A stretch of DNA of 64,000 nucleotides, taken from positions 32,001 through 96,000 of the forward strand of contig JBMFRC010000008.1 of NCBI GenBank assembly GCA_049968235.1, read 5' to 3'. The translations under genes and the position numbers were made by a program. The notes under the pieces are model-generated. The model was given only the letters and a program-made list of their open reading frames with translations, was not told the DNA's origin and did not search any database. This document shows, one piece after another, positions 1 to 64,000 of this stretch; the stretch's first letter is position 1, and the number at the start of each line of letters is the position of its first letter. The DNA is from Candidatus Hydrogenedens sp. GTDB lineage: Bacteria; Hydrogenedentota; Hydrogenedentia; Hydrogenedentales; Hydrogenedentaceae.

Positions 1-37
1 ATACTATCTTCCTTTTATTTAGATTAAAGAATTTATT

Positions 38-1066
38 ATGGATATAAAACAATTCAAAAAAGTCTTGGCAAAAGAGGGACTACACACAAATTGTTTGCTT
101 TTTTGTCCTGCTGTTTCCGGTAGTAAAGAAAGTTTTGAACCCGTTCTAGCAGAAGAAGTAATTGAAGAATTAACAAAAAGTTTTATCCCGGAAGGAACCG
201 AATCCGTAGGATTACACACTTTTTATGGAGATGAAACTCGACTGGAAGAAATAGTGATGGAGTGTTCAACGCTTCCTTTTTTTTCTTCTCGTAAAGTGGT
301 CATCGTCCGCAAATTTGAACTGTTGGACCGTAGTGAAAAAAGCGATGTTAAATCCATTCGCCCCATGCTGAACTATCTCCAGAATCCATTGGACACTACC
401 TTATTACTGTGCGTGACAGAAACAGTAGATTCCCGCAAACCCTTATACAAAGCGTTTGCTTCAATTAATGGAGTAGTTGAGTGCCCAGCATTAAACAATA
501 ATGAATTGAACGAATGGATAAAACAATATTTATACAGCAAAAAAAAGAAAATTTCTCCCGACGGATTGGAAGAATTCGTATCAAGATGCGGCACAAAACT
601 GAGTGATATTCGGAATGCTTTAACTTTATTACTTGGTTTTGTAGGGGATAAAGATTCTATAACAATTAAAGATGTGCTGAATTCCTGTGCAGATGTTGCA
701 GAAGAGTCTATCTGGAGTTTGACAGATGCAATAGCCCTTGGCAATATGAAAATGTCCTGGCTCATACTTAATGATTTAATAAATCAAGGGAAAGAACCAC
801 CTGAAATTGTTTCGGTAATCCACTGGCTCCTCGAAAATGCATATAAAACGACAGAACTTTCCGAAGAAAAACCTCGAAGTAATTTTGTTATGAGTAAAGT
901 AACCCCCCTTGCACAGCGATTTGGAATTAAAAAATTAGTTACCGCAATGAACCTCTGCAATGAGACTACTTATGCAATGCGACAAACAGGAACTGATGAA
1001 AGAACCGCATTAGAATTGCTCGTTCTCAAACTTTCTTATATCCCACCGAAGCAAAAGATAAATTAA
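38..1066 (+). CDS. holA: DNA polymerase III delta subunit (HolA-like)
   Basis: 342 aa, typical HolA length. The N-terminal region contains FYGDE followed by LPFFSSRKVVIV, matching the HolA signature that follows the LLLYGEE block. Confidence 0.55.
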   Translation: MDIKQFKKVLAKEGLHTNCLLFCPAVSGSKESFEPVLAEEVIEELTKSFIPEGTESVGLHTFYGDETRLEEIVMECSTLPFFSSRKVVIVRKFELLDRSEKSDVKSIRPMLNYLQNPLDTTLLLCVTETVDSRKPLYKAFASINGVVECPALNNNELNEWIKQYLYSKKKKISPDGLEEFVSRCGTKLSDIRNALTLLLGFVGDKDSITIKDVLNSCADVAEESIWSLTDAIALGNMKMSWLILNDLINQGKEPPEIVSVIHWLLENAYKTTELSEEKPRSNFVMSKVTPLAQRFGIKKLVTAMNLCNETTYAMRQTGTDERTALELLVLKLSYIPPKQKIN

Positions 1067-1240
1067 AACCAATATTATCAAAGGGACTGTTTATTTTTCC
1101 GATATAATACAGATATCTTATCCGTGTTATATTCCCATTGGTGTAATTTTCTTTCCATCTTATTCATCCATCCATCCCATTTTTCTTTTTTTTAACTACC
1201 TTTGCATTAACAATCACAACACATTGCGGGATGATAGTTT

Positions 1241-3250
1241 TTACTCCTTTATTTTTTCATAGATAACAAAAAGAGCAGACGGTTTCTCTGGGAGTGTTAG
1301 TGGGACACCATATTCCATTAATTCTTTCCCTGTGAGCTCTAAAGGTTGTGCATTTTTATAAACTGGGGTGATACGGTATTTTGCTTTTAATTCCAAACCA
1401 TGTAAGGGCAATCTTATACTCTCTGTCTTGGCTTCCTCACGACGGAATGCTTGCACAACACCTGTACCTCTACTTGCTACATTAAATTGCCATGCTATCC
1501 ACACATTTTTTTCAAGTGAATACGGAGTCAACGGATAGTAATCTCCATAATAATTTTCAGCGTAAAGTTTTCGTTGTTCTATAATATTCACTAATCTTTG
1601 CCAATCTATGTCATCCCGTCTCTGGTCAAAACAGGCAGTAAAACTGGGACACAATACACTCATCACTTCATAGTCTGATATTTTAGAAGTCCCTGTGCCA
1701 AAAAACGGAAACCACTCGGACAATGCCCAGGTATGGCATTGATTCCCAGTAGGTTCCATAATATAATCACTTCGTAATAAAGGCACAGCTCGTCGTAAAG
1801 TTTCTAAATCATTTCGTCTACCACCACTGGCACAGGAATCTATCAACATATTAGGATGACGACGCAACAATTCATCCCAGTATGCGAAATAACCTTCCAC
1901 ATGCCGTATTTCGGTAATCCCCTGTCTATCCGGAGTATCATTCTTTCGCCAGAAATCCAGCGGGTCCATATTGAAATCCTGCCGGTATAAATCAATTCCC
2001 TCTTTTGTAAGGATACTGTCTATATGGTTTATTAGCCATTCTCTTACCTGTGCATCTCCAAGGTTCAATAATCCCCCTCCCTTCCCACCAAGAATCCACT
2101 CTGGATAATTTTCTGTAAGCCATGTCCCCGCATGCACGCGTTCTGGCTCAAACCATACAAGTATTTTGACCCCTTTGTTGTGGGCAAAATCGGAAATAGG
2201 TTTAAATCCTCCAGGGAATCGAGTTTGGTCAACTTCCCATGTCCCTGTTTTAGGCCATTGCCCGTCGCAGGGATACCACCCGGCATCCATCCACCAGTAG
2301 TCAAGAGAAAAACCCCGCTGAAGATATTTTTCAATAAACATTAATTGTGTATCAGTAGTAGCATTAACCATTTCGCCATATTGATGAGAACTGCATGCGA
2401 AAAGTATCGGGAGTTTTGGAGGGTTTCCATAAGGATGTGGCAAATTATGTGCAATCATCCATTGCCTCCATAGGTTCTGTCCGCGTTGCTTATCACCGGA
2501 ATAGAACAAAAGCACAACCATAGGTCCGCGAACTTCTTCTCCAGGATATAAAGTGAAATGAGTAAGTTCTTGACCTCCTTGAATAAATAAAACACCATCC
2601 TTATCCCGATAAAACCGACAGGACCACTGCCCTGCCCAACTGATAGCGAAAATCAGCCCCGCATTCTCTCTTTGAAAATTGAAATAAGGAAATGTTATCT
2701 GTGTTGGTCGTCCCCCTGTATTTGCAAGTTTTATTTCAGAATCCGTATTTATCGGTTCAATTATAGGTTCATAACTATCCGCAGTGCAGTTATCCCCTTT
2801 ATTCCGATGAAGGACAGTTCGCTGATTCTTAAACTCGGTAAATATGGTATCTATTGTTTTTAACTCTTGCAGTATAGGGGTATTTTTATCTCCACCGTTC
2901 TTATAGTAAGCAGTCCATTCAATTACAGGGAAGTGTAAATATTGAACAGCCTTATATCGCACAACCAAACCTGTTTTGGTATGGGTTAATTTCAAGGTAG
3001 AGGTTATTATATCATTCCCTTTGTCTGTTGTAATTTCCCGTGTCCATTCTTGTAAATCCTGATTTGCGGGGGTATCACCAATAAGCAATGAGCCAGGAAA
3101 TAAATCTGCAGACTGGGATACTTTCTCACCGAACCAGCGTTCGAAAATTGTGCTGGCTGATGATAATTCTTCCGGCAAAGGACTCGCTTGTGCATATAAT
3201 AAACAACTTAAACTCACCAGAAAGGCATGTAGAATAAATATTCTTTTCAT
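1241..3250 (-). CDS. secreted GH36-family alpha-galactosidase-like glycoside hydrolase
   Basis: N-terminal signal peptide. GH36-like blocks: DYWWMDAGWY (cf. DDGWF), ILVWFEPERV (cf. GLWFEPEMV), nucleophile region GIDLYRQDFNMD (cf. KWDMN), and acid/base region SCASGGRRND (cf. CSSGGGR). Confidence 0.65.
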   Translation of the reverse strand: MKRIFILHAFLVSLSCLLYAQASPLPEELSSASTIFERWFGEKVSQSADLFPGSLLIGDTPANQDLQEWTREITTDKGNDIITSTLKLTHTKTGLVVRYKAVQYLHFPVIEWTAYYKNGGDKNTPILQELKTIDTIFTEFKNQRTVLHRNKGDNCTADSYEPIIEPINTDSEIKLANTGGRPTQITFPYFNFQRENAGLIFAISWAGQWSCRFYRDKDGVLFIQGGQELTHFTLYPGEEVRGPMVVLLFYSGDKQRGQNLWRQWMIAHNLPHPYGNPPKLPILFACSSHQYGEMVNATTDTQLMFIEKYLQRGFSLDYWWMDAGWYPCDGQWPKTGTWEVDQTRFPGGFKPISDFAHNKGVKILVWFEPERVHAGTWLTENYPEWILGGKGGGLLNLGDAQVREWLINHIDSILTKEGIDLYRQDFNMDPLDFWRKNDTPDRQGITEIRHVEGYFAYWDELLRRHPNMLIDSCASGGRRNDLETLRRAVPLLRSDYIMEPTGNQCHTWALSEWFPFFGTGTSKISDYEVMSVLCPSFTACFDQRRDDIDWQRLVNIIEQRKLYAENYYGDYYPLTPYSLEKNVWIAWQFNVASRGTGVVQAFRREEAKTESIRLPLHGLELKAKYRITPVYKNAQPLELTGKELMEYGVPLTLPEKPSALFVIYEKIKE

Positions 3251-3290
3251 ATAAAAGCATCCCTTTTTTCAGAATTTTTTGTCCATCGAT

Positions 3291-4178
3291 TTAGTTGTCA
3301 AATTGAATATCGTTGGTAATTTCGATGAGAAATTCTACATCCTGTTTTAGTATCTCCCTTTTGTGAATAGGATCAGAGAAATTTCCCAGAGACTCATCTT
3401 CAATACATAGAACACCATCATAATTGGATTTTTTTAGTTCTGTTAATATCGTTTCTATATTTATATCCCCTTTAAATATGGGACAAACATAGGTAGCATA
3501 TTCCCAGCCTATTTCACGATAAATTTCTTGTGCGGTTTTTGGATAGGCAATATTTTTAATATGTGTGTGCTTTGCATAAGGAGCAAGCAATTTTAATATT
3601 GCTTCCGTTTCGGATAAAGGGTAACCTCGCCAGTAAAAATTCCCCAAATCTAAGGTTAACCCCAAACGAGGGTCACCAACGGTGTGAACAACAGATAAAA
3701 GAAAAATTGGATTATTCCCTTCTTTTCCATGGTTTTCAATACCTAATCGAATAGAGATGTTCTCTATTTCAGAGAACAGTTCCGAAATAATATTGGAAAA
3801 TAATTCAACTTTTTCTCCAAAGGAATATAAATGTTCTTGCTGAAGGGATGAATCTATACGGATAACTTTACTTCCCAATGTGTAAGCAATATTTACTGCA
3901 TTTTTAAACCAGTCTATAGATTGTTCCTTCGTATGCATACTTACATCAAAATCTGTAAGTAATGCTGATACAAAAACTTTTTTTTCTTGTAACTCTTTTT
4001 TATATTTAAATAATTGCTCTTCCGATTTTATTGAAACCTTGTGGCTTGAATTTAAAGAGTATGATTGAAAATCATTGTTTAAATGTAATTCAAACTGATT
4101 AAGTTTTAAATAATTAAGTCCCTCTATAATAGATGAAAATACTTCCAATAAGATTTCATCACGAATAGCAATATTCAT
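3291..4178 (-). CDS. sugar phosphate isomerase/epimerase (xylose isomerase-like TIM barrel)
   Basis: 295 aa. Contains GIENHG, HTHIKN and LCIEDE blocks consistent with AP-endonuclease-2/xylose-isomerase-like TIM barrels. Overlaps the upstream gene by 4 nt (ATGA). Confidence 0.45.
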   Translation of the reverse strand: MNIAIRDEILLEVFSSIIEGLNYLKLNQFELHLNNDFQSYSLNSSHKVSIKSEEQLFKYKKELQEKKVFVSALLTDFDVSMHTKEQSIDWFKNAVNIAYTLGSKVIRIDSSLQQEHLYSFGEKVELFSNIISELFSEIENISIRLGIENHGKEGNNPIFLLSVVHTVGDPRLGLTLDLGNFYWRGYPLSETEAILKLLAPYAKHTHIKNIAYPKTAQEIYREIGWEYATYVCPIFKGDINIETILTELKKSNYDGVLCIEDESLGNFSDPIHKREILKQDVEFLIEITNDIQFDN

Positions 4179-4840
4179 CCGGTATCTCCTCCATTTGTTT
4201 TTGATGCTACCGCTAAAAATTTTTTAATAAGAAAAACCCTATATTCTTCGTGTGATAAAGGTCCTATATGATACCTATTAACATGCACAAAACCATCCTC
4301 ACTTAATGGGAAGGAGTCTGCCGAATCTATTTCAATAGGTGATAGGACACGAACAAGAAATGAGGAATTATTCAAAATAGTTGCTACTGAAGAAGGGGTA
4401 AAGAAATGCAGTCGGGTTTTACTTTCTTCAAGGGTGTCATCCCATGTTCCCTGAAGCAATTTCAACACATGTCGGTAGTATTGCACATTGGGTTCTGCAG
4501 TTATAAGGATACCGTCATTTATTAAAACACGGTTGAGTTCATTAATCGTTTGTGCCAGATTAAAACAGTCCGAAAGAATATTTTCTCCGATAACAAGCGT
4601 GAATGAATTATTTTCAAATGGGAGTTCTTCTCTACCCAATGTTATATGATACAGGCAGTTAAACTGGTCTTCACAAGGAACATTTTGAGTATCATCAGTT
4701 ATTATCCCTTTAAGAGAAGATCCCTGTTTCTGCTTTACCTGTAAAATAAATTTCTCGTCAAAAAAATTAATTGTTAAAACTCTGGAAAAGATATTGGCCA
4801 ATAAATGAATAATTTCGTCTTTCAGAACATTTTCTATCAT
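4175..4840 (-). CDS. hypothetical protein, methyltransferase-like C-terminal region
   Basis: 221 aa. Has a LVIGENILSDCF...LNRVLINDGILITAEPN block resembling motifs II/III of class I SAM methyltransferases, but no glycine-rich motif I. Translationally coupled between ald and the TIM-barrel gene. Confidence 0.3.
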   Translation of the reverse strand: MIENVLKDEIIHLLANIFSRVLTINFFDEKFILQVKQKQGSSLKGIITDDTQNVPCEDQFNCLYHITLGREELPFENNSFTLVIGENILSDCFNLAQTINELNRVLINDGILITAEPNVQYYRHVLKLLQGTWDDTLEESKTRLHFFTPSSVATILNNSSFLVRVLSPIEIDSADSFPLSEDGFVHVNRYHIGPLSHEEYRVFLIKKFLAVASKTNGGDTG

Positions 4841-4846
4841 TGTATT

Positions 4847-5959
4847 TTAGGGTCTTTCAGGAATTTCTTCCCAATTCATCTTAAATGCTTCTGCAACTGC
4901 TTTATAAGTAATTTTACCTTTGTATAAGTTTACACCTTTACGAAGTGCTTTGTCATGTGCAATTGCTTTATCAATGCCCATATCCGCAATCATCAAGCCA
5001 TAACCCAATGTAACATTGGTTAACGCATAAGTAGAAGTTCGGGGAACAGCACCGGGCATGTTGGTAACACAGTAATGAATGACATCATTGACACGATAAG
5101 TAGGATTATCATGGGTAGTGGGCTTTGAAGTTTCAATACATCCTCCCTGGTCAATTGCAATATCAACAATAGCAGAATTGGGTTTCATATTTTTTATCAT
5201 ATCTTTTGTAACCAGACGAGGTGCTTTAGCACCCGGAACCAGTACAGAACCAATCAACAAATCCCCCTGAGATACTTCTTCCGCAATATTAGCACGATTA
5301 GACATTAAAGTTGTCAGACGTCCCTGCATAATGTCTTGCATATATCTTAATCGTGCAGGATTAATATCAATAACCGTTACATGAGCGCCCATCCCTACTG
5401 CGATAGTGCAGGCATTGGAACCTGCTACACCGGCTCCTAGTATGACAACTTTTGCTGGTTTTACACCAGAAACACCGCCTAACAAAACCCCCATACCTCC
5501 ATAAGTGGCTTCCAAACAACGAGCCCCTATTTGAACGGATAAACGACCCGCAACTTCACTCATAGGTGTCAATAATGGAAGAGAACCATCATCCAATTGT
5601 ATGGTTTCGTATGCTACACCAATTATCTGTTGTTTTAATAATCCACGCGTTAATGCTTCATTCGATGCCAGATGAAGATAGGTATATAAAATCTGTCCCG
5701 GTCTGCATAGTTTTATTTCGTTTTCCAGAGGTTCTTTTACTTTGATTATCATGTCCGCCTGTTCCCAGATTTGTTTTGCAGATGAAATAATTTTTGCTCC
5801 GACATCACGATAATTTTCATCTAAAATTCCACTCCCCAATCCAGCCCCTTTTTCCACAAGGACGGTATGCCCATGTGCAATAAAAGCAGAAACTCCCGAA
5901 GGCACAATACCTACTCTTTTTTCACCCGGCTTAATTTCTTTTGGTACTCCAATAATCAT
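4847..5959 (-). CDS. ald: alanine dehydrogenase
   Basis: 370 aa. N-terminus MIIGVPKEIKPGEKRVGIVP, Rossmann motif VVILGAGVAG, canonical Ald length. Confidence 0.9.
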   Translation of the reverse strand: MIIGVPKEIKPGEKRVGIVPSGVSAFIAHGHTVLVEKGAGLGSGILDENYRDVGAKIISSAKQIWEQADMIIKVKEPLENEIKLCRPGQILYTYLHLASNEALTRGLLKQQIIGVAYETIQLDDGSLPLLTPMSEVAGRLSVQIGARCLEATYGGMGVLLGGVSGVKPAKVVILGAGVAGSNACTIAVGMGAHVTVIDINPARLRYMQDIMQGRLTTLMSNRANIAEEVSQGDLLIGSVLVPGAKAPRLVTKDMIKNMKPNSAIVDIAIDQGGCIETSKPTTHDNPTYRVNDVIHYCVTNMPGAVPRTSTYALTNVTLGYGLMIADMGIDKAIAHDKALRKGVNLYKGKITYKAVAEAFKMNWEEIPERP

Positions 5960-6081
5960 ATATCGATACTCCTTTCATCTTCTTGTTAATAAAAAACTAT
6001 AAAAAATTATATTGTACTTTTATTTGTTATTCATATTATTGGTTTTTATCATGAAATTCAAGTTTAAATGTAGGTCATTTT

Positions 6082-6522
6082 TCAATTCTCTCTTAAAAAA
6101 ATAGCAATATCATAGATTTCTTTCCGTTTCAGGTCTTGTGCGTGAAGTGGGAAGGGGCAAATAATCAAGTCCATATATCCGCGAAAACCGAACCAGATAG
6201 ATTTTCTTTTGTAATAAAAAGGTAAAGAAGGATGAAGAAAAATAAATCGTGAGAGAAAAGTTTCGTAATTACCGTTCCAATCTTTTTGAATTTTTTTATA
6301 GTCCTCCGGGTCCTGATATTTCCAGATAACATAATCTTCAAAATAATATTTAGATACCTCACCCAATAAAGAGTCCCGTGAAAAAACAAGTTTTCGATAC
6401 ATTCCCTGCATATTTCCCATATTCCATGGAACAAATTGTTCCGAATGTATTAGTTTCGTTCTAACAATCAAATTATATAAATCAATAGTTTTAACTTGTG
6501 TTTCTTTATCATTTGTGGACAT
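6082..6522 (-). CDS. hypothetical protein (aromatic-rich, 146 aa), last gene of the pilT–TCS operon
   Basis: ORF only; no motif recognised. Lies 27 nt downstream of the response-regulator gene on the same strand. Confidence 0.3.
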   Translation of the reverse strand: MSTNDKETQVKTIDLYNLIVRTKLIHSEQFVPWNMGNMQGMYRKLVFSRDSLLGEVSKYYFEDYVIWKYQDPEDYKKIQKDWNGNYETFLSRFIFLHPSLPFYYKRKSIWFGFRGYMDLIICPFPLHAQDLKRKEIYDIAIFLREN

Positions 6523-6549
6523 GTATTATTGAATAGGTTTCCTTTTTTC

Positions 6550-8016
6550 TTATTTGGATGTATAGTTATTGTCGTCTTCTTTATCAAGGATTTCATTCGT
6601 ATCGTTAGTTAATCCATATTTTTGAAGTCGGTAACGCAAAGAGCGGGGAGTTAAACCGAGAATTTTTGCAGATTTCTTCTGAGAATATCTTGTATATATC
6701 AGAGCCTGCTCTATCAATCCTCGTTCTATTTTTTCAATAAATTTTTCCAAATCGAGCCCTTCAGGGGGTAATTTAATCTGCCCAATATTATCTATTTCTA
6801 CTTGTTGATTTGTTTTATTAACAATGGTCTGTTTTAATGAATCGGGGATATGGGTTAAATTAATTTCCGTTTCATAACATAAAGCAAGAATTCGTTCGAT
6901 GAAATTAGAAAGTTCACGAATATTCCCGGGCCAGGAATAGTTCAAGAAGAGTTCGATAACATTGGGAGCGATTTTAGGGGTTGGAAGACCCATTCTCGAA
7001 GAGTGCATTTTAAGAAAATGATTTATCAAAAGAGGAATATCTTCTTTTCGTTCGCGTAAAGGAGGGACAGTAATTGGAATGACATTGAGACGGAAAAATA
7101 GGTCCTGACGAAATAATCCTTTATTTATCATCTCTTCTAAATTTCTATTTGTAGCAGAAATAATGCGTATGTCTACTTTTATTTCTTTTGTTCCACCTAC
7201 AGGTGTAACAACATTATTATCTAAAACGCGTAAAAGTCGGGCTTGTAAGTTCATAGGCATTTCACCAATTTCATCGAGGAACACCGTTCCCCCATTGGCA
7301 ACAACCAATAACCCTTCTTTATCCTCTATTGCCCCTGTAAAGGCACCGCGTTTATATCCAAACAATTCGCTTTCTAATAATGTCTCGGGTATCGAAGCAC
7401 AATTTATCGCAAGAAAAGGTTTATCCGCACGAGGACTTAATCGATGTATTCCGCGCGCTATTAATTCTTTACCGGAACCACTTTCACCATAAATAATGAC
7501 CGTACTTGGTAATTGTGCTACTCGAGATATTGTCTCTCGAATTTTTTTTATGGCGGAACTCGTCCCGATAATTTCTTCAAAGGATTGTAATAAAGCGCGT
7601 TCTGTTCGTAAGGCTTCATTTTCTCGTAGCAAATGATGTTGTTCGATAGCCTTCTGGACACGCAAACAGACTTCCTCATTACTTTTGAATGGTTTCTGAA
7701 TATAATCGGTGGCTCCTGCCTGCATTGCTTCTATTGCGTTTTCAACACTGCCATATGCGGTAACCATTATAGTAGGCAATCCGGGAATATTTTCTTTTAC
7801 CCATTTTAATATTTCCATTCCAGCAAGGGGATTATTATTCATTACCAGGTCCGTCACAACAGCATCAAAAGGTTGCTCCTTTAATATTCGGATAGATTCT
7901 TCCAAACTTTCCGCTGTTTGACATAGAAAGCCACCTCTTTCAAGGATGATAGCAATAACTTCTCGCATACTCTCTTCATCATCTATTATCAGAACACGAA
8001 ATTTATTTGTTGCCAT
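6550..8016 (-). CDS. sigma54-dependent response regulator (NtrC/PilR family)
   Basis: Receiver domain (LIIDDE...D). AAA+ sigma54-activator domain with Walker A GESGSGKE and a GAFTGA loop. C-terminal Fis-type HTH. Confidence 0.88.
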   Translation of the reverse strand: MATNKFRVLIIDDEESMREVIAIILERGGFLCQTAESLEESIRILKEQPFDAVVTDLVMNNNPLAGMEILKWVKENIPGLPTIMVTAYGSVENAIEAMQAGATDYIQKPFKSNEEVCLRVQKAIEQHHLLRENEALRTERALLQSFEEIIGTSSAIKKIRETISRVAQLPSTVIIYGESGSGKELIARGIHRLSPRADKPFLAINCASIPETLLESELFGYKRGAFTGAIEDKEGLLVVANGGTVFLDEIGEMPMNLQARLLRVLDNNVVTPVGGTKEIKVDIRIISATNRNLEEMINKGLFRQDLFFRLNVIPITVPPLRERKEDIPLLINHFLKMHSSRMGLPTPKIAPNVIELFLNYSWPGNIRELSNFIERILALCYETEINLTHIPDSLKQTIVNKTNQQVEIDNIGQIKLPPEGLDLEKFIEKIERGLIEQALIYTRYSQKKSAKILGLTPRSLRYRLQKYGLTNDTNEILDKEDDNNYTSK

Positions 8017-8057
8017 CCCACCTATCCTTCGTTATTATTGTATTCTACAACAAACTA

Positions 8058-9659
8058 TCATCTATGTTTCCCTATATATCGAGGAAGTCGCACAATCATC
8101 GTGGTTCCTCTTTTCAAGTTGGATGCTACATGAATGGTTCCATCATGGGCGGATATAATACGAAGACTTATCGTTAAACCCATACCAATGCCATGTTTTT
8201 TCTCTGTATAAAAGGGGTCAAAAATACGCGTGATTTTGTCCGGTGAGATTCCTGTTCCTTCATCTTTGAAATGTATTTCAACAGGTCCTTTCTCTTCTTT
8301 TCCTGTTAAAAGGATAGTTAAGTTTCCCCCATCCGGCATTGCATCAATAGCATTCTGTGCTAAATTCTGGAATACAAGGAAAATTTGTTCCGCATCACCC
8401 TTAATTTTACACTCTTTGGCTTGAGGTTCAATTATCAGTTCTACTTTATGCCCTTTATCCTGAGGGATATTTTTTTGAAATTGTTCTACAAATCGAGTTA
8501 ACAGCTCCGTTAGACTTATGATTTCTTTATTTTGAGAAGGTTCACGAGCAAAATTCAAAAAGGAGGTAATAATATAGTTCAATCGGTCACATTCCCGTAT
8601 CGCTATGGAAGACAATCGATTGAGTTTATCTGTATTATCCATGTTTTTGGGTATTTCCGCTACAGCACCGCGTATAGAAGCCACGGGATTTCGTATTTCA
8701 TGGGCTAAACTTGCTAATTGTTCACCAATAGCCACAAGTCGGTCATGCCGTCGCAAGTCCTGACGGATCTGGTCCAATTCACTCAGGTCAGAACAGGATG
8801 CAATGAGTGCTATTACTCGCCCTTTTGCATCTAATAATCGATTGGTAGTTAGTCCAATTAACTTTTGTTTTCCGCTGGGTGTATATATATAAAATTCATA
8901 ACTGGAAAAGTCACGGTTTAATCGTAATGCAGTCGTAATTGGACATTCAAACTCAGAGACTGTTTTAATTAGTCCTTCTACATGTTTACCTACAATGCCT
9001 TGCTCATCTACCTCAAAAATCCGACAACCAGCTTGGTTTAAACTTCGGACAATTCCATTGGCATCTGTAATAAGGAAACCACTGTTCATGTTGTTTAATA
9101 TATCTTGTTGGAACTGTTTCAGGATAGAAACTCGTTGATTCCAATAACCACTGATAAAACCTGTAAATGTAAAGGACATTGCCTGGATTAAAAATGAATA
9201 CCAATATTGTATCGATGCCAAACTTGATTTGTTTTCTAATGCGAATTGAGAACCCATAAACACAGTTGAAAATATGGCAAAAAGAAATCCTTGATAAATT
9301 CCTAATAGAAAACCTGCTTCCATAATAACGATAACAAGTAAAAAAGTAAAGGAACTGGCATATCCCTCTGTGATACCAATCGTGGCACAGACAATACCAA
9401 AATCAACAAACATCTGAGCCCATAACAGGAAATTAAGTCGCTGTGAACCTTTATACAGTTCATACAAATGCCAGATACTTAATATCAAAGCAATAACATA
9501 AATGGGAAAAAAGAAATAAAAGAAAGAACCATAAAGGTAGAGATAAAATCCTGCGGTAACCAAAAATAAGACAAAAATTCTACCTATACCGACAATCCAT
9601 AACCAGTGAACAGGTCCTTCATAAGTTGTTTTTGTAAGAGAAAAATTACGGGATTTCAC
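8058..9659 (-). CDS. membrane sensor histidine kinase (PilS-like)
   Basis: N-terminal multi-TM region. PAS-like segment. HisKA H-box LAHEIRNP. HATPase blocks N (QNAIDA), G1 (DEGTGI) and G2 (GMGLT). Overlaps the pilT stop by 4 nt. Confidence 0.8.
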   Translation of the reverse strand: MKSRNFSLTKTTYEGPVHWLWIVGIGRIFVLFLVTAGFYLYLYGSFFYFFFPIYVIALILSIWHLYELYKGSQRLNFLLWAQMFVDFGIVCATIGITEGYASSFTFLLVIVIMEAGFLLGIYQGFLFAIFSTVFMGSQFALENKSSLASIQYWYSFLIQAMSFTFTGFISGYWNQRVSILKQFQQDILNNMNSGFLITDANGIVRSLNQAGCRIFEVDEQGIVGKHVEGLIKTVSEFECPITTALRLNRDFSSYEFYIYTPSGKQKLIGLTTNRLLDAKGRVIALIASCSDLSELDQIRQDLRRHDRLVAIGEQLASLAHEIRNPVASIRGAVAEIPKNMDNTDKLNRLSSIAIRECDRLNYIITSFLNFAREPSQNKEIISLTELLTRFVEQFQKNIPQDKGHKVELIIEPQAKECKIKGDAEQIFLVFQNLAQNAIDAMPDGGNLTILLTGKEEKGPVEIHFKDEGTGISPDKITRIFDPFYTEKKHGIGMGLTISLRIISAHDGTIHVASNLKRGTTMIVRLPRYIGKHR

Positions 9660-10741
9660 CCCGCCGAGCCTCCTCGTTCTATAAGATTTAATAATCCTTC
9701 GGGATTAGGACTGCGTTTAAATGCCAGGTCTTTTGTAATCAGTCCTCTTCGGTATAAACGATATAAGGATTGGTTCATTGTCATCATCCCTTCCCCTTTG
9801 CCAATTTCAATCATAGAAGGAATTTGTTCTAATTTCTGGGCACGAATGAGGGAACGAATAGCGGGATTAGGAACCATTACTTCCGTAGCAAGCACACGTC
9901 CCTGTCCATCAGCACGGGGTATAAGCTGCTGAACAATGAGCCCTTCAAGCACAAACGAAAGTTGGGTTCGCACCTGTTCTTGTTGCTCCTGTGGGAACAC
10001 ATCAACAATACGATTAATCGTTTGAACTGCATCATTCGTGTGTAATGTAGCAAAAGTGAGGTGTCCTGTTTCTGCAACAGTAAGTGCCGCCTGAATCGTT
10101 TCTGTATCACGCATTTCACCAATCAAAATTACATCAGGGTCCTGTCGAAGTACTCGTTTTAAAGCACTGGCAAAGGTTTTTGTATCCACATTCACTTCGC
10201 GCTGATTGATGATGGACCTCCGGTGGGAATGTAGATATTCGATAGGGTCCTCAATAGTTATAATATGCACATCGCGTTCCACATTTATTTTATCTATCAG
10301 AGCAGCAAGGGTGGTTGACTTCCCACTTCCTGTGGGACCACATACAAGGATTAGCCCATAAGGACGGTATGCAAAATCCGCTACAACGCGGGGAATCCCT
10401 AATTGTTCAAAAGACATAATTTCATACGGAATAGCACGGAACGCAGCAACAACAGAGCCACGGTCCCGATAGACATTCAAACGGAAACGACTAAGTTTTT
10501 CTACGCCAAAGGACATATCTAATTCTTTTTCTTTTTCAAATTCTGCTATCTGCTCCTCATTCATCACAGAGTAAATTAGTTCCTGTGTAATTTCAGGAGA
10601 GAGACGAGGGTACCCCGGCATGTATTCCAGCCTCCCATATACACGGATTACAGGGGGAACACCAACAACGATATGCAAATCACTTGCACCCGCTTTTATC
10701 ATTTTTTCTAAAAGTTCTCTAATATCGAATGTTAATCTCAT
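9656..10741 (-). CDS. pilT: type IV pilus retraction ATPase PilT
   Basis: 361 aa. Walker A GPTGSGKSTT. PilT/PilU family blocks including the AIRNLIRE-like motif AIRSLIRAQK. Confidence 0.85.
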   Translation of the reverse strand: MRLTFDIRELLEKMIKAGASDLHIVVGVPPVIRVYGRLEYMPGYPRLSPEITQELIYSVMNEEQIAEFEKEKELDMSFGVEKLSRFRLNVYRDRGSVVAAFRAIPYEIMSFEQLGIPRVVADFAYRPYGLILVCGPTGSGKSTTLAALIDKINVERDVHIITIEDPIEYLHSHRRSIINQREVNVDTKTFASALKRVLRQDPDVILIGEMRDTETIQAALTVAETGHLTFATLHTNDAVQTINRIVDVFPQEQQEQVRTQLSFVLEGLIVQQLIPRADGQGRVLATEVMVPNPAIRSLIRAQKLEQIPSMIEIGKGEGMMTMNQSLYRLYRRGLITKDLAFKRSPNPEGLLNLIERGGSAG

Positions 10742-10768
10742 ATCTTCTCCTTTTTTATATTTGAATTG

Positions 10769-13327
10769 TTATGCCCATGTAACAAGTCCCACTTCAAATT
10801 TATTTGCAAGGTTCTCCCGATACGGAAATACACGAACGGAATATCCAGACAATCCTGTTTCATTACAAGAAATAATCCCTTTGAAACGAAACACTTTGTC
10901 TTCGATTTTCTTCTCAAAATCCATATTAACGGCATACCCTTCTTTAATCGTGCCATCATGATTTAGATGACCGACATAACTCTCCACACGAACATCTTCT
11001 TGTGTAAGATTGTCAAGATATATATCCGCTTCAATAGGAATCTCTGTTCCTACGGGGACATCACCATGCAATTTAGCCTCAACACGCACAAAACGAATAT
11101 TATTCCATACTAACTGTACTTTCTTTTTCCATTCCGCTAACTCAATTGCATATTTGCGGTTATCCTTACGGAAGAGAATACGTCGTTTGGAGAATGGGAT
11201 ATATGCCTTTTCTGCGTATTCTTGAACCATTCTGTAAGTATTAAATATGGGACAGATTGTTTTGATAGCTTCCTTCATTCGTAATATCCATTCACGCGGT
11301 AAACCATCTTGTCCACGATCATAAAACATAGGAATAATTTCCTGTTCCAGTATTTCATATAGTGCAGAACTTTCCACCCGGTCCTGCTCTTCTGTTGATT
11401 CGTAAGTTTCACCTTTCCCGATGGTCCAGCCGTTATGTCCCAATCCGTTTGCTTCACACCACCAACCATCAGGGATACTAATATTCAAAGCCCCATTGGC
11501 AGCGGCTTTCATTCCACTGGTGCCACTGGCTTCCATAGGTCTTCGGGGGGTATTGAGCCAGCAATCGACACCCTGAACCATATATCGTGCTACATTTATA
11601 TCATAATCTTCAAGAAACACAATATGGTTTCGCACTTCGGGATCCATAGCAAAATGAACAATTTGGCGAATGAGTTCTTTCCCCTGAATATCCTGGGGGT
11701 GTGCTTTGCCAGCGATAATTATCTGAACGGGTTTCTCTTTATTCAGTAAAATCTTTTTCAGGCGTGCGGGGTCGCGGAATAAAAGGGTTACCCGTTTATA
11801 AGTAGCAAATCTTCTTGCAAATCCGATGGTTAAACATTCCGGGTCTAAACATTCACTTGCAAAATTTATTCCTGAAGGAGGAGCACCACGATTAATTAAC
11901 TGCTTTTTTAGTCTCCTTCGTGCAAAATCTACCAGTCTTTCTCTTCGACGTTCATGGGTCCGCCATAATTCAGTTTCAGGTATTTCATTCACTTGTTTCC
12001 ATATCGAATGGTCTTCAGGACTATTTAGCCAGCCGGGTCCCAAGTAACGGTCATAGAGGTCTGCCAGGTCCCGAGAAATCCATGAACGGATATGAACACC
12101 ATTTGTTATAGATGTAATAGGAATTTCATGCTGAGGCAAATCTTTCCATACACGAGACCACATTTCTCTTGAGACAACCCCATGTAATTTACTGACACCA
12201 TTCGCTCCCGCACATAATCTCAATGCGAGGACCGTCATACAGAAAGGTTCTCGGGAATCATTGGGGTCCTGTCTCCCTAATGCCAGAAATTCATTCAAAC
12301 TTATTCCTACATCCTGACAATACTTACCAAAATACCTCTCAATTAAACCAGGGTCAAACATATCATTTCCCGCAGGAACCGGAGTATGTGTAGTAAAATA
12401 ACTTCCTGCTTTTACTGTTTCAACTGCTTGAGAAAATGTAAGTTTTTCATTCAATACCAATTCTTTTATCCGTTGAAGCACCATAAAGGATGCATGTCCT
12501 TCATTTAAGTGATAAATCGTTGGACGCAGTTTCAATGCATGCGCCGCAATAACCCCCCCCATACCTAACATAATTTCCTGTTTAATACGCGTCTCACGAT
12601 CTCCACCGTATAACTGTCCTGTTATGGTACGGTCCGCAGGAGAATTATCCTCATGGTCGGTATCCAATAGATATAAAGGAACACGCCCTACCTGACATCT
12701 CCATATATACGCCTTAACCATTCGCCCGGGATATTCTACCTCAATAACCATAGGCTCCCCGTTTTCATTTTTTACTTTCTCGATAGGCATATTGTAAAAG
12801 TCATTGGGTGGATACAATTCCTGTTGCCAGCCATCTGGATTGAGATACTGATGAAAATACCCTTCGCGGTAAAGCATACCCATACCAATCAAAGGCATAC
12901 CCAAATCACTTGCTGCCTTCAGGTGGTCACCAGCAAGAACACCTAAACCACCAGAATAGATATTTACACTTTCGTGAACACCAAATTCCGCTGACATATA
13001 AAGAATGCACATATCCTGGGGTGCATTGGAATTTCGTTCAAAATAAGTATTGGTATTCATGTAATCCTGCAATTGCGAATAGACCCGTTCCATGTGTGTA
13101 AGAAAACTATCGTTTTTTGCTAATTCATCCAATTTCTTTTGGCTTATCTTCCCCAACAGCATTTTGGGGTTCTGTCCACATTCAACCCACAAATCCCGGT
13201 CCATTCGGAAGAACAAATCAATCGCCTCCGGATTCCAGCACCACCAAAGATTATTTGCAATTTCAAGAAGTTTTTTTAATCGTTCCGGCAAATTAGGAAT
13301 GACATTAAAATGAAAGATATTCCTCAT
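10769..13327 (-). CDS. glgP: alpha-glucan (glycogen/maltodextrin) phosphorylase, GT35
   Basis: 852 aa. N-terminal DUF3417-type region with WWCWNPE. PLP-lysine motif EASGTSGMKAAANGALN. Confidence 0.9.
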   Translation of the reverse strand: MRNIFHFNVIPNLPERLKKLLEIANNLWWCWNPEAIDLFFRMDRDLWVECGQNPKMLLGKISQKKLDELAKNDSFLTHMERVYSQLQDYMNTNTYFERNSNAPQDMCILYMSAEFGVHESVNIYSGGLGVLAGDHLKAASDLGMPLIGMGMLYREGYFHQYLNPDGWQQELYPPNDFYNMPIEKVKNENGEPMVIEVEYPGRMVKAYIWRCQVGRVPLYLLDTDHEDNSPADRTITGQLYGGDRETRIKQEIMLGMGGVIAAHALKLRPTIYHLNEGHASFMVLQRIKELVLNEKLTFSQAVETVKAGSYFTTHTPVPAGNDMFDPGLIERYFGKYCQDVGISLNEFLALGRQDPNDSREPFCMTVLALRLCAGANGVSKLHGVVSREMWSRVWKDLPQHEIPITSITNGVHIRSWISRDLADLYDRYLGPGWLNSPEDHSIWKQVNEIPETELWRTHERRRERLVDFARRRLKKQLINRGAPPSGINFASECLDPECLTIGFARRFATYKRVTLLFRDPARLKKILLNKEKPVQIIIAGKAHPQDIQGKELIRQIVHFAMDPEVRNHIVFLEDYDINVARYMVQGVDCWLNTPRRPMEASGTSGMKAAANGALNISIPDGWWCEANGLGHNGWTIGKGETYESTEEQDRVESSALYEILEQEIIPMFYDRGQDGLPREWILRMKEAIKTICPIFNTYRMVQEYAEKAYIPFSKRRILFRKDNRKYAIELAEWKKKVQLVWNNIRFVRVEAKLHGDVPVGTEIPIEADIYLDNLTQEDVRVESYVGHLNHDGTIKEGYAVNMDFEKKIEDKVFRFKGIISCNETGLSGYSVRVFPYRENLANKFEVGLVTWA

Positions 13328-13474
13328 CGTATAACTCCATCTTACTTGTTATAATTTTATAGGAATTATAAATTACATTTTTTTATTAACTTGGTATTAT
13401 GGTAATCTATTTTATAGAAAGCAAAAATATAATATCACACTCAAAAACCCAAAATATATAAAGGAATACTTATT

Positions 13475-14974
13475 ATGAACTCTCAACACACACACTCATC
13501 TACTTGTAGTTGCTGTGGTATTTCCCGCAGATGCTTCCTTGCAACCAGTACTGCAGTAGGATTAACCGTGCCTTTATTATCCTCCGCACAAATGGAATTC
13601 CCAACTGAAAATGAATTAAAACAACCTATAAATCTGGGTGATTTTCGACCTAAACCTTCTGTGCGTATTGTAGGTGTAGTTGTTCGAGAAAAACCTCCTT
13701 ATTGGTTAGGCTGGCCTGGGACCTCGTATGATGTCGAAGGAAAAAGGAAGGAGTTTGAACAGGCTTTTGTCAATTCAGCCAAAAAAGTTGACGTTCAGTT
13801 TGAAATGCTACCCGACCCTATTGAGGATAATACCGCATTGGAAAAATTTACTAATCAAATGTCAACAGAAAAACCCGATGCTATTCTTGTCCATGTTCAG
13901 CATTTAAATGTATGGGGCAGGGTAGATAAAATTCGTTCCGCTAAGATTCCCATGATTGTTTGGGCTCCACTGGGTACCGTGTTTACTACTCAAGTTCACG
14001 AATTTGCCCGTAGAGAGGGGGTATGTTTATTATCCACATTAGATACAAGTTGTCTTGAACAGGCAATGCGAATGGTGCGTGCTAAGAAACAATTCGAGTT
14101 ATCCCGTATACTGGTAGTGCATGGAAATGAACGTAAGGATGAAGTGATTGACCGTTTTGGAACAAAGATTCGACATGTCCCTCGCGAGATGATGGAAAAA
14201 ATGTTTGAGCGTGTTCCTGTAACAGAAGAAGTAAAAGAAGTTGCTGACAGGATGAAAAAGAAAGCACAAAAGGTTGTAGAACCCACCGATGAAGATATGA
14301 TAAATGCAGCTCGAAGTTATGTTGCTGCAAAACATTTATTGCGTATGGAAGATGCCAACGCAATAACAACTGATTGCCTGGGTATGGTTACCATGAAAAC
14401 AGTACCCACTCCTCCGTGTCTTGGTGCATGCATCTTTCAAGATGAAGGTGTAACTTACGGTTGTGAAGCCGATATTTATGGGGCTATGTCATTAATGTTT
14501 ACCAGTTACCTCTTCGATAAACCCGGTTTTATGAACGACCCTGTTCCTGAGACTATAAAAAATGAACTCATAACAGCCCATTGCGTATGTGGAACGAAAC
14601 TCAATGGATTTGATAAACCTTCTGAGCCCTTCATTATCCGTTCCCATTCTGAGTCCGCTCTGGGTGTGTCCTTGCAAGTATTGTGGAAGATTGGACAGCC
14701 TGCAACACTGGTTCGATTACAAAATCCCAATGAACTTATTCTGGATAATGGAACAGTCACCGCAAATATTGATACACCTCCTGCTGGCGGTTGTAGAACG
14801 CATTTATCCCTAAAAATGGATTATATTGAAGAAGCCAAAGACACATTAGGCTTCCACCAGGTTGTATTTTATGGAAATCATCGTAGAGATGTGAAAAACT
14901 TCTGCCAGATGTACGGTATAAAAGTCATTCACTCTCCGGCACAAGCCAATCCTATGTTACCTATGGAAGCATAA
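13475..14974 (+). CDS. Tat-signal exported protein, L-fucose/L-arabinose isomerase-like (tentative)
   Basis: Twin-arginine motif SRRCFLA followed by an h-region ending in an AQ cleavage-like site. The GVTYGCEADIYGAMSLMF block resembles the GFAGEGDWKTAALLRIM catalytic region of AraA/FucI-type isomerases. Confidence 0.35.
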   Translation: MNSQHTHSSTCSCCGISRRCFLATSTAVGLTVPLLSSAQMEFPTENELKQPINLGDFRPKPSVRIVGVVVREKPPYWLGWPGTSYDVEGKRKEFEQAFVNSAKKVDVQFEMLPDPIEDNTALEKFTNQMSTEKPDAILVHVQHLNVWGRVDKIRSAKIPMIVWAPLGTVFTTQVHEFARREGVCLLSTLDTSCLEQAMRMVRAKKQFELSRILVVHGNERKDEVIDRFGTKIRHVPREMMEKMFERVPVTEEVKEVADRMKKKAQKVVEPTDEDMINAARSYVAAKHLLRMEDANAITTDCLGMVTMKTVPTPPCLGACIFQDEGVTYGCEADIYGAMSLMFTSYLFDKPGFMNDPVPETIKNELITAHCVCGTKLNGFDKPSEPFIIRSHSESALGVSLQVLWKIGQPATLVRLQNPNELILDNGTVTANIDTPPAGGCRTHLSLKMDYIEEAKDTLGFHQVVFYGNHRRDVKNFCQMYGIKVIHSPAQANPMLPMEA

Positions 14975-15081
14975 GATTTTTATATCAAAAAATTCTTTTA
15001 TTGGTTTATACCCATAGGGTGTGTTAGACATGTCCGACTTGTCTAAAATGTCTGATAGGTCTGACTCACTGTGGCTATTTA

Positions 15082-16578
15082 TTATGATTTTTTCAAGGGT
15101 TCCCCCAGAAGATAGCGATGAATAGACATTGCAGCCGTTTTTGCCTGTCCCATGGCACTGATTACAGTTGCAGCACCGGAAACAATATCGCCTCCTGCAA
15201 AAATACCAGGGACGGAAGTTTCCATTGTTTCAGGATCAACAACAATAGTGCCATGTTTCGTAGTTTGTAATTCAGGCATAGATTTAGGTATAAGCGGATT
15301 GGGTTGATTCCCTATAGCAATAATAACCGTATCCACCTCCATAATAAATTCGGACCCTTTAATAGGGACAGGTCTGCGTCTCCCCGAAGAATCAGGCTCG
15401 CCTAATTCCATTCGGATACATTCCATCCCAACAACACGATGCCGTTCATCACCAAGGATTCGAACAGGGTTATTTAATAGAAGCATCTTCACTCCTTCTT
15501 CTTCTGCATGATGAATTTCTTCGGCACGGGCAGGCATTTGTTCGCGGGCACGACGGTAAACAATGCTTACATCTCCCCCTAAACGCAAAGCGGTACGTGC
15601 TGAGTCCATAGCCACATTGCCACCGCCGATTACAGCAACTTTATTCCGTTTGATAGGGGGTGTATCGTATTTTGGGAAAAGGTAGGCTTTCATCAGATTA
15701 GAGCGAGTGAGATATTCATTGGCAGAATAGACGCCTACTAAATTCTCACCGGGAATCCCCATAAAGGAAGGGAGACCTGCTCCCGTCCCAATAAATACCG
15801 CATGATAACCTTCTTCATCGAACAATTCCCGAATTGTACAATTTCTTCCAATGACAAAATCCATCACAAATTCGACACCCAATCGTTTGAGATATGCCAC
15901 CTCTGCGCGGACAATTTCTTTAGGAAGCCGGAATTCGGGTATGCCATACATAAGTACTCCACCGGGTTCATGTAAAGCCTCAAACACAGTAACTTCATGC
16001 CCCAATTTGATAAGGTCACCAGCGACCGTAAGCCCTGCGGGACCTGCACCAATTACAGCCACCCGCTTACCTGTTTTTGGGAGAATTTCAGGTAGTTGTA
16101 CTTGTCCACTGGCTCGTTCAAAATCCGCACAAAAACGCTCTAATCTTCCAATTGCTACGGATTCTCCTTTGACACCTAATATACACCCGCTTTCACATTG
16201 TTCTTCTTGTGGGCATACTCGACCACAAACCGCAGGTAACGCATTTTGTAGTTTAATATGCTGAGCCGCCTCGATGAATTTACCATCTTTGATAAGGCGG
16301 ATAAATCCTGGAATATCAATATGGACGGGACAACCTTCAACACAACCCGGCTTTTTGCAATCAAGGCAACGGGACGCTTCCAGTATAGCCAATTCCGGAG
16401 TATAACCGAACGGCACTTCTTCAAAATTATACCGTCGGTCTTCCGGTGCTTGTTCGGGCATAGGTTGTCGTGGAACTTTTCCCTTTTTTTTAGGTTTTGT
16501 TTCCTGTGAAAGGCTATCTTGTGTCTTTATTTCAGAATTTTCGGGTTGTGTCATGGCTTCTAACCTCTTTCCATACAA
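15082..16578 (-). CDS. GltD-like FAD/NAD(P)H oxidoreductase with 4Fe-4S (SudA/NfnB-like, glutamate synthase small-subunit family)
   Basis: 498 aa. Two N-terminal Cys clusters. Dinucleotide-binding motifs VAVIGAGPAGL and VAVIGGGNVAMD. Overlaps the upstream gene by 19 nt. Confidence 0.8.
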   Translation of the reverse strand: MYGKRLEAMTQPENSEIKTQDSLSQETKPKKKGKVPRQPMPEQAPEDRRYNFEEVPFGYTPELAILEASRCLDCKKPGCVEGCPVHIDIPGFIRLIKDGKFIEAAQHIKLQNALPAVCGRVCPQEEQCESGCILGVKGESVAIGRLERFCADFERASGQVQLPEILPKTGKRVAVIGAGPAGLTVAGDLIKLGHEVTVFEALHEPGGVLMYGIPEFRLPKEIVRAEVAYLKRLGVEFVMDFVIGRNCTIRELFDEEGYHAVFIGTGAGLPSFMGIPGENLVGVYSANEYLTRSNLMKAYLFPKYDTPPIKRNKVAVIGGGNVAMDSARTALRLGGDVSIVYRRAREQMPARAEEIHHAEEEGVKMLLLNNPVRILGDERHRVVGMECIRMELGEPDSSGRRRPVPIKGSEFIMEVDTVIIAIGNQPNPLIPKSMPELQTTKHGTIVVDPETMETSVPGIFAGGDIVSGAATVISAMGQAKTAAMSIHRYLLGEPLKKS

Positions 16579-19097
16579 GAACAGTGATGGTAACGATGTT
16601 CTCCCTGAACGGTTTTAGAGGGCATGGTAAAACTTATCGCTTGAATTTCTTCCGCACTATAGGCTTCTCTCCGGTCGCGAACCTCATCCCAATCAACCTG
16701 ATGTGCATCGAAGAAAGGTCCATCAACACATGCAAATTTTGTTTCCCCGTTTATACTGATTCGACAGGCACCACACATACCGGTACCATCTAACATAATA
16801 GGATTTAATGCACAAACCGCTTTTATACCTGTATTGCGGGTTTCTTCTGCAGTAATCATCATCATAAAGGGACATCCCACCGCAACAATCAGGTCTATTT
16901 TCTCACCCGACTGAATTAATCGCTTTAATGCATCAATGGCATGTCCCTTTTCTCCTAATGATGCATCTACAGTTGTTTGAATAAATCGGTCACTGACAGT
17001 AGAGAGTTCTTCTTCGTAATATGCAAGATAATGACTTCGTGCTTCAGAGATTACGATGACTTTATTTCCTTGTTCATGTAATGAACGAGATAAACAGACT
17101 ACTGCACCAATTCCATAACATCCACCTAATATAGCGACTGTTCCATAATGCTTAACTTCAAAAGCAGTACCCAATGGACCTACAACATGAGCAAGACATT
17201 CACCTTCAGATACAGAAATCATTTTCCGACTGGACAAACCCTTTTCTTGTATTACCAATGTAATGGTCCCTTTTTCTTCATCCCAATCACTTAAAGTATA
17301 AGGAATGCGTTCTGAGTTCTCATCTACCATTACGATAACAAATTGTCCAGGTAGTGCCTTTTTCGCAATAGCAGGAGCATAAATAACAAACTCATAGGTA
17401 TTAGGGACTAGTTCCCTACGTGATAAAACCATAAATGGATACGGTGTCTCAGGTAATTTTATTTCTGCTTTTATCGATGTTTTCTCTTCATGGTCTTTGC
17501 CCTCTTCAAAATTCCTCACTGCCACTAAACCGGACACATAATCTTCTACCTTATGTCCTTTGAACCATTCTCGGCGTTCCTTTAAGTTTTGCGATGCGGG
17601 AGGTGCTGTTTGTCGATCAAGATACAATTGGGCTGTATCTAAATCTAATTCACGCGATATTTCTTCAACAGATGTATATTCTTTCCATGCCTCTGAAGAT
17701 AGGGCTCTGGCTATTTGTTGAATAATAATCCATTCAGGTATTGCATCTCCCGGTGGATTGCATGCTTTTATCAAGGGACGCAACCGATTATTTCTATCCA
17801 GCACTGTCCCTGAAACTTCAGCAAAAATGGCGGTCGGATACACCACATCCGCAGATTTTGTCCATTCCGACGGAAAGACATCCAGAGCAATAACCACATC
17901 AAAATTACTCCGAAATTCTTGTGGGATAAATAAACCTGTAGTAATAACCGCTTTAACTTCCGTGGGGATATTTGTAATTCTTGCAAAACCTTTCTTATCC
18001 GGAACAATCTCGAAATAATACGGAGATTGCATTACCTCCTGTGTAAATTTCTTAAATATATGTCTATCTTCCAATGTACTGGATGTATCACAAACAAAGG
18101 CAAATTTCTTACCTGTATAATTCTTTAATAACTCCGCACATCGATGTATGGTTTCTTCAGATGAAACTGGTCGTAATACTTTGTTAATTCGTATTTGTGG
18201 TGAACGAAGGCGATGGGGACTGTTTAAAAATTCAGGGATTGCAAAATGTCCTAAAACACATACAGGTAGATGGTCGTAAACACCCTTAACCATAACCGAT
18301 TTATTATTTACCGCATATACTGCCAGAGCACAGGCTTCATCACAGTAGATGCAGGTGGTTTCAATTTTTGTATCCGGTCGTCCAAACCATTTTGCATATC
18401 GGTCTGATAAAGTCCCCGTAGGACATACATCCACACATGAACCGCAGAAAGTGCAACCCGCTTCATGTAAGTTTCTTCCGAAAGCCTGTCCGATATGGGT
18501 CTGACTGCTACGATGAATAAAATCAATTACGGATTTACCCTGATGTAATTTACAAATGCGAACACATCTTCCGCAAAGAATACATAGATTTAAATCTCGG
18601 TCAATAAAAGGTTCAGAACGCTCTATGGGTTTGTAATGATATTTGGGAGACACCAAAATTTCTGCCAGACCCAAATCTGCGGATAGTTCCCGTACTTCAC
18701 ACACATCTTTGTTGTTACAGGTATGACAACCTGTTGTTGCCCCTACCTTTTCCGATTTTGGTCGATATTTATCACACAATTCGCGTCGCTCACACACAAG
18801 GCAGGCACTGGGATGTTCTAACATCATCAGTCCCAGAATATTTCTGCGTAATAGACGCAAACTTTCCGTTTGCGTATGAATAACCATCCCTTCAGCAATC
18901 GGTGTGGAACAGGATGTAGGATAACCTCGCATACCTTCCACTTCTACAATACATATACGACAGGCACCGAAAGGTGGTAACGCAGGATGCGTGCATAGAT
19001 GGGGAATGGATATTCCATGCCGTAAAGCACATTCTAATATCGTTTCACCTGCTCTACCTTCAAGTGTTTTTCCATCAATAACTACATTCACAATCAA
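16560..19097 (-). CDS. fusion protein: NuoG/HndD-like Fe-S subunit (2Fe-2S + His-ligated 4Fe-4S + 2x4Fe-4S + truncated molybdopterin-type domain) fused to SudB/NfnA/PyrK-like FAD–NAD–2Fe-2S domain
   Basis: 845 aa. Residues 1–80 form a plant-type ferredoxin (CTHP...C..C). HPSACLVCERRELCD matches the NuoG His-Cys cluster. Ferredoxin clusters CILCGRCVRIC and CTFCGSCVDVCPTG. The ETTCIYCDEAC cluster marks a molybdopterin-oxidoreductase-like segment. The C-terminal ~300 aa are PyrK-like (PYPFMVLS...GPLGTAF...CGACRISINGETKFACVDGPFF). Confidence 0.72.
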   Translation of the reverse strand: MIVNVVIDGKTLEGRAGETILECALRHGISIPHLCTHPALPPFGACRICIVEVEGMRGYPTSCSTPIAEGMVIHTQTESLRLLRRNILGLMMLEHPSACLVCERRELCDKYRPKSEKVGATTGCHTCNNKDVCEVRELSADLGLAEILVSPKYHYKPIERSEPFIDRDLNLCILCGRCVRICKLHQGKSVIDFIHRSSQTHIGQAFGRNLHEAGCTFCGSCVDVCPTGTLSDRYAKWFGRPDTKIETTCIYCDEACALAVYAVNNKSVMVKGVYDHLPVCVLGHFAIPEFLNSPHRLRSPQIRINKVLRPVSSEETIHRCAELLKNYTGKKFAFVCDTSSTLEDRHIFKKFTQEVMQSPYYFEIVPDKKGFARITNIPTEVKAVITTGLFIPQEFRSNFDVVIALDVFPSEWTKSADVVYPTAIFAEVSGTVLDRNNRLRPLIKACNPPGDAIPEWIIIQQIARALSSEAWKEYTSVEEISRELDLDTAQLYLDRQTAPPASQNLKERREWFKGHKVEDYVSGLVAVRNFEEGKDHEEKTSIKAEIKLPETPYPFMVLSRRELVPNTYEFVIYAPAIAKKALPGQFVIVMVDENSERIPYTLSDWDEEKGTITLVIQEKGLSSRKMISVSEGECLAHVVGPLGTAFEVKHYGTVAILGGCYGIGAVVCLSRSLHEQGNKVIVISEARSHYLAYYEEELSTVSDRFIQTTVDASLGEKGHAIDALKRLIQSGEKIDLIVAVGCPFMMMITAEETRNTGIKAVCALNPIMLDGTGMCGACRISINGETKFACVDGPFFDAHQVDWDEVRDRREAYSAEEIQAISFTMPSKTVQGEHRYHHCSCMERG

Positions 19098-19121
19098 ATC
19101 ACCTCTTTAATATATAACCCT

Positions 19122-21044
19122 TTAATCCGTTTTCTTCTTTCTTGCCTTTATGGGTTCATAACGAACTCGAGACCCACTACGGCGATATACCGCCGAATAC
19201 ATAGACGGACAAACCCGCAGACATTGACCACAATGTATACATTTTCCCTGGTCAATTACATGGGCCTCTTTCCTTTTACCGGATATCGCTTCTACCGGAC
19301 ATGCCCTGGCACACATGGTACAACCCGTACAACGCTCCGCATCAATGTGATAAGAGATAAGAGAACTACAAACAAAAGCACGGCACTCCTTCGCTTTAAT
19401 ATGCTCTTCATATTCATGTCGGAAATAACGCAGTGTAGATAATACGGGATTGGGTGCGGTCTGTCCTAATCCACATAAGGAGCCTTGTTTAATCGTTTGA
19501 GCCAGTGTTTCCAAACGAATAATATCCGTTAAATCCCCTTTACCAGCACAAATGCGTTCAAGAATACCTAACATAGCACGTGTACCAACACGACAGGGGG
19601 TACATTTACCGCAGGATTCCGCCTGAGTAAATGATAGGAAATAACGGGCAATATCCACCATACAGTTGTCTTCATCTAAAACAATCATTCCGCCCGAACC
19701 CATGATACTACCTGCTTTTGTCAGGGATTCATAATCAACGGGCAGGTCTAACATTTCTGACGGAATACATCCTCCGGATGGACCTCCGGTCTGGACTGCT
19801 TTCACTTCTTTATCATTTAAAATACCTCCACCAACATCAAATATTACTTTTCGCAGAGGTATGCCCAAAGGGATTTCAACCAATCCTGTTCGTTTAATTT
19901 TTCCTGCTAGAGCAAAGGTCTTTGTCCCCTTGCTGTTTTCATTTCCATACTGCACATACCAATCTGCACCTCGATGGAGAATTAAAGGCAGATTTGCTAA
20001 AGTTTCGACATTCTGAATAATTGTGGGCTTACCCCATAATCCGCTAATAGCCGGAAAAGGGGGACGGGGACGGGGCATACCCCGGTTCCCTTCAATAGAT
20101 GCAATCAGAGCGGTTTCTTCTCCACAGACAAAAGCTCCTGCCCCTTTCTTAACCGTAATGTCAAAAGAAAAACCACTCCCCAATATATTTTCCCCTAATA
20201 AACCATGTTCATACATCTGCTGAATGGCAATTTCTAATCGCCGTATAGCTAGAGGATATTCCGCACGACAATACACATATCCATGCCGAGCACCGATAGT
20301 ATATCCTGCTATCAACATTCCTTCCAATACCGAATGCGGGTCTCCTTCCAGGACCGAACGATTCATAAATGCACCGGGGTCCCCTTCATCCGCATTACAA
20401 ATAAGATACTTCCCTTCGGCGGATGTTTCTCGGGCAAAAGACCATTTCTTCCATGTGGGGAATCCCGCACCTCCACGACCTCGCAAACCTGATTTTTTTA
20501 CTTCCTCCAACACTGCATCTGCACCAATATTTAACGCCTTTAAAAAACCACGATAACCATTCTGGGCTAAATAATGGTAGAAATTTTCAGGGTCAATCAA
20601 TCCGCAATTGCGAAGTATATTGCGGACTTGATGCGACAACATCGGATGCCTTGTAATCGGAGGCAATCCTCGAAACTCATCCATACTCATTACTCCAATG
20701 AGTTTTTCTTCCCATACCCCTTCTTCTAAAAAAATCCGATTTACAAATTCCTCGACATTTTCAGGCTTTATAGGACCATAACATATAGGAATCCCTCCCG
20801 GAGGTTGAACCATAATAATAGGTTCTAACACACAGGGACCCATACAGCCCACTTCAATAAACATTGCATATTTTTTATTTTGTATCAAAAGTTTTTTAAT
20901 AATCTCTTCGGTTTCAAGGGCACCTGCGGCTCGACCACAGGTTGCTGAACCTACATAGACCACAGGAATCGTATTACTTTCTATCTTTCCCCATTCTTCC
21001 TGTGCTCGTTCATATAAAATCTCCATAGTATCATTTGCTATCAT
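19122..21044 (-). CDS. NuoF/HoxF-like NAD(H)-binding FMN Fe-S subunit with N-terminal thioredoxin-like and C-terminal 2x[4Fe-4S] ferredoxin domains
   Basis: 640 aa. FMN-site motif GRGGAGFPTWKKW. Cluster ESCGKCTPCRVG. C-terminal CTGCTMCARACP and CIHCGQCLRVCP. Confidence 0.85.
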   Translation of the reverse strand: MIANDTMEILYERAQEEWGKIESNTIPVVYVGSATCGRAAGALETEEIIKKLLIQNKKYAMFIEVGCMGPCVLEPIIMVQPPGGIPICYGPIKPENVEEFVNRIFLEEGVWEEKLIGVMSMDEFRGLPPITRHPMLSHQVRNILRNCGLIDPENFYHYLAQNGYRGFLKALNIGADAVLEEVKKSGLRGRGGAGFPTWKKWSFARETSAEGKYLICNADEGDPGAFMNRSVLEGDPHSVLEGMLIAGYTIGARHGYVYCRAEYPLAIRRLEIAIQQMYEHGLLGENILGSGFSFDITVKKGAGAFVCGEETALIASIEGNRGMPRPRPPFPAISGLWGKPTIIQNVETLANLPLILHRGADWYVQYGNENSKGTKTFALAGKIKRTGLVEIPLGIPLRKVIFDVGGGILNDKEVKAVQTGGPSGGCIPSEMLDLPVDYESLTKAGSIMGSGGMIVLDEDNCMVDIARYFLSFTQAESCGKCTPCRVGTRAMLGILERICAGKGDLTDIIRLETLAQTIKQGSLCGLGQTAPNPVLSTLRYFRHEYEEHIKAKECRAFVCSSLISYHIDAERCTGCTMCARACPVEAISGKRKEAHVIDQGKCIHCGQCLRVCPSMYSAVYRRSGSRVRYEPIKARKKKTD

Positions 21045-21595
21045 TGCTCAACACCTGCTTTATTATCTTCTTTTTGACGATATTCTTTAATTACTTCACG
21101 AACTTTTTCCTGTGTCATCTGGGCATAAACCTTGCCATTAACTGCCATCACAGGTGCTAACGCACAACAACCGACACATGCAACCCGTTCTAATGTAAAC
21201 AAACCATCTGCTGTAGTATGTCCCGGTTCTATATTTAATTCCTCACGCAACGCTTCTAACACCACAGAAGAACCACGAACATGGCATGCCGTACCCTGAC
21301 ATATCTGAATAACATATTTACCCGGCGGTGTAAATTTGAACTGGGTATAAAACGATGCTACTCCATAGATTTCCGAAGCAGATACTCCTAAATATTCGGA
21401 CATTGCATCAACCGCAGGAGATGAAATATAACCATAATGCTCTTGTACCTCCTGAAGCAATGGAATAATACTACTACGCCGGGCAGGGTATTTTTGAAAT
21501 AATTGTTGCAAACCAAAAACCAATTCATTCTTTGATGAACTCAACGATAAATTCCTTCTCGTTGTATAGCGAAAGGCATAACTAAATTGAAGCAA
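21041..21595 (-). CDS. NuoE/HoxE-like 2Fe-2S thioredoxin-fold subunit
   Basis: 184 aa. Motifs CQGTACHVRG and CVGCCALAPVMAVNG. 4-nt overlap with the NuoF-like gene. Confidence 0.8.
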   Translation of the reverse strand: MLQFSYAFRYTTRRNLSLSSSKNELVFGLQQLFQKYPARRSSIIPLLQEVQEHYGYISSPAVDAMSEYLGVSASEIYGVASFYTQFKFTPPGKYVIQICQGTACHVRGSSVVLEALREELNIEPGHTTADGLFTLERVACVGCCALAPVMAVNGKVYAQMTQEKVREVIKEYRQKEDNKAGVEQ

Positions 21596-21688
21596 AAACG
21601 GAGCAAAGAATTATACCATGACCAAAATAAAAAAGTAAAACGATCTACTTTTACTGTTCTATTCGTAGGAGAAATAATATATATTTAT

Positions 21689-21744
21689 AATGGAATAAGA
21701 GAAAAAACTATGAGAGAATGGAATAAGAGAAAAAACTATGAGAG
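21689..21744. repeat. perfect 28-bp tandem direct repeat x2 (AATGGAATAAGAGAAAAAACTATGAGAG)
   Basis: Read directly: copies at 21689–21716 and 21717–21744. Located in the intergenic region upstream of the NuoE-like operon. Confidence 0.85.
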
Positions 21745-21780
21745 TTCTTTGTAAGAAAAAGAAAATTATTAGAATTTAGG

Positions 21781-22452
21781 CTATACCTCTGGTATATCCG
21801 GAGGATTCTGGGGTGGAAGTTCTTGTTTGAGAAAAAAAGGTAATAGGAATATACCTACCAAAAATCCACCGATATGTGCCCACCAGGCGACACCTGCAAC
21901 ATCTTCGGAACTTGCCATAACAACCAGTCCATTGAGAAGTTGTAAGATGAACCAGATACCTCCAAACAGGAATGCAGGAATTTCTACAAAATAGGGATAA
22001 ATGATAATCGGGATAATGCATAAAATTTGTGCTCCGGGATACAACACCAGATAGGCTCCGAGGATTCCCGATATAGCACCAGAAGCACCTACACAAGGCA
22101 CTTCTGAACTTGTTTGAGTTATAGCGTGAATTGTCCCCGCAAAAATACCACAAAGAATGTAGAAAAGTAAAAAACGAAGATGTCCTAAACGGTCTTCAAT
22201 ATTATCTCCAAAAATCCACAAAGCCCACATATTTGAAATAAGATGTAATAAACCACCATGGAGAAACTGATGTGTAATAAGGGAAATTAATTGAATATGG
22301 GCAGGAACAATACCGAAAATCCGAAAAATCAATTCTACTCGCTTTTCTGGCAAATCAAAATATTGAAAAAATATTATGGTATTAAAGATTATTATCAACA
22401 CAACAACAACGGGAAATCCTCGTCGTGGATTGACATCTCTCAATGGGAACAT
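21781..22452 (-). CDS. rhomboid family intramembrane serine protease
   Basis: 223 aa, multi-TM. Catalytic GASGAISG (GxSG) and AHIGGFLVG histidine motifs. Confidence 0.85.
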   Translation of the reverse strand: MFPLRDVNPRRGFPVVVVLIIIFNTIIFFQYFDLPEKRVELIFRIFGIVPAHIQLISLITHQFLHGGLLHLISNMWALWIFGDNIEDRLGHLRFLLFYILCGIFAGTIHAITQTSSEVPCVGASGAISGILGAYLVLYPGAQILCIIPIIIYPYFVEIPAFLFGGIWFILQLLNGLVVMASSEDVAGVAWWAHIGGFLVGIFLLPFFLKQELPPQNPPDIPEV

Positions 22453-22478
22453 AGATTATCCTATCTTTATACTTTGAT

Positions 22479-23612
22479 TCACTGTTTTTCTTCCCTTTGA
22501 TGACTATATCTTTCAACCTCTCCCACAACCTCTTTTAAGTTGGGGGCTTCTTTCTTGTCCATTACCAATACAACATTATGGGCTACTGCTATAACGATAT
22601 TCTCTACACCTGCGGATACTATGGTAATGGGAAGAGAATCATCGTTATAGAGGATAGAATTGGTTGTCCGTAATGAGATGGCACTTCCATAAATTACATT
22701 GCCATGTCTATCTTTATGCATAACTCTTTCTAAAGAAGTCCATGACCCCAAATCATCCCAGTGAAAATTCCCTTTTACCATCACAATATTTTTAGATCTC
22801 TCCATCAGTGCGTAGTCAATAGAGATATTAGGCAAACTCTGAAAGATAGTATTTACTTTATTCATATCATTTCGTTGTAGTTCCTGAGACATTTGCATAA
22901 TGGCGTCCCAATGAACAAAACTGGCTTCTTTTATTTCTTCTAAAAAGGTTTGCACTTTCCAGAAGAACATACCACTGTTCCAGAAATAGTTACCTGCATT
23001 GAGATATTCATTTGCAGATTGTTCGTTGGGTTTTTCATGGAATTTTTTCACTCCATATATTGGCACATCTCTATCATTGCTTAACATATCCCCTACTTCA
23101 ATATACCCAAAACCTGTTTCAGGTCTTGTGGGGGGAATACCAATAATGCCCAGTGTTTTCTTCTCGGCTACATAATCCATTATGCACGAAACTGTCCGGA
23201 CAAAGGTATCAATAGGTTCTATCAACTGGTCTGCAGTAAGCACTGCCATTACAATATCCTTTGCAGAATCTCCGTATCCTGCAAGAAGAAGAGCTATAAT
23301 ATAAGACAAACAGCCTGCCGTGTTCTTGCGATAGGGTTCTGCGATTATTTGTCCTTCCGATAATAAATGTAACGAAGTAAAAATAGATTTAAGTTCTCCA
23401 GATGTTGCCAGCCAGATGTTTTCCTGCGGAACTATGGGAAGAATTCGTTCTATAGCATCTTTTAGTAGAATATTATTACTTCCTAACTGTAAGAGTTGCT
23501 TTGGATGCTCTGGTGTAGATAAGGGCCAGAATCGTTCACCAATTCCTCCTGCCATAATTACTGCCCATTTTTGATATGTTGTAGGAGTATTGGGTTGATT
23601 GTTTGTATCCAT
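22479..23612 (-). CDS. mannose-1-phosphate guanylyltransferase (nucleotidyltransferase domain only)
   Basis: 377 aa. N-terminal AVIMAGGIGERFWPLS sugar-nucleotidyltransferase motif. No cupin/PMI domain. Confidence 0.65.
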   Translation of the reverse strand: MDTNNQPNTPTTYQKWAVIMAGGIGERFWPLSTPEHPKQLLQLGSNNILLKDAIERILPIVPQENIWLATSGELKSIFTSLHLLSEGQIIAEPYRKNTAGCLSYIIALLLAGYGDSAKDIVMAVLTADQLIEPIDTFVRTVSCIMDYVAEKKTLGIIGIPPTRPETGFGYIEVGDMLSNDRDVPIYGVKKFHEKPNEQSANEYLNAGNYFWNSGMFFWKVQTFLEEIKEASFVHWDAIMQMSQELQRNDMNKVNTIFQSLPNISIDYALMERSKNIVMVKGNFHWDDLGSWTSLERVMHKDRHGNVIYGSAISLRTTNSILYNDDSLPITIVSAGVENIVIAVAHNVVLVMDKKEAPNLKEVVGEVERYSHQREEKQ

Positions 23613-23680
23613 AAATTTATTCCTTTATCTATATTCAAGAGTTATTATAACAGATAGGAATATCTATATCTGGACAACTA

Positions 23681-25534
23681 TTAACTATCAAAATAAGAAG
23701 ACAATGCTTCCGCTATTGTTTGTGCCATTTTTTGACGCCATTCAGGATCTGCCACATTTTGCAAATCTGAAGGGTTTGCCAGATTAGCACATTCGATTAA
23801 AACTCTAGTAGGAACATTTGTGTTTCTGAGAACAGCGGGGACATAAACGTTATATTTTGTTTTACGAATTACATTCCGGATAGCGGAACCGTTGGAATGA
23901 ACTTTAATTTTGTTTTTTTGTGCGGTTTTAATCAATGTCTGTGCAAAAATTCTTGAACGGGCTTCTATATTAATTCGCTCTGATGTTGTATATATCCTGG
24001 ATTGATGCTCCCGCCATTCTTTATAAATGGAATAATCAATTTTGTTCCCAAATTTAGGAAGTTTTTCAATTCCCTTATAATAATTTGCTCCAGGAATATA
24101 TACCATTAAACCCCGTATAGAAGACTTATATATAGCATCGCAGTGTATAGAAATAAAAATTATCTTTTCGCGAGAGATTTTTGTCTTTTCTTCCTTTCGC
24201 ACAATACTGTTTGCTAACAACCAGCGTAAATGCGTAGAGCACACGGAATCTTGAGGATTATGTGGAGGGGTTACCAGAACATATTCATCTTTATCATTTA
24301 TAAATCTCTTATTCGTAGAGGGTGTATAATTCTGGCTTTCATCCCGGATGGTCATATAAACACGGGCTTGCGTTTTTTGTTCAAGATATTCTTTCAATCG
24401 ACAGGCAATATCGTAGTTAACCTCATCTTCATAAATTTTTTCTACTTCTCTCGGAGCCCCATGGTCTTTACCTCCATGTCCCGGGTCAATAATAACAACT
24501 ACCCCTTTGAGAGCATTTGTAGTTTCGGCAGTTTTCTTTGTCCTTTTAATTTGTTCTACTTCCTTCTTCACTTCATCTGCAACACGACGTTCCTCTTTTC
24601 CAGTGGGAAGATATATATCACTAAGCATATCTAACGGAATCTTAATACTTGTACCGGGTTTAACCATGCGTTCATTTCTAATATTGTTCCATTTCTTTAC
24701 AATTTCACAAGCTCTTAATATATCAGCATGTTCCGTATAATCTGTATATCGAACAATAACAGAATATATCGTTTCACCTGCCTGTAATTTGTAAGTAGCA
24801 TACTCTCCTAAGGAATCCTTTCCATATTGAAGTTCTTTGGCAAGAACCGTTCCATTAGCCGATGCTTTGGGGTCTCCCCAATCTTCATCTATTGCATCTA
24901 TCGGTTCCAGAAGATTTTCTCCCGTTTCTTCAACCTTTGTAATCTTTTTTGATAATCGCTCTTTTAACTCGGGTCTGAAAATAGATGAAGAAAAAAATAT
25001 TTTACCCCCTTCAGATAAAGGTAATTTTCTCCTTGCATTTCTTGGGTGCTTCATTACATCTGCTTTTTGTGCAGAATCGCCGGAAAGTGCTATTATCCAC
25101 AAATTGAGAGCATTTTCATCCAGCCGATATCCCTGTGGGACCGTATGCCACCAACCCTCCGCGGTTAAATTGTCTTGATTAAACAATAATTCGAAAATCG
25201 AGTAGTATAATGAAGTGCGGACTTTATTTAATGGAATAGCAACGGAACGAAGATTCGAATATTTTTGTGCTTCCGTAGGTTCTGATAATATAGAACTCAA
25301 TGTCTGTGAGAGGGATTTGCCGGATGATGTAGAACATTCAAGAAAAATCTGATAAGAAGGTCTACACACTACTGTAATACCTGGTTGTAATTCTGCCCGT
25401 ATTATACCTGTTTGTCCATGAACAGAAGATGTAAATACAAACAGAATACAACTTATTGTTGCAAAAATAGCAACTAAATTATTAAATCGTATCCTGACTT
25501 CTAACAAAACCAATCCTAACAAGTTATCGTTCAT
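23681..25534 (-). CDS. N-acetylmuramoyl-L-alanine amidase (Amidase_3, AmiC-like) with LysM domain
   Basis: C-terminal VVIIDPGHGGKDHGA zinc-amidase block. Central LysM-like segment (GETIYSVIV...IKIP). N-terminal hydrophobic signal/anchor. Confidence 0.8.
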   Translation of the reverse strand: MNDNLLGLVLLEVRIRFNNLVAIFATISCILFVFTSSVHGQTGIIRAELQPGITVVCRPSYQIFLECSTSSGKSLSQTLSSILSEPTEAQKYSNLRSVAIPLNKVRTSLYYSIFELLFNQDNLTAEGWWHTVPQGYRLDENALNLWIIALSGDSAQKADVMKHPRNARRKLPLSEGGKIFFSSSIFRPELKERLSKKITKVEETGENLLEPIDAIDEDWGDPKASANGTVLAKELQYGKDSLGEYATYKLQAGETIYSVIVRYTDYTEHADILRACEIVKKWNNIRNERMVKPGTSIKIPLDMLSDIYLPTGKEERRVADEVKKEVEQIKRTKKTAETTNALKGVVVIIDPGHGGKDHGAPREVEKIYEDEVNYDIACRLKEYLEQKTQARVYMTIRDESQNYTPSTNKRFINDKDEYVLVTPPHNPQDSVCSTHLRWLLANSIVRKEEKTKISREKIIFISIHCDAIYKSSIRGLMVYIPGANYYKGIEKLPKFGNKIDYSIYKEWREHQSRIYTTSERINIEARSRIFAQTLIKTAQKNKIKVHSNGSAIRNVIRKTKYNVYVPAVLRNTNVPTRVLIECANLANPSDLQNVADPEWRQKMAQTIAEALSSYFDS

Positions 25535-25834
25535 TCATTTTTTTGTTAAAGATAATACACAACATTAACCTCAGTATTCACATCAGAATAGAGGAATAAT
25601 TGAACTAAAAAAACCGTAAGTACTTCCAATAATAAGATGGGTAAAAAATGGAACAAATGCGATAAAAAGGATAACGCATATATAACGGTTGTTAACGCCA
25701 TGCTTTTGTATTACTGGCATTTTCACCTATATATCTTTGAACCTGCATAAGGACATGAGTTACCGAAAATGAAAAAAATATTTAACCACTGAAATTACAG
25801 AGAATTTGCAGAACTAATATTTAAAAAGTAAGGG

Positions 25835-27025
25835 CTAAAAAGAAGGGAGTTGTTTCCTTTGAATACGATAATGGTAAAGGCGGAAAGATAGCCATGCTGT
25901 CGTAAAATAAAGAAAATTTAATATCCATAGTGTAAACCATTCCCAGCGAACTTCGTAAAGGGAAGCACCCATCTGATTCATGCGAACAAAACCTGCGGAA
26001 CCACTTGTACTTGGGAATAAAAGAGAAACAATTCTCAACCATTGAGGCAATATCTCTAAGGGCCATGCAAAGCCAATCAGTAATACTGCAGGCATAGAAG
26101 TAAAAATTAAGGCAGGTATGGAAATCTCCCTGCTCACAAATAATGTGCAGAGGGAAAAGCCTAAGAAAATAATAGAAGAAACATACGGAATCAGAAAAAT
26201 CATAAGTTCTAAAGGTCTGCCTAATTGTGGTAGATTATAAACTCGATAGACAACCGAAATATAAAATAAGGGGAAAAAGATATACATACTAAAATAAGCA
26301 AAGCCTCGTGCCAGGATAAGGCAAAAAAAGATGGGTTTGTTTGTCTTTTCTGATACAGGCAAAGGTTCATATTGTTCTTGCCTTGTTCCAGTTAATATAC
26401 CGATACCAATAAGTAATGTCTGTTGCAATATCAATATAAGCACTCCCGGCACCACATAAGTAGCATATCCTCCTGCAGGATTGAACAGAGCGCGAACATC
26501 CGTATTTAAAATGTTCCATTTTATTTTTGCATAAGGCTCGGTTAATCCTTCCGCTGTCATTCGACGGATTTCTACCCCTGCAGACATTGTAGCTGTGGCT
26601 TTATATACCCCCGTGAAAACCTGCCGATAGATAAGAAAGTAAGAAGCATCTGCAAATAGTTGCACTACTGACCTCTGACGCGTTAATATTTTCCTCTCAA
26701 AATCTTCCGGGATAACAACAATGGCATTGGCTTTGCCAGAAATAACAATATTTTTGGCTTCTTCGAAGTCATAAACGCGGTAAATAAGGTTTACTTCCTC
26801 TGTAGCATCTATCCACCGTAAAAGTTTTCTACTGAGCGAAGTATTATCCTTATCTACTGCTACAACATTTATTTCTTTTAGTACTTCTCGTGAATAGGGT
26901 AAAGGATAAACCATTGTATAGACCGCTAACCCTGCGATTATAATTAATAAAATACCCGGGTCACTAAAAATTGCAATGTATTCTTCTTTTAATATTTGCC
27001 AGAAGTATTTCATATCTTTCCCCAA
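25835..27025 (-). CDS. ABC-2 type transporter permease
   Basis: 396 aa. One N-terminal TM, a large extracytoplasmic loop, then a 5–6 TM bundle, as in YhhJ/YbhR-type ABC-2 permeases. Overlaps its paralog upstream. Confidence 0.7.
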   Translation of the reverse strand: MGKDMKYFWQILKEEYIAIFSDPGILLIIIAGLAVYTMVYPLPYSREVLKEINVVAVDKDNTSLSRKLLRWIDATEEVNLIYRVYDFEEAKNIVISGKANAIVVIPEDFERKILTRQRSVVQLFADASYFLIYRQVFTGVYKATATMSAGVEIRRMTAEGLTEPYAKIKWNILNTDVRALFNPAGGYATYVVPGVLILILQQTLLIGIGILTGTRQEQYEPLPVSEKTNKPIFFCLILARGFAYFSMYIFFPLFYISVVYRVYNLPQLGRPLELMIFLIPYVSSIIFLGFSLCTLFVSREISIPALIFTSMPAVLLIGFAWPLEILPQWLRIVSLLFPSTSGSAGFVRMNQMGASLYEVRWEWFTLWILNFLYFTTAWLSFRLYHYRIQRKQLPSF

Positions 27026-28182
27026 TATTCCGGATATTTAGCGAATCGTTCCCACTTCGGAGCAAAAAGTATAAAAGGAAAAAAGAAAAAGGCAAACAGG
27101 ATAAGCATATTCGGAACAGAAACCCATGTGGGCACACCGCGAATTGCCTGTTCTAAAATTATTCTTAAGTAATGAGTAATAGGTAGAGAATAACTCCATG
27201 CTTTTGCAAACAAAGGCATTCCAATCACAGGATAGGTTATCCCCGCAAAGGCAAATGCAGGACCCGCATAAAATCCACCAAGACTGTTTGCCATTCTCAA
27301 GTTGGATGTCAAAGACACAAAGGCAAAACCAATACTCTGATATGCAAGAACAAATAAGATACTTGCAACAATGACAAAACTTAGATTTCCTTCAAAAGGG
27401 ACATTGGCTCCATAGACTAATAAAGTAAGCATAAAAAGAGTTAAGGTTGTAAAACCTATAGTATAGGGGAGTGATTTACCAATAATGGCAATCCAGTAAT
27501 TCCCTCCCGCTTTTTCCATAAATTCTTTAACTGTTCCATGTTTCAATTCCGAACCGAATGTGCGTATCATAACCATAATAATAAATGCCTGCATCATTGT
27601 AGGTAACAGTGCAGGCAACAAAAAAAGTCGGTAATTTAAATTTGGATTATATAGCGGTTGGGAATCCAAGATAATAGGAGTAGCATATTGAGGAATACTT
27701 TTTACTGGATCTCCTCGTTGGGAACGAAATAAAAATTCTTCCTGATAGGTAATTTTCCCGACAACCTCACGCAAAGAACGACTAATAAGGCTACTGGTGA
27801 GCATCCATTGATTGTTGTAGTATGCAACAACAGCCTCATCTTTATCCGATTTCAATTTTTGCTCCAAGTTATCAGGGATATAAAGTAAAGCGTATGCCCT
27901 ACCCTCTCGAAGATATTGGGCACCTTCATTAAAATTAGGTGTAATAAAACCAACGCTAAGCGAAGGGGACGCTTCTGTATAACGGATAATTCGCCGGGCT
28001 AAATCGGAGTTATCTCTGTTACAAATAACCACAGGTAAATCGCGAGGTATTTCCTGATAAAAGATCGAATACATAATCAAAAAACTAATAATGGGTAATA
28101 CAAAAGTAAATAGATAATAGAAAGGGCTATGAGCGATGATATGAAGTTCCCTTCTCAAAACTCGCATCAGAGAAGTGGTCAT
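27010..28182 (-). CDS. ABC-2 type transporter permease (paralog)
   Basis: 390 aa, same architecture as the neighbouring permease. Start overlaps the hlyD stop by 4 nt. Confidence 0.7.
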   Translation of the reverse strand: MTTSLMRVLRRELHIIAHSPFYYLFTFVLPIISFLIMYSIFYQEIPRDLPVVICNRDNSDLARRIIRYTEASPSLSVGFITPNFNEGAQYLREGRAYALLYIPDNLEQKLKSDKDEAVVAYYNNQWMLTSSLISRSLREVVGKITYQEEFLFRSQRGDPVKSIPQYATPIILDSQPLYNPNLNYRLFLLPALLPTMMQAFIIMVMIRTFGSELKHGTVKEFMEKAGGNYWIAIIGKSLPYTIGFTTLTLFMLTLLVYGANVPFEGNLSFVIVASILFVLAYQSIGFAFVSLTSNLRMANSLGGFYAGPAFAFAGITYPVIGMPLFAKAWSYSLPITHYLRIILEQAIRGVPTWVSVPNMLILFAFFFFPFILFAPKWERFAKYPEYWGKI

Positions 28183-29249
28183 TTAACAATTCCCTTTCTG
28201 GAAACAAATCTTCTTATCATGTCATCAATTTTCTTGCGAATATAAATTACCCAATCGGCTTCTTTATCCGGTCTCTCCCATGGAACAACGACACTCATTC
28301 CGGGACGAAGTCCATCTATCTTTACAAGGGGTCTGGCTCGCACTTCAAAGGTTCGCAAATCAAATCCCCCCGAAGCACTGGTTGCTCGCCATGTAGCAAA
28401 CTCACCTAAGGGAGATATGTAATAAATCTCCATTCCGATAGGATGCCGATTTAATGCGGGAATCATTCCTCCAATTTGCTGGCCGATATGCAATCCATTC
28501 ATCTGGTCTTCGCGAATATTAAAGGTAACCCATAACTTATTGAGATTTAACATAGTTACTATGGGCATACCCGCAGAAGCAATTTCACCGGGGTAAACAA
28601 TATGCTCCACTATTTCTCCATCAATAGGTGCTGTAACATGAACCTCATCTATTAATGATTCCACTTCCTGCACCGCACCGGAGGCTTGTTGAACCAACGC
28701 TTCTGCCGCTTTTTTATCTTCTTCCCGCGTGCCATTTACAGCCATATCATACTGGGCTTTGGCCGTTGCTTCCAGACGACATGCCATCTTGTATTGTGCC
28801 TCTACTTCATCTCGCTTTTGGGCAGGAACAACTCCTTCTTCAAATAATTTTTGTATCCGCTGAAAACTTTTTTCTGCCAGTTCTTTTCCTGCCTGTGCCT
28901 GAAGCCATTGATTGTAAGCCATACGGATTTGTTCTTCGCGGGCTCCTTTTTCTGCCTTCTCAAATTGTGCCTGCGCCGCCTTCTGGGCACTTTCCGCCTG
29001 CTTCTTCTTCGCCTCCAATTGAGGACGGTCTAAAATTGCAATCGTATCCCCTTTCTTAACTCGCTGTCCTTCTTCTGCAATAATCTCAAGTACGCGTCCT
29101 GGAACCTTTGCGGAAACATTTATCTTGTCGACTTCAACTTCTCCCTGAAGGTAAAAAGGTTGCGGCTGGATAAAGATATAGGAAAGAAAAGAAATCGCAA
29201 AAAGGCTTATCATAAAAATAAAAAAAGCCACTAATCTCGGATGACGCAT
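28179..29249 (-). CDS. HlyD-family membrane fusion / periplasmic adaptor protein
   Basis: N-terminal TM anchor, long coiled-coil (AQ/EK-rich), C-terminal beta-barrel domain. Confidence 0.8.
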   Translation of the reverse strand: MRHPRLVAFFIFMISLFAISFLSYIFIQPQPFYLQGEVEVDKINVSAKVPGRVLEIIAEEGQRVKKGDTIAILDRPQLEAKKKQAESAQKAAQAQFEKAEKGAREEQIRMAYNQWLQAQAGKELAEKSFQRIQKLFEEGVVPAQKRDEVEAQYKMACRLEATAKAQYDMAVNGTREEDKKAAEALVQQASGAVQEVESLIDEVHVTAPIDGEIVEHIVYPGEIASAGMPIVTMLNLNKLWVTFNIREDQMNGLHIGQQIGGMIPALNRHPIGMEIYYISPLGEFATWRATSASGGFDLRTFEVRARPLVKIDGLRPGMSVVVPWERPDKEADWVIYIRKKIDDMIRRFVSRKGIVK

Positions 29250-29296
29250 TTTTATATCCCTTCTGGGTATAATTTAACCATAATGTAATTGCTGTC

Positions 29297-30652
29297 TTAC
29301 GGTTGTGATTGAGATTTTTCCTCATTGGCTTCTATAACTTGAATCTGATTCATAAACTCCTGCCAACGGGACGATTGTCCACTTGCCTCCAATAACTGGA
29401 ATAAGGCAACATCGTAATCATATGCAGATTTAAGTCGTCCCAGTTGTGCGCGGGAATGCTGATACACAGCATCCACAACCTCAATAGAAGTACTCACACC
29501 TTCTTCAAATGCTTTGGTACGGACTCGCAGATTTTCTGCTGTTAATTGTAAGGTGGTGTCAAAACTTTCCCACTGTTCCCGCGATTTTTTCATCTCTTCA
29601 TATCTTTTAACAACAAGACTTTCAAGGTCTTTTTTTATTTTCACACGCATATATTCTGCTTTGCGGACTAACGCTTTTGCCGAAGCCGTTTTATGCTTCC
29701 CTTGAAAACCATCAAAAAATGTGTAGTTCAAACCAATCCCTACTGCCCAAGTTGGGTCTAACAAAGTTAAATCATCCTCAAAAATTTCATGCATCCCAAA
29801 AAGATAAACCGTAGGTCGATTTGCTCCCTTTTCTGCTTTTACGCCTGCATTTGCCTGTTCAACCTTTGAAGTTATGATAGATATAGCAGGATGAGTTTCG
29901 CCTATGCTACCTTTAAATGTATCAATAGGAGGTTCACTGGTTAAGAGGAATAATTCTGAATCAGGTTCCCACATATTATTTTCAAAAAGAATATTATTAA
30001 GTCCTTCCTGAATAATAAAAATATCTCTTTGTGCAGAATCTTCTTCCTGTTTCGCTTTTGCCAATTCAACCTGAGCATGAAGCAATTCTACTTTAGCAAT
30101 AATCCCTTCACGGAAAAGCCGTTCCGCACGGTCCACATGTTTTTCCATCAGTTCCCTTTTTAATATTTGAACTTTATAGTTTTGTTCTGCTAGTACCAAC
30201 CCATAATACCGTTGAGCAAGTTCTGTCAGTAATTGGAACCGTGTCCATTCCTTTTGTGCGACTGCTTCTGTTTTACGATGTTTGGAGACCTCATTAACCG
30301 CTGTGATACGCCCACCTGTATAAACAGGTAAACTTAGTTTAATTTGACCCTTCGTAAATTGCTTCTCCTGCACCTCATACGAAAACGGTATCGGGTCTAT
30401 ACCTATTTCTATAGGGGAATCTAAAAAGGTTTGTTTTACTTCCAATTCTCCTTTCGGGTAATAGAGCCCTTTCGCAGATTTCATCTCTTCTTCTTTTTGT
30501 CGAATTTCTTCGTCTACTGATGAAAGTGCAGGGTTATTGGCTTCCATTTTGGCTACCGCATCCGCAAAACTGAGCGGTTCTGCAGAAGAAATCTGAAAAA
30601 ACAAACCAGATAAAATAGTTATTAATAGAAAATATCTACCCATTACTTTCAA
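29297..30652 (-). CDS. TolC-like outer-membrane efflux protein
   Basis: 451 aa. Signal peptide. Two-repeat coiled-coil/beta architecture typical of OEP/TolC. Confidence 0.7.
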   Translation of the reverse strand: MKVMGRYFLLITILSGLFFQISSAEPLSFADAVAKMEANNPALSSVDEEIRQKEEEMKSAKGLYYPKGELEVKQTFLDSPIEIGIDPIPFSYEVQEKQFTKGQIKLSLPVYTGGRITAVNEVSKHRKTEAVAQKEWTRFQLLTELAQRYYGLVLAEQNYKVQILKRELMEKHVDRAERLFREGIIAKVELLHAQVELAKAKQEEDSAQRDIFIIQEGLNNILFENNMWEPDSELFLLTSEPPIDTFKGSIGETHPAISIITSKVEQANAGVKAEKGANRPTVYLFGMHEIFEDDLTLLDPTWAVGIGLNYTFFDGFQGKHKTASAKALVRKAEYMRVKIKKDLESLVVKRYEEMKKSREQWESFDTTLQLTAENLRVRTKAFEEGVSTSIEVVDAVYQHSRAQLGRLKSAYDYDVALFQLLEASGQSSRWQEFMNQIQVIEANEEKSQSQP

Positions 30653-30880
30653 ACACTTACATTTTTGTCAGGAAATAGACAATGTTTATGTATTTTTAGT
30701 GTCATATATCATAACAAAAATTCAAGACTCGTTGCTATAAAAACAATAAAAACAGAAAAACAAACTTTCAGGACCTTAAATTACTTTTAATATCCTTTAT
30801 GAAACTTCATTATGATTGCTAATATCTAATTCCATTATAATAAATCTTTAAAATTAACTTGGACATAATAAGGAGACTGT

Positions 30881-33151
30881 ATGAGTTTTTCCTTACATTT
30901 ATTTTTTTGTTGTATATTGCATGTTGTATTACAGGGAATGCCTGATATCCCTTATGAACATTATTTTAATACTCCCTTCCCCTTGAGGGAGGAAAATCTT
31001 TTCTCTGACCAAACTTTTTCACCTGTTTACGTTAAGCAAGAAGGGAATGATACAGCCTTATTTTTGGGAACAGAAAAAGGTTTGTTTCAAATTTCTTCTT
31101 TAAATAATCCAAATTGGATAAATATTCCCAATGAGAAGATAGAAAATGGACATATTTTTGATATAGAAACAGATTCAAATGGAAAAATTTATTTAGGTGC
31201 GTGGAATGGATTGTATGTTCTTGAAAATAACAAAATAGAACGAATTGAGGAAATAGATAATATTCCGATTGCAGTGATAAAGATTCCAGAGGGAAAAATT
31301 ATAATAGGTAGTCCCGAAGGAATTTGGATAAAGACAGAAAATGAACAATGGACAAAAATAAAATCCGCATTTCCCCGAAGTATTCGTGATATTGCTGTTG
31401 ATAATGATGAAAACATCTGGGTGGCTACAGAAAGTGGCTTAATTTGCATAAATAAAAAAAATGAATTGAAGCACTATAAACAAAAAGAAGACTTATTCGA
31501 CGCAGGGAATCCGGAAAAAGAATTGGTTTCGAATAATTTACTTACCGTGTGTGTTGTGAAAGACAATGAAATCTGGACAGGAGGATTGGGCGGTATTACA
31601 GTATTAAAAAATGGTAGGATAATAAAAAAATATATGCATACAGACTTCCCGGGGGCGATAATTACAAAAATTGTATATGATAATATATCTGACAAAGTAT
31701 GGGTAGGGACAAATAATGGTTTGGTATGTTTACCTGATGGAAATATCAAAAGTAAAATGGTTTTTCGGAGTAAACGATGGTTATTAGATGATAATATCCG
31801 TGATATTTTTGTTAATAATAATCATATATATATTAGCACAGTAAAAGGGGTAAGTCGGTTATCTATAGATAAGAAAACATTAGCGGATAAGGCAAATTAT
31901 TTTGAAAAAATAACAGAAGAGAGACATACAAGGGAACCGGGTATCGTGGAACATTGTAAATTGCGTGTTCCCGGAGACCTGTCAACATGGGAACCTCAGG
32001 ACGATGATAATGATGGCGGTTATACAAATATGTATCTTGCAAGTTTATCACTTCAATACGCAGTTACAAAAGATGAAAAAGTCCAACAACGAGCGAAACA
32101 TATCTTTCAAGCCATTTTATTTCTGGAAGAAGTAACAGGATTGCCCGGTTTCATTGCAAGAACAGTAGTCCCTGCGGATTGGACACAGGTGAACGACCCC
32201 AATGAAGAAATAACCCCTCAACAAAAATCGCTGATGCGAGTATTAGACCCACGATATAAACCTGTTGAAACTCGCTGGCGCAAGTCCCATGATGGGAAAT
32301 GGTTATGGAAAGGTGATACAAGTAGCGATGAGATTACTGCTCATTTCTTCGGCTGGGCAATTTATTATGATTTGTGTGCAGATGATGAAGATAAACAAAT
32401 ATTAAAATCTCTCGTCTCTCGTGTGATGGATAAAATCATTGCAGATGGTTTTGTACTTAAAGATATCGACGGGACACATACACGCTGGGGTGTATGGTCT
32501 CCTGAACTGCTCAAACATGACCCTCATTGGTCAAACGAAAGAGGAGTAAATGCCTTAGAAATTTTATCTTATTTAAAAGCCTCATACCACATTACAGGTA
32601 ATGAAAAATATCAAAAGGAATATGAACATTTGTTGATAGATGAAGATTATGCTTCTCTCGCAAAAAAAGCAAAAAATTATGGTCCTTCATCACGGACTCA
32701 TATAGATGACGAATTGTTAGCATTTTCCTATCCCGCTTTGTTCCGATATGAAAAAGATGAACAAGTATTAAAGATATACCGCGACAGTATTCAGCATTGG
32801 TATAAAGGTATAGAAAACGAACATTGTCCATTGTTCAATTTTATTTATACGTGGTGTACGGGTAATAGTTCAAACATGGAAATGTCCGTAAAAACATTAA
32901 GGGAAATTCCCTATGACCTTATTAATTGGACGATAGATAACAGGTCCCGAGAAGACATTCGTCTGGTTCGTGAACCTATTCTGGAAGTAATACAGACATC
33001 ACGACTTCTCCCCCCGGGGGAAACTGCTGTAATCCGCTGGGATAAGAATCGCTGGGAAGCCATTCAGGGAGATGGGGGAAGAACAGAAAGGGCACCTACT
33101 TTTTATCTATTTCCTTACTGGTTGGGAAAATATTTAGGGCTAATTGAGTGA
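30881..33151 (+). CDS. large protein with N-terminal Reg_prop/Y_Y_Y-type beta-propeller repeats and C-terminal unknown (possibly alpha/alpha-toroid hydrolase-like) domain
   Basis: Repeated IWVATESGL / VWVGTNNGL propeller blades. No motif recognised in the C-terminal ~400 aa. Confidence 0.4.
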   Translation: MSFSLHLFFCCILHVVLQGMPDIPYEHYFNTPFPLREENLFSDQTFSPVYVKQEGNDTALFLGTEKGLFQISSLNNPNWINIPNEKIENGHIFDIETDSNGKIYLGAWNGLYVLENNKIERIEEIDNIPIAVIKIPEGKIIIGSPEGIWIKTENEQWTKIKSAFPRSIRDIAVDNDENIWVATESGLICINKKNELKHYKQKEDLFDAGNPEKELVSNNLLTVCVVKDNEIWTGGLGGITVLKNGRIIKKYMHTDFPGAIITKIVYDNISDKVWVGTNNGLVCLPDGNIKSKMVFRSKRWLLDDNIRDIFVNNNHIYISTVKGVSRLSIDKKTLADKANYFEKITEERHTREPGIVEHCKLRVPGDLSTWEPQDDDNDGGYTNMYLASLSLQYAVTKDEKVQQRAKHIFQAILFLEEVTGLPGFIARTVVPADWTQVNDPNEEITPQQKSLMRVLDPRYKPVETRWRKSHDGKWLWKGDTSSDEITAHFFGWAIYYDLCADDEDKQILKSLVSRVMDKIIADGFVLKDIDGTHTRWGVWSPELLKHDPHWSNERGVNALEILSYLKASYHITGNEKYQKEYEHLLIDEDYASLAKKAKNYGPSSRTHIDDELLAFSYPALFRYEKDEQVLKIYRDSIQHWYKGIENEHCPLFNFIYTWCTGNSSNMEMSVKTLREIPYDLINWTIDNRSREDIRLVREPILEVIQTSRLLPPGETAVIRWDKNRWEAIQGDGGRTERAPTFYLFPYWLGKYLGLIE

Positions 33152-33322
33152 ATATTTCTATACATAGGTTCGTATCAATTAGTATCTTTCTATTAGATTC
33201 CTGAGAAATAGTTTTCTCATTTATCATGCAAGTTTTAATACTCTCTTTGCTTTTATTTAGAATACAAACATATCCTTGTTCTCTTTCCTATTATTTAGAT
33301 ATTATTTCAAAGGTGTTACTAC

Positions 33323-34009
33323 ATGATAGATTTTTATAATTGGGATTTTATCTGGCAATTAGTTGGCATTACAGGTGCCGTCATTTTTTTTGGACGATTT
33401 TATATACAGTGGATATGGTCCGAAAAATTGGGACGTAGTGTTATCCCCATCATATTCTGGTATATGAGTTCTGTGGGTTCTATCCTACTTTTGGGATATG
33501 GGGTATATATTCTTTCACCTGTGGGTGTAGTCAGTTACGGCTTCAATCTACTGGTATATGCCCGCAATTTAATTCATATCTGGCGAAAACAAAATAAACT
33601 TACCCCTTTCCGTTATTATTTTATACATGGGCTTGTCCTCCTTGCTTTTATTGTATCCACAGTTGTTGTTTGTTATGTTTTCTATCAGAAATTTTTCAAT
33701 GTCCGTGAAATGGCAAAAACCCATGCAGTCCGTTATAGTTTATGGATTTTTCTCGGATTAATAGGGCAGATACTCTTTGCTTTTCGCTTCTTAATTCAAT
33801 GGATAGCAACAGAAGTAAAAAAACAAAGTTTCATCCCATCAATATTCTGGTACCTTAGCCTTTTGGCTTCATTCTTGCAAATTATTTCCTATTCATTTCA
33901 AAAAGAGTGGCTATATGCCATCGGACTATTTACAACCCTTTTCATATACTTCCGAAATATATGGCTACTCAAAAAAGGCGAAAAACTTTCCCCCACTAAC
34001 GGAGAATAA
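33323..34009 (+). CDS. membrane protein with tandem Lipid-A-biosynthesis N-terminal (LAB_N) domains
   Basis: Two ~100-aa half-domains, each with the FGRFYIQW / FAFRFLIQW motif (consensus FxxRFxIQW) followed by a W-rich TM pair. Confidence 0.5.
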   Translation: MIDFYNWDFIWQLVGITGAVIFFGRFYIQWIWSEKLGRSVIPIIFWYMSSVGSILLLGYGVYILSPVGVVSYGFNLLVYARNLIHIWRKQNKLTPFRYYFIHGLVLLAFIVSTVVVCYVFYQKFFNVREMAKTHAVRYSLWIFLGLIGQILFAFRFLIQWIATEVKKQSFIPSIFWYLSLLASFLQIISYSFQKEWLYAIGLFTTLFIYFRNIWLLKKGEKLSPTNGE

Positions 34010-34312
34010 AAACATATTCCTTTATACTATTAAAACATTGAAAAAAAATAAATACTTACTACATAATGAACTAAAAGGAAAACTACTCAAAAATGATACA
34101 GAAAAATAGGATATTAAAATAACAGAGAGGCATAATTTTGATGTTTTGATATTTTATATAAAGGTATTTTAAAAAGTGTGATAGAATACATTTTGAATCC
34201 CCTATTGTTCAGATAGATAAACATAAATTGGACAAATTTGAGAAGGGATTCCATTATAAAAACATAAAAATTTAATTTTATTAATTTCTGAATAATTCCC
34301 CCAAAAAAAGAA

Positions 34313-34388
34313 TGGTGGAGTCGAGGAGGATCGAACTCCCGACCTCATGACTGCCAGTCATGCGCTCTCCCAACTGAGCTACGACCCC
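34313..34388 (-). tRNA. tRNA-Ala (anticodon GGC)
   Basis: Folded by hand from the reverse complement: 7-bp acceptor stem GGGGUCG/CGACUCC with a G3:U70 pair, D-arm GCUC/GAGC, anticodon stem CAUGA/UCAUG with loop CUGGCAG, T-loop UUCGAUC, encoded CCA. Confidence 0.85.
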
Positions 34389-34473
34389 ACATATATTGTT
34401 ATTATAAACCAAATTACCTGTTATTGTAAAACAGAAAAATGAATTAGAATTCCATAATCTATTAGAATTATAG

Positions 34474-35895
34474 ATGGTTTTCTCAAAATTGAAGGGATTA
34501 GTTCACATGAATAAATATTTTTTGAAAATGCAAAGCATCGCTTCCATTATTTTTTCACTGTTCCTGATATGTTTTGTTTCCCTCTTTTCCTACGCACAGT
34601 CAGGTAAAAAAGATGATGCTACAGTTACCCTGAGACCACCATATTTATTAGACGAACAAGGACGAATTACTATTTACCATGGAATTACCGTTTCCAATTC
34701 CGCAAAAAGTGCAGAGGATTTTCTCCCATGGCAAAAAAAAGAGGACTTCGCAAGATTAAAAGATTGGGGATTTAATCTGGTACGATATTTAATTTTTTGG
34801 GAGGCTATAGAACCCGTTTCAGGTCAATACAATGATAAATATATGCGGAATACTTTAGAACGATTAAAGTGGTTAGAGGAATTGGGAATTGATGTTCTGC
34901 TATGTGTTCATCAAGACCTATTTCATCGTCGATTTGGAGGTAGTGGTTTTCCAGACTGGGCTGTACATGATGGAGGTTATTCTGTTACTCCTGTCTCGCC
35001 TCCTTATAAAAATTATTTTACAAAACCAGTAATGAGTTGTTTCGATTATTTCTGGCGGAGTGATTTATTAAAAAATAGTTATGTAGATATGCTTAAATAT
35101 GTCCTTTCCAATGTAGATAAACTTCCTAATTTGATAGGACTTGAAGTATTCGATGAACCCTGGCCTCATATAGGTCCCGGATTTGAAGCAACCATACTTT
35201 CAGATTTCTATCAGCGTATCGAGAAAATGAAAATAGCCAATAACTTTAAAACTACACTTTACTTCCAACCCATGTTAATTTCAAGTGTAGTTATTCCCAC
35301 AGGATTGCAATTTCAACCTACGGGGTTTGCTGTATACGCTGTTCGCTATTTTGACCCCTTTTATGAAAATGAAAACAGTACATACGGAAAAACAAATAAC
35401 TGGATTATGTCAACTACCATTTCTCAAAGAGTTCGTGAATCCCGCCGATGGGGAATTCCTATGTTGATAACCGATTTCGGTGTAGCATTGAATCCTGCTG
35501 AAACAATGCGGTTTTTAGATGATTGGTTCTTACTTATGGACCAGTACCATTTAGGTTGGGTATATAATTCTTATGACCGTGATACAATAAACCCTTATGG
35601 TATATTAGATAGTGAGGGAAATTCGAAGCCCGTATTAAGCAAATTAATTCAGACATATCCTCAAAAAATTGCAGGGAAAAACCCTACATGGTATACAAAG
35701 GGAAATATTTTCAAACTTAGTTATGAACCTGATGGAAATGTTGCTCCAACAGTTATTTTTATTCCCCGAAGTGATGTAGCAAGACAGGTTGTTGTAAATA
35801 CAAAGCCTTATCCTTATGACCCATTTAAAGATTTGCGTTTTGAATATAAAGCCAGTCCAAATGAAAAAACTGTAAATATTGTTGTCCAATGGTAG
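34474..35895 (+). CDS. secreted glycoside hydrolase family 5 protein
   Basis: Signal peptide. GH5 blocks WGFNLVRYLIFWEAIEP and GLEVFDEPW (DEP in place of NEP). Confidence 0.65.
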   Translation: MVFSKLKGLVHMNKYFLKMQSIASIIFSLFLICFVSLFSYAQSGKKDDATVTLRPPYLLDEQGRITIYHGITVSNSAKSAEDFLPWQKKEDFARLKDWGFNLVRYLIFWEAIEPVSGQYNDKYMRNTLERLKWLEELGIDVLLCVHQDLFHRRFGGSGFPDWAVHDGGYSVTPVSPPYKNYFTKPVMSCFDYFWRSDLLKNSYVDMLKYVLSNVDKLPNLIGLEVFDEPWPHIGPGFEATILSDFYQRIEKMKIANNFKTTLYFQPMLISSVVIPTGLQFQPTGFAVYAVRYFDPFYENENSTYGKTNNWIMSTTISQRVRESRRWGIPMLITDFGVALNPAETMRFLDDWFLLMDQYHLGWVYNSYDRDTINPYGILDSEGNSKPVLSKLIQTYPQKIAGKNPTWYTKGNIFKLSYEPDGNVAPTVIFIPRSDVARQVVVNTKPYPYDPFKDLRFEYKASPNEKTVNIVVQW

Positions 35896-35919
35896 ATACA
35901 GGAAAATTTATTTATAACT

Positions 35920-37347
35920 GTGTTTAACTGCAAATTACAGGATTATTTTCAAGAATATTCGTCATATCCTCTATTTCAAACCTGTGAAGGTGTTATTCGT
36001 TTTAGAGAGATATGGAAAAAGTCTGATAAATTTATTAAATATTTATCAAAACTGGAAGGAAAACGAATAGGTCTTATATCCGCAACTTCTCCAGATGCTT
36101 TAATACTTATATGTGCTTCAGTTAGATTAAACACCCAGATTGTTTTATTCTCTCCTTTTGACCCACCCTCATTGATTAATAGGTATATACAAGAAACTCA
36201 AATATCAATTCTTTTTTGTGAGGATAATTGCATTTATAAATATTCAGAATTTCCTATTCCTGTTGTATCTTATCAAAAAATTGAGGCTGTGGAACAGTTC
36301 AACATACCCAATATCTCAAACAGCCTTGCAATAGAAGAAAGTATATTCATCATAATGACCTCAGGGAGTTCTACTTCCCCCAAAAAAGTCGTTTTGACAT
36401 TAAGTAACTTATTACAAAATGCTCATTATAGCAATAGAAATTTAACCTTTCACTATGGAAATACCTGGCTTGCCTCTCTACCTTTGTTTCATGTTTCAGG
36501 CTTGTCCATTTTATTTCGTTCAATAGAAAGTGGAGGTAGTATCTATATTCCCTCCGGGAACACCCGTTGGTGGGAAACAGATTTACCACCCGAAGTAACA
36601 CATATTTCTGTAGTCAGCACAATTTTGAAAAGATTACTGGATAAGGAGAATTATTTTTCCGAGAAAAGTATAAAAGGGATATTGTTGGGCGGAGGACCTA
36701 TACCCCATGGGATAGTTCGTAAATGTTATGAAATGTCTCTGCCTCTATATACAACTTATGGCTTATCGGAAATGTCTTCCCAGGTAACAACAACAAGCAC
36801 CCATGATTCTTTATCTCATTTATTAACCTGTGGAAAACCTCTTATCCCCGATACAGTAAAAGTAGATAACGATGGGAATATTTTTGTCCGCGGTCCTTGC
36901 AGGTTTCTGGGATATCTACAAGGGAATACTATTGAACAACCCTTTGATGATGAAGGTTGGTTTGCTACTCAGGATATAGGAAAATGGACTTCAGATGGCT
37001 ATCTTCAAGTTTTGGGAAGGAAGGATAATATTTTTACATGTGGAGGAGAAAACATCCAACCGGAAGAAATTGAAAATCAAATTATGTCCAGTGGTTATGT
37101 TAACAAAGTTGTTATCGTTCCTATGAAGGATGAGGAATATGGATATATTCCTATTGCCTTTGTTGAATTCACTTACAACAAAAAGGAATCCGACCTAAAA
37201 AGATATTTAAAACAACAAATATCCAGCATAAAAATACCTAAATATTACTTTCCTTTTCCTGAAGAATTCGAAGGGAAAGGAATAAAAGTATCCCGAAAAA
37301 AATTAATGGAATGGGTGTGTAATAATATAAAACAAACTGGAATATAA
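35920..37347 (+). CDS. AMP-dependent synthetase/ligase (MenE/acyl-CoA ligase-like)
   Basis: Adenylation motifs IIMTSGSSTSPKKV (cf. TSGSTGxPK) and YGLSEMSS. C-terminal lysine region GKGIKVSRKKL. Confidence 0.65.
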   Translation: MFNCKLQDYFQEYSSYPLFQTCEGVIRFREIWKKSDKFIKYLSKLEGKRIGLISATSPDALILICASVRLNTQIVLFSPFDPPSLINRYIQETQISILFCEDNCIYKYSEFPIPVVSYQKIEAVEQFNIPNISNSLAIEESIFIIMTSGSSTSPKKVVLTLSNLLQNAHYSNRNLTFHYGNTWLASLPLFHVSGLSILFRSIESGGSIYIPSGNTRWWETDLPPEVTHISVVSTILKRLLDKENYFSEKSIKGILLGGGPIPHGIVRKCYEMSLPLYTTYGLSEMSSQVTTTSTHDSLSHLLTCGKPLIPDTVKVDNDGNIFVRGPCRFLGYLQGNTIEQPFDDEGWFATQDIGKWTSDGYLQVLGRKDNIFTCGGENIQPEEIENQIMSSGYVNKVVIVPMKDEEYGYIPIAFVEFTYNKKESDLKRYLKQQISSIKIPKYYFPFPEEFEGKGIKVSRKKLMEWVCNNIKQTGI

Positions 37348-37348
37348 C

Positions 37349-38989
37349 ATGAAATTATTCAAGAAAACTGCTATCTTCTCCGCCTTTCTTGTTCTACTTC
37401 TCTCCTGCAATATTTTTTCTACAAAACGCTCTATAGAAATTCCTATGAGCGATGGGGTAAAACTCAAAGCAGAATTATGGCTTCCTAACTATACAGGCGA
37501 TTTTCCTGTTCTATTAGAACGGACTCCTTATAATCGTAAACAAATAATAAAAATGCATCAACATCTTGTTGATACAGGTTATGCAGTTTTGGTTCAAAAT
37601 CTACGCGGGACAGTAGGGTCTGAGGGGGAATGGGAAGTTTTTGGTAGTGATAGTTGGGGCGGTCCTGGTAAACAGGATGGAATAGATACAATCGAATGGA
37701 TAAAAAAACAAAAATGGTGCAATGGCAAAATTGGTCTAATAGGTTTTTCTGCCTCTGCCATATCTGCCCAATTATTATTAGCCTCCCGTCCCGAAGGAGT
37801 ACAGTGTGCATATCTGGTAGCCGGTTCTGATAACTTCTATGAAACAGTATTCCCGAACGGCTGTTATCGTAAAAATACAATAGAAGAATGGGGACCAGCA
37901 AAAGAATATCTACCGGAAATTATAAAACATCCCTCGTATGATGAATTCTGGGAACAACGCAATGCTCGTAAGCATGCAGAACGGGTCTATGTCCCTGTAT
38001 ATATCGTTGGAGGTTGGTTTGATTTATTTCAACGTAGTTCCACAGAATTTTTTAGATTACTACATACAAATACAACCTCTTCAACATTTGGAAAATGTAA
38101 ACTGGTTATGCTTCCTTTAGCCCATTCCGCAAATCCCGGAGAACTTGTTCTCGAAGACCGTAATAAAACAAACCTTGATGAGAAAGTGGGTAGTATGCAA
38201 GAATGGTTCAATTACTGGCTTAAAGGCATAGACAACGGTTTATATAAAAAATCTGCAATAGGAATGTTTATTATCGGCGACAACCAAAATCCCGGTGAAA
38301 TAGGAAACACATACCAATTTTATGATAATTTACCCTGGAGTTCTAATCCTGTTAAAATGTTTCTAATTTCAGGAGGAAATCTCTCCTTTACTGAACCCAG
38401 CGAAGAGGAACGTTTTTCTTCCTATACCTATGACCCACTTGACCCAACCCCATCAAAAGGGGGAAACAATCTTCTTCCACCCTCAGGTCCTTATGACCAG
38501 CGTGAAATTGAACAAAGAAATGATTTACTTTTATTCACTTCTCCACCCTTAAAAAAACATCTAACCTTAATAGGCCCCATAAAGGTAGTTTTATATGCTT
38601 CTACCAATGTAACAGATACCGATTTTGGAGCACGTTTTTGTGATGTCTATCCCGATGGCAGGTCCATGTTAATAAATGAAGGAATGGTTAAAACTCGCTA
38701 TAGGGAAAGTATTAGTCAGGAGAAATTAATTGAGCCGGGAAAAATTTATGAATACGAAATTGACCTATGGGACACGGCACTAGTTCTTGCTCCTGAACAC
38801 CGTATACGAATAACAATTATTTCTGCAAGTAATCCACGGTATGAGCCCAACCCGAACACAGGAGAACCTTTCCGTCAGCATACACAAACACGAAAAGCCA
38901 CCAACCAGATTTATCATGATAAATCACATTCTTCCTATATCCTTTTACCTTGCATTGATACCCATGATATATTACATGACTTATTTTAA
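37349..38989 (+). CDS. CocE/NonD-family alpha/beta hydrolase (X-Pro dipeptidyl-peptidase S15-like)
   Basis: Signal peptide. PVLLERTPYNRK and GLIGFSASA nucleophile-elbow blocks. C-terminal beta-sandwich region. Start lies 2 nt after the ligase stop. Confidence 0.7.
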   Translation: MKLFKKTAIFSAFLVLLLSCNIFSTKRSIEIPMSDGVKLKAELWLPNYTGDFPVLLERTPYNRKQIIKMHQHLVDTGYAVLVQNLRGTVGSEGEWEVFGSDSWGGPGKQDGIDTIEWIKKQKWCNGKIGLIGFSASAISAQLLLASRPEGVQCAYLVAGSDNFYETVFPNGCYRKNTIEEWGPAKEYLPEIIKHPSYDEFWEQRNARKHAERVYVPVYIVGGWFDLFQRSSTEFFRLLHTNTTSSTFGKCKLVMLPLAHSANPGELVLEDRNKTNLDEKVGSMQEWFNYWLKGIDNGLYKKSAIGMFIIGDNQNPGEIGNTYQFYDNLPWSSNPVKMFLISGGNLSFTEPSEEERFSSYTYDPLDPTPSKGGNNLLPPSGPYDQREIEQRNDLLLFTSPPLKKHLTLIGPIKVVLYASTNVTDTDFGARFCDVYPDGRSMLINEGMVKTRYRESISQEKLIEPGKIYEYEIDLWDTALVLAPEHRIRITIISASNPRYEPNPNTGEPFRQHTQTRKATNQIYHDKSHSSYILLPCIDTHDILHDLF

Positions 38990-39086
38990 TTTTTACTCTA
39001 ACAATTAGATATGTCGGGCAAAAATCAATTAATATAGTTAGCACAATGAAAATTAAATCTGAAATATATTTTTTGGAGAGAAAAAT

Positions 39087-41213
39087 ATGAAAAAGAATAT
39101 TTTTTGTTTATTGAGTTTTCTATCTTTGTTTCTTCTTATCTATTTTGCAGAGGGCACTGCATTAACAATATATGTTACCCCCGGCGAAGGAAAACATGGA
39201 AACGGAACAAAATTATCTCCATTTACTTCTTTATTACAGGTTAAAGACTATATACGAAACATAAAGCAAACGAAAGGACTCCCTGATGGAGGTATCGAAG
39301 TTATAATCAAAGAAGGAGAATATAAATTAAACGATACACTGGTTTTTACAAAAGAAGATAGTGGAACACCGACATCTCCCATCACTTATCGCGGAGAAGA
39401 AACTGCATATGTCGTTTTTAACGGAGGTATTCGATTAGAAGGATTCAAAAAGGTAACAGACGAACCCGGGTCTGAACGGCTTCGTGCAGATGTAAAGGAT
39501 AAAATCTATGTTATAGATTTAAGAAAGTATGGAATAAAAGAATTACCTCCTTTAGAATTGGCAGGTTTCGGGAGTGCAAAAGTTCGAGCAAAGGATAGAA
39601 GTTATAACAATTACAACACTTACCCCTGCCCTGAATTGTTTTTCAACAAACTCCCCATGACCTTATCCCGCTTTCCCAATGAAGGTTTTCTGAAAGTATC
39701 GGCTGTTCAGGGCGAGAAAGTAGAACCAGAAAATCCAAATGCTTATATTATGAAAAATGTCCGGTTGAAATTAGAGGGGTGTCCTTTATCAGAATGGGCA
39801 AATGAAACCAATATTTTACTTTATGGGTATTGGTATTATGATTGGGCGGATTCATATGAAACAGTCGTTTCCGTTGATAAAGAAAATGGCGAGGTACAAT
39901 TAGCAAGTCCAGGTTCGGCATATGGTTATCGAGAAGGAGCCCGATATTATGCCATTAATCTATTATGTGAGTTAGACCAACCCGGGGAATGGTACATGGA
40001 TAGGGAACATCTTTTCCTGTATTTTTATCCGCCTGCTTCTCTGGATGGTGCAATTGTAGAATTATCTTTATTTGATAAACCTATGGTTATATTTGATAAA
40101 ACAGAATACGTTTCTTTTGAACGAATTCATTTCCGCTTAGGTGCGAGCAATCTGGTACAGATATTTGATGGGGAAGCAATCCAGATATTAGGTTGTAGTT
40201 TTCGAGAATCAGCAGGTTACGGTTTAACCGTTAATATGGGCAAGAATCATCGGGTTCAGTCCTGCGATTTTCATTTTTTAGGAAAAGGGGGAATATATAT
40301 GAATGGTGGAGACCGCAAGACACTAACACCCAGCGGATTTAATGTTGATAATTGCTATTTTTCAAATATAGCACGTATTGACCATACTTACAACCCCGCA
40401 GTATACATGAATGGTGTAGGGCATAAAATCTCTCATAATTTAGTTCATCACATACCCAGTAGCGCCTTCAGAACAGATGTAAATGATTCTATTATTGAAT
40501 TTAACGAAGTATTTAATGTTCTATTAGAGTCCGATGACCAGGGCGGAGCAGATATGTGGGGAAATCCAACTTATCGAGGATTGATATTCCGTTATAATTA
40601 TTGGCACCATATCGGAAGTTGGCGAGAAGGGGCAGAACAACCCGGATGCGGTCAAGCAGGTATTCGATTAGATGATGCCATAAGCGGAGTTCATATTTAT
40701 GGAAATATTTTCTATCATAGTTCAGCAGGTAATTTCGGAGGTGTTCAGCTACATGGAGGCAAAGATAATATTATTGAAAACTGTATTTTTGCCCATTGCC
40801 GAACCGGAATCAGTTGTACCCCCTGGACACAGGACCGCTGGATTAGTTTTGTAAAAGATTTCCTTGATAATCCTGCAATAGATAAAGAATTATATCTAAA
40901 CCGTTACCCTGACTTAAAAAACCTTTTGGATAACAATAATAAAAATATCGCACAAAAAAATATATTCTGGAATTGTGGTCAATCTATTTTAAGAAAACCT
41001 TCTAATTTTATATCCGAAAATAACTTAGAAACAAAAGACCCCCAAATGTTCATCAAAATAGAACACGGAGATTTCACAACAAATTCAGAAATTTTAAAAA
41101 CTCTAAATTTTGAATTTGTTCCTATTCCATTTGAAAAAATTGGACTTTATATCGACCAATACCGTAAAGAATTACCCATGGATATTATTCAGTCAGGAAG
41201 GGCACAAAAATAA
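39087..41213 (+). CDS. secreted right-handed parallel beta-helix repeat protein (pectate-lyase-like fold)
   Basis: Signal peptide. Periodic short G/N-containing beta-helix rungs. No catalytic motif assigned. Confidence 0.45.
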   Translation: MKKNIFCLLSFLSLFLLIYFAEGTALTIYVTPGEGKHGNGTKLSPFTSLLQVKDYIRNIKQTKGLPDGGIEVIIKEGEYKLNDTLVFTKEDSGTPTSPITYRGEETAYVVFNGGIRLEGFKKVTDEPGSERLRADVKDKIYVIDLRKYGIKELPPLELAGFGSAKVRAKDRSYNNYNTYPCPELFFNKLPMTLSRFPNEGFLKVSAVQGEKVEPENPNAYIMKNVRLKLEGCPLSEWANETNILLYGYWYYDWADSYETVVSVDKENGEVQLASPGSAYGYREGARYYAINLLCELDQPGEWYMDREHLFLYFYPPASLDGAIVELSLFDKPMVIFDKTEYVSFERIHFRLGASNLVQIFDGEAIQILGCSFRESAGYGLTVNMGKNHRVQSCDFHFLGKGGIYMNGGDRKTLTPSGFNVDNCYFSNIARIDHTYNPAVYMNGVGHKISHNLVHHIPSSAFRTDVNDSIIEFNEVFNVLLESDDQGGADMWGNPTYRGLIFRYNYWHHIGSWREGAEQPGCGQAGIRLDDAISGVHIYGNIFYHSSAGNFGGVQLHGGKDNIIENCIFAHCRTGISCTPWTQDRWISFVKDFLDNPAIDKELYLNRYPDLKNLLDNNNKNIAQKNIFWNCGQSILRKPSNFISENNLETKDPQMFIKIEHGDFTTNSEILKTLNFEFVPIPFEKIGLYIDQYRKELPMDIIQSGRAQK

Positions 41214-41433
41214 GAACATACAATATATAGTAGTGCAACATTATATTTATCCTATTTCAAGTATATTCTCTTAAAATTTGATATCCAATCCTTAAAAAGA
41301 AAGTTTAAAAATCGGGGTGAATTATTTTTTTTAATCATAAAACATCTAATAATTGATTTTATAGTATTTTACCTATAATTAACAGAACTTATTTATGTTA
41401 TGGCAAAAAAAATAAATTTTTTTAAAATTTTTC

Positions 41434-41460
41434 TAAAGTTTTTTCTAAAGTTGCCGATAA
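41434..41460 (+). promoter_or_regulatory. sigma28 (FliA)-type promoter: TAAAG-N15-GCCGATAA
   Basis: Read directly: TAAAG at 41434–41438 and GCCGATAA at 41453–41460. This matches the TAAA-N15-GCCGATAA consensus. It sits ~250 nt upstream of the first flagellin start. Confidence 0.55.
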
Positions 41461-41709
41461 AATAGATGTAAAGTGGTAAAGTAAACAGTTTAATATTGAA
41501 AACAAAAGGGTGTCCGAAGGCATCGAAAGGAGGTGACCCGGTAAATGTCAGTTCGGACCATATGTAGTAATAAAAGTTGAATATAAATGCATAGGTATGT
41601 TGTAGGGACGCAACATAAAACCGAAGCATATTCGTTGTTTTGATTAAGGGACAATCAAAACAACACAAGGCAAGGACGCAACAAACATTAACTCATGGAG
41701 GAATTTGTT

Positions 41710-42525
41710 ATGGGTCTTAGAATTAACACCAATGTACCGTCATTGAATGCGGCACGCGTTCTACGGCGTTCAACGCTGGATTTGAACAAAACATTGGAAC
41801 GGCTTTCAAGTGGGTTGAGAATCAACCGTGCAGCCGATGATGCAGCAGGTCTTGCTATTGCAGAAGCGTTTCGTTCAATTGTTCGTGGTTCAAATGTAGC
41901 TCAACGGAATGCACAGGACGGTATTAGTCTGGTACAGACCGCAGAAGGTGCATTAAGCGAAACCACAAATATTTTGCAACGAATTCGCGAATTGGCAGTA
42001 CAAGCAGCAAACGGCACTCAGAGCGATACCAACCGCGCTGCAATTAACACAGAAGTTCAACAGTTATTACAACAAATCGACAAGATTGCCACCGACACCG
42101 AATTTAATGGAATCTATATATTGAGCGTCTCTCAAACAGTAAATTTACAGGTAGGTGCTTTCAGCGGGCAAGTAATGGCAATAACTGTTGGTGGGGCAAA
42201 AACGAATGACCTTTCTGTTGATATTGTAAATGTATCTACAATGGCAGGTGCGGTATCTGCATTGTCCTTAGTAGATAATGCTCTAAAGAGTGTAAATACA
42301 CTCCGCGCTACTCTGGGTGCTTATCAGAATCGTCTTGAATTTACAATTAACACACTGGCGATTCAGGAAGAAAATTCGGCTGCTTCGGAGAGTGCTATTC
42401 GTGATGCGGACATAGCACAAGAGACAATACGGTTTACCCGGAACCAGATATTGGTAAATGCAGGTACTTCCGTACTTGCCCAATCGAATGTCGTTCCACA
42501 AACTGCATTGCAGCTGTTAAGATAA
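41710..42525 (+). CDS. flagellin (short, ~271 aa), paralog 1
   Basis: N-terminus MGLRINTN...LSSGLRINRAADDAAGLAIAE. C-terminus ...VLAQSNVVPQTALQLLR. The likely true start is the internal Met at 41710, with a GGAGG Shine-Dalgarno 8 nt upstream; the ORF track begins at 41695. Confidence 0.92.
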   Translation: MGLRINTNVPSLNAARVLRRSTLDLNKTLERLSSGLRINRAADDAAGLAIAEAFRSIVRGSNVAQRNAQDGISLVQTAEGALSETTNILQRIRELAVQAANGTQSDTNRAAINTEVQQLLQQIDKIATDTEFNGIYILSVSQTVNLQVGAFSGQVMAITVGGAKTNDLSVDIVNVSTMAGAVSALSLVDNALKSVNTLRATLGAYQNRLEFTINTLAIQEENSAASESAIRDADIAQETIRFTRNQILVNAGTSVLAQSNVVPQTALQLLR

Positions 42526-42615
42526 TAAAACTTTAACAGTAAAAGGTGTGTTCAAAATGAAACAATTAAGGGCAGGGAAAGCCCAAAGAAATAAGTAACT
42601 CAAGGAGGAATAACT

Positions 42616-43431
42616 ATGGGACTTCGTATTAACACAAATGTATCAGCGTTAAACGCTGCCCGTGTGTTACGCCGTAGCACACTGGATTTAAACAAATCCT
42701 TAGAGCAATTGTCCAGTGGTCTGAGAATTAACCGTGCTGCGGATGATGCAGCAGGACTGGCTATTGCAGAGAGTTTCCGCGCTCAAGTTCGTGGTACACA
42801 GGTGGCTCAGCGAAATGTTCAGGATGGTATTAGTCTCGTTCAAACGGCAGAAGGAGCCTTGAGCGAAACGACAAACATCCTGCAACGAATTCGCGAATTA
42901 GCCGTGCAGGCAGCCAATGGAACCCAAAGTGATACCAACCGTGCCGCAATCCAGACCGAAGTAGGTGAATTGATTAGTCAAATTGATAAGATTGCTACGG
43001 ATACAGAGTTTAATGGTATCAAAGTTTTAACAGGGGCACAATCAGTTGTCATGCAAGCAGGTTATTTACAAGGGCAAACGCTAAGTTTAACAATTAGCGG
43101 TGCTACGGCAGCGATACTGAGTGTAAACAATCTGGCGGTATCCACTCGGTCTCTTGCAGAATCCGCCATTACACTGGTTGACAATGCTTTGAGATCTGTA
43201 AATACCTTGCGGGCGACATTGGGTGCTTATCAGAACCGTATGGAGTTCACAATTAATACCTTAGCCATTCAGCAAGAGAACTCCTCAGCCTCTGAAAGTG
43301 CTATTCGCGATGCGGATATTGCTCAGGTAACCATTCGGTTCACCCGTAACCAGATACTTGTAAACGCAGGAACTTCCGTATTAGCTCAAGCCAATGTCGT
43401 CCCACAAACAGCATTACAATTATTAAGATAA
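42616..43431 (+). CDS. flagellin, paralog 2
   Basis: Same conserved D0/D1 termini as paralog 1, with a divergent central ~60 aa. GGAGG Shine-Dalgarno upstream. Confidence 0.92.
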   Translation: MGLRINTNVSALNAARVLRRSTLDLNKSLEQLSSGLRINRAADDAAGLAIAESFRAQVRGTQVAQRNVQDGISLVQTAEGALSETTNILQRIRELAVQAANGTQSDTNRAAIQTEVGELISQIDKIATDTEFNGIKVLTGAQSVVMQAGYLQGQTLSLTISGATAAILSVNNLAVSTRSLAESAITLVDNALRSVNTLRATLGAYQNRMEFTINTLAIQQENSSASESAIRDADIAQVTIRFTRNQILVNAGTSVLAQANVVPQTALQLLR

Positions 43432-43524
43432 TTGATGGGAAACATAAGGTTTGATTAAAATTGAATTACTCTTGGACAAAAAACTCATGGATGGGATAAC
43501 AATAACTCATGGAGGAATTTAGTT

Positions 43525-44340
43525 ATGGGTTTAAGAATTAACACAAATATACCGGCAATAAATGCAAGCCGGGTACTCCGCAGAACAACAGCGGATTTGA
43601 ACAAAACGTTGGAACAATTATCCAGCGGTTTGCGTATCAATCGTGCTGCAGATGATGCGGCGGGCCTTGCTATCGCTGAAGCATTTCGTTCCCAGGTATT
43701 GGGAACAGGTGTAGCCCAGCGGAATGCCCAAGACGGTATCAGTCTTGTTCAAACAGCAGAAGGTGCTTTGAGCGAAACGACAAATATTCTGCAACGGATG
43801 CGTGAACTGGCTGTTCAAGCGGCAAATGGCACACAAAGTGATAGTAATCGTTCGGCAATACAAGGTGAAATCAATCAACTGATTCAACAAATTAATGCAA
43901 TTGCTACCGATACAGAATTCAACGGTATCACAGTTTTAAATACAACCAGTGCTATTCAAATTCAAGCAGGGGTATATTCCGGACAAACCCTTGCTTTGAG
44001 TATGGCTTCTGCAACAGCCGCTGCACTGGGTGTCAGTCTTGTCAGTGTTGTTTCTGCTGTGTTAGCCGCTTCCGCAATCAGTGTAATTGATGCGGCATTA
44101 GGCACTGTAAATACCCTGCGAGCAAGATTGGGTGCTTATCAGAATCGTCTGGAATTCACAATAAATACCCTCGCTATCCAGCAGGAAAATGCCTCCGCAT
44201 CAGAAAGCGCTATTCGCGATGCAGATATTGCTCAGGTGACGATACGCTTTACCCGAAACCAAATTTTGCTGAACGCAGGGACATCTGTATTGGCACAAGC
44301 TAATATTGTTCCCCAGACAGCATTGCAGTTGTTGAGGTAA
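43525..44340 (+). CDS. flagellin, paralog 3
   Basis: Same architecture as paralogs 1–2. Central region rich in Ala/Ser/Val. Confidence 0.92.
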   Translation: MGLRINTNIPAINASRVLRRTTADLNKTLEQLSSGLRINRAADDAAGLAIAEAFRSQVLGTGVAQRNAQDGISLVQTAEGALSETTNILQRMRELAVQAANGTQSDSNRSAIQGEINQLIQQINAIATDTEFNGITVLNTTSAIQIQAGVYSGQTLALSMASATAAALGVSLVSVVSAVLAASAISVIDAALGTVNTLRARLGAYQNRLEFTINTLAIQQENASASESAIRDADIAQVTIRFTRNQILLNAGTSVLAQANIVPQTALQLLR

Positions 44341-44350
44341 AGTTACTCTC

Positions 44351-44376
44351 GAGGGCAGGGTATATCCCCTGCCCTC
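44351..44376 (+). terminator. GC-rich hairpin (10-bp perfect stem GAGGGCAGGG/CCCTGCCCTC, 6-nt loop) after flagellin 3
   Basis: Read directly. Begins 10 nt after the flagellin-3 stop codon. The downstream U-tract is weak. Confidence 0.5.
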
Positions 44377-44501
44377 TGTCTGGAACATATATTATCAGTA
44401 TTAACCTTTTCAGGGATGGCGTGAAAGACCTGAAAGCATGTCTGATAATTAAAAGAAAGGGAATTCTGGATAAGTGTTAAACACTCAAGGAGGTAAGAAC
44501 T

Positions 44502-45317
44502 ATGGGACTTCGAATAAACACAAATATCCCGGCTTTAAATACCGCACGGGTTCTACGGAAGTCTACTCTTGACCTTAATAAAAGTCTGGAAAGGTTAAGT
44601 AGTGGTCTGCGTATTAACCGCGCTGCGGATGATGCAGCAGGGCTTGCCATCGCAGAAAGTTTCCGGGCTCAGGTTCGCGGGACAAATGTGGCTCAACGAA
44701 ATGCACAGGACGGTATCAGTCTGGTTCAAACAGCAGAAGGTGCATTGAGCGAAACAACAAATATCCTGCAACGGATTCGCGAACTTGCAGTTCAGGCAGC
44801 GAATGGAACACTAAGTAGCACAAATCGAAGTGCATTGAACACAGAAGCACAGGAGTTAATTTCGCAAATCGATAAGATTGCTAATGATACTGAGTTCAAT
44901 AGTTTACGGATATTAAGTGCTACCAACAGTGTTGTTCTTCAAGCAGGTCCTAATCAAGGACAAACACTGACTGTTTCCATTGATGCAGCAAATGCCAGTG
45001 TGTTAGGTGTAAGTGGGATTTCTCTGGCTTTTGCAGATTCTGCTGCTGCGGCTATCACAAAAGTTGACGATGCATTAAGAAGTGTAAATACTCTCCGAAG
45101 TAAATTAGGTGCTTATCAAAATCGGTTAGAGTTTACTATTAACACTCTTGCCATTCAAGAAGAAAATGCAGCATCTTCAGAAAGTGCTATCCGCGATGCA
45201 GATATTGCCCAGGAAACAATCCGGTTTACTCGCAATCAAATTCTGGTGAATGCGGGAACATCTGTGCTTGCACAAGCCAATATCGTTCCCCAGACAGCAT
45301 TAGCATTATTGAGATAA
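44502..45317 (+). CDS. flagellin, paralog 4
   Basis: Conserved termini, ending ...TALALLR. Most divergent central region of the four. Own GGAGG Shine-Dalgarno. Confidence 0.92.
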   Translation: MGLRINTNIPALNTARVLRKSTLDLNKSLERLSSGLRINRAADDAAGLAIAESFRAQVRGTNVAQRNAQDGISLVQTAEGALSETTNILQRIRELAVQAANGTLSSTNRSALNTEAQELISQIDKIANDTEFNSLRILSATNSVVLQAGPNQGQTLTVSIDAANASVLGVSGISLAFADSAAAAITKVDDALRSVNTLRSKLGAYQNRLEFTINTLAIQEENAASSESAIRDADIAQETIRFTRNQILVNAGTSVLAQANIVPQTALALLR

Positions 45318-45337
45318 AATAGAGGAGGCGGAGCACT

Positions 45338-45745
45338 ATGGGTATGTCGCGTATTGATTTTCAGAATACCGCGGCTCTTCCTATGGTTATACATGGAGAA
45401 ACTCCGTTACCCGCTCCGCCTCGCATTCCTTCTTCACAAGGTTCAGGAGCAGAAAACCCAGTTGTTGTTTCTGACAGAACTGCTCCCGGCGAGGCGGAAC
45501 AAAGAGCCGAATTGCAAAAGGAAACTGTCGGGCAAATTACAACTGAACGAAATGAAATTCTGAAAAAATTAGAACTTCCCATGACAACTACGCGTTTAAA
45601 GGTAGATGAAGAAAATCAACGAATTGTTATTCAGATTTTAGATTCTCAAAATCAGGTTATCCGTCAAATACCACCGGAAGAATGGCTAAAATTTCTGTCA
45701 CGCTGGCAAAAAGTACAGGGCTTATTCTTTGATGAACAAGTATAA
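45338..45745 (+). CDS. flaG: FlaG-family flagellar protein
   Basis: 135 aa. C-terminal block RLKVDEENQRIVIQILDSQNQVIRQIPPEE typical of FlaG. GAGGAGG Shine-Dalgarno. Lies 20 nt after flagellin 4. Confidence 0.75.
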   Translation: MGMSRIDFQNTAALPMVIHGETPLPAPPRIPSSQGSGAENPVVVSDRTAPGEAEQRAELQKETVGQITTERNEILKKLELPMTTTRLKVDEENQRIVIQILDSQNQVIRQIPPEEWLKFLSRWQKVQGLFFDEQV

Positions 45746-45794
45746 ATAATCATTTTTAGGGGTTCAAGAAAAGAAACGGGAGGGGTGTTTTCTA

Positions 45795-46472
45795 TTATGG
45801 AATTATTATCCAGGCGCCAGGGATACATTTATCTCCTAATTTTTGGCCTAAAGAACTATTCTTTATCTTCTGGAAATCATCATTACCATCCGGTAATTGA
45901 ACTGTTTGTCCGGGTTTGGCTCTTTGAATACGTTCCAATGCGTAAATAGATTCTATTTTAGAGATAGACATGTCAGGAATATTTTTGTTTAGATTGGCAA
46001 TTTCCTTATATAAGGCTTTCCTATCTTTATTTTCATCAGAAAGTAATCTTTGAATCTCATTTTTCTTCTCCGCATCTTTCAAGGCATCACATTCTTTCAA
46101 TTCCAGATATCCCCTATTATTTTCCGCAAGACATCCTTGATTTTTTAATTGTTCAATTTGTTCGAACCGTTCACGCATACGGTCTGCAATTTCTTTTGCC
46201 AATGGAGAAACCGTCGCCAATGCTTCAGCATAAACAGGAGTAAATACATGGAAAGTTGAACCTAACCAACTGGTTTTGTTCTTGTTATCCTCTTCTTTAA
46301 CGGGTAATTCATCTGTTTTCTTCTCTACATAATCTAAAAGATTACCCGCTTGCTCCTGAACATGTCGAATATCAAGTGTGATATGTGCCTCAATAGTATG
46401 CTTGGTTTGTAGAACGCAATTGATACTTAGCAAAACGCCTATTACGAAAAAAACGGACGAAATTTTCTTCAT
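45795..46472 (-). CDS. secreted hypothetical protein, coiled-coil, possibly DUF1318/YdbL-like
   Basis: Signal peptide. Charged coiled-coil region. A GYLELKECDALKDAEKK block loosely resembles YdbL-family proteins. Confidence 0.3.
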   Translation of the reverse strand: MKKISSVFFVIGVLLSINCVLQTKHTIEAHITLDIRHVQEQAGNLLDYVEKKTDELPVKEEDNKNKTSWLGSTFHVFTPVYAEALATVSPLAKEIADRMRERFEQIEQLKNQGCLAENNRGYLELKECDALKDAEKKNEIQRLLSDENKDRKALYKEIANLNKNIPDMSISKIESIYALERIQRAKPGQTVQLPDGNDDFQKIKNSSLGQKLGDKCIPGAWIIIP

Positions 46473-46670
46473 ATCACTTTTCCTTTTTTACAAATAACCA
46501 TCTATTTATTATACGAATTTATCCGTGATTTTATTTCATTATACAAATAAATTAAAAAAAAAAATAAATTTGTTTTCTTTATATAGTACTGTTCTATTTG
46601 CGTTTCTAATATTGATTTTCTTAATCTAATTACGACAAAAAATCCGAATTATTTACAACAGGAGATACGT

Positions 46671-47882
46671 ATGGGGAATATAAACGAACTTGCTATATTA
46701 GGAGGAGAACCTGTAAGACCTCCCGAAAAAAAGTGGCATTCCTGGCCTGTTTTTGACGAGCAAGAACGAAATGCTATTTTAGAAGTTCTCGAAAGTGGAA
46801 AATGGTTCTATGGTGAGAAAGTAAAACAATTTGAAGAAGTCTATTCTCAGTTTCAAAAAGCGAAATATTGTGTCTCTTGTAATAGCGGAACAACCGCACT
46901 TGAAATAACACTACAAGCAATAGGATTACAACACGGTGAAGAGGTCATAGTCCCCCCTTATACATTTATTGCAACCGCTTCTGCAGTTGTGCGTATGGGT
47001 GGAATTCCTATTTTTGTAGATGTAGACGAAACATGGTGTATGGACCCTGACATAATTGAATCTGCAATTACACCTCGAACAAAAGCCATAATCCCTGTTC
47101 ACTTCGGTGGGAAAATCTGCGATATGGATAAAATTAATGCAGTGGCACAGAAACATAATCTTGTTGTAATTGAAGATGCCTGTCATGCCTGGGGCGGAGC
47201 ATGGAAAGGGAAAGGAGCAGGAACATTAGGGCTTGGAGGTGTATTTAGTTTCCAGATGTCTAAAAATATTACTGCAGGTGAAGGTGGAGCCATTGTTACT
47301 GATGATGAAAATTTTGCGGATATATGTCGTTCTATAAGCAATTGTGGTCGCTCAAAAACGGGTCCCTGGTATTATCATGAACGAATTGGGACCAATGTGC
47401 GAATGAACGAGTTTACCGCAAATATCCTATTAGCACAGTTATCCCGAGCAGAAAAACAACTGCAAATTCGAGAAGCAAATGGTACTTATCTTACCCAGGC
47501 TTTAATGGATATACCCGGTATTTACCCCCAACCCTTAAGTAATCGCATTACACGAAGGGCATATCATCTTATTTGTATTCGAATCAAAGAGGAAGAGTTT
47601 GGTTGTTCTCGAGAATTGTTTGTAAAAGCAGTACATGCGGAAGGATTACCTATAACATCAGGTTATCCATATCCGATTTATAAACAGCCTGCATTCCAGA
47701 ATGCTAACTTTTATGATTATTCACAAACATACTGTCCTATAACAGAAGATTTATGCTATAAGAGTGGTACATGGTTACCCCATCATATTTTACTGGGGAA
47801 AGAAAAAGATATGGAAGACATTGTAAAAATTATCCGTAAAGTGCAGAAACATGCTCCGGAATTAAAAAAATTGAATGCTTAA
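46671..47882 (+). CDS. DegT/DnrJ/EryC1/StrS-family PLP-dependent sugar aminotransferase (ArnB/PseC/PglE-like)
   Basis: 403 aa. Family-typical N-terminus ILGGEPV...W. PLP-lysine block FSFQMSKNITAGEGGAIVTDD. Confidence 0.85.
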   Translation: MGNINELAILGGEPVRPPEKKWHSWPVFDEQERNAILEVLESGKWFYGEKVKQFEEVYSQFQKAKYCVSCNSGTTALEITLQAIGLQHGEEVIVPPYTFIATASAVVRMGGIPIFVDVDETWCMDPDIIESAITPRTKAIIPVHFGGKICDMDKINAVAQKHNLVVIEDACHAWGGAWKGKGAGTLGLGGVFSFQMSKNITAGEGGAIVTDDENFADICRSISNCGRSKTGPWYYHERIGTNVRMNEFTANILLAQLSRAEKQLQIREANGTYLTQALMDIPGIYPQPLSNRITRRAYHLICIRIKEEEFGCSRELFVKAVHAEGLPITSGYPYPIYKQPAFQNANFYDYSQTYCPITEDLCYKSGTWLPHHILLGKEKDMEDIVKIIRKVQKHAPELKKLNA

Positions 47883-48021
47883 AATGCCTATCGAACAATT
47901 CAGACCTGTCTGATATATTTGACTCGTCAGACTCGTCTGATTTGTTCGACTCATCATAATTACAAGGAGAGGTCCTATTACGAAGCAATCTTTCTGGATA
48001 TTATTAATTCTTTTCTTAGGA

Positions 48022-51000
48022 TTGGGGTTAAGAGTCCTTTACCTTTCCGATGCAATAAAAAATCCGGATTTTTCAGCACCCCTACACGATGCGGAATTTA
48101 AAGATTACTGGGCAAGGGCTATCTTATCCGGTAATTATACACCTCCACGGAATGAAGGTAATCCATTTATGGAAGGTCATCCCCTTCCCAATCCACCGGG
48201 CTATCCCTTATTCCTTGCATTGATTTATTGGTTAACAGAAGGTAGTTATCTCGCCGTGCGATGGGTTCAAATTTGTATTGGACTTCTTAATATATTCCTT
48301 GTGTATCTATTAGGCAAAAACCTCTTTGATTATAAAGCCGGGCTTTTTTCTGCATTAGGAGTGGCTACCTACTGGGCGTTTGTCCACTATGATATGGAAC
48401 TTAATCAGGTTACCATCTTTATAACCATAAATTTATTATGTTTCAATTTACTTCTACAGGCATATAAAAAAAATAAATTAGGACTACTTTCCTTAGCAGG
48501 TCTTATATTCGGGATGGGGGCATGGTTCCGTGGCGAAGTGTTTATTCTCATTTTCCCGCTAACAATATTTGTTATGTTCCTTTTTTTTCATCCGGGACGG
48601 CTAAAAACTGTTTTTTACACAGGATTGTTATTCTTAGTTTCTGCACTACTATCTGTGCTTCCATTATCTTTATACAATTACTATCTTTGTGGTTCGTTTA
48701 CTTCAGGCTCACATAATAGCGAATGTAGTATCTCCATCGCTTTTCACCCGGACACACCCGAATACGGTTCATATACACCGGAGATGCTTCGATGGCTCAA
48801 TAAAACGCCTGAGGATACGGTGGAAATATTTGATCTGGACGGAATGACCCTTGGCTTAGGAAAACAATTAGGATTGGAACGAAGAGCAACTTATAAGGAA
48901 TGGAAAAATTATCTTATCTCCGGTGCTATACATAATATAAAAACATATCCATGGCTCAATCTTAAAAAATGCTTAAAACGATTTTTATGGACTTTTTCCC
49001 CACAAGAATTGGATGAAAATAAAGTGATTTATTATGAGCGAGAAGTTTCAACAGTACTAAAATACTTACCTCGTTTTCCTCTCGCAATGAGTTTATTCAC
49101 TTTAAGCCTTATTTTACTCGTTATCTCCTTGTCATCAAAAGGGGCTATACCGATAAAAATAAGCACTTGCTCCTGGAAATTCATATTCGTCTTGTTATTT
49201 TTTGTTGCAACAAATATCAGCATTTTTTCGCTTTTGATAGCAGGAAGTCGATATCGTATATCCCTTCTCCCCTATTTTTTTATTTTTGGTGGTATTGTTT
49301 TTTCGTCATTATGGGAAACGGTCTCGAACAAAAGATGGAATTGGGCTACTTTGATTATTTTTGGTTTCCTTATTCTTTTTTCGTTAGCCCATGTTCCATT
49401 TTTCGATTACCAGCCCAACCGCTCCCGATGGTTAGATGAACGGCGAAAATGTTATCAGAGAATTGGAAAGATAGCGGAAGGAGTACAATTCTTTGAAAAA
49501 TGGTTAGAAAAACATTCAGACGCAGATGCTCATTATCACGCGGGGGTCCTTTGTTATGAACTCAATGAACTAACAAAGGCAGAAGAACATTTTTATACTT
49601 GTCTCAAATTATCACCTGACCATCCATCCGCTCCTTATAATTTAGGTTTGATTTTTGCAAAAAGAGGTGATTGGGCAAAAGCAGGAAAATATTTTGAGGA
49701 AGCCGTAAAAAGAAATCCGAGCAAAGCGGATATGTGGTTCGCATTAGGTTGGGCAACTGAAAACAGTGGTGATTTATCTACTGCATTAGAGCATTACACA
49801 CATGCATTGAATATAAATCCACACCATACTCAGGCATTAAATCATAGTGCCGTAATTATGTTTCAAAAAGGGGAAGGAAAAACTGCAAAACAACATCTTG
49901 AACAGGCAATTCGCATTGACCCTAACTATGTAGATGCACGATTTAATTTGGGTCAAATTCTCTTAGCGGAACGGAAACCTGCAGATGCCTTGAAGCAATT
50001 CATGACTGTTAAAGGGAAGTATCAACCGGAACATGAATTATTAAAATGTATAGGATTATGTTATGTCCAGATGCTTGATTATAAGGAGGCACTAAATTAT
50101 CTCTTAAAAGCAAAGGGAATGAACCCCGAGAAATGGGATGCAGAAGATAGTCTTGCTGTCTGTTACGCAGGATTAGGCATGCGAGAAGAATGTATACGAA
50201 CAATTGAAATATTAGAGGATAAATTATCTAATTCAATACAGGTTTTTAATTTGGGGCATGCATGGGAATTACTGGGAGAATGGGATAAAGCAGAAACTTA
50301 TTATAAAACTGTTATTGAAAAAGATAAAAACAATGCAGATACATACGCAGGATTGGGAAATATTTCTTTAATTCGTGGGGACAAAAACTCCGCTTACATG
50401 TATTTCAAACAGGCATTGGAAATTAACCCACATCAAGTTGGGGCATGGTTCAATTTAATTTTATCATGGGTAGAAAATCGAGAATGGGAAAAAGCAAAAA
50501 CACAGTTAATAGAGTTTATAAATTATTATCCCGAACATATAGAGGCATACTATAATTTAGGGATTGTAAATGAAGCCTTAGGCAATATTGAGGATGCAAA
50601 AAAGTCGTATGAAAAAGTGTTAGAAAAGAAATCAGACCATTCAGGGGCTTTATTCTCCCGCGCTACTATTGCTTTATCGGAAATGGATTTAGAAAATGCA
50701 AAAGAACTATTTGAGAAACTTAAGCCTATTGAACCGTTTAAATCTTTATATCATTTAGGAATTGTTTATTCATTAAAGGAGGATTGGAACAATGCACATG
50801 ATTGTTTCTTAAATTCTTTTTTTATAAATCCTCAACCCTTTTATAATGATTATATATATGCGTTTAATATCGGTAGAAGTTATGACCATCTTGACTGCTT
50901 ATATGAGGCGGAGAAATTCTACCGTATTTCTTTTGAATTGAATAATAATTTCGTAGATGCGAAAGATGCCCTCTCTTTTCTTCTTTTTCAACAAGGAAAT

Positions 51001-52014
51001 ACAGAAGAAGCATATTTTTTGTTAAATTCTATATTCTTATATCAAAAACCTACGAACTGGTCATATTACCACTACTCCCTTGTCTGGGAACACATGAATG
51101 AACCCTCAATAGCGTTAAGTTTTGCAGAACAAGCCAATGCGATAATGCCGAATCAGTCGCCAATCCTTCATCAATTAGGGGGATTATATCGCAAATTGAA
51201 AAATTATAATCTCGCCGAACAATATTTAGAGCAGGCAATGACACTTAACCCTCATGACGCAACAATTACAAAAACATTAGCCTTTTTACATTCCGACCTT
51301 GAGCGGTATAAAGAAGCAAAAGAATTGTTCATAACTTGCACAAATTTGCTTCCTGACGACCCGGAGGTGTATGAAGGACTTGCTGATGTCTATATAAAGA
51401 CCGGCGAATTAAAAAAGGCAGAAGAAAACTATCGCAAAGCATTAGCAATCAAGGATACCCCCACAGTAATTAACAAGTTAGGATTATTACTTGCTGATTT
51501 AAATAAAATCTTTGAGAGTGTTGGACTATTGGAAATAGCCGTTAAATACTTTCCGAATGATGCCATCACACTTACACGACTTGCTGACTTGAAAGTGATT
51601 TTACACTCCGATATAGAAGCAAAAACACTTTATGAACGGGCATTGGCAATAGATACTCAAAATTATCTAACTCATAGAAACTATGCAGATTTGTTAGTCC
51701 GTTCCGGTGAATATGAACTTGCCGAAAAACATTACAAACTTGCCATAGAACTTCACCCCAAAGACCCAGTTGCACAAGCAGGACTGGGATTACTATATGC
51801 TCGTATAAATAAATATGAGGAAGCCAAAAAATATTTGATACCTCTGGCACAAGTGAAGACAGATTTACTTAATGTAAACCAACAACTGACTCAGATATTC
51901 CTTTCAGAAAATCAACCTGAAAAAGCCATTAAATACATCAAACGATGTATACTGGCACAACCAGACCGAAAAGAATTCCGTGAACTTCTTCAACAGGCTA
52001 CTCAGATGCGGTAA
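48022..52014 (+). CDS. GT-C fold membrane glycosyltransferase (PMT/ArnT, GT39/GT83-like) fused to a very long C-terminal TPR array
   Basis: The N-terminal ~470 aa are polytopic. They carry a DE-type loop (HDAEF) and the PPGYPLFLALIYWL block typical of ArnT/PMT loop 1. The remaining ~850 aa are tandem TPRs (many W..LG, A...Y.KA repeats). The annotated start is a TTG, and the first TM helix appears to be encoded upstream of it (see findings). Confidence 0.7.
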   Translation: MGLRVLYLSDAIKNPDFSAPLHDAEFKDYWARAILSGNYTPPRNEGNPFMEGHPLPNPPGYPLFLALIYWLTEGSYLAVRWVQICIGLLNIFLVYLLGKNLFDYKAGLFSALGVATYWAFVHYDMELNQVTIFITINLLCFNLLLQAYKKNKLGLLSLAGLIFGMGAWFRGEVFILIFPLTIFVMFLFFHPGRLKTVFYTGLLFLVSALLSVLPLSLYNYYLCGSFTSGSHNSECSISIAFHPDTPEYGSYTPEMLRWLNKTPEDTVEIFDLDGMTLGLGKQLGLERRATYKEWKNYLISGAIHNIKTYPWLNLKKCLKRFLWTFSPQELDENKVIYYEREVSTVLKYLPRFPLAMSLFTLSLILLVISLSSKGAIPIKISTCSWKFIFVLLFFVATNISIFSLLIAGSRYRISLLPYFFIFGGIVFSSLWETVSNKRWNWATLIIFGFLILFSLAHVPFFDYQPNRSRWLDERRKCYQRIGKIAEGVQFFEKWLEKHSDADAHYHAGVLCYELNELTKAEEHFYTCLKLSPDHPSAPYNLGLIFAKRGDWAKAGKYFEEAVKRNPSKADMWFALGWATENSGDLSTALEHYTHALNINPHHTQALNHSAVIMFQKGEGKTAKQHLEQAIRIDPNYVDARFNLGQILLAERKPADALKQFMTVKGKYQPEHELLKCIGLCYVQMLDYKEALNYLLKAKGMNPEKWDAEDSLAVCYAGLGMREECIRTIEILEDKLSNSIQVFNLGHAWELLGEWDKAETYYKTVIEKDKNNADTYAGLGNISLIRGDKNSAYMYFKQALEINPHQVGAWFNLILSWVENREWEKAKTQLIEFINYYPEHIEAYYNLGIVNEALGNIEDAKKSYEKVLEKKSDHSGALFSRATIALSEMDLENAKELFEKLKPIEPFKSLYHLGIVYSLKEDWNNAHDCFLNSFFINPQPFYNDYIYAFNIGRSYDHLDCLYEAEKFYRISFELNNNFVDAKDALSFLLFQQGNTEEAYFLLNSIFLYQKPTNWSYYHYSLVWEHMNEPSIALSFAEQANAIMPNQSPILHQLGGLYRKLKNYNLAEQYLEQAMTLNPHDATITKTLAFLHSDLERYKEAKELFITCTNLLPDDPEVYEGLADVYIKTGELKKAEENYRKALAIKDTPTVINKLGLLLADLNKIFESVGLLEIAVKYFPNDAITLTRLADLKVILHSDIEAKTLYERALAIDTQNYLTHRNYADLLVRSGEYELAEKHYKLAIELHPKDPVAQAGLGLLYARINKYEEAKKYLIPLAQVKTDLLNVNQQLTQIFLSENQPEKAIKYIKRCILAQPDRKEFRELLQQATQMR

Positions 52015-53578
52015 CAGTTTTCGGATGGCTTAAAACCCGCTCCAGATAAGGAATCAGAGTATCCGCCATAATTTTTGCTTTCAGTTTTACCCCTTCCTGA
52101 CGCATGTGACAAATATCACCGAAATATTTTGTGCCCGCAGGCATATTCTCCGCAACCGGAATATAAAGGAGCCCATTATTCTCACAATAATCTCGCAATT
52201 GTTGATTAAATCTCTTCATAACATCGGAATATTGCTGAAAAGAGGAATTCGCCCAGCCCCATTCCTTATCATAATAAAAATCATAATAATCACGTTCCTC
52301 CTTGTTTACTTTTTCACGGTAAGGGACACCAATACTGGAAATACACATATCTATACCCCTTGACAAAAAAGAATGAAGTATATAATCAATATATCTAAAA
52401 ATGTATTGATTGATATATTCATCTATCTCTTCTTGCGGATATTGTAAAACTGACCTTATTTGTCTTCGCATAAATAGAGAGAAAAGTAATGCAATACGTG
52501 TTATTACCCGTTTACTATCAAAAGCATGGGAAAATACTTCGTAAACTACATCGTTAATTCCTTCATATAAAATCACCATGTCAGGTTGAAAATATAAATA
52601 ATCCGGTAATTTCGCACAATGCTTCTTTAAAACCATACCAGAAATACCACAATTAAAGACTTCAATACGATTTTCTCCGAAATGTTTTTTCAATTCTTGC
52701 TCTAAGAATTTTGGATAGGTCTCTTGATTAGAAATACCCTCTTCCGTAGTAGACGCACCAATACACAGGATGCGGAAAACTCCTTCGGGTTTCGGAACCT
52801 TAAAATCTTTATCTCTATAACCAAAATTATTGATTCGAAATGCCATCTCTGTAGAGTTCCGATGAGGCATATAGGAGAAATAATTTATGTCCCATAAGTC
52901 ATTCACAGATAACTTTCCTACCCATGGATTGATAGAATCATTTTTCCCTCTATACGGTAGAGCAAACACATAGAAAGAGTAATTTTCAAGATTTTCGCGT
53001 AAAGGGTAGAAAAAAAATTTATATGGTTTTTCCTGCATCGTCTCATGCCATAAAAAAGCCCTATATGATTGAAACATATCCTTCGGAATTGTCTTTATAA
53101 TTTCTTGATATATCAACAGATTGTCATTAATCCCAAAAGCCTTATCTGTGGGAGAACACGTTATATCAAAACTTTTTTTATTAATGTTGAGTTTGAACTG
53201 CTTTATGTCATAAATAGTTCGGAAAGCCTCCTGAAAAGTTTCATCCTCATCAAAATAGAAGTTAAAACGATAACTCCACATTTCTAATGGGTCGGGCTCT
53301 GGCAGACACCATTCATCGCCAACATATAATTGTTGCAGAGAAAACAAATTTTTCCCCTCCCCATAATGAACTCCTTCTTCTTTACCCTCGTCCCATTCCT
53401 TTATTAACAATTCACCACGACGGATACGAACAAATTTGTTTGTCTTTTCGATATATTTCCACCTTAATCGTTCAAATAATTCTAGAGATAAACAGATGAC
53501 AATAAACCAGAATAAAATGAAAAAACAATAACCCAAGATATAAACAAATCTCTTCGTTTTTTTGTGCTTCAACTCCAT
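51998..53578 (-). CDS. membrane-anchored SGNH/GDSL-family hydrolase (paralog P1)
   Basis: N-terminal TM helix. NNFGYRD motif followed by SGNH blocks I (RILCIGASTTEEG), II (NCGISG), III (YEGINDV) and V (GDICH). Confidence 0.6.
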   Translation of the reverse strand: MELKHKKTKRFVYILGYCFFILFWFIVICLSLELFERLRWKYIEKTNKFVRIRRGELLIKEWDEGKEEGVHYGEGKNLFSLQQLYVGDEWCLPEPDPLEMWSYRFNFYFDEDETFQEAFRTIYDIKQFKLNINKKSFDITCSPTDKAFGINDNLLIYQEIIKTIPKDMFQSYRAFLWHETMQEKPYKFFFYPLRENLENYSFYVFALPYRGKNDSINPWVGKLSVNDLWDINYFSYMPHRNSTEMAFRINNFGYRDKDFKVPKPEGVFRILCIGASTTEEGISNQETYPKFLEQELKKHFGENRIEVFNCGISGMVLKKHCAKLPDYLYFQPDMVILYEGINDVVYEVFSHAFDSKRVITRIALLFSLFMRRQIRSVLQYPQEEIDEYINQYIFRYIDYILHSFLSRGIDMCISSIGVPYREKVNKEERDYYDFYYDKEWGWANSSFQQYSDVMKRFNQQLRDYCENNGLLYIPVAENMPAGTKYFGDICHMRQEGVKLKAKIMADTLIPYLERVLSHPKTVTASE

Positions 53579-55056
53579 TAACTTTTTCCTGATTGTGCTT
53601 TAATATATTTCACCAAATATGGTGTCGCTAATTCTGATTTTTTTCGAATTCCTTGTAATTTTTGATGACATAAATCATTAAAATAGGATGGGGATTCGTT
53701 CTGAAACATTTCATACATCGGGATATATAGAACATTCTCATTATTAAACTTTTTGCTTAACAGTCTATTATATACATCCAGAACATGGCTATACATACGA
53801 TAGTTTACGAAATTACCTCCCCACCATCTTTTTGTAACAAACTGGAAATAATCTTTCTCCTGCCATGTCATCGAGGAATAATTGGGGGCTGGCATACTCA
53901 TTACTGCAAACAATATACCTTTCTGCTGAAGATAATTGTTTATTTTTTCTATCTGGCTTAATATATCTTTATTAATATCACTTTGTATTTGTATGTCGTT
54001 GGGAAGAAAGAATAGGGGAAAAATATTCCGGCATAAATTTGAATGGATAAGTATTTTTTTTATTCCGTTCAGATGATTTAACCAGTAAGGCAGTAAAATG
54101 TGGGTTATATCATTTGCCCCTTCACAATAGAGAACAAGATTTGGTTCCATCAACAGATAATCTGGTAATCTCAGCCATAATTTATGAGCAGAAATGCCCG
54201 GTATTCCAGCATTAATCACTTCAATTTTATATTGTTGCTGGAATTGTTCCAATAAAAGTTTTTCCATGATATTTGGATAGGTTTCTTGCTCTGTAGGACC
54301 CTCTTCTGTGGTCGAACCACCGATACATACAATTCGGAACACACCTAATGGTTTAGGAACTACCACATCCTCATCACGAAATCCAAAATTGTTCGTATGA
54401 AATTCATAAGAGTTCAATTGTGCATGTTTCTTATACTCAAAATAAGGTATTTCCCAGATTCCGTTTCTATCCTTTATATTTCGGGGATAATTATTATTAC
54501 CTGCTTTATACCAGCATACCATGACCCCACGATTTTTCGTGTCCATTTTATAATAAACAAAAAGGTCGGAAATACTTTCCTCACCTTTTGCAAAAGAATG
54601 ATAATATTTTGAATAAACTTCCTGGCTTTGAATTGGTATTTCCTTCTCTAATATATTTATCAGTTCTTCATCAAAGTAATTTTTCGTAGTGGGTTCAGGC
54701 AGGTATGTAATTATCTCTTTTTTATCCATATCTTTTACAAGGGTGGTTATTTGATAAAAAGAAGAAAACAATTGTCTGTCGGTTTCATCCAATTGTAAGA
54801 AAAACTTTGCCCGATTGGCATACCATTGAGACATATCAGGAGAGTGAAACTTTTCTACAGATTGCAGTGGTTTTTGCGACACAACTTCACTGTGGCTCCA
54901 TGGAGGTTTATCATTCAAAGAGGAGATGAGAGGATTCTTTTGTATAACAAGATATTCATATATACGCACTACACATTCAGCAACTGCAATTGCAACAATA
55001 ATCCAGAGAAAAAAAATCAATATTTTACCGATACTTTTTACGAAATGATATTTCAT
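53578..55056 (-). CDS. membrane-anchored SGNH/GDSL-family hydrolase (paralog P2)
   Basis: N-terminal TM helix. NNFGFRD motif followed by blocks I (RIVCIGGSTTEEG), II (NAGIPGIS), III (CEGANDI) and V (NDLCH). Stop overlaps the P1 start by 1 nt. Confidence 0.6.
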   Translation of the reverse strand: MKYHFVKSIGKILIFFLWIIVAIAVAECVVRIYEYLVIQKNPLISSLNDKPPWSHSEVVSQKPLQSVEKFHSPDMSQWYANRAKFFLQLDETDRQLFSSFYQITTLVKDMDKKEIITYLPEPTTKNYFDEELINILEKEIPIQSQEVYSKYYHSFAKGEESISDLFVYYKMDTKNRGVMVCWYKAGNNNYPRNIKDRNGIWEIPYFEYKKHAQLNSYEFHTNNFGFRDEDVVVPKPLGVFRIVCIGGSTTEEGPTEQETYPNIMEKLLLEQFQQQYKIEVINAGIPGISAHKLWLRLPDYLLMEPNLVLYCEGANDITHILLPYWLNHLNGIKKILIHSNLCRNIFPLFFLPNDIQIQSDINKDILSQIEKINNYLQQKGILFAVMSMPAPNYSSMTWQEKDYFQFVTKRWWGGNFVNYRMYSHVLDVYNRLLSKKFNNENVLYIPMYEMFQNESPSYFNDLCHQKLQGIRKKSELATPYLVKYIKAQSGKS

Positions 55057-57269
55057 TGAGGTGCCGGGAAGGTTTGCTGAGGGTTATTTTTCAGTCGCTC
55101 CAATTCCGTGGCAGGACGAAGGTCTGTGGGGTCAAGTTCTATCGCTTTCTGAAAATATTCAATTGCTTTCTCATGATTTCCTAACCCTAAATATGCCCTA
55201 CCCATACAGGTATGAGCAAATGAATCATTGGGTAATAATTGAAATGCCTTTTCCAACGCTGAAATAGCTGATTCATATTGCCCTCGATTAATGTGAATAT
55301 CAGCAATATTAATCCAGTTCCATGGGTATTGTTCCGGTTTCAATTCAACAGCCTTTGTAAACGCTTCGATGGCAAGGTCCCATTCCTGTAATTCTTTATA
55401 GGACATTCCAAGATAGGAGTATGCCTGTGCATAACCGGGGTCAAGTTGAATCACATGTTTGCAGGTATCAACTGCAGACCAATAATCGTTAACTCGCCAG
55501 AATTCCAGAGCCATAGCACATAAATCTTCTAATAAGGCTACCGATTTCTTGTTGTACGTTTTCACAGAGTCCTGTAAAGAAAATATCTGGTGGTAAACAA
55601 CCACTCGCTGAATGCCAGCAAATTCCTCTGCTTTGTAAATAATCCCTTTTTCCTTTAAATATTTTTCAAAATGATAAAGCGGTGCAGACTCAAAATAATC
55701 CCCCTGAACAACAATCCATAATTTTGCATTGGGTCTTCGTACTGGCAACAGTTTTGTAATCAGAAATTCAGCAATTTCGGCAGTATTCTCAAACTGCGAA
55801 CCATAACAAACAACATTGGGCACAGGACCTAAATTGTATAGGAAAACACGCTTCCATAATTCATTGTTTACAAGGATAATGTCTTCCGCTTTTGCATTAT
55901 GCTTGATAAATACACCTGCATTCTTCCAATCGGTGTGTTGCGGTTTCCCGAGGATTAAACTACCCTGGTACAAATACAAAAGTAGAAATGCGGTAAAGAG
56001 CAGTCGTTTTACCCATTTCTTACTTTCCACGCTATTAATAGTATAGCCAATAATCAGATACAGGGCAATCGAACTATGGAGAGTATATCTTGGCATAATA
56101 CAGGGTCGCCATAAGTGCGAAATAAAGTATAAAAATAAAGGAGGAAATAGCCACCAGATACAATAGAGCAGGATAAAAGAATTATTTGTTTTTCCAATAT
56201 TATTCGACTTTAATTCCTTATTATCTTTTTCCCTGAAAAAATAAGTCCAGATAGCCCCGACAAGGCAAAAGACATATAAAACTGCCATTACCCCCCCTAT
56301 AAAATATTGCTGTGATACAATAATCCGTGCAGTTTCTTTGCTAAAAAAATGCATCCAGAAATCGGGTTCCGCACGAAGTTGGTAAGTCCAACCAATACAA
56401 TCATCGGCAACAAGGTCGCCTATAAATTCACGGAGTGTCGGTATCTTCATCCAGGAAGAGGTCATATCCGGCGACCAAAAATTAATAGTTAGAATATACA
56501 ACACAGAAGGTAGTGAAATAAGGAACAGAGGAATAGCCCATTTCATCAGAAAAAGGATTTCTTCCCTCAAATAATCTTTATAAAACCACTCATTCGGTCT
56601 CCCATTGCGGTATCTCCAGGCACGAATGAGCAATCGGTCTACCAGTAAATATACCCCCTGAACCATAACAACCAGAGTCGCAAAGGGATGTGTCCAGAGA
56701 AGGAGAAATGTGATGATAAGGTAATAGATAAATGTTCTTCGTCTCTGTTCGCGATACCAATATATAAAAAAAAGCATGGACAGAATAGATAGGAGGGTGA
56801 ACAAACTATACATTCGTATCTCCTGTGAAAACTGCCGATGTATAGGCGACAGAGCCACGAGAAGACAGGCAATAAGCCCCGTAGAAGCATTAAAACTTAT
56901 ATTTCCTAAAATGTATGTGCTATAAATAACCGTCAATCCAATAAAGACCGAAAGAAGACGGAGAGAATAATATGATTCATCAATATAGGTATGCCAAAAA
57001 TATTCAATAGAATAATATAAAGGCATGGTAGCAGGGTCCATAGAGCGATTCTTTATCAAGAAATGCAGGATATTCATTGAAGGTTCATAATGAACACCCT
57101 GAGCCCAACGCGTAAAATTCGGCGAAGATTCATACTCAGCCAGCGGTTTCAGGTGAACAACACTACTAAATTCGTCCCACCATATAGATTCGTAACTTAA
57201 ACCTACAGAACGATATAAATAACCTGCAAGTAAAATTAAAAATAAATATAGAAATACTTTTGAATTCAT
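55053..57269 (-). CDS. GT-C fold membrane glycosyltransferase (PMT/ArnT-like) with C-terminal TPR domain
   Basis: 738 aa. N-terminal TM helix followed by a SIWWDEF DE-type loop. ~12 TM. C-terminal ~200 aa of TPRs. Overlaps the downstream SGNH gene by 4 nt. Confidence 0.7.
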   Translation of the reverse strand: MNSKVFLYLFLILLAGYLYRSVGLSYESIWWDEFSSVVHLKPLAEYESSPNFTRWAQGVHYEPSMNILHFLIKNRSMDPATMPLYYSIEYFWHTYIDESYYSLRLLSVFIGLTVIYSTYILGNISFNASTGLIACLLVALSPIHRQFSQEIRMYSLFTLLSILSMLFFIYWYREQRRRTFIYYLIITFLLLWTHPFATLVVMVQGVYLLVDRLLIRAWRYRNGRPNEWFYKDYLREEILFLMKWAIPLFLISLPSVLYILTINFWSPDMTSSWMKIPTLREFIGDLVADDCIGWTYQLRAEPDFWMHFFSKETARIIVSQQYFIGGVMAVLYVFCLVGAIWTYFFREKDNKELKSNNIGKTNNSFILLYCIWWLFPPLFLYFISHLWRPCIMPRYTLHSSIALYLIIGYTINSVESKKWVKRLLFTAFLLLYLYQGSLILGKPQHTDWKNAGVFIKHNAKAEDIILVNNELWKRVFLYNLGPVPNVVCYGSQFENTAEIAEFLITKLLPVRRPNAKLWIVVQGDYFESAPLYHFEKYLKEKGIIYKAEEFAGIQRVVVYHQIFSLQDSVKTYNKKSVALLEDLCAMALEFWRVNDYWSAVDTCKHVIQLDPGYAQAYSYLGMSYKELQEWDLAIEAFTKAVELKPEQYPWNWINIADIHINRGQYESAISALEKAFQLLPNDSFAHTCMGRAYLGLGNHEKAIEYFQKAIELDPTDLRPATELERLKNNPQQTFPAPQ

Positions 57270-57405
57270 ACCTAAGTTTTCGTTATCGCTTTATAGCCAA
57301 ATCTTTTTATACCTCAAATTATTTATAATAACATATCATAATAAGGATTGAATATTTGATGAACGCATAATAGATGCTTTTTAATTAAACCTATGGAGTA
57401 CGCCG

Positions 57406-58623
57406 ATGCGATCGTTTTTAAAAAATATATTATTAGCATTAGGGTCAATACTTGTGGTTCTTATATTGACCATGGTATTGGACCGACTGTTAGGGAACAT
57501 CCTGCCCAAGCCATTTCCTGAAGGCACACATGATTTAATTTTTCCTCCCTTATCGCGACAGGAATTCGCCTCAGTTGATTTTAAATATGTGGTAGAAACT
57601 AATTCATTAGGGATTCGGGACCGAGAAATACAAAGACCTAAAAGCAGTAATAGTTACCGCATCATAGCAGTTGGTGATTCCTATACTTACGGTTGGGGCG
57701 TGAATATTGAGGAAACCTGGCTCCGTGGACTGGAACAAAAACTGTTATTGGAGAACAAACAGATTGAAACTGTGAATTTAGGCAAACCCGGGACAGGTCC
57801 TCCTTTCTATGCAGAAATTACCCGCACTATTGTCCCCTTACTTGAACCCGATTTGATACTGGTCGGAATTTTACAGGGAAACGATATTGCTTCTTCAGGA
57901 ACGGAAGGGTTAGAGCAAATGAGTTCGGGATTGGTCCGCTGGACAAAATTATTTTACCCAAACTTTGTCCGTACAGTAGAAATGATGCAATTGACGCGTT
58001 CTCTTGAAACGCGGACACAGGAGCGACCCCCAGAAAAAACAACCGCAGAAGACAACGCAAAATGGTCTGCCAATACCGCAAAGGATTTTTATGAAAAAAT
58101 GTCCGCAGAGGAAAAACAAAGATTTGATAATTTCGATGCCGAAGTAAAACAAGCATTTTTTGATGGGCTATTAAATCCTTATATGATTGACCTTGCATTG
58201 AAGAACAAACACATTTATACACTAACATTAAACCCTGATGACCCATGGATTCAGCAATGTATTGGGAATATGGCAAAAGCATTACAAATCATAAAATCGG
58301 TAGCAAGTCAAAACGATGCTCAAGTTGCTGTCGTTAGTATCCCGGATGGCCCGTATGTGAATGAGGTTGCATGGAAAAATATTCAGCGTGTTGGATTCGA
58401 TGTAGTTCCAGACATGCTAACTTCCGATGCACCCGATAAAGTTATTCAGATTGCTTGTGAAAAGGTAGGTATCCCCTGTTATACCGTCTCCTTTGCATTT
58501 CGCCAGAGAAAACAAGACCCCAACTTGTTCTTTACACTGGATGGGCATTTGACCGCTGAAGGACATAAATTATTAGCAGAGACGCTTGCTCCTCAACTAC
58601 AGAAGTGGCTAACCAAAAAATGA
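57406..58623 (+). CDS. membrane-anchored SGNH/GDSL-family hydrolase (paralog P3)
   Basis: N-terminal TM helix. NSLGIRD motif followed by block I (RIIAVGDSYTYGWG), block III (GNDIAS) and block V (LDGHLTAEGH). Confidence 0.65.
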   Translation: MRSFLKNILLALGSILVVLILTMVLDRLLGNILPKPFPEGTHDLIFPPLSRQEFASVDFKYVVETNSLGIRDREIQRPKSSNSYRIIAVGDSYTYGWGVNIEETWLRGLEQKLLLENKQIETVNLGKPGTGPPFYAEITRTIVPLLEPDLILVGILQGNDIASSGTEGLEQMSSGLVRWTKLFYPNFVRTVEMMQLTRSLETRTQERPPEKTTAEDNAKWSANTAKDFYEKMSAEEKQRFDNFDAEVKQAFFDGLLNPYMIDLALKNKHIYTLTLNPDDPWIQQCIGNMAKALQIIKSVASQNDAQVAVVSIPDGPYVNEVAWKNIQRVGFDVVPDMLTSDAPDKVIQIACEKVGIPCYTVSFAFRQRKQDPNLFFTLDGHLTAEGHKLLAETLAPQLQKWLTKK

Positions 58624-59774
58624 ATAAAACAACAATACAAAAAAATATAAGCAAGAAAAAAATTGTTCTATTTACCTTTTTACCCCTCGCTATCTTACTT
58701 TTTAGCCTGGAACTGATAGCACGAATCATAGAGATATGGCTTCCTCCTATGGTGACAGATATCGGTTTAGGTTTTACAGAAGATTCCCGATTATTTATCC
58801 CTGACCCTTATGACAGCCGATATTTGATAACACATCCCAATAAGACTGTTGCTTTTCAAAATCAACGATTTCTAAAAAACAAACCATCAGGAACTTTACG
58901 CATATTTTTTCTCGGAGGTTCCTCTGTAAATTATGTTAACTACGAATTGCCAAATTTATCCGAACGATTGGAAGAAACACTTAAACCAAGATACAAAGAA
59001 GTCGAGATTATTAATTGTGGGGGACTTTCGTACGGGACACATCGACTTGTATTGATTGCTCGTGAGATTGTGAACTATAACCCTGACCTTGTAATGATAT
59101 ATTCCGGACATAATGAATTTGAAGAAATTGAACAATTACATTTAGCACGAGTGCAAATAACGAAATTACAACGGGTTTTGTTCTCCTCCGCAATGATGCG
59201 ATTTATTCGCGACCGAATCGCAACCTACCAGATATCCCAATTGGAAAAAGAGCATAATCGCAGAATGTTGGCTCAATCATTACCCGATGCAGGTAAAGGA
59301 TGGAATCATATTTTCACACCCCAGGAAATTGCAGAACGAATGGAAAAATACAAAAATAATCTCAACGAAATTATACAGTTATGTAAAGAGAAAAATATAA
59401 AAGTCGTTATTGCAACCGTTCCTTCAAACTATATAAAGCCCAATTTAATAGGGAAAACTGCAGAAGAATATGAACAAGTGTTGCAGTTAATTAAAGAAGA
59501 GAAATATAAAAAAGCGTATGAATTAGGTAGGAAAATTATTCGTGAAACTTCGCCACGACATCAATCTTCCGACCTTGAAAATAACATTGTGCGAGAACTC
59601 GCAGAGAAACATCATATTCCTCTGGCTGATGTTTTATCTGCAGTAGAGCGGGCAGAACCCCACCACATTCCCGGTGAAACTTTGTTTAATGACCATTGTC
59701 ACTTAAATCCAGAAGGCAATAGTATTATGATACATACATTTGAGGAAAAAATCTTACAGGTATTGGCAGAATAA
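58605..59774 (+). CDS. membrane-anchored SGNH/GDSL-family hydrolase (paralog P4)
   Basis: N-terminal TM helix. Block I (RIFFLGGSSVNY), II (NCGGLSYG), III (SGHNEFEE) and V (NDHCHLNPEGN). Overlaps P3 by 19 nt. Confidence 0.6.
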   Translation: MANQKMNKTTIQKNISKKKIVLFTFLPLAILLFSLELIARIIEIWLPPMVTDIGLGFTEDSRLFIPDPYDSRYLITHPNKTVAFQNQRFLKNKPSGTLRIFFLGGSSVNYVNYELPNLSERLEETLKPRYKEVEIINCGGLSYGTHRLVLIAREIVNYNPDLVMIYSGHNEFEEIEQLHLARVQITKLQRVLFSSAMMRFIRDRIATYQISQLEKEHNRRMLAQSLPDAGKGWNHIFTPQEIAERMEKYKNNLNEIIQLCKEKNIKVVIATVPSNYIKPNLIGKTAEEYEQVLQLIKEEKYKKAYELGRKIIRETSPRHQSSDLENNIVRELAEKHHIPLADVLSAVERAEPHHIPGETLFNDHCHLNPEGNSIMIHTFEEKILQVLAE

Positions 59775-59833
59775 CAAACGATTTTAACCACCATATACTT
59801 ACAAGCAGAAGTGATTGAATGACAAGAAACTTT

Positions 59834-61840
59834 TTATTGGGGGGTAAGTTTTAATAAAGCGACACCATGACGGGGAATAGATGTGGAGAAACCTTTTTGG
59901 TAAACTCCCAAATCCTTTTGTCTCCATAAATCCCTGACTTTTTGATTTTCTACCAGTCCCAATTCCTTCCATTGTACGGCTACATTTTGTTCAATCTCAT
60001 CCAGATTAAACAAACCTATAGCAGTGGAACCATCGAAAAGTGACTTTAACCATATTTCATAACATTTTTCTTTATTAATAATTATAGGATGTCCTTGAAT
60101 ACCCTTTGAATCCTGATTAATTTCGATAACTTCAGGATTACAGAGCACATTTTTTGTAAATTCATCCAATCGAGTCATATCTCCACTATAAAAAAGAGGA
60201 GAAGCCATAAGACACCATAAAGACATGTAAGAATATTGTTCACTAGGAGTTAGGGGGCAGGATTTAGGCTCACCCATCACACTGGCATCTCCGCTATAAC
60301 CGATGAGAATATAATCTGGGTCATTCCATGCACCGGGACCTGCATATTCCCAGTATCGAGCGTTTCTGCGTGCGACCTCATGATATTGTAATAACTCAAA
60401 ACCGAGGTCGCCCGCTGTTCGCCAGCAATTTCCACCCACTTCTTTACCCCATTTCCAGACCTGTCCCATACCATACTGACACAAGTTAAAGACAATATCG
60501 CGGTCTAATTTCTTTAAGATAACTCCCATTTCTCTATAAGGTTTCTTTAGATTCTCAATTTTTTTTGGGGATAGGATATCTGTATAAGAACACCAGTCAT
60601 ATTTCAAAAAATCGAAACCCCAGTCTGCAAATTGTTTGGCATCTTGTTCCTCATGTCCATAGGTTCCTGTAAAGCCAGCACAGGTTTTAGGTCCCGGTGA
60701 GGTATATATGCCTGCACGAAGCCCTTTAGAATGAATATATGCCGTTAATCCCTTCATATCAGGAAAGTATTTGTTGGGTAGAATATTCCCACTATCATCT
60801 CGTGCAGGACCGACACGCATCGGGTCACGATGATTTTCTGCATTTGCCCAGCAATCGTCAATACTTACATACTGGTAACCTACATCTGCCATACCGGATG
60901 AAACCATCAGGTCCGCAGATTGTTTCATTATATCCTCCGTAATTCTATCGTAATGTGTATACCAATGATTCCAGCCCATTGGGGGTGTTAATGCCAGTGT
61001 ATCTCCAACCACAATATTTAAATAATTCTGGTCGCTACCATATTGGTTTTGTGCCACGATTTTAACTGTATAGTTCTTCGGTTCACGACTTATAATAGTC
61101 CCATGTATAATTCCATCCGGGTCCACCGTTAATCCTTCAGGTAAACCTTCTAATTGAAACTGTATAGGTCTTTCTCCTGTACAGGGAATACGGAATATAA
61201 AAGGAGAGCCTGGTCGAACACCCGTAACACGCGGGCTATTTATTCTCGGAGAACGAGCGGGTGTCGGAGTAAGAATATAAGTTTCCTCTTCTGGTTTCAT
61301 TACAAGTTCTGGTTTTCTCTCTGTCATTATAAAAACCGCTTCTGCTATATCGACATGGTCATAAGAAATATCATCATAAGCATCATTAATAGAAATAGTG
61401 AAATAGGATATTCCCCGTAAATCAATAGAAACTTTTTCGGGTTCTTCTCCTCCTTTAAAAGTTCGCGTTGCATATAACAATTTGTTATCACCAAAAAATC
61501 GGGCGATTATAGACCCATTCCCTTCTGTTTCATCATCAACTCCTATAATGGCTTCAAATTTTGATGCATAACCATTGAGTTGAACATAGAAAACCACATT
61601 TGCATGTGTGCCAACACCACGATTATATATTGTTCCATGTAATTTTATCGGATTTCCCTGACAGGATAGATTTTTTTTAGGATGTTCTGCCCAGCCTTGT
61701 TTAACAATTTTCAAGTTCAGGTCATCTAAATATGTTATAGCCTCCTCGCAGTAACTATTCCATATACAAAAAAACGCAATACAAATTACAGAGATGAATA
61801 CAAATAGATGGAACTTGAAATTTGATGGAGCAAAAAACAT
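59834..61840 (-). CDS. secreted GH27 alpha-galactosidase with N-terminal NPCBM-like carbohydrate-binding domain
   Basis: GH27 blocks YQYVSIDDCW and FLKYDWC. N-terminal NPCBM-like segment (GVGTHANVVF...). Signal/anchor at the N-terminus. Confidence 0.85.
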   Translation of the reverse strand: MFFAPSNFKFHLFVFISVICIAFFCIWNSYCEEAITYLDDLNLKIVKQGWAEHPKKNLSCQGNPIKLHGTIYNRGVGTHANVVFYVQLNGYASKFEAIIGVDDETEGNGSIIARFFGDNKLLYATRTFKGGEEPEKVSIDLRGISYFTISINDAYDDISYDHVDIAEAVFIMTERKPELVMKPEEETYILTPTPARSPRINSPRVTGVRPGSPFIFRIPCTGERPIQFQLEGLPEGLTVDPDGIIHGTIISREPKNYTVKIVAQNQYGSDQNYLNIVVGDTLALTPPMGWNHWYTHYDRITEDIMKQSADLMVSSGMADVGYQYVSIDDCWANAENHRDPMRVGPARDDSGNILPNKYFPDMKGLTAYIHSKGLRAGIYTSPGPKTCAGFTGTYGHEEQDAKQFADWGFDFLKYDWCSYTDILSPKKIENLKKPYREMGVILKKLDRDIVFNLCQYGMGQVWKWGKEVGGNCWRTAGDLGFELLQYHEVARRNARYWEYAGPGAWNDPDYILIGYSGDASVMGEPKSCPLTPSEQYSYMSLWCLMASPLFYSGDMTRLDEFTKNVLCNPEVIEINQDSKGIQGHPIIINKEKCYEIWLKSLFDGSTAIGLFNLDEIEQNVAVQWKELGLVENQKVRDLWRQKDLGVYQKGFSTSIPRHGVALLKLTPQ

Positions 61841-61866
61841 CTAATTTTCCTTTTATCTAAAAATAT

Positions 61867-62343
61867 TTATTTCGAATTGTTCTTACATGAAGTTCCTGTA
61901 TGTCCAAAACCACCGGGTCCACGATTGGATGATGGTAGCGTAGGAACAGGTTCCCATTGCACACGTGATACAGGTGCAACAATCATTTGGGCTATACGGT
62001 CTCCCCGCTTAATATGGAAAGGTTCCTGTCCCCAGTTTATGAGGATAACACAGATTTCTCCCCGATAGTCAGAATCAATGGTTCCGGGTGAATTCGGCAT
62101 GCCAATACCATATTTAATCGATAGACCGCTTCTTGGACGTATTTGTGCTTCATATCCCGGAGGAAGTGCTATTCTAATACCTGTCGGAATTAATTTCCGC
62201 TCCCCCGGCATAAGAACAATTTCTTCTTTTATGACTGCATGGAGGTCCATTCCTGCTGATTCTTCTGTTTGATACTCGGGCAAAGAAATATCTTCCGTGC
62301 CGGGTTCACGATAGATTTTTACCTTAACAATATTCTCTGACAT
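61867..62343 (-). CDS. dut: dUTP diphosphatase
   Basis: All five dUTPase motifs are present ([36 protein letters not shown]). I chose the internal Met (MSENIV...) at 62343 as the start. The longer ORF reaching 62481 would overlap the GDPD gene. Confidence 0.88.
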
Positions 62344-62417
62344 AGCAATACTTACTTTCGTTAAATGATTTTTTAACCGATTAATTTTAACATAAAAATT
62401 TTTTTCACATAGAAGTG

Positions 62418-63302
62418 TTAATTTTGTGTGCATTCGGATTCTAATTGAGCAATTCGGTCTGGATAATCCGATAATATCCAATCCACTTCCGAAAAAATAT
62501 ACTTTTTTATATCCTCAGATTTGTTTACCGTGAATACAAGGATTTGAATCCCCTTTTCTTTTATTTTTTTCATTTCTTCAGGGGTTATCTTAAAATTTTC
62601 TGCCATTTTTTCATTGATGGCTAACATTTGAGCAGGAGGTGTGTAATTTGACCAATTCTTACTTCGTAATGCAGACAAAAAACTAAGGGCATCAGAAACT
62701 GTAAAACAAGTTTTAATTTGAGGGTATTCTTTTCTTATTTTTTCAATTACTTGTGGATGAACCGATGCGAGATAAACTCTGTCCTGCATATTTCGACTGA
62801 TAATAGGTTCAACAATAGGTGCGAGGTCTTCTGTAAACGGTTTTATTTCAAACAAAAACATGTGCTCTGGAAATGCTTCCAATACTTCGTTCAGAGTTGG
62901 AACCGTAATTCCCTTACCACGAAATGGAAAAGTTTGCCCTCCATCATTAGAAAATCGGTATCCTGCATCTAACTCTTTAATTTCCTTCAAGGTTTTTTCT
63001 TTAACGGGACCCTGCCCATTGGTTGTACGGTCCACAGTAGTATCATGCATAAGAATAGCAACATTATCCGCTGTAATCTGAACATCTCCCTCTAACAAAA
63101 AATTCCTCCAACAAGAAACCGCTTGCTGATAAGCATAAAGAGTATTTTCAGGTAATAAAGCCTTACCCCCACGATGTGCAGCAACTTTTGTTTTACAGAA
63201 TTTATCCTGTGTAAGTTTTTCATCATTATTCCCAAAAGATACTATCGTATAAATACAAAGGAACAAAAGTGTTAAAAATAAAATAAGATGAGTTCTATTC
63301 AT
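62418..63302 (-). CDS. glycerophosphodiester phosphodiesterase (GDPD family)
   Basis: Signal peptide. VAAHRGG...PENT and [17 protein letters not shown] catalytic blocks. Confidence 0.85.
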
Positions 63303-63410
63303 AATACAAAACCTCGTTTTTGATTATATTGACAAAAAAACCGTAAACTAAGTTTCATGATAAAATATATGTATACTAAGTGCAAATAACAAATTGGAAA
63401 GGAGTTTACT

Positions 63411-64000
63411 ATGGAACAGTGGTTCAGTAATCAGGTGGTAATTGTTACAGGTGCAGGAAGAGGGATTGGTTTTTCAACTGCTAAATTGTTCGCTCAATAT
63501 GGAGCCAGCGTGGTGATTAATGATTATGACGCAAACTGTGCCGATAATGCGGCTTGCGAACTCAAAAATGCAGGATACAAAGTATTGTCCGTTCCCGGAG
63601 ATGTAACCGACCCGCAATATCCAGACATGCTAATGAAAAAGACCGTAGAAACTTTTGGTAAGGTGAATGTAATTGTAAACAATGCGGGGTATACATGGGA
63701 TGGCATGATACATAAAATGAGTGATAAACAATACATGGCAATGTTAGAAATTCATAATGTTGCTCCCTTCCGTATCATACGAGCAGCTTCTCCTTATATG
63801 CGTGAAGTAGCCAAGCAAGAAAAAGCAGAAGGTAAAACACCAGAACCGAGAAGTATTGTCAATGTTTCTTCTCTTTCTGGCTTACATGGAAATACCGGGC
63901 AAGCCAATTATAGCACTGCTAAAAGCGGTATTGTGGGTTTAACAAAGACAGTAGCAAAGGAATGGGGACCATTTGGTATTCGTTGCAATGCAGTGGCGTT
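63411..64000 (+). CDS. SDR-family oxidoreductase (FabG-like), 3' end truncated by the window
   Basis: VVIVTGAGRGIG Rossmann motif. NAG and YSTAKSG (YxxxK) catalytic blocks. GGAG Shine-Dalgarno upstream. Not in the ORF track because it runs off the window. Confidence 0.8.
   Translation, partial: MEQWFSNQVVIVTGAGRGIGFSTAKLFAQYGASVVINDYDANCADNAACELKNAGYKVLSVPGDVTDPQYPDMLMKKTVETFGKVNVIVNNAGYTWDGMIHKMSDKQYMAMLEIHNVAPFRIIRAASPYMREVAKQEKAEGKTPEPRSIVNVSSLSGLHGNTGQANYSTAKSGIVGLTKTVAKEWGPFGIRCNAVA

What the first reader, a model, noticed from the sequence alone, without database searches (positions are those of the whole stretch)
15082..21595. Operon combining a NuoE/NuoF/NuoG-type (Bfu-like) module with an Nfn/SudAB-type module and no hydrogenase or formate dehydrogenase catalytic subunit
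Four overlap-coupled genes encode a NuoE-like 2Fe-2S subunit, a NuoF-like FMN/NAD subunit with extra ferredoxin domains, a NuoG-like Fe-S subunit, and a GltD/SudA/NfnB-like FAD–NAD(P)H subunit. NuoEFG-like trimers normally partner with [FeFe]-hydrogenase or formate dehydrogenase catalytic subunits in flavin-based electron-bifurcating (Bfu) enzymes. Here the only additional redox partner is an Nfn-like (SudA + SudB) unit, which is itself the core of a second type of bifurcating transhydrogenase. I see no H-cluster motifs (TSCCP, MPCxxK), and the molybdopterin-like domain is truncated. The complex may therefore be a novel NADH/ferredoxin/NADPH-linked oxidoreductase that joins two bifurcation-capable modules.
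Basis: partly seen in the sequence, partly recalled or inferred. Interest (0 to 1): 0.62.

Follow-up and report, generated by a model that had tools for sequence, protein, structure and literature searches.

The report
Bfu enzyme carrying a complete NfnSL
Four tightly packed genes in a Candidatus Hydrogenedens genome encode one soluble iron-sulfur flavoenzyme that joins two electron-splitting modules normally found in separate enzymes; the combination occurs in many anaerobes, I found no description of it, and it probably balances NADPH, NADH and ferredoxin.

Summary
Window 15082-21595 (minus strand) holds four tightly packed genes:
- a NuoE-like BfuC;
- a NuoF-like BfuB with every cluster motif of true bifurcating Bfu enzymes (62-65% identical to solved BfuBs);
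- an 845-aa NuoG-like BfuA with a vestigial pterin domain, fused through a variable linker to a full NfnS/SudB domain;
- a bona fide NfnL/SudA.

There is no H-cluster and no formate-dehydrogenase catalytic site.

That enzyme is built differently. An NfnL-like domain is inserted inside BfuA, a Lys ligand replaces Glu, and there is no NfnS. Here a complete NfnSL unit, with its Glu and Asp cluster ligands, is attached to the Bfu core.

The BfuC-BfuB-BfuA(~)NfnS-NfnL cassette recurs, fused or unfused, with unrelated flanking genes. It appears in Hydrogenedentota, Planctomycetota, Dehalococcoidia, Desulfobacterota, Aminicenantes, Eubacteriales and Thermoplasmatota.

It is absent from the published catalogue of twelve Bfu types and from eight full-text searches.

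Most likely it is an NADP(H)/NAD(H)/ferredoxin oxidoreductase. Its internal wiring and stoichiometry are unknown, and a two-stage bifurcation is possible. Verdict: a new variant of a known kind, of moderate to high interest.

The parts
21041..21595 (-). bfuC: NuoE/HydC-like thioredoxin-fold [2Fe-2S] subunit. The ORF is listed from TTG at 21595. The true start is probably TTG at 21544, giving 167 aa.
   Evidence: PF01257 at 187 bits and NF005722 at 162 bits against a cutoff of 141. Cys99, Cys104, Cys140 and Cys144 are present. The promoter-like site at 21639-21610 and the AGAAGGA ribosome-binding site argue for the 21544 start. Homologues are 163-166 aa.
19122..21044 (-). bfuB: NuoF/HydB-like subunit carrying the FMN and NAD(H) site. 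It has an N-terminal thioredoxin-like domain, the B1 [4Fe-4S] site, the B2 site (Cys461, His548, Cys554, Cys559) and a C-terminal two-[4Fe-4S] ferredoxin-binding domain.
   Evidence: Full-length matches (residues 30-613) to solved bifurcating BfuBs: 7t2r_B 759 bits, 9bov_B 750, 8oh5_B 746, 9n5u_B 710. Motifs agree with Supplementary Figs 9 and 10 of PMC9304861. Cys inventory.
18378..19097 (-). bfuA, residues 1-240: NuoG-like Fe-S wire. Predicted sites:
- [2Fe-2S]: Cys35, 46, 49, 63.
- His-ligated [4Fe-4S]: His95, Cys99, 102, 108.
- Extra invariant motif Cys124-His125-x-Cys127-x5-Cys133.
- Two [4Fe-4S]: Cys172, 175, 178, 182, 215, 218, 221, 225.
   Evidence: PF13510, PF22117 and PF10588. Residues 3-319 match the R. 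capsulatus FdsA chain 6tg9_A at 195 bits. These columns are invariant across 25 homologues.
17523..18377 (-). bfuA, residues 241-525: [4Fe-4S] site of the pterin-enzyme type (Cys249, 252, 256, 280) followed by a vestigial molybdopterin-like fold with no catalytic residues. It ends in the conserved RRxxFRGH(515) motif.
   Evidence: PF04879 is weak. PF00384 matches only profile positions 285-352 of 353, and PF01568 is absent. TIGR01591 scores 98 bits against a cutoff of 666. No Cys/Sec-His or RGQxNxQG motif. AF2 pLDDT is about 90 for residues 240-500, and fold matches are NuoG and FDH alpha chains only.
17439..17522 (-). Variable linker rich in insertions and deletions (about residues 526-553) that tethers BfuA to the NfnS domain.
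   Evidence: Alignment A1, columns 525-570: low conservation and length variation among 25 homologues. pLDDT is below 50 at residues 534-543.
16560..17438 (-). NfnS/SudB/PyrK-like domain (residues 554-845 plus the stop codon). It has an FAD barrel (ERIPYT), a Rossmann motif (GGCYGIG) and a [2Fe-2S] site with Asp770, Cys775, Cys778 and Cys790.
   Evidence: 5jca_S 257 bits and 4ylf_A 203 bits. NF004862 at 331 bits against a cutoff of 220. Foldseek target TM-score 0.83-0.84 to 5jca_S and 4ylf_A.
15082..16578 (-). nfnL: NfnL/NfnB/SudA/GltD-type subunit with FAD, an NADP(H) site (GGGNVAMD), two [4Fe-4S] clusters (Cys71, 74, 79, 83, 118, 122, 128, 132), the Glu147 ligand and Arg217. The probable start is ATG at 16554.
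   Evidence: 4ylf_B 581 bits, 5jca_L 530 and 5vj7_A 512, against 364 and 352 bits for the NfnABC NfnA chains. TIGR01316 at 624 bits against a cutoff of 472. Glu and Arg are kept in all 18 Bfu-linked and 40 stand-alone NfnL sequences.
21610..21639 (-). Sigma-70-type promoter-like site upstream of bfuC: TTTACT, 18-nt spacer, TATAAT with an extended -10 TG.
   Evidence: Best consensus match in the region at 10 of 12 positions. Such matches are not enriched over shuffled sequence, so this is only suggestive.
21691..21742 (-). Exact 26-bp tandem duplication (ctcatagttttttctcttattccatt, two copies) just upstream of the promoter-like site. It may be an operator; this was not tested.
   Evidence: Read directly from the sequence.

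Best explanation
The four genes encode one soluble multi-flavin, multi-iron-sulfur complex of the Bfu (HydABC-like) family. Its 'third-substrate' module is a complete NfnSL-type unit instead of a hydrogenase, a formate dehydrogenase or the inserted NfnL-like domain of NfnABC/Stn.

Shown by sequence:
- BfuB and BfuC form an intact bifurcating core: FMN and NAD(H) site, the B1 and B2 ligands, the N-terminal Cys-bearing thioredoxin-like domain, the C-terminal two-[4Fe-4S] ferredoxin-binding domain, and the BfuC [2Fe-2S] site.
- BfuA is a catalytically empty NuoG-like wire.
- NfnS is covalently tethered to BfuA.
- NfnL keeps every feature of the bifurcating NfnL: two [4Fe-4S] clusters with the Glu ligand, the Arg next to the flavin, and the NADP-type GxGxxA motif.

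Inferred:
- The complex reversibly links the NADP(H), NAD(H) and ferredoxin pools, as NfnSL and NfnABC do.
- NADPH is oxidised at the NfnL FAD.
- The high-potential electron goes through the NfnS [2Fe-2S] cluster and FAD to NAD+.
- The low-potential electron leaves through the two NfnL [4Fe-4S] clusters into the BfuA wire rather than to free ferredoxin. It then reaches the BfuBC flavin/iron-sulfur site, which passes electrons to NAD+ and ferredoxin.

The reverse direction would make NADPH from NADH plus a little reduced ferredoxin. The point of contact between NfnSL and BfuA, and therefore the stoichiometry, is not established.
For: Domain and family assignments with curated cutoffs.

BfuB:
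- 62-65% identical over its full length to four structurally solved bifurcating BfuBs.
- The B2 Cys-His-Cys-Cys ligands and the FMN/NADH motifs distinguish bifurcating from non-bifurcating homologues (PMC9304861 Supplementary Figs 9 and 10).

NfnSL module:
- NfnL is closer to true NfnL (581 and 530 bits) than to NfnABC NfnA (364 and 352 bits). It has Glu where NfnA has Lys (PMC12018979 and PMC9503767).
- The NfnS domain is about 50% identical to P. furiosus NfnI-S and keeps the Asp/Cys3 site.
- Foldseek target TM-score is 0.83.

Physical association:
- The BfuA-NfnS fusion is present in at least 119 other full-length clusters. Long-pterin fused forms of 1023-1080 aa also exist.

Conservation:
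- The same cassette, fused or split, with unrelated flanks, occurs in at least 7 phylum-level lineages.
- Bfu-linked NfnL sequences fall mostly in two clades apart from most stand-alone NfnL sequences.

Analogy for the wiring: in glutamate synthase, dihydropyrimidine dehydrogenase and NfnABC, the two [4Fe-4S] clusters of the GltD-type module are the exit to the partner protein (established knowledge; PMC12018979).
Against: - There is no biochemical, expression or structural data for any member.
- The AF2 monomer model has pTM 0.48, so inter-domain geometry is not informative. No multimer model could be run.
- The recurrent fusion of the BfuA C-terminus to the NfnS N-terminus could mean BfuA sits next to the NfnS FAD rather than next to the NfnL clusters.
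- A cascade of two bifurcations has never been demonstrated. It is only proposed for Bam-Bfu (PMC9304861).
- Having two NAD(H) sites in one complex is unexplained.
Confidence: 0.55

Rival explanations
1. The net chemistry is the same as ordinary Nfn (2 NADPH + NAD+ + 2 Fd_ox ⇌ 2 NADP+ + NADH + 2 Fd_red). The NfnSL unit serves only as a non-bifurcating NADP(H) dehydrogenase feeding the BfuA wire, as the NfnL-like domain does in NfnABC/Stn. NfnS is then a structural, regulatory or redundant NAD(H)-binding appendage.
For: NfnABC/Stn shows that an NfnL-like FAD can work as a simple entry point to a Bfu core (PMC12018979; PMC7483475). This is the simplest extrapolation from a characterised relative.
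Against: - NfnS is fully conserved, including the Asp/Cys3 [2Fe-2S] site, the FAD motif and the Rossmann glycines, across 25 diverse homologues.
- NfnL keeps Glu, not the Lys that marks the non-bifurcating NfnA.
- Purifying selection on a useless high-potential branch would be unexpected.
Confidence: 0.22
2. The BfuA wire contacts the NfnS FAD, which is the high-potential branch. Free ferredoxin still docks on the distal cluster of NfnL. The Bfu core then replaces or supplements NADH as partner of the NfnS branch.
For: BfuA's C-terminus is repeatedly fused or adjacent to the N-terminal FAD barrel of NfnS.
Against: - The published potentials of the NfnS branch (about -280 mV for S-FAD, from my knowledge of the P. 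furiosus NfnI literature) are too positive to feed a Bfu mid-potential path in the bifurcating direction. In the confurcating direction it would only waste reduced ferredoxin. This is an inference.
- The 30-45-residue linker is variable and disordered, so the fusion does not fix the geometry.
Confidence: 0.1
3. The physiological third substrate is not NADP(H). It could be polysulfide or elemental sulfur, Fe(III), oxygen or an unknown acceptor reduced at the NfnL flavin. This follows the reports of SudAB ('sulfide dehydrogenase'), NsoABC and SfrAB.
For: Homologues were first described by such activities (PMC7483475).
Against: - Those activities are now regarded as side reactions of NADP(H)-linked enzymes (PMC9304861, PMC7483475).
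- NfnL has the NADP-type GxGxxA motif and passes the TIGR01316 cutoff.
- No sulfur- or metal-related genes are nearby.
Confidence: 0.08
4. Two independent enzymes are merely co-transcribed: a BfuABC-like NADH:ferredoxin module and an ordinary NfnSL.
For: In some lineages BfuA and NfnS are separate genes (L002, L004, L005, L007).
Against: - BfuA and NfnS are one polypeptide here and in at least 119 other clusters.
- BfuA on its own has no catalytic site.
- Most Bfu-linked NfnL sequences group in clades of their own.
Confidence: 0.03

Closest known systems
NfnABC, also called StnABC or Nfn-Bfu (Sporomusa ovata, Caldicellulosiruptor saccharolyticus, Thermococcus sibiricus; PDB 8oh5, 9bov, 9n5u)
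   Same: - BfuBC core: BfuB scores 710-750 bits over its full length against these chains.
- NuoG/Fdh-like BfuA without pterin chemistry.
- A GltD/NfnL-type FAD module that should bind NADP(H).
- Soluble enzyme with no hydrogenase or FDH site.
- Presumably the same three redox pools.
   Different: - In NfnABC/Stn the NfnL-like domain is inserted inside BfuA, after the [2Fe-2S] domain. Here NfnL is a separate protein.
- NfnABC/Stn has Lys at the FAD-proximal cluster. Here it is Glu147.
- NfnABC/Stn has no NfnS. Here a full NfnS (FAD, NAD site, Asp-ligated [2Fe-2S]) is fused to BfuA's C-terminus.
- NfnL here is much closer to NfnSL (581 bits) than to NfnA (364 bits).
NfnSL, also called NfnAB, NfnI or SudAB (Thermotoga maritima 4ylf, Pyrococcus furiosus 5jca)
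   Same: - Both subunits are present, in S-then-L gene order.
- About 50% identity for NfnS, and NfnL scores 581 and 530 bits against these chains.
- All cofactor ligands are kept, including the diagnostic Asp (S) and Glu (L) and the flavin-adjacent Arg.
   Different: - This is not a free heterodimer. NfnS is the C-terminal domain of a NuoG-like protein, and the pair is encoded with a BfuBC core.
- The ferredoxin port of NfnL may be occupied by BfuA (an inference).
[quoted passage not shown]
   Same: A BfuABC framework in which a catalytically empty BfuA wires extra subunits to the BfuBC core. BfuB is most similar to NiFe-HydB (759 bits).
   Different: The accessory module here is itself a flavin-based bifurcating enzyme using NADP(H), not a hydrogenase, tungsten enzyme or FDH. 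This type is not among the 12 listed in Supplementary Table 1.
Bam-Bfu (BamBCDEFGHI benzoyl-CoA reductase), and the BfuB-DPD_II/FAD 'sub-type I' hydrogenases of Hydrogenedentota (PMC11406978)
   Same: These are precedents, only proposed, for two bifurcation-capable centres in one Bfu complex.
   Different: - Their second centre is HdrA, or a GltD-like domain on BfuB. It is not an NfnSL pair on BfuA.
- Bam-Bfu has a tungsten catalytic site and the sub-type I enzymes an H-cluster, which are absent here.
SfrAB of Geobacter sulfurreducens (NuoG/Fdh-like SfrA plus GltD-like SfrB)
   Same: A NuoG-like Fe-S protein partnered with a GltD-type NADPH flavoprotein. As cited in PMC7483475.
   Different: SfrAB has no NuoE/NuoF core and no NfnS. 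It was not compared directly here.

Membership tests
Bfu (BfuABC/HydABC-like) family, as defined in PMC9304861 | BfuB with the Nuo51 FMN/NADH domain, an SLBB domain, the NuoF [4Fe-4S] (B1) domain and a C-terminal ferredoxin-type two-[4Fe-4S] domain | tested here: met
   PF01512 at 161 bits, PF10589 at 115 bits and Fer4 families at residues 566-614. SLBB is only weak (E = 7e-4). Full-length alignment to 7t2r_B, 9bov_B and 8oh5_B.
Bfu (BfuABC/HydABC-like) family, as defined in PMC9304861 | B2 site ligands (3 Cys plus 1 His), conserved in all 1558 Bfu sequences and absent from non-bifurcating homologues | tested here: met
   Cys461 (DNCMVD), His548, Cys554 and Cys559 (HIKAKECRAFVC) align with C438, H525, C531 and C536 of A. 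mobile BfuB.
Bfu (BfuABC/HydABC-like) family, as defined in PMC9304861 | BfuC NuoE-like [2Fe-2S] subunit, and a BfuA with at least a 2Fe-2S ferredoxin-type domain and a 4Fe-4S ferredoxin-type domain | tested here: met
   PF01257 at 187 bits for BfuC. PF13510 at 78 bits plus Fer4_Nqo3 and Fer4_7 for BfuA.
Bfu (BfuABC/HydABC-like) family, as defined in PMC9304861 | Tightly coupled reduction of NAD+ and ferredoxin by a third substrate | not testable with these tools
   This needs the purified enzyme.
NfnSL (NfnAB) transhydrogenase | NfnS: PyrK-like FAD/NAD(H) protein with a [2Fe-2S] cluster ligated by Asp plus 3 Cys | tested here: met
   NF004862 at 331 bits against a cutoff of 220. 5jca_S at 257 bits. 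The LDGTGMCGACR...FACVDGP motif holds Asp770 and Cys775, 778, 790. TM-score 0.83.
NfnSL (NfnAB) transhydrogenase | NfnL: GltD-type FAD/NADP(H) protein with two [4Fe-4S] clusters, a Glu ligand on the proximal cluster, and an Arg at flavin N5 | tested here: met
   TIGR01316 at 624 bits against a cutoff of 472. 4ylf_B at 581 bits. Glu147 aligns with P. furiosus E126, and Arg217 lies in GIPEFRLPK.
NfnSL (NfnAB) transhydrogenase | Free-standing S-L heterodimer whose distal cluster reduces free ferredoxin | tested here: not met
   [quoted passage not shown] Ferredoxin docking cannot be tested here.
NfnABC / Stn (Nfn-Bfu, Type 1 Bfu) | An NfnL-like FAD domain inserted within BfuA (NfnA/StnC), giving a three-subunit enzyme without NfnS | tested here: not met
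   In 9n5u_A and 9bov_A the NfnL-like part is residues 92-506 of the A chain. Here BfuA residues 1-550 contain no such domain, NfnL is a separate gene, and NfnS is present.
NfnABC / Stn (Nfn-Bfu, Type 1 Bfu) | Lys ligand at the FAD-proximal [4Fe-4S] cluster (A7) | tested here: not met
   The window has IGRLERF (Glu). T. sibiricus has IRQLKRF and C. saccharolyticus has IAELKRF (Lys) (PMC12018979).
[FeFe]-hydrogenase (HydA) | H-cluster motifs P1 TSCxP, P2 MPCxxK and P3 ExMxCxGGC | tested here: not met
   No match, even to loosened patterns, in any of the four proteins. NF040763 and TIGR02512 match only the N-terminal Fe-S domains, far below their cutoffs. There are no hydrogenase fold hits.
Mo/W-bisPGD formate dehydrogenase (FdhA/FdhF) | Complete pterin-binding fold (PF00384 plus PF01568) with the catalytic Sec/Cys-His pair and Arg | tested here: not met
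   PF00384 matches only profile positions 285-352 of 353, and PF01568 is absent. TIGR01591 scores 98 bits against a cutoff of 666. The catalytic motifs are absent. Longer relatives also fail, at 165-386 bits against 666.

The most novel reading that the evidence does not exclude
The complex performs a two-stage (tandem) electron bifurcation.
- The NfnL flavin first splits NADPH electrons between NAD+, reached through NfnS, and the BfuA wire.
- The BfuBC flavin/iron-sulfur site then splits those already low-potential electrons again, between NAD+ and ferredoxin.

The net reaction would be about 4 NADPH + 3 NAD+ + 2 Fd_ox ⇌ 4 NADP+ + 3 NADH + 2 Fd_red.

This would be the first enzyme to chain an FAD-type and a Bfu-type bifurcation using only pyridine nucleotides and ferredoxin.
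- In one direction it could push ferredoxin or flavodoxin far below -500 mV.
- In the other it could make NADPH at half the usual ferredoxin cost.
Probability: 0.2. Interest if true: 0.85.

Novelty: new variant of a known kind. Interest (0 to 1): 0.58.

Why it matters
NfnSL and NfnABC are presented in the literature as two unrelated, alternative solutions to one problem: linking NADPH, NADH and ferredoxin in anaerobes. Thermococcales carry one or the other (PMC12018979). A conserved enzyme found in many phyla that welds a complete NfnSL onto a Bfu core does not fit that either/or picture.

It offers a natural test bed for several open questions:
- whether an FAD-type and an FMN/iron-sulfur-type bifurcation site can be coupled in series;
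- what stoichiometry and ferredoxin potential such coupling gives;
- how the Bfu mid-potential wire accepts electrons from different modules.

It also matters for annotation. These genes are currently labelled 'NuoF', 'NuoG', 'sulfide/dihydroorotate dehydrogenase-like' and 'glutamate synthase' in MAGs of Hydrogenedentota, Planctomycetota, Dehalococcoidia and others. Metabolic reconstructions of these abundant uncultured anaerobes therefore miss a probable central redox-balancing enzyme.

Tried and rejected
1. Hidden hydrogenase or FDH in the 845-aa protein: rejected by motif scans, curated HMM cutoffs and fold search.

2. The longer relatives with a full pterin fold might be real FDHs, which would make the window version a degenerate Fdh-Bfu:
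   - They reach only 165-386 bits against the 666 cutoff and lack the catalytic motifs.
   - They are therefore NuoG-like conduits too.

3. The extra Cys124-His125-x-Cys127-x5-Cys133 motif as a signature of this family: rejected. The same duplicated motif occurs in 131 NuoG-like proteins that have no NfnS.

4. Literature:
   - Eight full-text searches and twelve papers were read.
   - None describes a BfuABC-plus-NfnSL operon.
   - Only open-access papers and bioRxiv are covered, so this does not prove absence.

5. AF2 model of the fusion protein, to infer which NfnSL cofactor faces BfuA:
   - The model has pTM 0.48 and the Fe-S domains have pLDDT below 50.
   - No coordinates are returned, so it is uninformative for wiring.
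   - Multimer modelling is not available, and a linker-joined chimera would exceed the 1200-aa limit and the allowed-sequence rule.

6. The genome-contig scan used patterns from the NfnS part. Most of the 80 loci were therefore ordinary nfnSL, and only about 14 carried the Bfu genes. They served as the stand-alone control in the NfnL tree.

7. Neighbouring genes as functional clues: the flanks differ in every locus and are unrelated here (glycogen phosphorylase, rhomboid, a nucleotidyl-transferase-family enzyme, amidase).


Full report
**What is there**

The interval 15082-21595 contains four minus-strand ORFs and nothing else of size.

- Gene 1 (21595..21041) is a NuoE-type thioredoxin-fold [2Fe-2S] protein. 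PF01257 scores 187 bits, and NF005722 scores 162 bits against a cutoff of 141.
- Gene 3 (19097..16560, 845 aa) has three parts:
  - It starts with the NuoG-type [2Fe-2S] and [4Fe-4S] domains.
  - It continues with a pterin-enzyme [4Fe-4S] motif and only the last about 70 profile positions of PF00384.
  - It ends in a complete 'sulfide/dihydroorotate dehydrogenase-like FAD/NAD-binding' domain (NF004862, 331 bits against a cutoff of 220, residues 556-825).
- Gene 4 (16578..15082, 498 aa) passes the TIGR01316 cutoff (624 bits against 472).

Start codons and signals:

- A promoter-like site at 21639-21610 and good ribosome-binding sites suggest that the real starts are 21544 for gene 1 and 16554 for gene 4.
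- With those starts the junctions are a 4-nt overlap, a 24-nt gap and a 5-nt gap.

Source and surroundings:

- The BfuB sequence is identical to NCBI MGC8738422.1 from a Candidatus Hydrogenedens sp. MAG.
- The neighbouring genes are unrelated: glycogen phosphorylase, rhomboid, a nucleotidyl-transferase-family enzyme and amidase.
- None of the 30 window ORFs scanned against Pfam, which include most ORFs of 200 aa or more, is a hydrogenase or a formate dehydrogenase.

**No hidden catalytic site**

- None of the four proteins matches the H-cluster motifs or the FDH Sec/Cys-His and Arg motifs.
- Fdh-alpha TIGR01591 reaches 98 bits against a cutoff of 666, and PF01568 is absent.
- An AF2 model (mean pLDDT 70, about 90 for residues 240-500) finds only NuoG or 75-kDa chains, FDH-alpha chains and NfnS chains in the PDB.

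**The Bfu core is of the bifurcating kind**

- BfuB aligns over residues 30-613 with the B subunits of structurally solved bifurcating enzymes: NiFe-HydABCSL 7t2r_B at 759 bits, Csac NfnABC 9bov_B at 750, S. ovata Stn 8oh5_B at 746 and T. sibiricus 9n5u_B at 710.
- It has the three Cys and one His of the B2 site (Cys461, His548, Cys554, Cys559).
- It also has the GDPGAF and GAGAFVCGEETAL motifs.
- Schut et al. show that these features separate Bfu enzymes from non-bifurcating NuoF, FdsB and HoxF homologues (PMC9304861 Supplementary Figs 9 and 10).

**The Nfn part is a genuine NfnSL, not the NfnABC kind**

- Gene 4 is closest to T. maritima NfnB (4ylf_B, 581 bits) and P. furiosus NfnI-L (5jca_L, 530 bits).
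- The NfnL-like domains of NfnABC score 364 and 352 bits.
- At the FAD-proximal [4Fe-4S] cluster it has Glu147 (IGRLERF), like P. furiosus E126.
- NfnABC/Stn has Lys at that position. The literature treats this difference as characteristic of the two families (PMC9503767, PMC12018979).
- Residues 554-845 of gene 3 are about 50% identical to P. furiosus NfnI-S. They keep the Asp770/Cys775/Cys778/Cys790 [2Fe-2S] site, the FAD motif and the Rossmann glycines. The Foldseek target TM-score is 0.83-0.84.

**Comparison with the known NuoEFG-plus-Nfn enzyme**

NfnABC, also called Stn or Nfn-Bfu, has been purified from S. ovata, T. sibiricus and C. saccharolyticus, with cryo-EM structures. Its architecture is different.

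| Feature | NfnABC / Stn | This operon |
|---|---|---|
| NfnL-like module | Inserted in BfuA between the [2Fe-2S] domain and the rest (9n5u_A residues 97-503) | Separate gene |
| NfnS | None | Full NfnS fused to BfuA's C-terminus |
| Subunits | Three | Four |
| BfuA Fe-S wire | Interrupted by the inserted module | Uninterrupted |

- Supplementary Table 1 of PMC9304861 lists twelve Bfu types: Codh, FdhFeFe, F420, Fdh, FeFe, Mbh, Nfn-ABC, NiFe, Nuo, Por, Rub and Wor. It leaves 17 clades unassigned, and no BfuABC-plus-NfnSL type is listed.
- The 2024 Hydrogenedentota study analysed only Bfu clusters with an [FeFe]-hydrogenase BfuA.
- Eight full-text searches found no description of this arrangement.

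**It is a conserved, widespread unit**

- The 845-aa fusion has at least 119 other full-length homologues. These are 90%-identity clusters, 812-866 aa long, 53-92% identical and covering 97-100% of the query. All carry both PF13510 and PF10418.
- Where a source names them, they come from Hydrogenedentes, Planctomycetota and Dehalococcoidia MAGs.
- At 50% clustering the truncated-fused form makes three clusters (P0106, P0121, P0122). A long form with a full pterin-like fold fused to NfnS (1023-1080 aa) makes at least three more.
- In GTDB genomes and metagenome contigs the order BfuC-BfuB-BfuA(~)NfnS-NfnL recurs, fused or split, with flanks that differ every time. Loci:
  - Hydrogenedentes (L001, L083)
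  - Phycisphaerales (L002)
  - Desulfobacteraceae and Desulfobulbaceae (L004, L006)
  - Aminicenantes (L007, L018)
  - Eubacteriales (L008, L017)
  - a Thermoplasmatota archaeon (L005)
  - unnamed MAGs (L003, L010, L082, L084)
- The long BfuA versions are not FDHs either. TIGR01591 gives 165-386 bits against 666, the NuoG model scores about as well, and no catalytic motifs are present.
- In a neighbour-joining tree of 58 NfnL sequences, the Bfu-linked ones fall mostly in two clades apart from most stand-alone NfnL sequences.
- All 18 Bfu-linked NfnL sequences keep the Glu and Arg.

Fusion, synteny and co-phylogeny together argue for one dedicated heteromeric enzyme.

**How it probably works**

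Shown:

- three pyridine-nucleotide sites: BfuB-FMN; NfnS-FAD; and NfnL-FAD with an NADP-type GxGxxA motif;
- an intact Bfu bifurcation core with its ferredoxin-binding domain;
- an intact NfnSL bifurcation unit;
- a cofactor-only BfuA wire between them.

Inferred:

- The enzyme links NADP(H), NAD(H) and ferredoxin.
- By analogy with glutamate synthase, dihydropyrimidine dehydrogenase and NfnABC, the two [4Fe-4S] clusters of the GltD-type module are the exit to the partner. I therefore consider it most likely that NfnL's distal cluster hands electrons to BfuA instead of to free ferredoxin.
- If the NfnL flavin still bifurcates, which its Glu ligand and the conserved NfnS suggest, the result is a cascade.
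- The net reaction would be roughly 4 NADPH + 3 NAD+ + 2 Fd_ox ⇌ 4 NADP+ + 3 NADH + 2 Fd_red.

My own arithmetic uses the in vivo potentials quoted in PMC9304861 (NADH -280 mV, NADPH -380 mV, Fd -500 mV):

- The forward direction could drive an acceptor down to about -680 mV.
- The reverse direction could hold NADPH/NADP+ near -335 mV while spending half the usual ferredoxin.

This is thermodynamically coherent but unproven.

Alternatives:

- An ordinary 2:1:2 Nfn in which NfnSL is a mere entry module.
- Wiring through the NfnS flavin. The recurrent BfuA-to-NfnS fusion hints at this. It is energetically unattractive, and the 30-45-residue disordered linker does not enforce it.

**Limits**

- No member has been studied experimentally.
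- The AF2 monomer has pTM 0.48, and no multimer model or coordinates were available.
- The literature search covers only open-access papers and bioRxiv.
- The rest of the genome was not available, so I cannot say whether the organism also has stand-alone Nfn, NfnABC or hydrogenases.

**Verdict**

This is a real and well-conserved operon.

- It contains a bona fide NfnSL.
- It is not a member of the characterised NfnABC/Stn type.
- It is best filed as a new, as far as I could find undescribed, variant: a Type-3-like 'NfnSL-Bfu'.

Interest is moderate to high for anaerobe bioenergetics because it unites two bifurcation mechanisms that are regarded as alternatives.

Noticed in passing
window 21691-21742 (minus strand): An exact 26-bp tandem duplication (ctcatagttttttctcttattccatt, two copies) lies immediately upstream of the promoter-like site of the operon. 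It may be a regulator-binding site.
   Followed up: no
window 41695-45317 (plus strand): Four tandem ORFs of 271-276 aa. The first two were scanned and are flagellins (Flagellin_N plus Flagellin_C). The other two have the same length and spacing.
   Followed up: partly
L001:2747-5980 and L002:2772-5906: In the Hydrogenedentes ADurb.Bin170 and Phycisphaerales versions of the same cassette, BfuB (1045-1078 aa) carries a C-terminal GltD/DPD_II plus FAD domain in place of the two-[4Fe-4S] ferredoxin-binding domain. The complex would then have four nucleotide-binding flavin sites. The same BfuB type was described for hydrogenases in PMC11406978.
   Followed up: partly
L004:142-1200: In a Desulfobacteraceae MAG the BfuC subunit of the cassette is fused to an N-terminal response-regulator receiver domain (PF00072 plus PF01257). 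The gene order there is C-A-S-L-B.
   Followed up: no
L082:8069-9993: A second BfuC-like gene, and the start of a further gene cut by the contig end (possibly a second BfuB), follow directly after nfnL on this metagenome contig.
   Followed up: no
window 18699-18737 (residues 121-133 of the 845-aa protein): The invariant motif TTGCHTCNNKxxC duplicates the HxxxCxxCx5C cluster motif. It is absent from R. capsulatus FdsA but common in a large NuoG-like subfamily. A fourth ligand was not identified, and whether it binds a cluster or Zn is unknown.
   Followed up: partly
window 17526-17576 (residues 508-524 of the 845-aa protein): A conserved RRxxFRGHxxxxxVxxL motif (His515 and Leu524 invariant) sits just before the variable linker to NfnS. 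It may be a docking element.
   Followed up: no
window 14001-22000: The operon region has a higher G+C content (0.40-0.43) than the region downstream of the operon at 22-26 kb (0.36-0.37). This is compatible with strong conservation or with horizontal transfer. Bfu clusters are reported to be mobile (PMC11406978).
   Followed up: no
window 13475-14974 (plus strand): A 499-aa ORF next to the operon, on the opposite strand, has no Pfam match.
   Followed up: no
window 51998-59774: A cluster of four GDSL-lipase-like genes is interleaved with large TPR proteins, including a 1330-aa TPR/PMT_2 protein at 48022-52014.
   Followed up: no

What the first reader, a model, noticed from the sequence alone, without database searches (positions are those of the whole stretch)
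16560..19097. Single polypeptide fusing a NuoG-like N-terminal Fe-S domain to a SudB/PyrK-like flavoprotein domain
The 845-aa ORF begins like NuoG/HndD. It has a plant-type 2Fe-2S, the His-Cys cluster HPSACLVCERRELCD, two CxxCxxCxxxCP clusters, and a vestigial molybdopterin-oxidoreductase segment. It ends with a complete PyrK/SudB-type FAD–NAD–2Fe-2S domain (CGACRISINGETKFACVDGPFF). The fusion hard-wires the Nuo-type and Nfn-type electron paths together. Its start codon overlaps the GltD-like gene by 19 nt, consistent with a dedicated SudA partner.
Basis: seen in the sequence. Interest (0 to 1): 0.55.

Follow-up and report, generated by a model that had tools for sequence, protein, structure and literature searches.

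The report
Bfu–NfnSL hybrid electron-bifurcating enzyme subunit
The 845-residue protein is real and conserved: it joins the iron-sulfur "input" subunit of one family of energy-coupling redox enzymes (Bfu/HydABC type) to the small subunit of a second family the literature calls unrelated (NfnSL), and sits in a four-gene operon that puts both kinds of electron-bifurcation site into one predicted complex, a combination I could not find described.

Summary
It is not an assembly chimera. More than 119 full-length homologues at 53-92% identity from independent assemblies share the architecture.

The context changes the reading. The gene is third in a tight operon of four:
- a NuoE-like BfuC
- a BfuB of the true bifurcating HydB type
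- this BfuA::NfnS fusion
- a canonical NfnL

The cassette recurs in at least 17 loci across bacterial and archaeal phyla. It occurs fused, or split exactly at the variable linker, so the fusion is one variant of a wider BfuABC+NfnSL family.

Two signatures mark the family:
- a second CxxCx5C motif beside the His-ligated cluster of BfuA
- a remodelled nicotinamide pocket in NfnS (GGC[Y/F]G, an acidic residue after strand 2, and GC in place of GP)

NfnL is indistinguishable from stand-alone NfnL.

Best reading: this is a Type-3-like Bfu enzyme whose third-substrate module is a whole NfnSL, wired through the NfnL [4Fe-4S] pair into A3 as in solved NfnABC. That would place two bifurcation sites in series. 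The identity is secure. The wiring and stoichiometry are inferred. The claimed 19-nt overlap is probably a 5-nt gap. I rate it a new variant of a known kind.

The parts
21610..21639 (-). Promoter-like site (TTTACT-18-TATAAT with a TG extension) just upstream of the first gene of the operon
   Evidence: Consensus scan, 10 of 12 matches. This is a consensus match only. The number of such sites in the region is no higher than in shuffles.
21041..21595 (-). bfuC: NuoE/HydC-like thioredoxin-like [2Fe-2S] subunit. This is the maximal ORF and the true start may lie downstream. It overlaps bfuB by 4 nt (ATGA).
   Evidence: Pfam 2Fe-2S_thioredx E 2e-55 and NCBIfam NuoE family. Junction sequence.
19122..21044 (-). 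bfuB: HydB/BfuB-type FMN/NADH subunit. It has an N-terminal thioredoxin-like domain, the [4Fe-4S] B1 motif, an H-x5-C-x4-C (B2/Zn) site and a C-terminal 2x[4Fe-4S] ferredoxin domain.
   Evidence: Pfam Complex1_51K, NADH_4Fe-4S and Fer4 x2. Sequence. Best solved relatives are bifurcating BfuB subunits: 7t2r_B 5e-227, 9bov_B, 8oh5_B, 9n5u_B.
16560..19097 (-). bfuA::nfnS fusion ORF, the finding itself. 845 codons from TTG 19097; the start is probably GTG 19091.
   Evidence: AF2 model with pLDDT 84 and pTM 0.79.
18867..19091 (-). A1 [2Fe-2S] domain (residues 3-77; C35, C46, C49, C63)
   Evidence: Pfam Fer2_4. Ligands invariant in 120 homologues.
18774..18815 (-). His-ligated [4Fe-4S] motif H95-x3-C99-x2-C102-x5-C108. 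I read this as the A3 cluster of Bfu nomenclature.
   Evidence: The A3 assignment is my inference from the Y-shaped A1-A4 scheme.
18699..18728 (-). Extra C124-H-T-C127-x5-C133 motif, a second copy of CxxCx5C 15 residues after the first. It is a candidate additional metal or cluster site next to A3.
   Evidence: Invariant in 120 homologues. Present in all fused and split relatives and in 136 of 149 top representatives. Absent from solved FdsA, HydA and NiFe-BfuA, where alignments show a gap or a single motif. Low pLDDT in the model.
18408..18611 (-). Ferredoxin-like 2x[4Fe-4S] domain (A2 and A4; C172/175/178/182 and C215/218/221/225)
   Evidence: Pfam Fer4_Nqo3 and Fer4_7. Ligands invariant.
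18258..18368 (-). Molybdop_Fe4S4-type [4Fe-4S] site (A5; C249, C252, C256, C280)
   Evidence: Weak Pfam match, but all four Cys are invariant.
17526..18257 (-). Truncated, non-catalytic molybdopterin-oxidoreductase-like domain (residues 281-524)
   Evidence: The Pfam Molybdopterin match covers only profile positions 285-352. High pLDDT. Long relatives keep the full domain but lack the Cys/Sec-His active-site motif.
17436..17525 (-). Variable, low-confidence linker (residues 525-554). Split relatives are broken here.
   Evidence: Alignment. pLDDT below 50 at 535-545. Stop and restart codons in L006 and L008.
16623..17435 (-). NfnS-type domain with an FAD-binding barrel (ERIPYT, GLSSRK), a nucleotide-binding domain and an Asp/Cys3 [2Fe-2S] (D770, C775, C778, C790). 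Family signature residues are C660 (17118-17120), Y661, E685 (17043-17045) and C742 (16872-16874).
   Evidence: 5jca_S E 3e-74. Foldseek TM 0.90. NCBIfam PRK06222. Signature table. Coordinates checked.
15082..16554 (-). nfnL: canonical NfnL/GltD-like subunit of 490 aa from ATG 16554. The maximal ORF from TTG 16578 overlaps the fusion by 19 nt.
   Evidence: Pfam Fer4_20 and Pyr_redox_2. 4ylf_B E 2e-173 and 5jca_L E 6e-158, with the CGRVCPQEEQCE and GIPEFRLP motifs retained. Start-site sequence.

Best explanation
The ORF encodes the electron-input subunit (BfuA) of a Bfu-family (HydABC-type) bifurcating complex, fused through a flexible linker to the small subunit (NfnS) of an NfnSL-type transhydrogenase.

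Together with BfuC, BfuB and a separate canonical NfnL, it should form one four-subunit enzyme. In this enzyme a complete NfnSL plays the role that the hydrogenase or tungsten 'SL' subunits play in Type-3 Bfu enzymes.

Proposed mechanism (inferred):
1. NADP(H) reacts at the NfnL FAD.
2. The NfnL low-potential branch, its two [4Fe-4S] clusters, does not hand electrons to free ferredoxin. It hands them to the BfuA chain at the His-ligated A3 cluster, probably by way of the extra 3-Cys site next to it.
3. From there the electrons pass A2-A1 to the B1-FMN-C1 site of BfuBC. That site exchanges them with NAD(H) and ferredoxin.
4. The NfnL high-potential branch still runs through the NfnS [2Fe-2S] and FAD to a second NAD(H) site.

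Two mechanistically different bifurcation sites would then act in series. The net reaction would be about 4 NADPH + 3 NAD+ + 2 Fd(ox) <-> 4 NADP+ + 3 NADH + 2 Fd(red). That is a 'geared' transhydrogenase using half as much ferredoxin per NADPH as Nfn or NfnABC.

Shown: the domains, the cofactor ligands, the operon, and conservation of the cassette and of the signatures.
Inferred: complex formation, the wiring, and the stoichiometry.

My confidence in the identity and architecture is about 0.9. The confidence given below is for the series-wiring mechanism.
For: Architecture:
- Domain and ligand map.
- BfuB is of the bifurcating type.
- NfnL is canonical. It is far closer to bifurcating NfnL (581 and 530 bits) than to the NfnL-like domain of NfnABC (364, 352 and 301 bits). 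It keeps the Glu-type CPQEEQCE motif rather than the Lys of NfnABC.

Functional unit:
- The genes are tightly packed in one operon.
- The same cassette sits in different genomic surroundings in at least 17 loci. These come from Hydrogenedentes, Phycisphaerales, Dehalococcoidia, Desulfobacterota, Aminicenantes, Eubacteriales and Thermoplasmatota.
- Four of five randomly sampled unfused double-motif BfuA genes are followed directly by nfnS.

Wiring:
- In solved Csac NfnABC the NfnL-like domain feeds FAD-A7-A6-A3-A2-A1. Its [4Fe-4S] pair therefore enters at A3.
- NiFe-ABCSL also enters via A3.
- The window protein and all its relatives carry an extra invariant 3-Cys motif immediately next to the A3 motif.

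NfnS branch kept in use: the FAD motifs and the Asp/Cys3 ligands are invariant.

Energetics: with E' of NADH -280, NADPH -380 and Fd -500 mV, only the low-potential Nfn branch can supply electrons negative enough for the Bfu site. The series scheme equilibrates at -335 mV and is reversible.

Precedent: a Bfu module coupled to a second bifurcating module (HdrA) has been proposed for Bam-Bfu.
Against: - No structure of the complex exists, and I could not obtain model coordinates, so no inter-cofactor distance was measured.
- NfnL shows no family-specific columns against stand-alone NfnL. A permanently docked distal-cluster surface might be expected to leave a trace.
- The only universal NfnS changes lie in its nucleotide pocket (C660, Y/F661, E/D685, C742). 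The series scheme does not explain them, and they could mean the NAD(H) site is altered or lost.
- Some relatives replace the BfuB ferredoxin domain by a GltD-like module. Under this wiring those enzymes would have no obvious ferredoxin site.
- One double-motif BfuA (L088) has no nfnSL nearby.
- The extra motif has only three conserved Cys, and it could be a structural Zn site like those found in other Bfu enzymes.
Confidence: 0.35

Rival explanations
1. Same wiring, NfnL clusters into A3, but the NfnS branch does not turn over with a soluble substrate. NfnS would serve as scaffold, tether or electron overflow. The complex would then simply be another way of building NfnABC/StnABC. Net reaction: 2 NADPH + NAD+ + 2 Fd(ox) <-> 2 NADP+ + NADH + 2 Fd(red), with bifurcation only at the Bfu flavobicluster.
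For: - NfnABC shows that an NfnL-like FAD can act as a plain NADPH entry to a Bfu core.
- The NfnS nucleotide pocket is remodelled in every Bfu-linked NfnS.
- Pfu NfnII is a precedent for an NfnS whose NAD site is occluded while the subunit is retained.
- Dead-end cluster branches are tolerated in NfnA.
Against: - All NfnS cofactor ligands and FAD motifs are invariant over deep divergence. That argues for a working redox path.
- NfnL keeps every feature of the bifurcating type and none of the NfnABC type: the Glu motif rather than Lys, and high identity to Tma and Pfu NfnL.
- An open high-potential sink next to a crossed-potential FAD would trap electrons unless it were emptied.
Confidence: 0.25
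2. The high-potential (NfnS) branch is the one wired to BfuA. C660 and C742, perhaps together with the BfuA 3-Cys motif or E/D685, would bind a new Fe-S centre in the former nicotinamide pocket and link the NfnS FAD to the A chain. The NfnL distal cluster would remain a ferredoxin site. The net reaction would be roughly NADH + 6 Fd(red) + 4 NADP+ -> 4 NADPH.
For: - The only universal family-specific changes are in the NfnS nucleotide pocket and in BfuA, with none in NfnL.
- NfnS is the part physically fused to BfuA.
- Relatives whose BfuB lacks the ferredoxin domain would still have a ferredoxin site on NfnL.
Against: - With the potentials the scheme equilibrates at -445 mV. It is strongly dissipative and effectively one-way, unlike known bifurcating enzymes.
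- Electrons from the high-potential branch cannot drive the Bfu site in the reverse direction.
- An acidic residue after strand 2 (E/D685) is what a classical NAD-specific pocket has.
- No fourth conserved ligand was identified. H125, H637 and H719 are conserved only in the close clade.
Confidence: 0.15
3. The NfnS* pocket reduces a different high-potential acceptor. The C660/C742 pair next to the flavin would act as a redox-active dithiol/disulfide, acting on a disulfide, a polysulfide or a protein thiol. The enzyme would then couple NADPH oxidation to reduction of X, NAD+ and ferredoxin.
For: - The two Cys strictly co-occur in loops that line the nicotinamide site: present in every Bfu-linked NfnS examined (30 sequences) and in none of the 12 canonical ones.
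- Pfu NfnII/Xfn is a precedent for an NfnSL whose third substrate is not NAD and remains unknown.
- SudAB homologues show polysulfide reductase side activity in the literature (cited).
Against: - No candidate substrate gene is conserved next to the cassette. The flanks differ in every locus.
- Proximity of the two Cys to each other and to the FAD was not measured.
Confidence: 0.15
4. There is no functional hybrid. The ORF is an assembly or annotation chimera, or two independent enzymes (BfuABC-like and NfnSL) that merely share an operon.
For: - No reads were available to check the junction.
- The linker is variable and of low confidence.
Against: - 119 of the 120 best homologues are full length (812-866 aa) with the same architecture. 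They come from NCBI, ENA, JGI and Logan assemblies, on contigs up to 935 kb.
- The gene order is conserved across phyla.
- BfuA has no catalytic site of its own. The Mop domain is truncated, or lacks the Cys/Sec-His motif in long forms. A BfuABC without NfnSL would therefore have no third substrate.
- The family signatures co-vary with the association.
Confidence: 0.04

Closest known systems
NfnABC / StnABC (Nfn-Bfu, Type 1 Bfu transhydrogenase; S. ovata 8oh5, C. saccharolyticus 9bov, T. sibiricus 9n5u)
   Same: - BfuBC core of the bifurcating type: BfuB scores 710-750 bits to these B subunits.
- NuoG-like BfuA with A1-A5 and a non-catalytic Mop-like remnant.
- An NfnL-type FAD/NADP(H) module with two [4Fe-4S] clusters as the third-substrate input.
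- In the solved enzymes that module enters the chain at A3.
   Different: - Here NfnL is a separate, canonical subunit (Glu-type cluster motif, 581 bits to Tma NfnB against 301-364 bits to the three NfnA-type chains). It is not a domain inserted into BfuA.
- A complete NfnS with FAD and Asp/Cys3 [2Fe-2S] is present and fused to the C-terminus of BfuA. NfnABC has no NfnS.
- BfuA carries an extra CxxCx5C motif.
NfnSL / NfnAB (T. maritima 4ylf, P. furiosus NfnI 5jca; SudAB)
   Same: - The C-terminal 270 residues are an NfnS (E 3e-74, TM 0.90).
- The downstream gene is an NfnL (E 2e-173).
- The nfnS-nfnL gene order and the cofactor ligands are all retained.
   Different: - NfnS is fused or tightly linked to a BfuA and co-encoded with BfuBC.
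- The NfnS nucleotide pocket differs: GGC(Y/F)G for GGG(V/I)G, E/D for G after strand 2, GC for GP, and loss of D637.
- None of the four fusion patterns A-D listed by Liang et al. 2019 matches.
NiFe-HydABCSL and WorABCSL (Type 3 / Type 2 Bfu enzymes with separate S and L catalytic subunits)
   Same: - The logic is BfuABC plus extra subunits that carry the third-substrate site.
- BfuA keeps A3, which is the entry point used by NiFe-ABCSL.
- BfuB is most similar to the NiFe-Bfu B subunit (7t2r_B).
   Different: The added module is itself a bifurcating flavoenzyme (NfnSL), not a hydrogenase or a tungsten enzyme. One of its subunits is fused to BfuA.
Bam-Bfu (BamBCDEFGHI benzoyl-CoA reductase)
   Same: It is a proposed case of a BfuABC module coupled to a second bifurcating flavin module within one complex.
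   Different: The second module there is HdrA-type with a tungsten site and reduces benzoyl-CoA. Here it is NfnSL with NADP(H).
NuoG (complex I) and FdsA (NAD-dependent formate dehydrogenase)
   Same: The N-terminal Fe-S fold and the Mop-like remnant. FdsA 6tg9_A aligns to residues 3-319 at E 1e-55, and Foldseek hits NuoG and FdsA.
   Different: - No nuo membrane genes in the window, and no Mo-binding domain or active-site Cys/Sec-His.
- The partner flavoprotein is HydB-type with a ferredoxin domain.

Membership tests
BfuABC family (HydABC-type bifurcating enzymes) | BfuB with the FMN/NADH domain, the B1 [4Fe-4S], a C-terminal 2x[4Fe-4S] domain (B3/B4), an N-terminal thioredoxin-like domain (B5) and a His/Cys B2 site | tested here: met
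   The upstream 640-aa protein has Complex1_51K, NADH_4Fe-4S and two Fer4 domains at 566-614. It also has the N-terminal C36...C67xxxC71, the motif EEH-x5-C-x4-C and a GGPSGG loop. The best PDB matches are all bifurcating B subunits.
BfuABC family (HydABC-type bifurcating enzymes) | BfuC: NuoE-like subunit with one [2Fe-2S] (C1) | tested here: met
   Pfam 2Fe-2S_thioredx E 2e-55. CxxxxC...CxxxC is present in the sequence.
BfuABC family (HydABC-type bifurcating enzymes) | BfuA N-terminal domain with the Y-shaped A1-A4 clusters | tested here: met
   All 16 ligands (C35/46/49/63; H95/C99/102/108; C172/175/178/182; C215/218/221/225) are invariant in 120 homologues. The fold matches NuoG, FdsA and NiFe-BfuA.
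BfuABC family, Type 3 (extra catalytic subunits, A3 present) | The third substrate is handled by additional subunit(s), and BfuA retains A3 | tested here: met
   The A3 His motif is present, and NfnL is a separate gene product. NfnS is separate in split relatives. Whether fusing S to A warrants a type of its own is a matter of naming.
BfuABC family (HydABC-type bifurcating enzymes) | Tightly coupled reduction of NAD+ and ferredoxin by a third substrate | not testable with these tools
   This needs purified enzyme.
NfnSL (NfnAB) transhydrogenase | NfnS: FNR-like FAD domain plus a [2Fe-2S] ligated by Asp and three Cys | tested here: met
   ERIPYT and GLSSRK motifs, with D770/C775/C778/C790. 5jca_S E 3e-74 and TM 0.90.
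NfnSL (NfnAB) transhydrogenase | NfnS NAD(H) pocket as in the characterised enzymes (GGG(V/I)G(V/I)A loop, G after strand 2, AVGP loop) | tested here: not met
   The pocket is replaced by GGC(Y/F)G, E/D and GC in all Bfu-linked NfnS. The 12 canonical NfnS, including Pfu and Tma, have none of these. The consequence for NAD(H) binding is unknown.
NfnSL (NfnAB) transhydrogenase | NfnL: FAD/NADPH domains, two [4Fe-4S] with the Glu-containing motif, and Arg at the flavin N5 | tested here: met
   CGRVCPQEEQCE and GIPEFRLP are retained. 4ylf_B E 2e-173. There are no family-specific columns against 41 canonical NfnL.
NfnSL (NfnAB) transhydrogenase | A self-contained two-subunit (or NfnS-NfnL fused) enzyme | tested here: not met
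   NfnS is fused to BfuA and co-encoded with BfuBC. It is not among patterns A-D.
NfnABC / StnABC (Type 1 Nfn-Bfu) | An NfnL-like domain inserted inside BfuA between the A1 domain and A3, with a Lys-ligated A7 cluster and no NfnS | tested here: not met
   There is no insertion in BfuA. NfnL is a separate 490-aa protein with the Glu-type motif, and NfnS is present.
Respiratory complex I NuoG | Encoded and assembled with NuoF lacking a ferredoxin domain and with the nuoA-N membrane arm | tested here: not met
   No nuo genes are present among the window ORFs I annotated; 13 ORFs of 150 aa or more between 43525 and 63302 were not scanned against Pfam. The partner flavoprotein is HydB-type. TIGR01973 NuoG scores 176 bits against a cut-off of 470.
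Molybdenum/tungsten formate dehydrogenase alpha subunit (FdsA/FdhA) | A complete Mo-bisPGD binding domain with the catalytic Cys/Sec-His | tested here: not met
   Only the last ~70 profile positions of Molybdopterin match, and there is no Molydop_binding domain. Long relatives have the domain but no Cys/Sec-His motif: 1 of 106 by pattern. That pattern test is crude.
PyrK (dihydroorotate dehydrogenase B electron-transfer subunit) | Equivalog-level similarity and a pyrD partner | tested here: not met
   The PyrK equivalog models score 69-102 bits against cut-offs of 219-314. The neighbour is NfnL, not PyrD.

The most novel reading that the evidence does not exclude
This would be a natural enzyme in which the two mechanistically different bifurcation devices work in series within one complex. 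These devices are the crossed-potential FAD of NfnL and the FMN/Fe-S flavobicluster of BfuBC. An extra Fe-S site next to A3 would join them.

The result would be a non-canonical 4 NADPH: 3 NADH: 2 Fd stoichiometry. With the pool potentials, NADPH could then push an acceptor to about -680 mV. Run the other way, NADPH could be made with half the usual ferredoxin cost.

The family would be a large, uncharacterised branch of Bfu enzymes in uncultured anaerobes. The invariant Cys pair in the NfnS pocket might in addition mark a new cofactor or substrate site.
Probability: 0.3. Interest if true: 0.85.

Novelty: new variant of a known kind. Interest (0 to 1): 0.62.

Why it matters
Recent structural papers stress that NfnSL and NfnABC are 'two unrelated enzymes' doing the same job, and that Bfu enzymes bifurcate by a different, still unsettled mechanism. 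This operon, with its many fused and split relatives, shows that evolution has joined a complete NfnSL to a complete BfuABC.

If the complex assembles as predicted, it has three consequences:
- It is a ready-made system for asking how two bifurcation sites communicate.
- It predicts a testable change of stoichiometry, a redox 'gear'. That would alter how NADPH, NADH and ferredoxin pools are balanced in Hydrogenedentota, Planctomycetota, Chloroflexota, Aminicenantes, Desulfobacterota and some archaea.
- It affects annotation. These genes are currently named 'sulfide/dihydroorotate dehydrogenase-like FAD/NAD-binding protein' or 'NuoG', so metabolic reconstructions would score them as Nfn or as complex I parts.

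Even in the conservative reading (Stn-like net reaction) it is a third, independent way of building an Nfn.

Tried and rejected
1. Measuring Cys-Cys and Cys-cofactor distances in the AF2 model. The tool returns no coordinates and none are in /data. The key geometric questions stay open.
2. The C-terminal His-rich CxC tail (HHCSC) as the missing ligands for a new cluster. The tail is not conserved in deeper relatives, and similar Cys occur in canonical NfnS tails. Rejected.
3. H125, H637 and H719 as universal ligands. They are conserved only in the close clade. Rejected as family-defining.
4. The long relatives as true formate dehydrogenases, which would make formate the third substrate. They have a full Molybdopterin domain but no Cys/Sec-His motif. 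Rejected, with the caveat that this was a pattern test.
5. Looking for an NfnL docking signature. No discriminating columns were found.
6. The hybrid as an evolutionary intermediate towards NfnABC. In a crude NJ tree the Tsib NfnA L-domain is a distant outgroup, and Bfu-linked NfnL are interspersed with canonical ones. There is no support either way.
7. The genome-contig scan. It is not a census.
8. Literature. Eight full-text searches and nine papers read gave no description of a Bfu+NfnSL cluster or BfuA-NfnS fusion. The library lacks most subscription journals (Demmer 2015 was not held), so absence is not proof.
9. The extra motif as strictly Nfn-specific. One sampled double-motif NuoG-like protein (L088) has no nfnSL and a short NuoF.

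Full report
**1. What is in the sequence**

The ORF 16560-19097 is open for 845 codons on the minus strand.

Pfam, NCBIfam and PDB sequence searches give the same map:
- Residues 3-77: a Fer2_4 [2Fe-2S] domain.
- Residues 95-108: the His-ligated cluster motif HPSACLVCERRELC.
- Residues 163-230: a Nqo3-type ferredoxin domain with two four-Cys motifs.
- Residues 244-280: a Molybdop_Fe4S4-type site.
- A Molybdopterin match confined to the last ~70 positions of the profile.
- Residues 525-554: a linker.
- Residues 555-825: a complete NfnS/SudB domain. NCBIfam PRK06222 scores 331 bits against a cut-off of 220. Pfu NfnI small subunit 5jca_S gives E 3e-74, and Tma NfnA 4ylf_A gives E 5e-58.

An AF2 model built on 89 sequences has mean pLDDT 84 and pTM 0.79. 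Confidence is low only at 120-128, 155-166, the linker and the C-terminal tail. Foldseek returns 5jca_S for the C-terminal part (TM 0.90 on the target) and FdsA, NuoG and NiFe-BfuA for the rest. Window coordinates of every part were checked by translation.

Two details of the finding need correction.
- The GltD-like gene is downstream of the fusion ORF. Its most likely start is ATG 16554, preceded by GGAAAGAGG, which leaves a 5-nt gap. The 19-nt overlap arises only from an upstream in-frame TTG.
- The fusion itself probably starts at GTG 19091, as its homologues do.

**2. It is not a chimera**

A search of the 90%-clustered protein collection returned 120 best hits. Of these, 119 are 812-866 aa and cover 97-100% of the query at 53-92% identity. 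They carry source names from Candidatus Hydrogenedentes, Planctomycetota and Dehalococcoidia.

The closest cluster alone has 12 members from NCBI, ENA, JGI and Logan, on contigs up to 238 kb.

All cofactor ligands are invariant in this set. The window organism is probably a member of Hydrogenedentota; this is inferred from the names of the nearest homologues.

**3. The operon**

Four genes lie head to tail on the minus strand:

| Gene | Coordinates | Product |
|---|---|---|
| bfuC | 21595-21041 | NuoE-like protein |
| bfuB | 21044-19122 | 640-aa NuoF-like protein |
| bfuA::nfnS | 19097-16560 | the fusion |
| nfnL | 16554-15082 | GltD-like protein |

The first two overlap by ATGA. A promoter-like site lies just upstream of the first gene, but this is a consensus match only.

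The NuoF-like protein is not of the complex I type.
[quoted passage not shown] These distinguish bifurcating BfuB/HydB subunits.
- Its best solved relatives are the B subunits of NiFe-HydABCSL, Csac NfnABC, StnABC, Tsib NfnABC and FeFe-HydABC, at E 5e-227 to 1e-185.
- NuoF and FdsB follow at 1e-126 or worse.

The GltD-like protein is a canonical NfnL.
- It gives E 2e-173 to Tma NfnB and 6e-158 to Pfu NfnI-L, against 1e-107 or worse to the NfnL-like domain of NfnABC.
- The CGRVCPQEEQCE motif and the GIPEFRLP arginine are retained.

The rest of the window annotated so far holds housekeeping, transport, regulatory and flagellin genes, with no nuo or hydrogenase genes; 13 ORFs of 150 aa or more between 43525 and 63302 were not scanned.

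**4. The cassette is a conserved unit, fused or split**

Neighbourhoods of distant homologues (L001, L003, L004) show the same four genes amid unrelated flanks. A tblastn survey of 84 fetched loci found the cassette in at least 17. These include Hydrogenedentes, Phycisphaerales, Dehalococcoidia, Desulfobacteraceae (gene order permuted), Desulfobulbaceae, Aminicenantes, Eubacteriales and a Thermoplasmatota archaeon.

Several forms occur.
- **Short fused**, as in the window.
- **Short split**. In L006 a TAA is followed by an SD sequence and a TTG restart. In L008 a TAG is followed by an ATG. Both breaks fall exactly at the linker.
- **Long fused** (P0125, P0127, P0128; 1023-1080 aa).
- **Long split**. 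BfuA keeps a full Molybdopterin domain and nfnS is a separate gene. The long forms lack the Cys/Sec-His motif of formate dehydrogenases, so BfuA is a scaffold and not a catalyst.

At 50% clustering the short fusion collapses to about three clusters. In contrast, 136 of the 149 best representatives carry the BfuA signature described below. Of five unfused ones sampled, four are followed immediately by nfnS, and by nfnL where the contig allows. So the fusion is one branch of a much larger BfuABC+NfnSL family, and 'hard-wiring' is not essential to it.

**5. Family signatures**

(a) BfuA. Directly after the His-cluster motif comes a second CxxCx5C. In the window it reads TTG-C124-H-T-C127-NNKDV-C133.
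- It is invariant in the 120 homologues and present in every fused or split relative down to 34% identity.
- Solved NuoG-like proteins have only one copy. FdsA aligns with a gap here, and HydA and NiFe-BfuA align their single motif to it.
- Only three Cys are universally conserved.

(b) NfnS. Every Bfu-linked NfnS differs from the canonical sequences at four points:
- GGC(Y/F)G, where the 12 canonical NfnS including Pfu and Tma have GGG(V/I/L)G.
- E or D at the end of strand 2, where canonical NfnS has G (A in one).
- GC(T/P)(F/Y)MM, where canonical NfnS has GPxxMM.
- No D637.

The FAD motifs and the Asp/Cys3 cluster ligands are unchanged. In a crude NJ tree the canonical NfnS form one clade and the Bfu-linked ones the remainder. 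Split L006 nests among fused forms, which suggests secondary fission.

(c) NfnL has no discriminating columns.

**6. Literature**

- Schut et al. 2022 classify Bfu enzymes into Types 1-4. The third substrates listed are H2, formate, NADPH (NfnABC), F420, aldehydes, CO, pyruvate, menaquinone, benzoyl-CoA and H2O2. No NfnSL module appears.
- Liang et al. 2019 list four Nfn architectures, none with a NuoG-like domain.
- The 2025 structural papers call NfnSL and NfnABC unrelated.
- The Hydrogenedentota Bfu paper treats hydrogenases only.
- Further searches found nothing.

The library is incomplete, so I rate the finding as a new variant of a known kind and not as certainly unreported.

**7. Mechanism**

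Two published facts guide the wiring.
- In Csac NfnABC the path is FAD-A7-A6-A3-A2-A1 to B1-FMN-C1. The [4Fe-4S] pair of the NfnL-like domain therefore enters BfuA at A3.
- NiFe-ABCSL also enters via A3.

I equate A3 with the His-ligated cluster. This is my reading of the Y-shaped scheme and was not verified in the texts. The family-specific 3-Cys motif lies next to that cluster in the sequence.

The most economical model is therefore that the NfnL distal cluster docks at this site and passes electrons to A3. Because NfnS keeps all its cofactor ligands and NfnL is of the bifurcating type, the NfnL FAD would still have its high-potential outlet.

With E' of NADH -280, NADPH -380 and Fd -500 mV, the three wirings compare as follows:

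| Wiring | NADH : Fd : NADPH | Equilibrium potential | Behaviour |
|---|---|---|---|
| Series, NfnL branch into A3 | 3 : 2 : 4 | -335 mV | Reversible; run backwards it could drive an acceptor to about -680 mV |
| Opposite, NfnS branch into BfuA | 1 : 6 : 4 | -445 mV | Dissipative, one-way |
| Silent NfnS branch | 1 : 2 : 2 (canonical) | -390 mV | Canonical Nfn net reaction |

Only the low-potential branch can feed the Bfu site reversibly, which is why I prefer the first.

The unexplained points are:
- the NfnS pocket changes
- the absence of an NfnL docking signature
- the relatives whose BfuB carries a GltD-like module instead of the ferredoxin domain

My probabilities are:
- series: 0.35
- Stn-like: 0.25
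- NfnS-wired: 0.15
- new acceptor at the Cys pair: 0.15
- no functional hybrid: 0.04
- the remainder unassigned

**8. Verdict**

It is wrong about 'Nuo-type' and about the overlap, and it understates the context.

What is present is a subunit of a predicted BfuABC-NfnSL hybrid, a combination of two bifurcating enzyme families that current literature treats as separate. Identity and architecture are well supported. Assembly, wiring and stoichiometry are inferences that a multimer model, a purification and a stoichiometry measurement would settle.

Noticed in passing
L001 4849-7968; also L005 about 2849-5746 and L006 about 2781-5675: In some relatives BfuB (1039 aa in L001) carries a C-terminal GltD-like module (Fer4_20 + Pyr_redox_2) in place of the 2x[4Fe-4S] ferredoxin domain. 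The cassette then encodes two GltD/NfnL-like flavoproteins. A similar 'DPD_II + FAD' BfuB is described for subtype I FeFe hydrogenases of Hydrogenedentota (PMC11406978).
   Followed up: partly
window 18699-18728 (residues 124-133): A second CxxCx5C motif directly follows the His-cluster motif. It is invariant in the family and has no counterpart in solved NuoG, HydA or FdsA chains. Only three Cys are conserved, so the fourth ligand and the metal ([4Fe-4S], [3Fe-4S] or Zn) are unknown.
   Followed up: partly
L006 7609-7620; L008 3167-3181: Two relatives are split into bfuA and nfnS by a single in-frame stop at the linker, followed within 1-3 codons by a new start with its own Shine-Dalgarno sequence. 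This points to independent fission (or fusion) events at the same point.
   Followed up: yes
L088 4832-9721 (protein P0200): A NuoG-like protein with the double Cys motif lies next to NuoE and a short NuoF (563 aa, no ferredoxin domain), with no nfnS or nfnL. The motif is therefore not strictly tied to NfnSL.
   Followed up: no
L090 122-1703: A pyruvate:ferredoxin-oxidoreductase-like TPP gene and a small 2x[4Fe-4S] ferredoxin sit directly upstream of bfuC-bfuB-bfuA*-nfnS in one relative. This recalls the 'Por-Bfu' clusters of Schut et al. 2022.
   Followed up: no
window 41695-45317 (+): Four tandem ORFs of 271-276 aa. The first two are flagellins by Pfam (Flagellin_N + Flagellin_C). The other two have the same length and were not tested.
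   Followed up: partly
window 16563-16622 (residues 826-845): The fusion ends in a His-rich tail with a CxC motif (HRYHHCSC). The first Cys (C839) is conserved in 91% and the second (C841) in 72% of close homologues, but neither in deeper relatives. The model gives this region very low confidence.
   Followed up: partly
window 19122-21044, BfuB residues 36-71: [quoted passage not shown] This matches the 3Cys+Glu site that binds Zn instead of a [2Fe-2S] in Csac NfnB (PMC11829005), so the 'B5' site here may be Zn.
   Followed up: no
window 15082-21595 against the whole window: The operon is somewhat richer in G+C (42%) than the window as a whole (38%). Several genes in this stretch use TTG or GTG starts.
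   Followed up: no

What the first reader, a model, noticed from the sequence alone, without database searches (positions are those of the whole stretch)
41710..45745. Four tandem short flagellin paralogs with near-identical termini and divergent cores, plus flaG but no fliD/fliS
The four 271-aa flagellins share almost identical N-terminal (~125 aa) and C-terminal (~90 aa) D0/D1 segments. Only a ~50–60 aa central region differs, which points to concerted evolution or gene conversion at the ends with diversification in the middle. The middle could provide antigenic or phase variation, or filament-segment specialisation. The central regions are Ser/Thr/Ala-rich and so are candidate O-glycosylation sites. 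The array ends with flaG (filament-length control), but fliD and fliS are not adjacent. Proteins this short lack D2/D3 entirely.
Basis: seen in the sequence. Interest (0 to 1): 0.5.

Follow-up and report, generated by a model that had tools for sequence, protein, structure and literature searches.

The report
Old four-gene flagellin array, no conversion
An uncultured Hydrogenedentota bacterium carries four old, separately conserved copies of a minimal flagellin gene followed by flaG; this multi-flagellin layout is ordinary, and the copies' similar ends come from protein-level selection, not from recent copying between genes.

Summary
There are four tandem 271-aa flagellin genes (41710-45317, + strand) followed by flaG (45338-45745), and no other flagellar gene in the 64 kb. 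A predicted structure and solved 270-285-aa flagellins confirm a D0/D1-only protein.

The gene-conversion reading fails for this window. Synonymous sites are saturated in the termini as well as the core (pS 0.68-0.84). The longest identical runs are 17-22 nt. A GENECONV-style permutation test finds no tracts (p 0.10-0.99). In close relatives (dS 0.5-1.1) every terminus is nearer its ortholog (85-94% nt) than any paralog in the same genome (70-79%).

The divergent cores are not diversifying: dN/dS between orthologs is 0.02-0.06. This argues against antigenic or phase variation, and no invertible element is present.

One relative with the same array (L083) does carry clear conversion tracts in its termini, so the process exists in the family.

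New details: a perfect, conserved sigma-28 promoter (41434-41460) with a ~240-nt structured leader, and a motif CTCAWGGAGG found only before the four start codons.

Evidence for glycosylation is weak. Tandem flagellin arrays ending in flaG are the norm in Hydrogenedentota. Verdict: a new member of a known kind, of low to moderate interest.

The parts
41418..41460 (+). Conserved promoter block that contains a perfect sigma-28 (FliA) consensus, TAAA-N15-GCCGATAA, at 41434-41460.
   Evidence: It is the only zero-mismatch match in the 64 kb. The 43-nt block has a single substitution (T to A in L083) across the window, L081, L084 and L083, and the TAAA-N15-GCCGATAA core is identical in all four, although coding synonymous sites are saturated against L083.
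41468..41709 (+). Inferred 5' leader of fla1, about 240 nt; the transcription start is inferred from the promoter and not measured. It holds a conserved GAAAGGAGGTGAC at 41525-41537 and a hairpin at 41634-41664 with an AAGGGAC loop.
   Evidence: The RNA fold has z = -2.8 against shuffles. The motifs are conserved in relatives. There is no Rfam match.
41692..41701 (+). CTCATGGAGG, the extended Shine-Dalgarno motif of fla1.
   Evidence: The pattern CTCAWGGAGG occurs exactly four times in the window, each just upstream of a flagellin start codon, against 0.23 expected by chance. It recurs before flagellin genes in related loci.
41710..42525 (+). fla1, a 271-aa D0/D1-only flagellin.
   Evidence: Orthologs of 94-97% identity exist in public metagenomes.
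42570..42584 (+). Small hairpin, GGGC-AGGGAAA-GCCC, with GGA in its loop, in the fla1-fla2 spacer.
   Evidence: It is conserved in five genomes, with the outer pair changed on both sides in L004 (AGGC...GCCT).
42599..42608 (+). CTCAAGGAGG motif of fla2.
42616..43431 (+). fla2, a 271-aa flagellin.
   Evidence: It has a one-to-one ortholog in L004 (core 81% identical, against 42-52% to the other paralogs).
43506..43515 (+). CTCATGGAGG motif of fla3. The 23-nt leader is 96% identical to that of fla1.
43525..44340 (+). fla3, a 271-aa flagellin.
44351..44376 (+). GC-rich hairpin after fla3 (10-bp stem, 6-nt loop, weak T tract). It is a possible terminator or RNA-stabilising hairpin.
   Evidence: Read from the sequence. 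A hairpin sits at this position in all five genomes, with different sequences. The consensus terminator scan did not call it.
44422..44448 (+). Weak sigma-28-like site (3 mismatches) upstream of fla4.
   Evidence: It is conserved only in the closest relatives, L081 and L084, and not in L083 or L004. This is weak evidence.
44484..44493 (+). CTCAAGGAGG motif of fla4.
44502..45317 (+). fla4, a 271-aa flagellin.
45338..45745 (+). flaG, 135 aa, 20 nt after fla4.
   Evidence: It matches PF03646 (E 2e-15) and NCBIfam FlaG models, though below their cut-offs. flaG ends the flagellin array in 23 of the 34 Hydrogenedentota loci from the genome scan and in L080-L084.

Best explanation
This is an old, stably kept multi-flagellin locus of a Candidatus Hydrogenedentota bacterium. 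It has four tandem genes for minimal (D0/D1-only) flagellins followed by flaG.

The duplications happened long ago, and the four genes now evolve independently. Their N- and C-terminal segments look alike only because these helices must fit the export chaperone, the export gate and the filament core, so amino-acid changes are removed while silent sites have diverged to saturation.

The roughly 60-residue middle segment is the D1 beta-hairpin, the following loop and the first turns of the C-terminal D1 helix. It forms the outer surface of such a bare filament. It differs between paralogs but is strongly conserved within each ortholog group. The four proteins are therefore four distinct, selected subunit types, not a diversifying or switching set.

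The following steps are inferred. All four subunits are most likely built into the same filament, either mixed or in successive segments, as in Caulobacter, Shewanella, Bdellovibrio and Vibrio. This would tune filament shape, stiffness or surface. Transcription starts at a perfect, conserved sigma-28 promoter upstream of fla1. fla1-fla3 are probably co-transcribed up to a hairpin after fla3, and fla4-flaG follows by read-through or from a weak second sigma-28-like site. Each gene has the same flagellin-specific ribosome-binding motif, CTCAWGGAGG, with GGA-loop hairpins upstream. This would suit a common translational check of the CsrA/FliW type.
For: - Identity and fold.
- Taxon: the best genomic hits are Hydrogenedentota MAGs.
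- Independent evolution: Nei-Gojobori pS is 0.68-0.84 in the termini and 0.58-0.78 in the core for all six pairs, while pN is 0.04-0.16 against 0.38-0.47.
- Codon sharing at identical residues is 43-47% against 39% expected.
- The longest identical runs are 17-22 nt.
- The permutation test for conversion tracts gives p 0.10-0.99 in the window. The same test gives p <= 0.0005 in the positive control, L083.
- Against L081 and L084 (dS 0.5-1.1), each gene's termini are 85-94% identical in nucleotides to the ortholog and 70-79% to paralogs. Informative sites support orthology 19-75 to 0-6 in nucleotides and 3-34 to 0-1 in amino acids.
- Purifying selection acts on the core: omega is 0.02-0.06.
- One-to-one orthologs exist in the more distant L004, with cores 71-81% identical.
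- The same four-gene-plus-flaG array is present in L080-L084.
- Arrays of 2-4 flagellins plus flaG occur across the phylum.
- Promoter.
- Ribosome-binding motif.
- Hairpins.
- Precedent for multi-flagellin filaments made of short flagellins: PMC7591256 for Caulobacter (six paralogs, five structural), and the PDB entries for Shewanella FlaA/FlaB and Vibrio FlaA-D listed.
Against: - There are no expression, proteomic or structural data for this organism. Co-assembly, spatial order and any functional difference between the paralogs are inferred by analogy.
- In Caulobacter the structural flagellins are largely redundant in the laboratory (PMC7591256), so sequence conservation does not prove distinct roles.
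- The N-terminal segment shows a small excess of shared codons (47% against 39% expected).
- Against L004, the termini carry many 'by-genome' site patterns (87, against 34 crossed and 91 orthology). The core has 18, 10 and 91. Very old homogenisation of the termini cannot be excluded.
- No csrA or fliW gene was seen in the Hydrogenedentota DNA held, so the translational-control step is only a motif-based inference.
- Promoters for fla2-fla4 are not established.
Confidence: 0.7

Rival explanations
1. The termini are kept nearly identical by ongoing gene conversion (concerted evolution) between the tandem copies, while the cores escape conversion and diverge.
For: - Raw nucleotide identity is higher in the termini (70-79%) than in the core (46-57%).
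- In the related genome L083 this pattern is real. Genes 2 and 3 are identical over nt 88-287 and 676-785, with a core of about 50% identity, and pS is 0.20-0.24 in the termini against 0.62 in the core (p <= 0.0005).
- L009, L018 and L001 also have long identical runs.
- There is a slight excess of shared codons in the window's N-terminal segments.
- Against L004, 'by-genome' site patterns exceed crossed ones in the termini.
- Concerted evolution of flagellin genes is documented in Alteromonadales (PMC6053082).
Against: - In the window, synonymous sites of the termini are saturated (pS 0.68-0.84).
- There are no tracts (the longest run of agreeing polymorphic sites is 4-7; p 0.10-0.99).
- The termini are always closer to orthologs in L081 and L084 than to paralogs in the same genome.
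- The higher raw identity of the termini is fully explained by the lower pN.
- The L004 pattern could equally come from genome-specific codon preference in highly expressed genes.
Confidence: 0.1
2. The four genes are alternative filament subunits used for antigenic or phase variation or for phage evasion, with one expressed at a time and the cores under diversifying selection.
For: The variable segment is the exposed surface of a D0/D1-only filament. Flagellin surfaces are targets of phages and immune receptors in other bacteria (general knowledge).
Against: - Core dN/dS between orthologs is 0.02-0.06, which indicates strong purifying selection.
- The same four core types persist in L081, L084 and L004.
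- No invertible segment, flanking inverted repeats, recombinase or slippage-prone repeat lies at the locus.
- Only one strong promoter is present, in front of fla1, and all four genes have strong ribosome-binding sites.
Confidence: 0.05
3. The copies are functionally redundant and are kept mainly for gene dosage or robustness of flagellin supply. The core differences are functionally neutral.
For: Each of the Caulobacter structural flagellins is sufficient for filament formation and motility (PMC7591256). Copy number varies from 1 to 4 among Hydrogenedentota loci, and paralogs cluster by genome in several lineages, which suggests turnover.
Against: - Neutral cores should drift, yet each paralog-specific core is conserved at omega 0.02-0.06 while being only 32-47% identical to its neighbours.
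- All four have been retained, in the same order, since before the split from L004, where synonymous sites are saturated.
Confidence: 0.15

Closest known systems
Caulobacter crescentus multi-flagellin system (FljJ-FljO; PMC7591256)
   Same: Both have several short flagellin paralogs without D2/D3-sized outer domains, with conserved termini and a more variable exposed D1 region. In Caulobacter they are assembled into one filament.
   Different: - Caulobacter has six genes, one of which (FljJ) is regulatory.
- In Caulobacter all six flagellins are O-glycosylated with pseudaminic acid by FlmG, which has a TPR domain and a GT-B domain.
- Caulobacter is an alphaproteobacterium; that group has no known FliA-type flagellar sigma factor (PMC12826043).
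- Here there are four genes in one strict tandem array ending in flaG, with a sigma-28 promoter and no FlmG, Maf or Pse genes at the locus.
Shewanella FlaA/FlaB (PDB 9OXJ, 9OXK, 9LAH)
   Same: They are adjacent 271-272-aa D0/D1-only flagellins, 43-45% identical to fla1 and aligned over the full length. From my own knowledge, the two subunits occupy different filament segments and tune swimming.
   Different: Shewanella has two genes, not four. From my own knowledge, its flagellins are glycosylated by a Maf-type enzyme and the genes lie inside a large flagellar cluster that includes flaG-fliD-fliS. Here the array is isolated from all other flagellar genes.
Bacillus subtilis hag with the Hag-FliW-CsrA checkpoint (PMC6529632) and Campylobacter flaA (PMC4894983)
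   Same: Both are short flagellins with sigma-28 (SigD/FliA)-type transcription. Their leaders have GGA motifs, one of which overlaps the Shine-Dalgarno sequence. The window shows comparable motifs.
   Different: Bacillus subtilis has a single flagellin gene, and csrA and fliW lie next to hag. No csrA or fliW was found in the Hydrogenedentota DNA available, so the resemblance is in the motifs only.
Concertedly evolving flagellin paralogs (Alteromonadales fla, PMC6053082; locus L083 of this study)
   Same: Both are tandem flagellin paralogs with conserved termini.
   Different: In those cases paralogs within a genome share long identical or low-dS tracts. In this window they do not.

Membership tests
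Bacterial flagellin (FliC/Hag family) | N-terminal helical region (PF00669) and C-terminal helical region (PF00700). | tested here: met
   All four match at E about 1e-46 and 1e-23, far above the gathering scores.
Bacterial flagellin (FliC/Hag family) | D0/D1 helical-hairpin fold matching solved filament subunits, and distinct from the related hook-filament junction protein FlgL. | tested here: met
   The AF2 model has pLDDT 84. Foldseek top hits are flagellar filaments at E about 1e-16 to 1e-17. The NCBIfam flagellin models score 267 bits, against 105 bits for FlgL, which is below its cut-off of 127.
Bacterial flagellin (FliC/Hag family) | Export through the flagellar type III system and polymerisation into a filament. 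| not testable with these tools
   This needs experiments. No other flagellar genes lie in the window.
D0/D1-only ('minimal') flagellins | No D2/D3 insertion between the N- and C-terminal D1 segments. | tested here: met
   Only about 48 non-helical residues (130-177) lie between the helices, forming one beta-hairpin and a loop. The proteins align over their full length to solved 270-285-aa flagellins.
Multi-flagellin filament systems (Caulobacter, Shewanella, Vibrio, Bdellovibrio type) | Two or more intact flagellin paralogs in one genome. | tested here: met
   There are four intact genes, conserved as a set in relatives.
Multi-flagellin filament systems (Caulobacter, Shewanella, Vibrio, Bdellovibrio type) | Differential transcription of paralogs (distinct promoters or timing). 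| tested here: inconclusive
   There is a perfect sigma-28 site only before fla1. A weak site before fla4 is conserved only in close relatives. No promoter is detectable for fla2 or fla3.
Multi-flagellin filament systems (Caulobacter, Shewanella, Vibrio, Bdellovibrio type) | Co-assembly of the paralogs in a single filament. | not testable with these tools
   This needs proteomics or cryo-EM of filaments.
Concerted evolution / gene conversion between paralogs | Paralogs within a genome are more similar than orthologs between genomes in the converted segment. | tested here: not met
   The termini are 85-94% identical in nucleotides to orthologs in L081 and L084, against 70-79% to paralogs. Site patterns support orthology 19-75 to 0-6.
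Concerted evolution / gene conversion between paralogs | Reduced synonymous divergence, or significantly long shared tracts, in the converted segment. | tested here: not met
   pS in the termini is 0.68-0.84 and tract tests give p 0.10-0.99. The positive control, L083, gives p <= 0.0005.
Phase-variable flagellin switching (Salmonella hin/fljBA type) | An invertible promoter segment flanked by inverted repeats, with a site-specific recombinase. | tested here: not met
   The only inverted repeat lies inside coding sequence (19 nt). No recombinase domain is present in the window.
Flagellin O-glycosylation loci (Maf, FlmG, Pse/Leg pathways) | A dedicated flagellin glycosyltransferase (Maf, or FlmG-type TPR plus GT-B) near the flagellin genes. 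| tested here: not met
   None was found. The only TPR protein at the locus has an N-terminal membrane PMT_2 (GT-C) domain. It is absent beside the array in L084, L083 and L004.
Flagellin O-glycosylation loci (Maf, FlmG, Pse/Leg pathways) | Nonulosonic-acid biosynthesis genes (PseB/C/I, LegC and others). | tested here: inconclusive
   The DegT aminotransferase at 46671-47882 hits PseC at 245 bits and LegC at 226 bits, well below their cut-offs of 423 and 420. Its position next to the array is not conserved. The rest of the genome was not available.
FlaG | FlaG domain (PF03646). | tested here: met
   E 2e-15, 57 bits against a cut-off of 23.8.
CsrA/FliW-controlled flagellin mRNA | GGA motifs in the leader, one in a hairpin loop and one overlapping the Shine-Dalgarno sequence. 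| tested here: met
   CTCAWGGAGG lies before all four genes. GGA-loop hairpins are at 42570-42584 and 41634-41664.
CsrA/FliW-controlled flagellin mRNA | csrA and fliW genes present in the genome. | not testable with these tools
   tblastn with CsrA found hits only in non-Hydrogenedentota loci. Whole genomes could not be scanned.

The most novel reading that the evidence does not exclude
The four subunits may be non-interchangeable parts of one filament, either an obligate heteropolymer or a fixed longitudinal order. Each paralog-specific D1 surface would be kept by selection. Synthesis of all four would be gated together through the shared flagellin-only leader motif (CTCAWGGAGG plus GGA-loop hairpins) by a CsrA/FliW-like partner switch. 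This would be the first such circuit inferred for the uncultured phylum Hydrogenedentota. In sister lineages (L083), gene conversion would periodically reset the termini but never the cores.
Probability: 0.25. Interest if true: 0.4.

Novelty: new member of a known kind. Interest (0 to 1): 0.22.

Why it matters
The result shows that the tempting reading 'identical ends plus a divergent middle means gene conversion' is wrong here. It also gives a clean contrast: the same four-gene array shows no exchange in this lineage and clear terminal conversion tracts in a sister lineage (L083). That pair could serve to study when tandem flagellin genes do or do not homogenise.

It also documents that tandem arrays of minimal flagellins ending in flaG, with a textbook sigma-28 promoter, are the standard layout in Hydrogenedentota, a phylum without characterised motility. 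Beyond that, this is an ordinary multi-flagellin locus. No new mechanism is implied.

Tried and rejected
- Recent gene conversion was rejected using Nei-Gojobori pS by segment, codon-sharing against random expectation, longest identical runs, a GENECONV-style permutation test, and ortholog-against-paralog comparisons.
- Compositional drift as the sole cause of the 'by-genome' site patterns against L004 was checked. The AT/GC directions are balanced, so this stays unresolved between old conversion and genome-specific codon preference.
- Positive selection on the core was rejected (omega 0.02-0.06).
- Phase-variation machinery was not found: no inverted or tandem repeats of that kind and no recombinase.
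- A dedicated glycosylation island was rejected. The DegT and PMT_2-TPR neighbours are not conserved next to the array, and DegT scores below the PseC and LegC cut-offs. Sugar genes near arrays in L007 and L010 look like ordinary envelope-polysaccharide genes.
- The search for fliD and fliS found none in the window, next to arrays in L004, L007 or L080-L084, or next to the solitary flagellins in L008 and L010.
- An Rfam search of the leaders and spacers found no match.
- A csrA search in the held loci found it only in Paenibacillus and other Bacillota loci and in spirochaete loci.
- The consensus terminator scan did not call the hairpin after fla3.
- The literature holds nothing specific on Hydrogenedentota flagellins.

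Full report
**What is there.** The region holds four + strand ORFs of 271 aa: fla1 41710-42525, fla2 42616-43431, fla3 43525-44340 and fla4 44502-45317. A 135-aa ORF follows at 45338-45745. All four match Pfam Flagellin_N (about residues 5-143, E about 1e-46) and Flagellin_C (about 185-270, E about 1e-23). The fifth ORF matches FlaG (E 2e-15). The mechanical ORF list starts fla1 at an ATG at 41695, and public gene calls for its orthologs are 276 aa. That ATG lies inside the ribosome-binding motif. Pfam annotation of every ORF of 100 aa or more in the 64 kb found no other flagellar gene. The flanks encode hydrolases, transporters, redox enzymes and similar proteins.

**Organism and family context.** The nearest genomic matches are metagenome-assembled genomes of Candidatus Hydrogenedentota, at 66-80% amino-acid identity in the species-representative collection. 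Unnamed metagenome proteins reach 94-97% identity. Of the 34 Hydrogenedentota loci from that scan, 23 hold flaG just downstream of the flagellin genes, mostly after a tandem array of 2-4 flagellins of about 271-273 aa. Five further loci fetched around close homologs (L080-L082 and L084 at 94-96%, L083 at 88%) all carry four 271-aa flagellins plus flaG. In none of the loci inspected is fliD or fliS next to flaG. The solitary flagellin genes at other positions in these genomes are also isolated from flagellar genes.

**Fold.** An AlphaFold2 model of fla1 (60-sequence alignment, mean pLDDT 84) has helices at 8-100, 106-129 and 178-270 and a single beta-hairpin at 142-147/155-160. The best structural matches are full-length minimal flagellins in solved filaments: Kurthia 6T17, Roseburia 9HPZ, Leptospira FlaB and Shewanella FlaA/FlaB. 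The proteins are therefore D0/D1-only. In a filament without D2/D3, this is the outer surface.

**Test of the conversion model.** The four genes align without gaps. Amino-acid identity between paralogs is 80-89% for residues 1-132, 87-94% for 195-271 and 32-47% for 133-194. Nucleotide identity is 70-79% in the termini and 46-57% in the core. The decisive quantity is synonymous divergence.
- Nei-Gojobori pS is 0.68-0.84 in the termini and 0.58-0.78 in the core, so it is saturated everywhere. pN is 0.04-0.16 in the termini and 0.38-0.47 in the core.
- At positions where two paralogs share the amino acid, they share the codon in 47% (N-terminal segment), 37% (core) and 43% (C-terminal segment) of cases. 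Random synonymous choice would give 39%, 35% and 39%.
- The longest identical runs are 17-22 nt.
- A GENECONV-style permutation test on polymorphic sites gives p 0.10-0.99 for all six pairs. The same test gives p <= 0.0005 for three pairs in the related locus L083.

The higher raw identity of the termini is thus fully explained by purifying selection on the protein. There is no sign of recent exchange.

**Orthologs confirm this.** Against L081 and L084 (dS 0.5-1.1), each window gene is 85-94% identical to its ortholog in the terminal segments, but only 70-79% identical to its own paralogs. Informative site patterns favour orthology over 'by genome' by 19-75 to 0-6 in nucleotides and 3-34 to 0-1 in amino acids, in every segment. 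The more distant L004 still has one-to-one orthologs of fla2, fla3 and fla4, with cores 71-81% identical against 39-52% to non-orthologs. It also holds the C-terminal end of a fla1 ortholog at its contig edge. The duplications therefore predate that split, across which synonymous sites are saturated.

At that depth the termini give a mixed signal. There are 91 orthology, 87 by-genome and 34 crossed nucleotide patterns in the termini, against 91, 18 and 10 in the core. The by-genome sites are not a simple AT/GC shift. Very old homogenisation of the termini, or genome-specific codon preference in highly expressed genes, could both produce this. I could not separate the two.

**The cores are not diversifying.** Between orthologs, dN/dS is 0.02-0.06 in the core, similar to the 0.00-0.04 in the termini. 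Each paralog's distinctive surface segment is thus itself under strong constraint. There are no invertible segments, recombinases or slippage repeats at the locus. Antigenic or phase variation is therefore unlikely. Four distinct, selected subunit types is the better description.

**The conversion model does apply elsewhere.** In L083, which has the same array, genes 2 and 3 are identical over nt 88-287 and over 676-740 and 746-785. Genes 2 and 4 are identical over nt 215-305, and genes 3 and 4 over 215-287. The cores stay about 50% identical, and pS is 0.20-0.24 in the termini against 0.62 in the core. L009, L018 and L001 also show long identical runs. Several lineages have paralogs that cluster by genome. 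Flagellin concerted evolution is also on record for Alteromonadales (PMC6053082).

**Expression signals (partly shown, partly inferred).** The only perfect match to the sigma-28 consensus TAAA-N15-GCCGATAA in the 64 kb lies at 41434-41460. It sits inside a 43-nt block with a single substitution across the window, L081, L084 and L083. The inferred leader of about 240 nt folds better than shuffles (z -2.8) and contains a conserved GAAAGGAGGTGAC (41525-41537) and a 12-bp hairpin with an AAGGGAC loop (41634-41664). It has no Rfam match. The 10-mer CTCAWGGAGG occurs exactly four times in the window, each 8-9 nt before a flagellin start codon, against 0.23 expected. It recurs before flagellin genes in relatives. 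The fla1-fla2 spacer has a conserved GGC-A.GGAAA-GCC hairpin, with the outer pair changed on both sides in L004. A GC-rich hairpin follows fla3 at 44351-44376 in all five genomes compared. A weak sigma-28-like site at 44422-44448 is conserved only in the closest relatives.

I infer that fla1-fla3 are transcribed from the sigma-28 promoter, and that fla4-flaG are expressed by read-through or from the weak site. GGA motifs in hairpin loops and over the Shine-Dalgarno sequence are what CsrA recognises on flagellin mRNAs in Bacillus and Campylobacter (PMC6529632, PMC4894983, PMC13443453). However, no csrA or fliW could be found in the Hydrogenedentota DNA available, so this remains a lead.

**Glycosylation.** Ser+Thr is 19-24% in the core against 15-16% in the termini, which is unremarkable for an exposed flagellin segment. 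The downstream DegT aminotransferase scores far below the PseC and LegC cut-offs. The 1330-aa TPR protein has a membrane GT-C (PMT_2) domain, not a cytoplasmic Maf- or FlmG-type transferase (compare PMC7591256). Both neighbours are missing beside the array in L084, L083 and L004. Glycosylation is possible but has no specific support.

**Comparison and verdict.** The closest analogues are the multi-flagellin systems built from minimal flagellins: Caulobacter FljJ-O (PMC7591256), Shewanella FlaA/FlaB and Vibrio FlaA-D (structures listed), and the sigma-28/CsrA-controlled hag of Bacillus. The differences here are of detail:
- four genes in one strict tandem array ending in flaG;
- isolation from fliD, fliS and all other flagellar genes;
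- the host phylum.

This is a new member of a known kind. The headline interpretation, conversion at the ends, is not supported for this sequence. The 'variation' reading of the core is contradicted by strong purifying selection.

Noticed in passing
L083:10922-13579 (GCA_017880035.1, contig JAEDZT010003239.1): A related genome has the same four-flagellin-plus-flaG array and shows clear gene-conversion tracts limited to the conserved termini. Genes 2 and 3 are identical over nt 88-287 and 676-785, and genes 2 and 4 over 215-305. Their cores stay about 50% identical.
   Followed up: yes
window 41692-41701, 42599-42608, 43506-43515, 44484-44493: The 10-mer CTCAWGGAGG occurs only at these four places in the 64 kb, each just upstream of a flagellin start codon. 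It is a flagellin-specific extension of the Shine-Dalgarno sequence and is conserved in related genomes.
   Followed up: partly
window 41525-41537: GAAAGGAGGTGAC, a near-perfect anti-SD complement, lies about 185 nt upstream of the fla1 start in the top of a hairpin and is invariant in four genomes. It could be a CsrA site, an mRNA-stabilising ribosome-binding element, or the ribosome-binding site of a tiny leader ORF (ATG at 41545, 11 codons).
   Followed up: no
window 41684-41712 vs 43498-43527, and 42591-42618 vs 44476-44504: The leaders and first codons fall into two classes. fla1 resembles fla3 (23-nt leader 96% identical), and fla2 resembles fla4. This suggests the array grew by duplication of a two-gene unit.
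   Followed up: partly
window 41695-41709: Public gene calls for fla1 orthologs are 276 aa (MEEFVMGLRINTN...). They start at an in-frame ATG inside the ribosome-binding motif. The real start is most likely 41710, which gives 271 aa like the other three.
   Followed up: partly
window 48022-52014: A 1330-aa protein has an N-terminal PMT_2 (GT-C glycosyltransferase) membrane domain and a very long TPR region. From memory, this architecture resembles eukaryotic TMTC O-mannosyltransferases. It is not conserved next to the flagellin array.
   Followed up: partly
window 51998-59774: A cluster of four GDSL-like lipase/acylhydrolase paralogs (two on each strand) surrounds a 737-aa TPR protein.
   Followed up: no
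window 45795-46472 (- strand): A DUF1318 protein converges on flaG. It is conserved at this position in the close relatives L080-L082 and L084, but not in L083 or L004.
   Followed up: no
window 41710-45317: The flagellin genes are 44-46% G+C in a window that averages about 37-38%. This probably reflects their Ala/Gly/Arg-rich composition and not foreign origin, since the whole phylum carries orthologs.
   Followed up: no
window 6550-10741 (- strand): A sigma-54-dependent response regulator, a PAS histidine kinase and a PilT/T2SSE-type ATPase lie in a row. This may be a pilus or secretion regulatory module, unrelated to the flagellin array.
   Followed up: no
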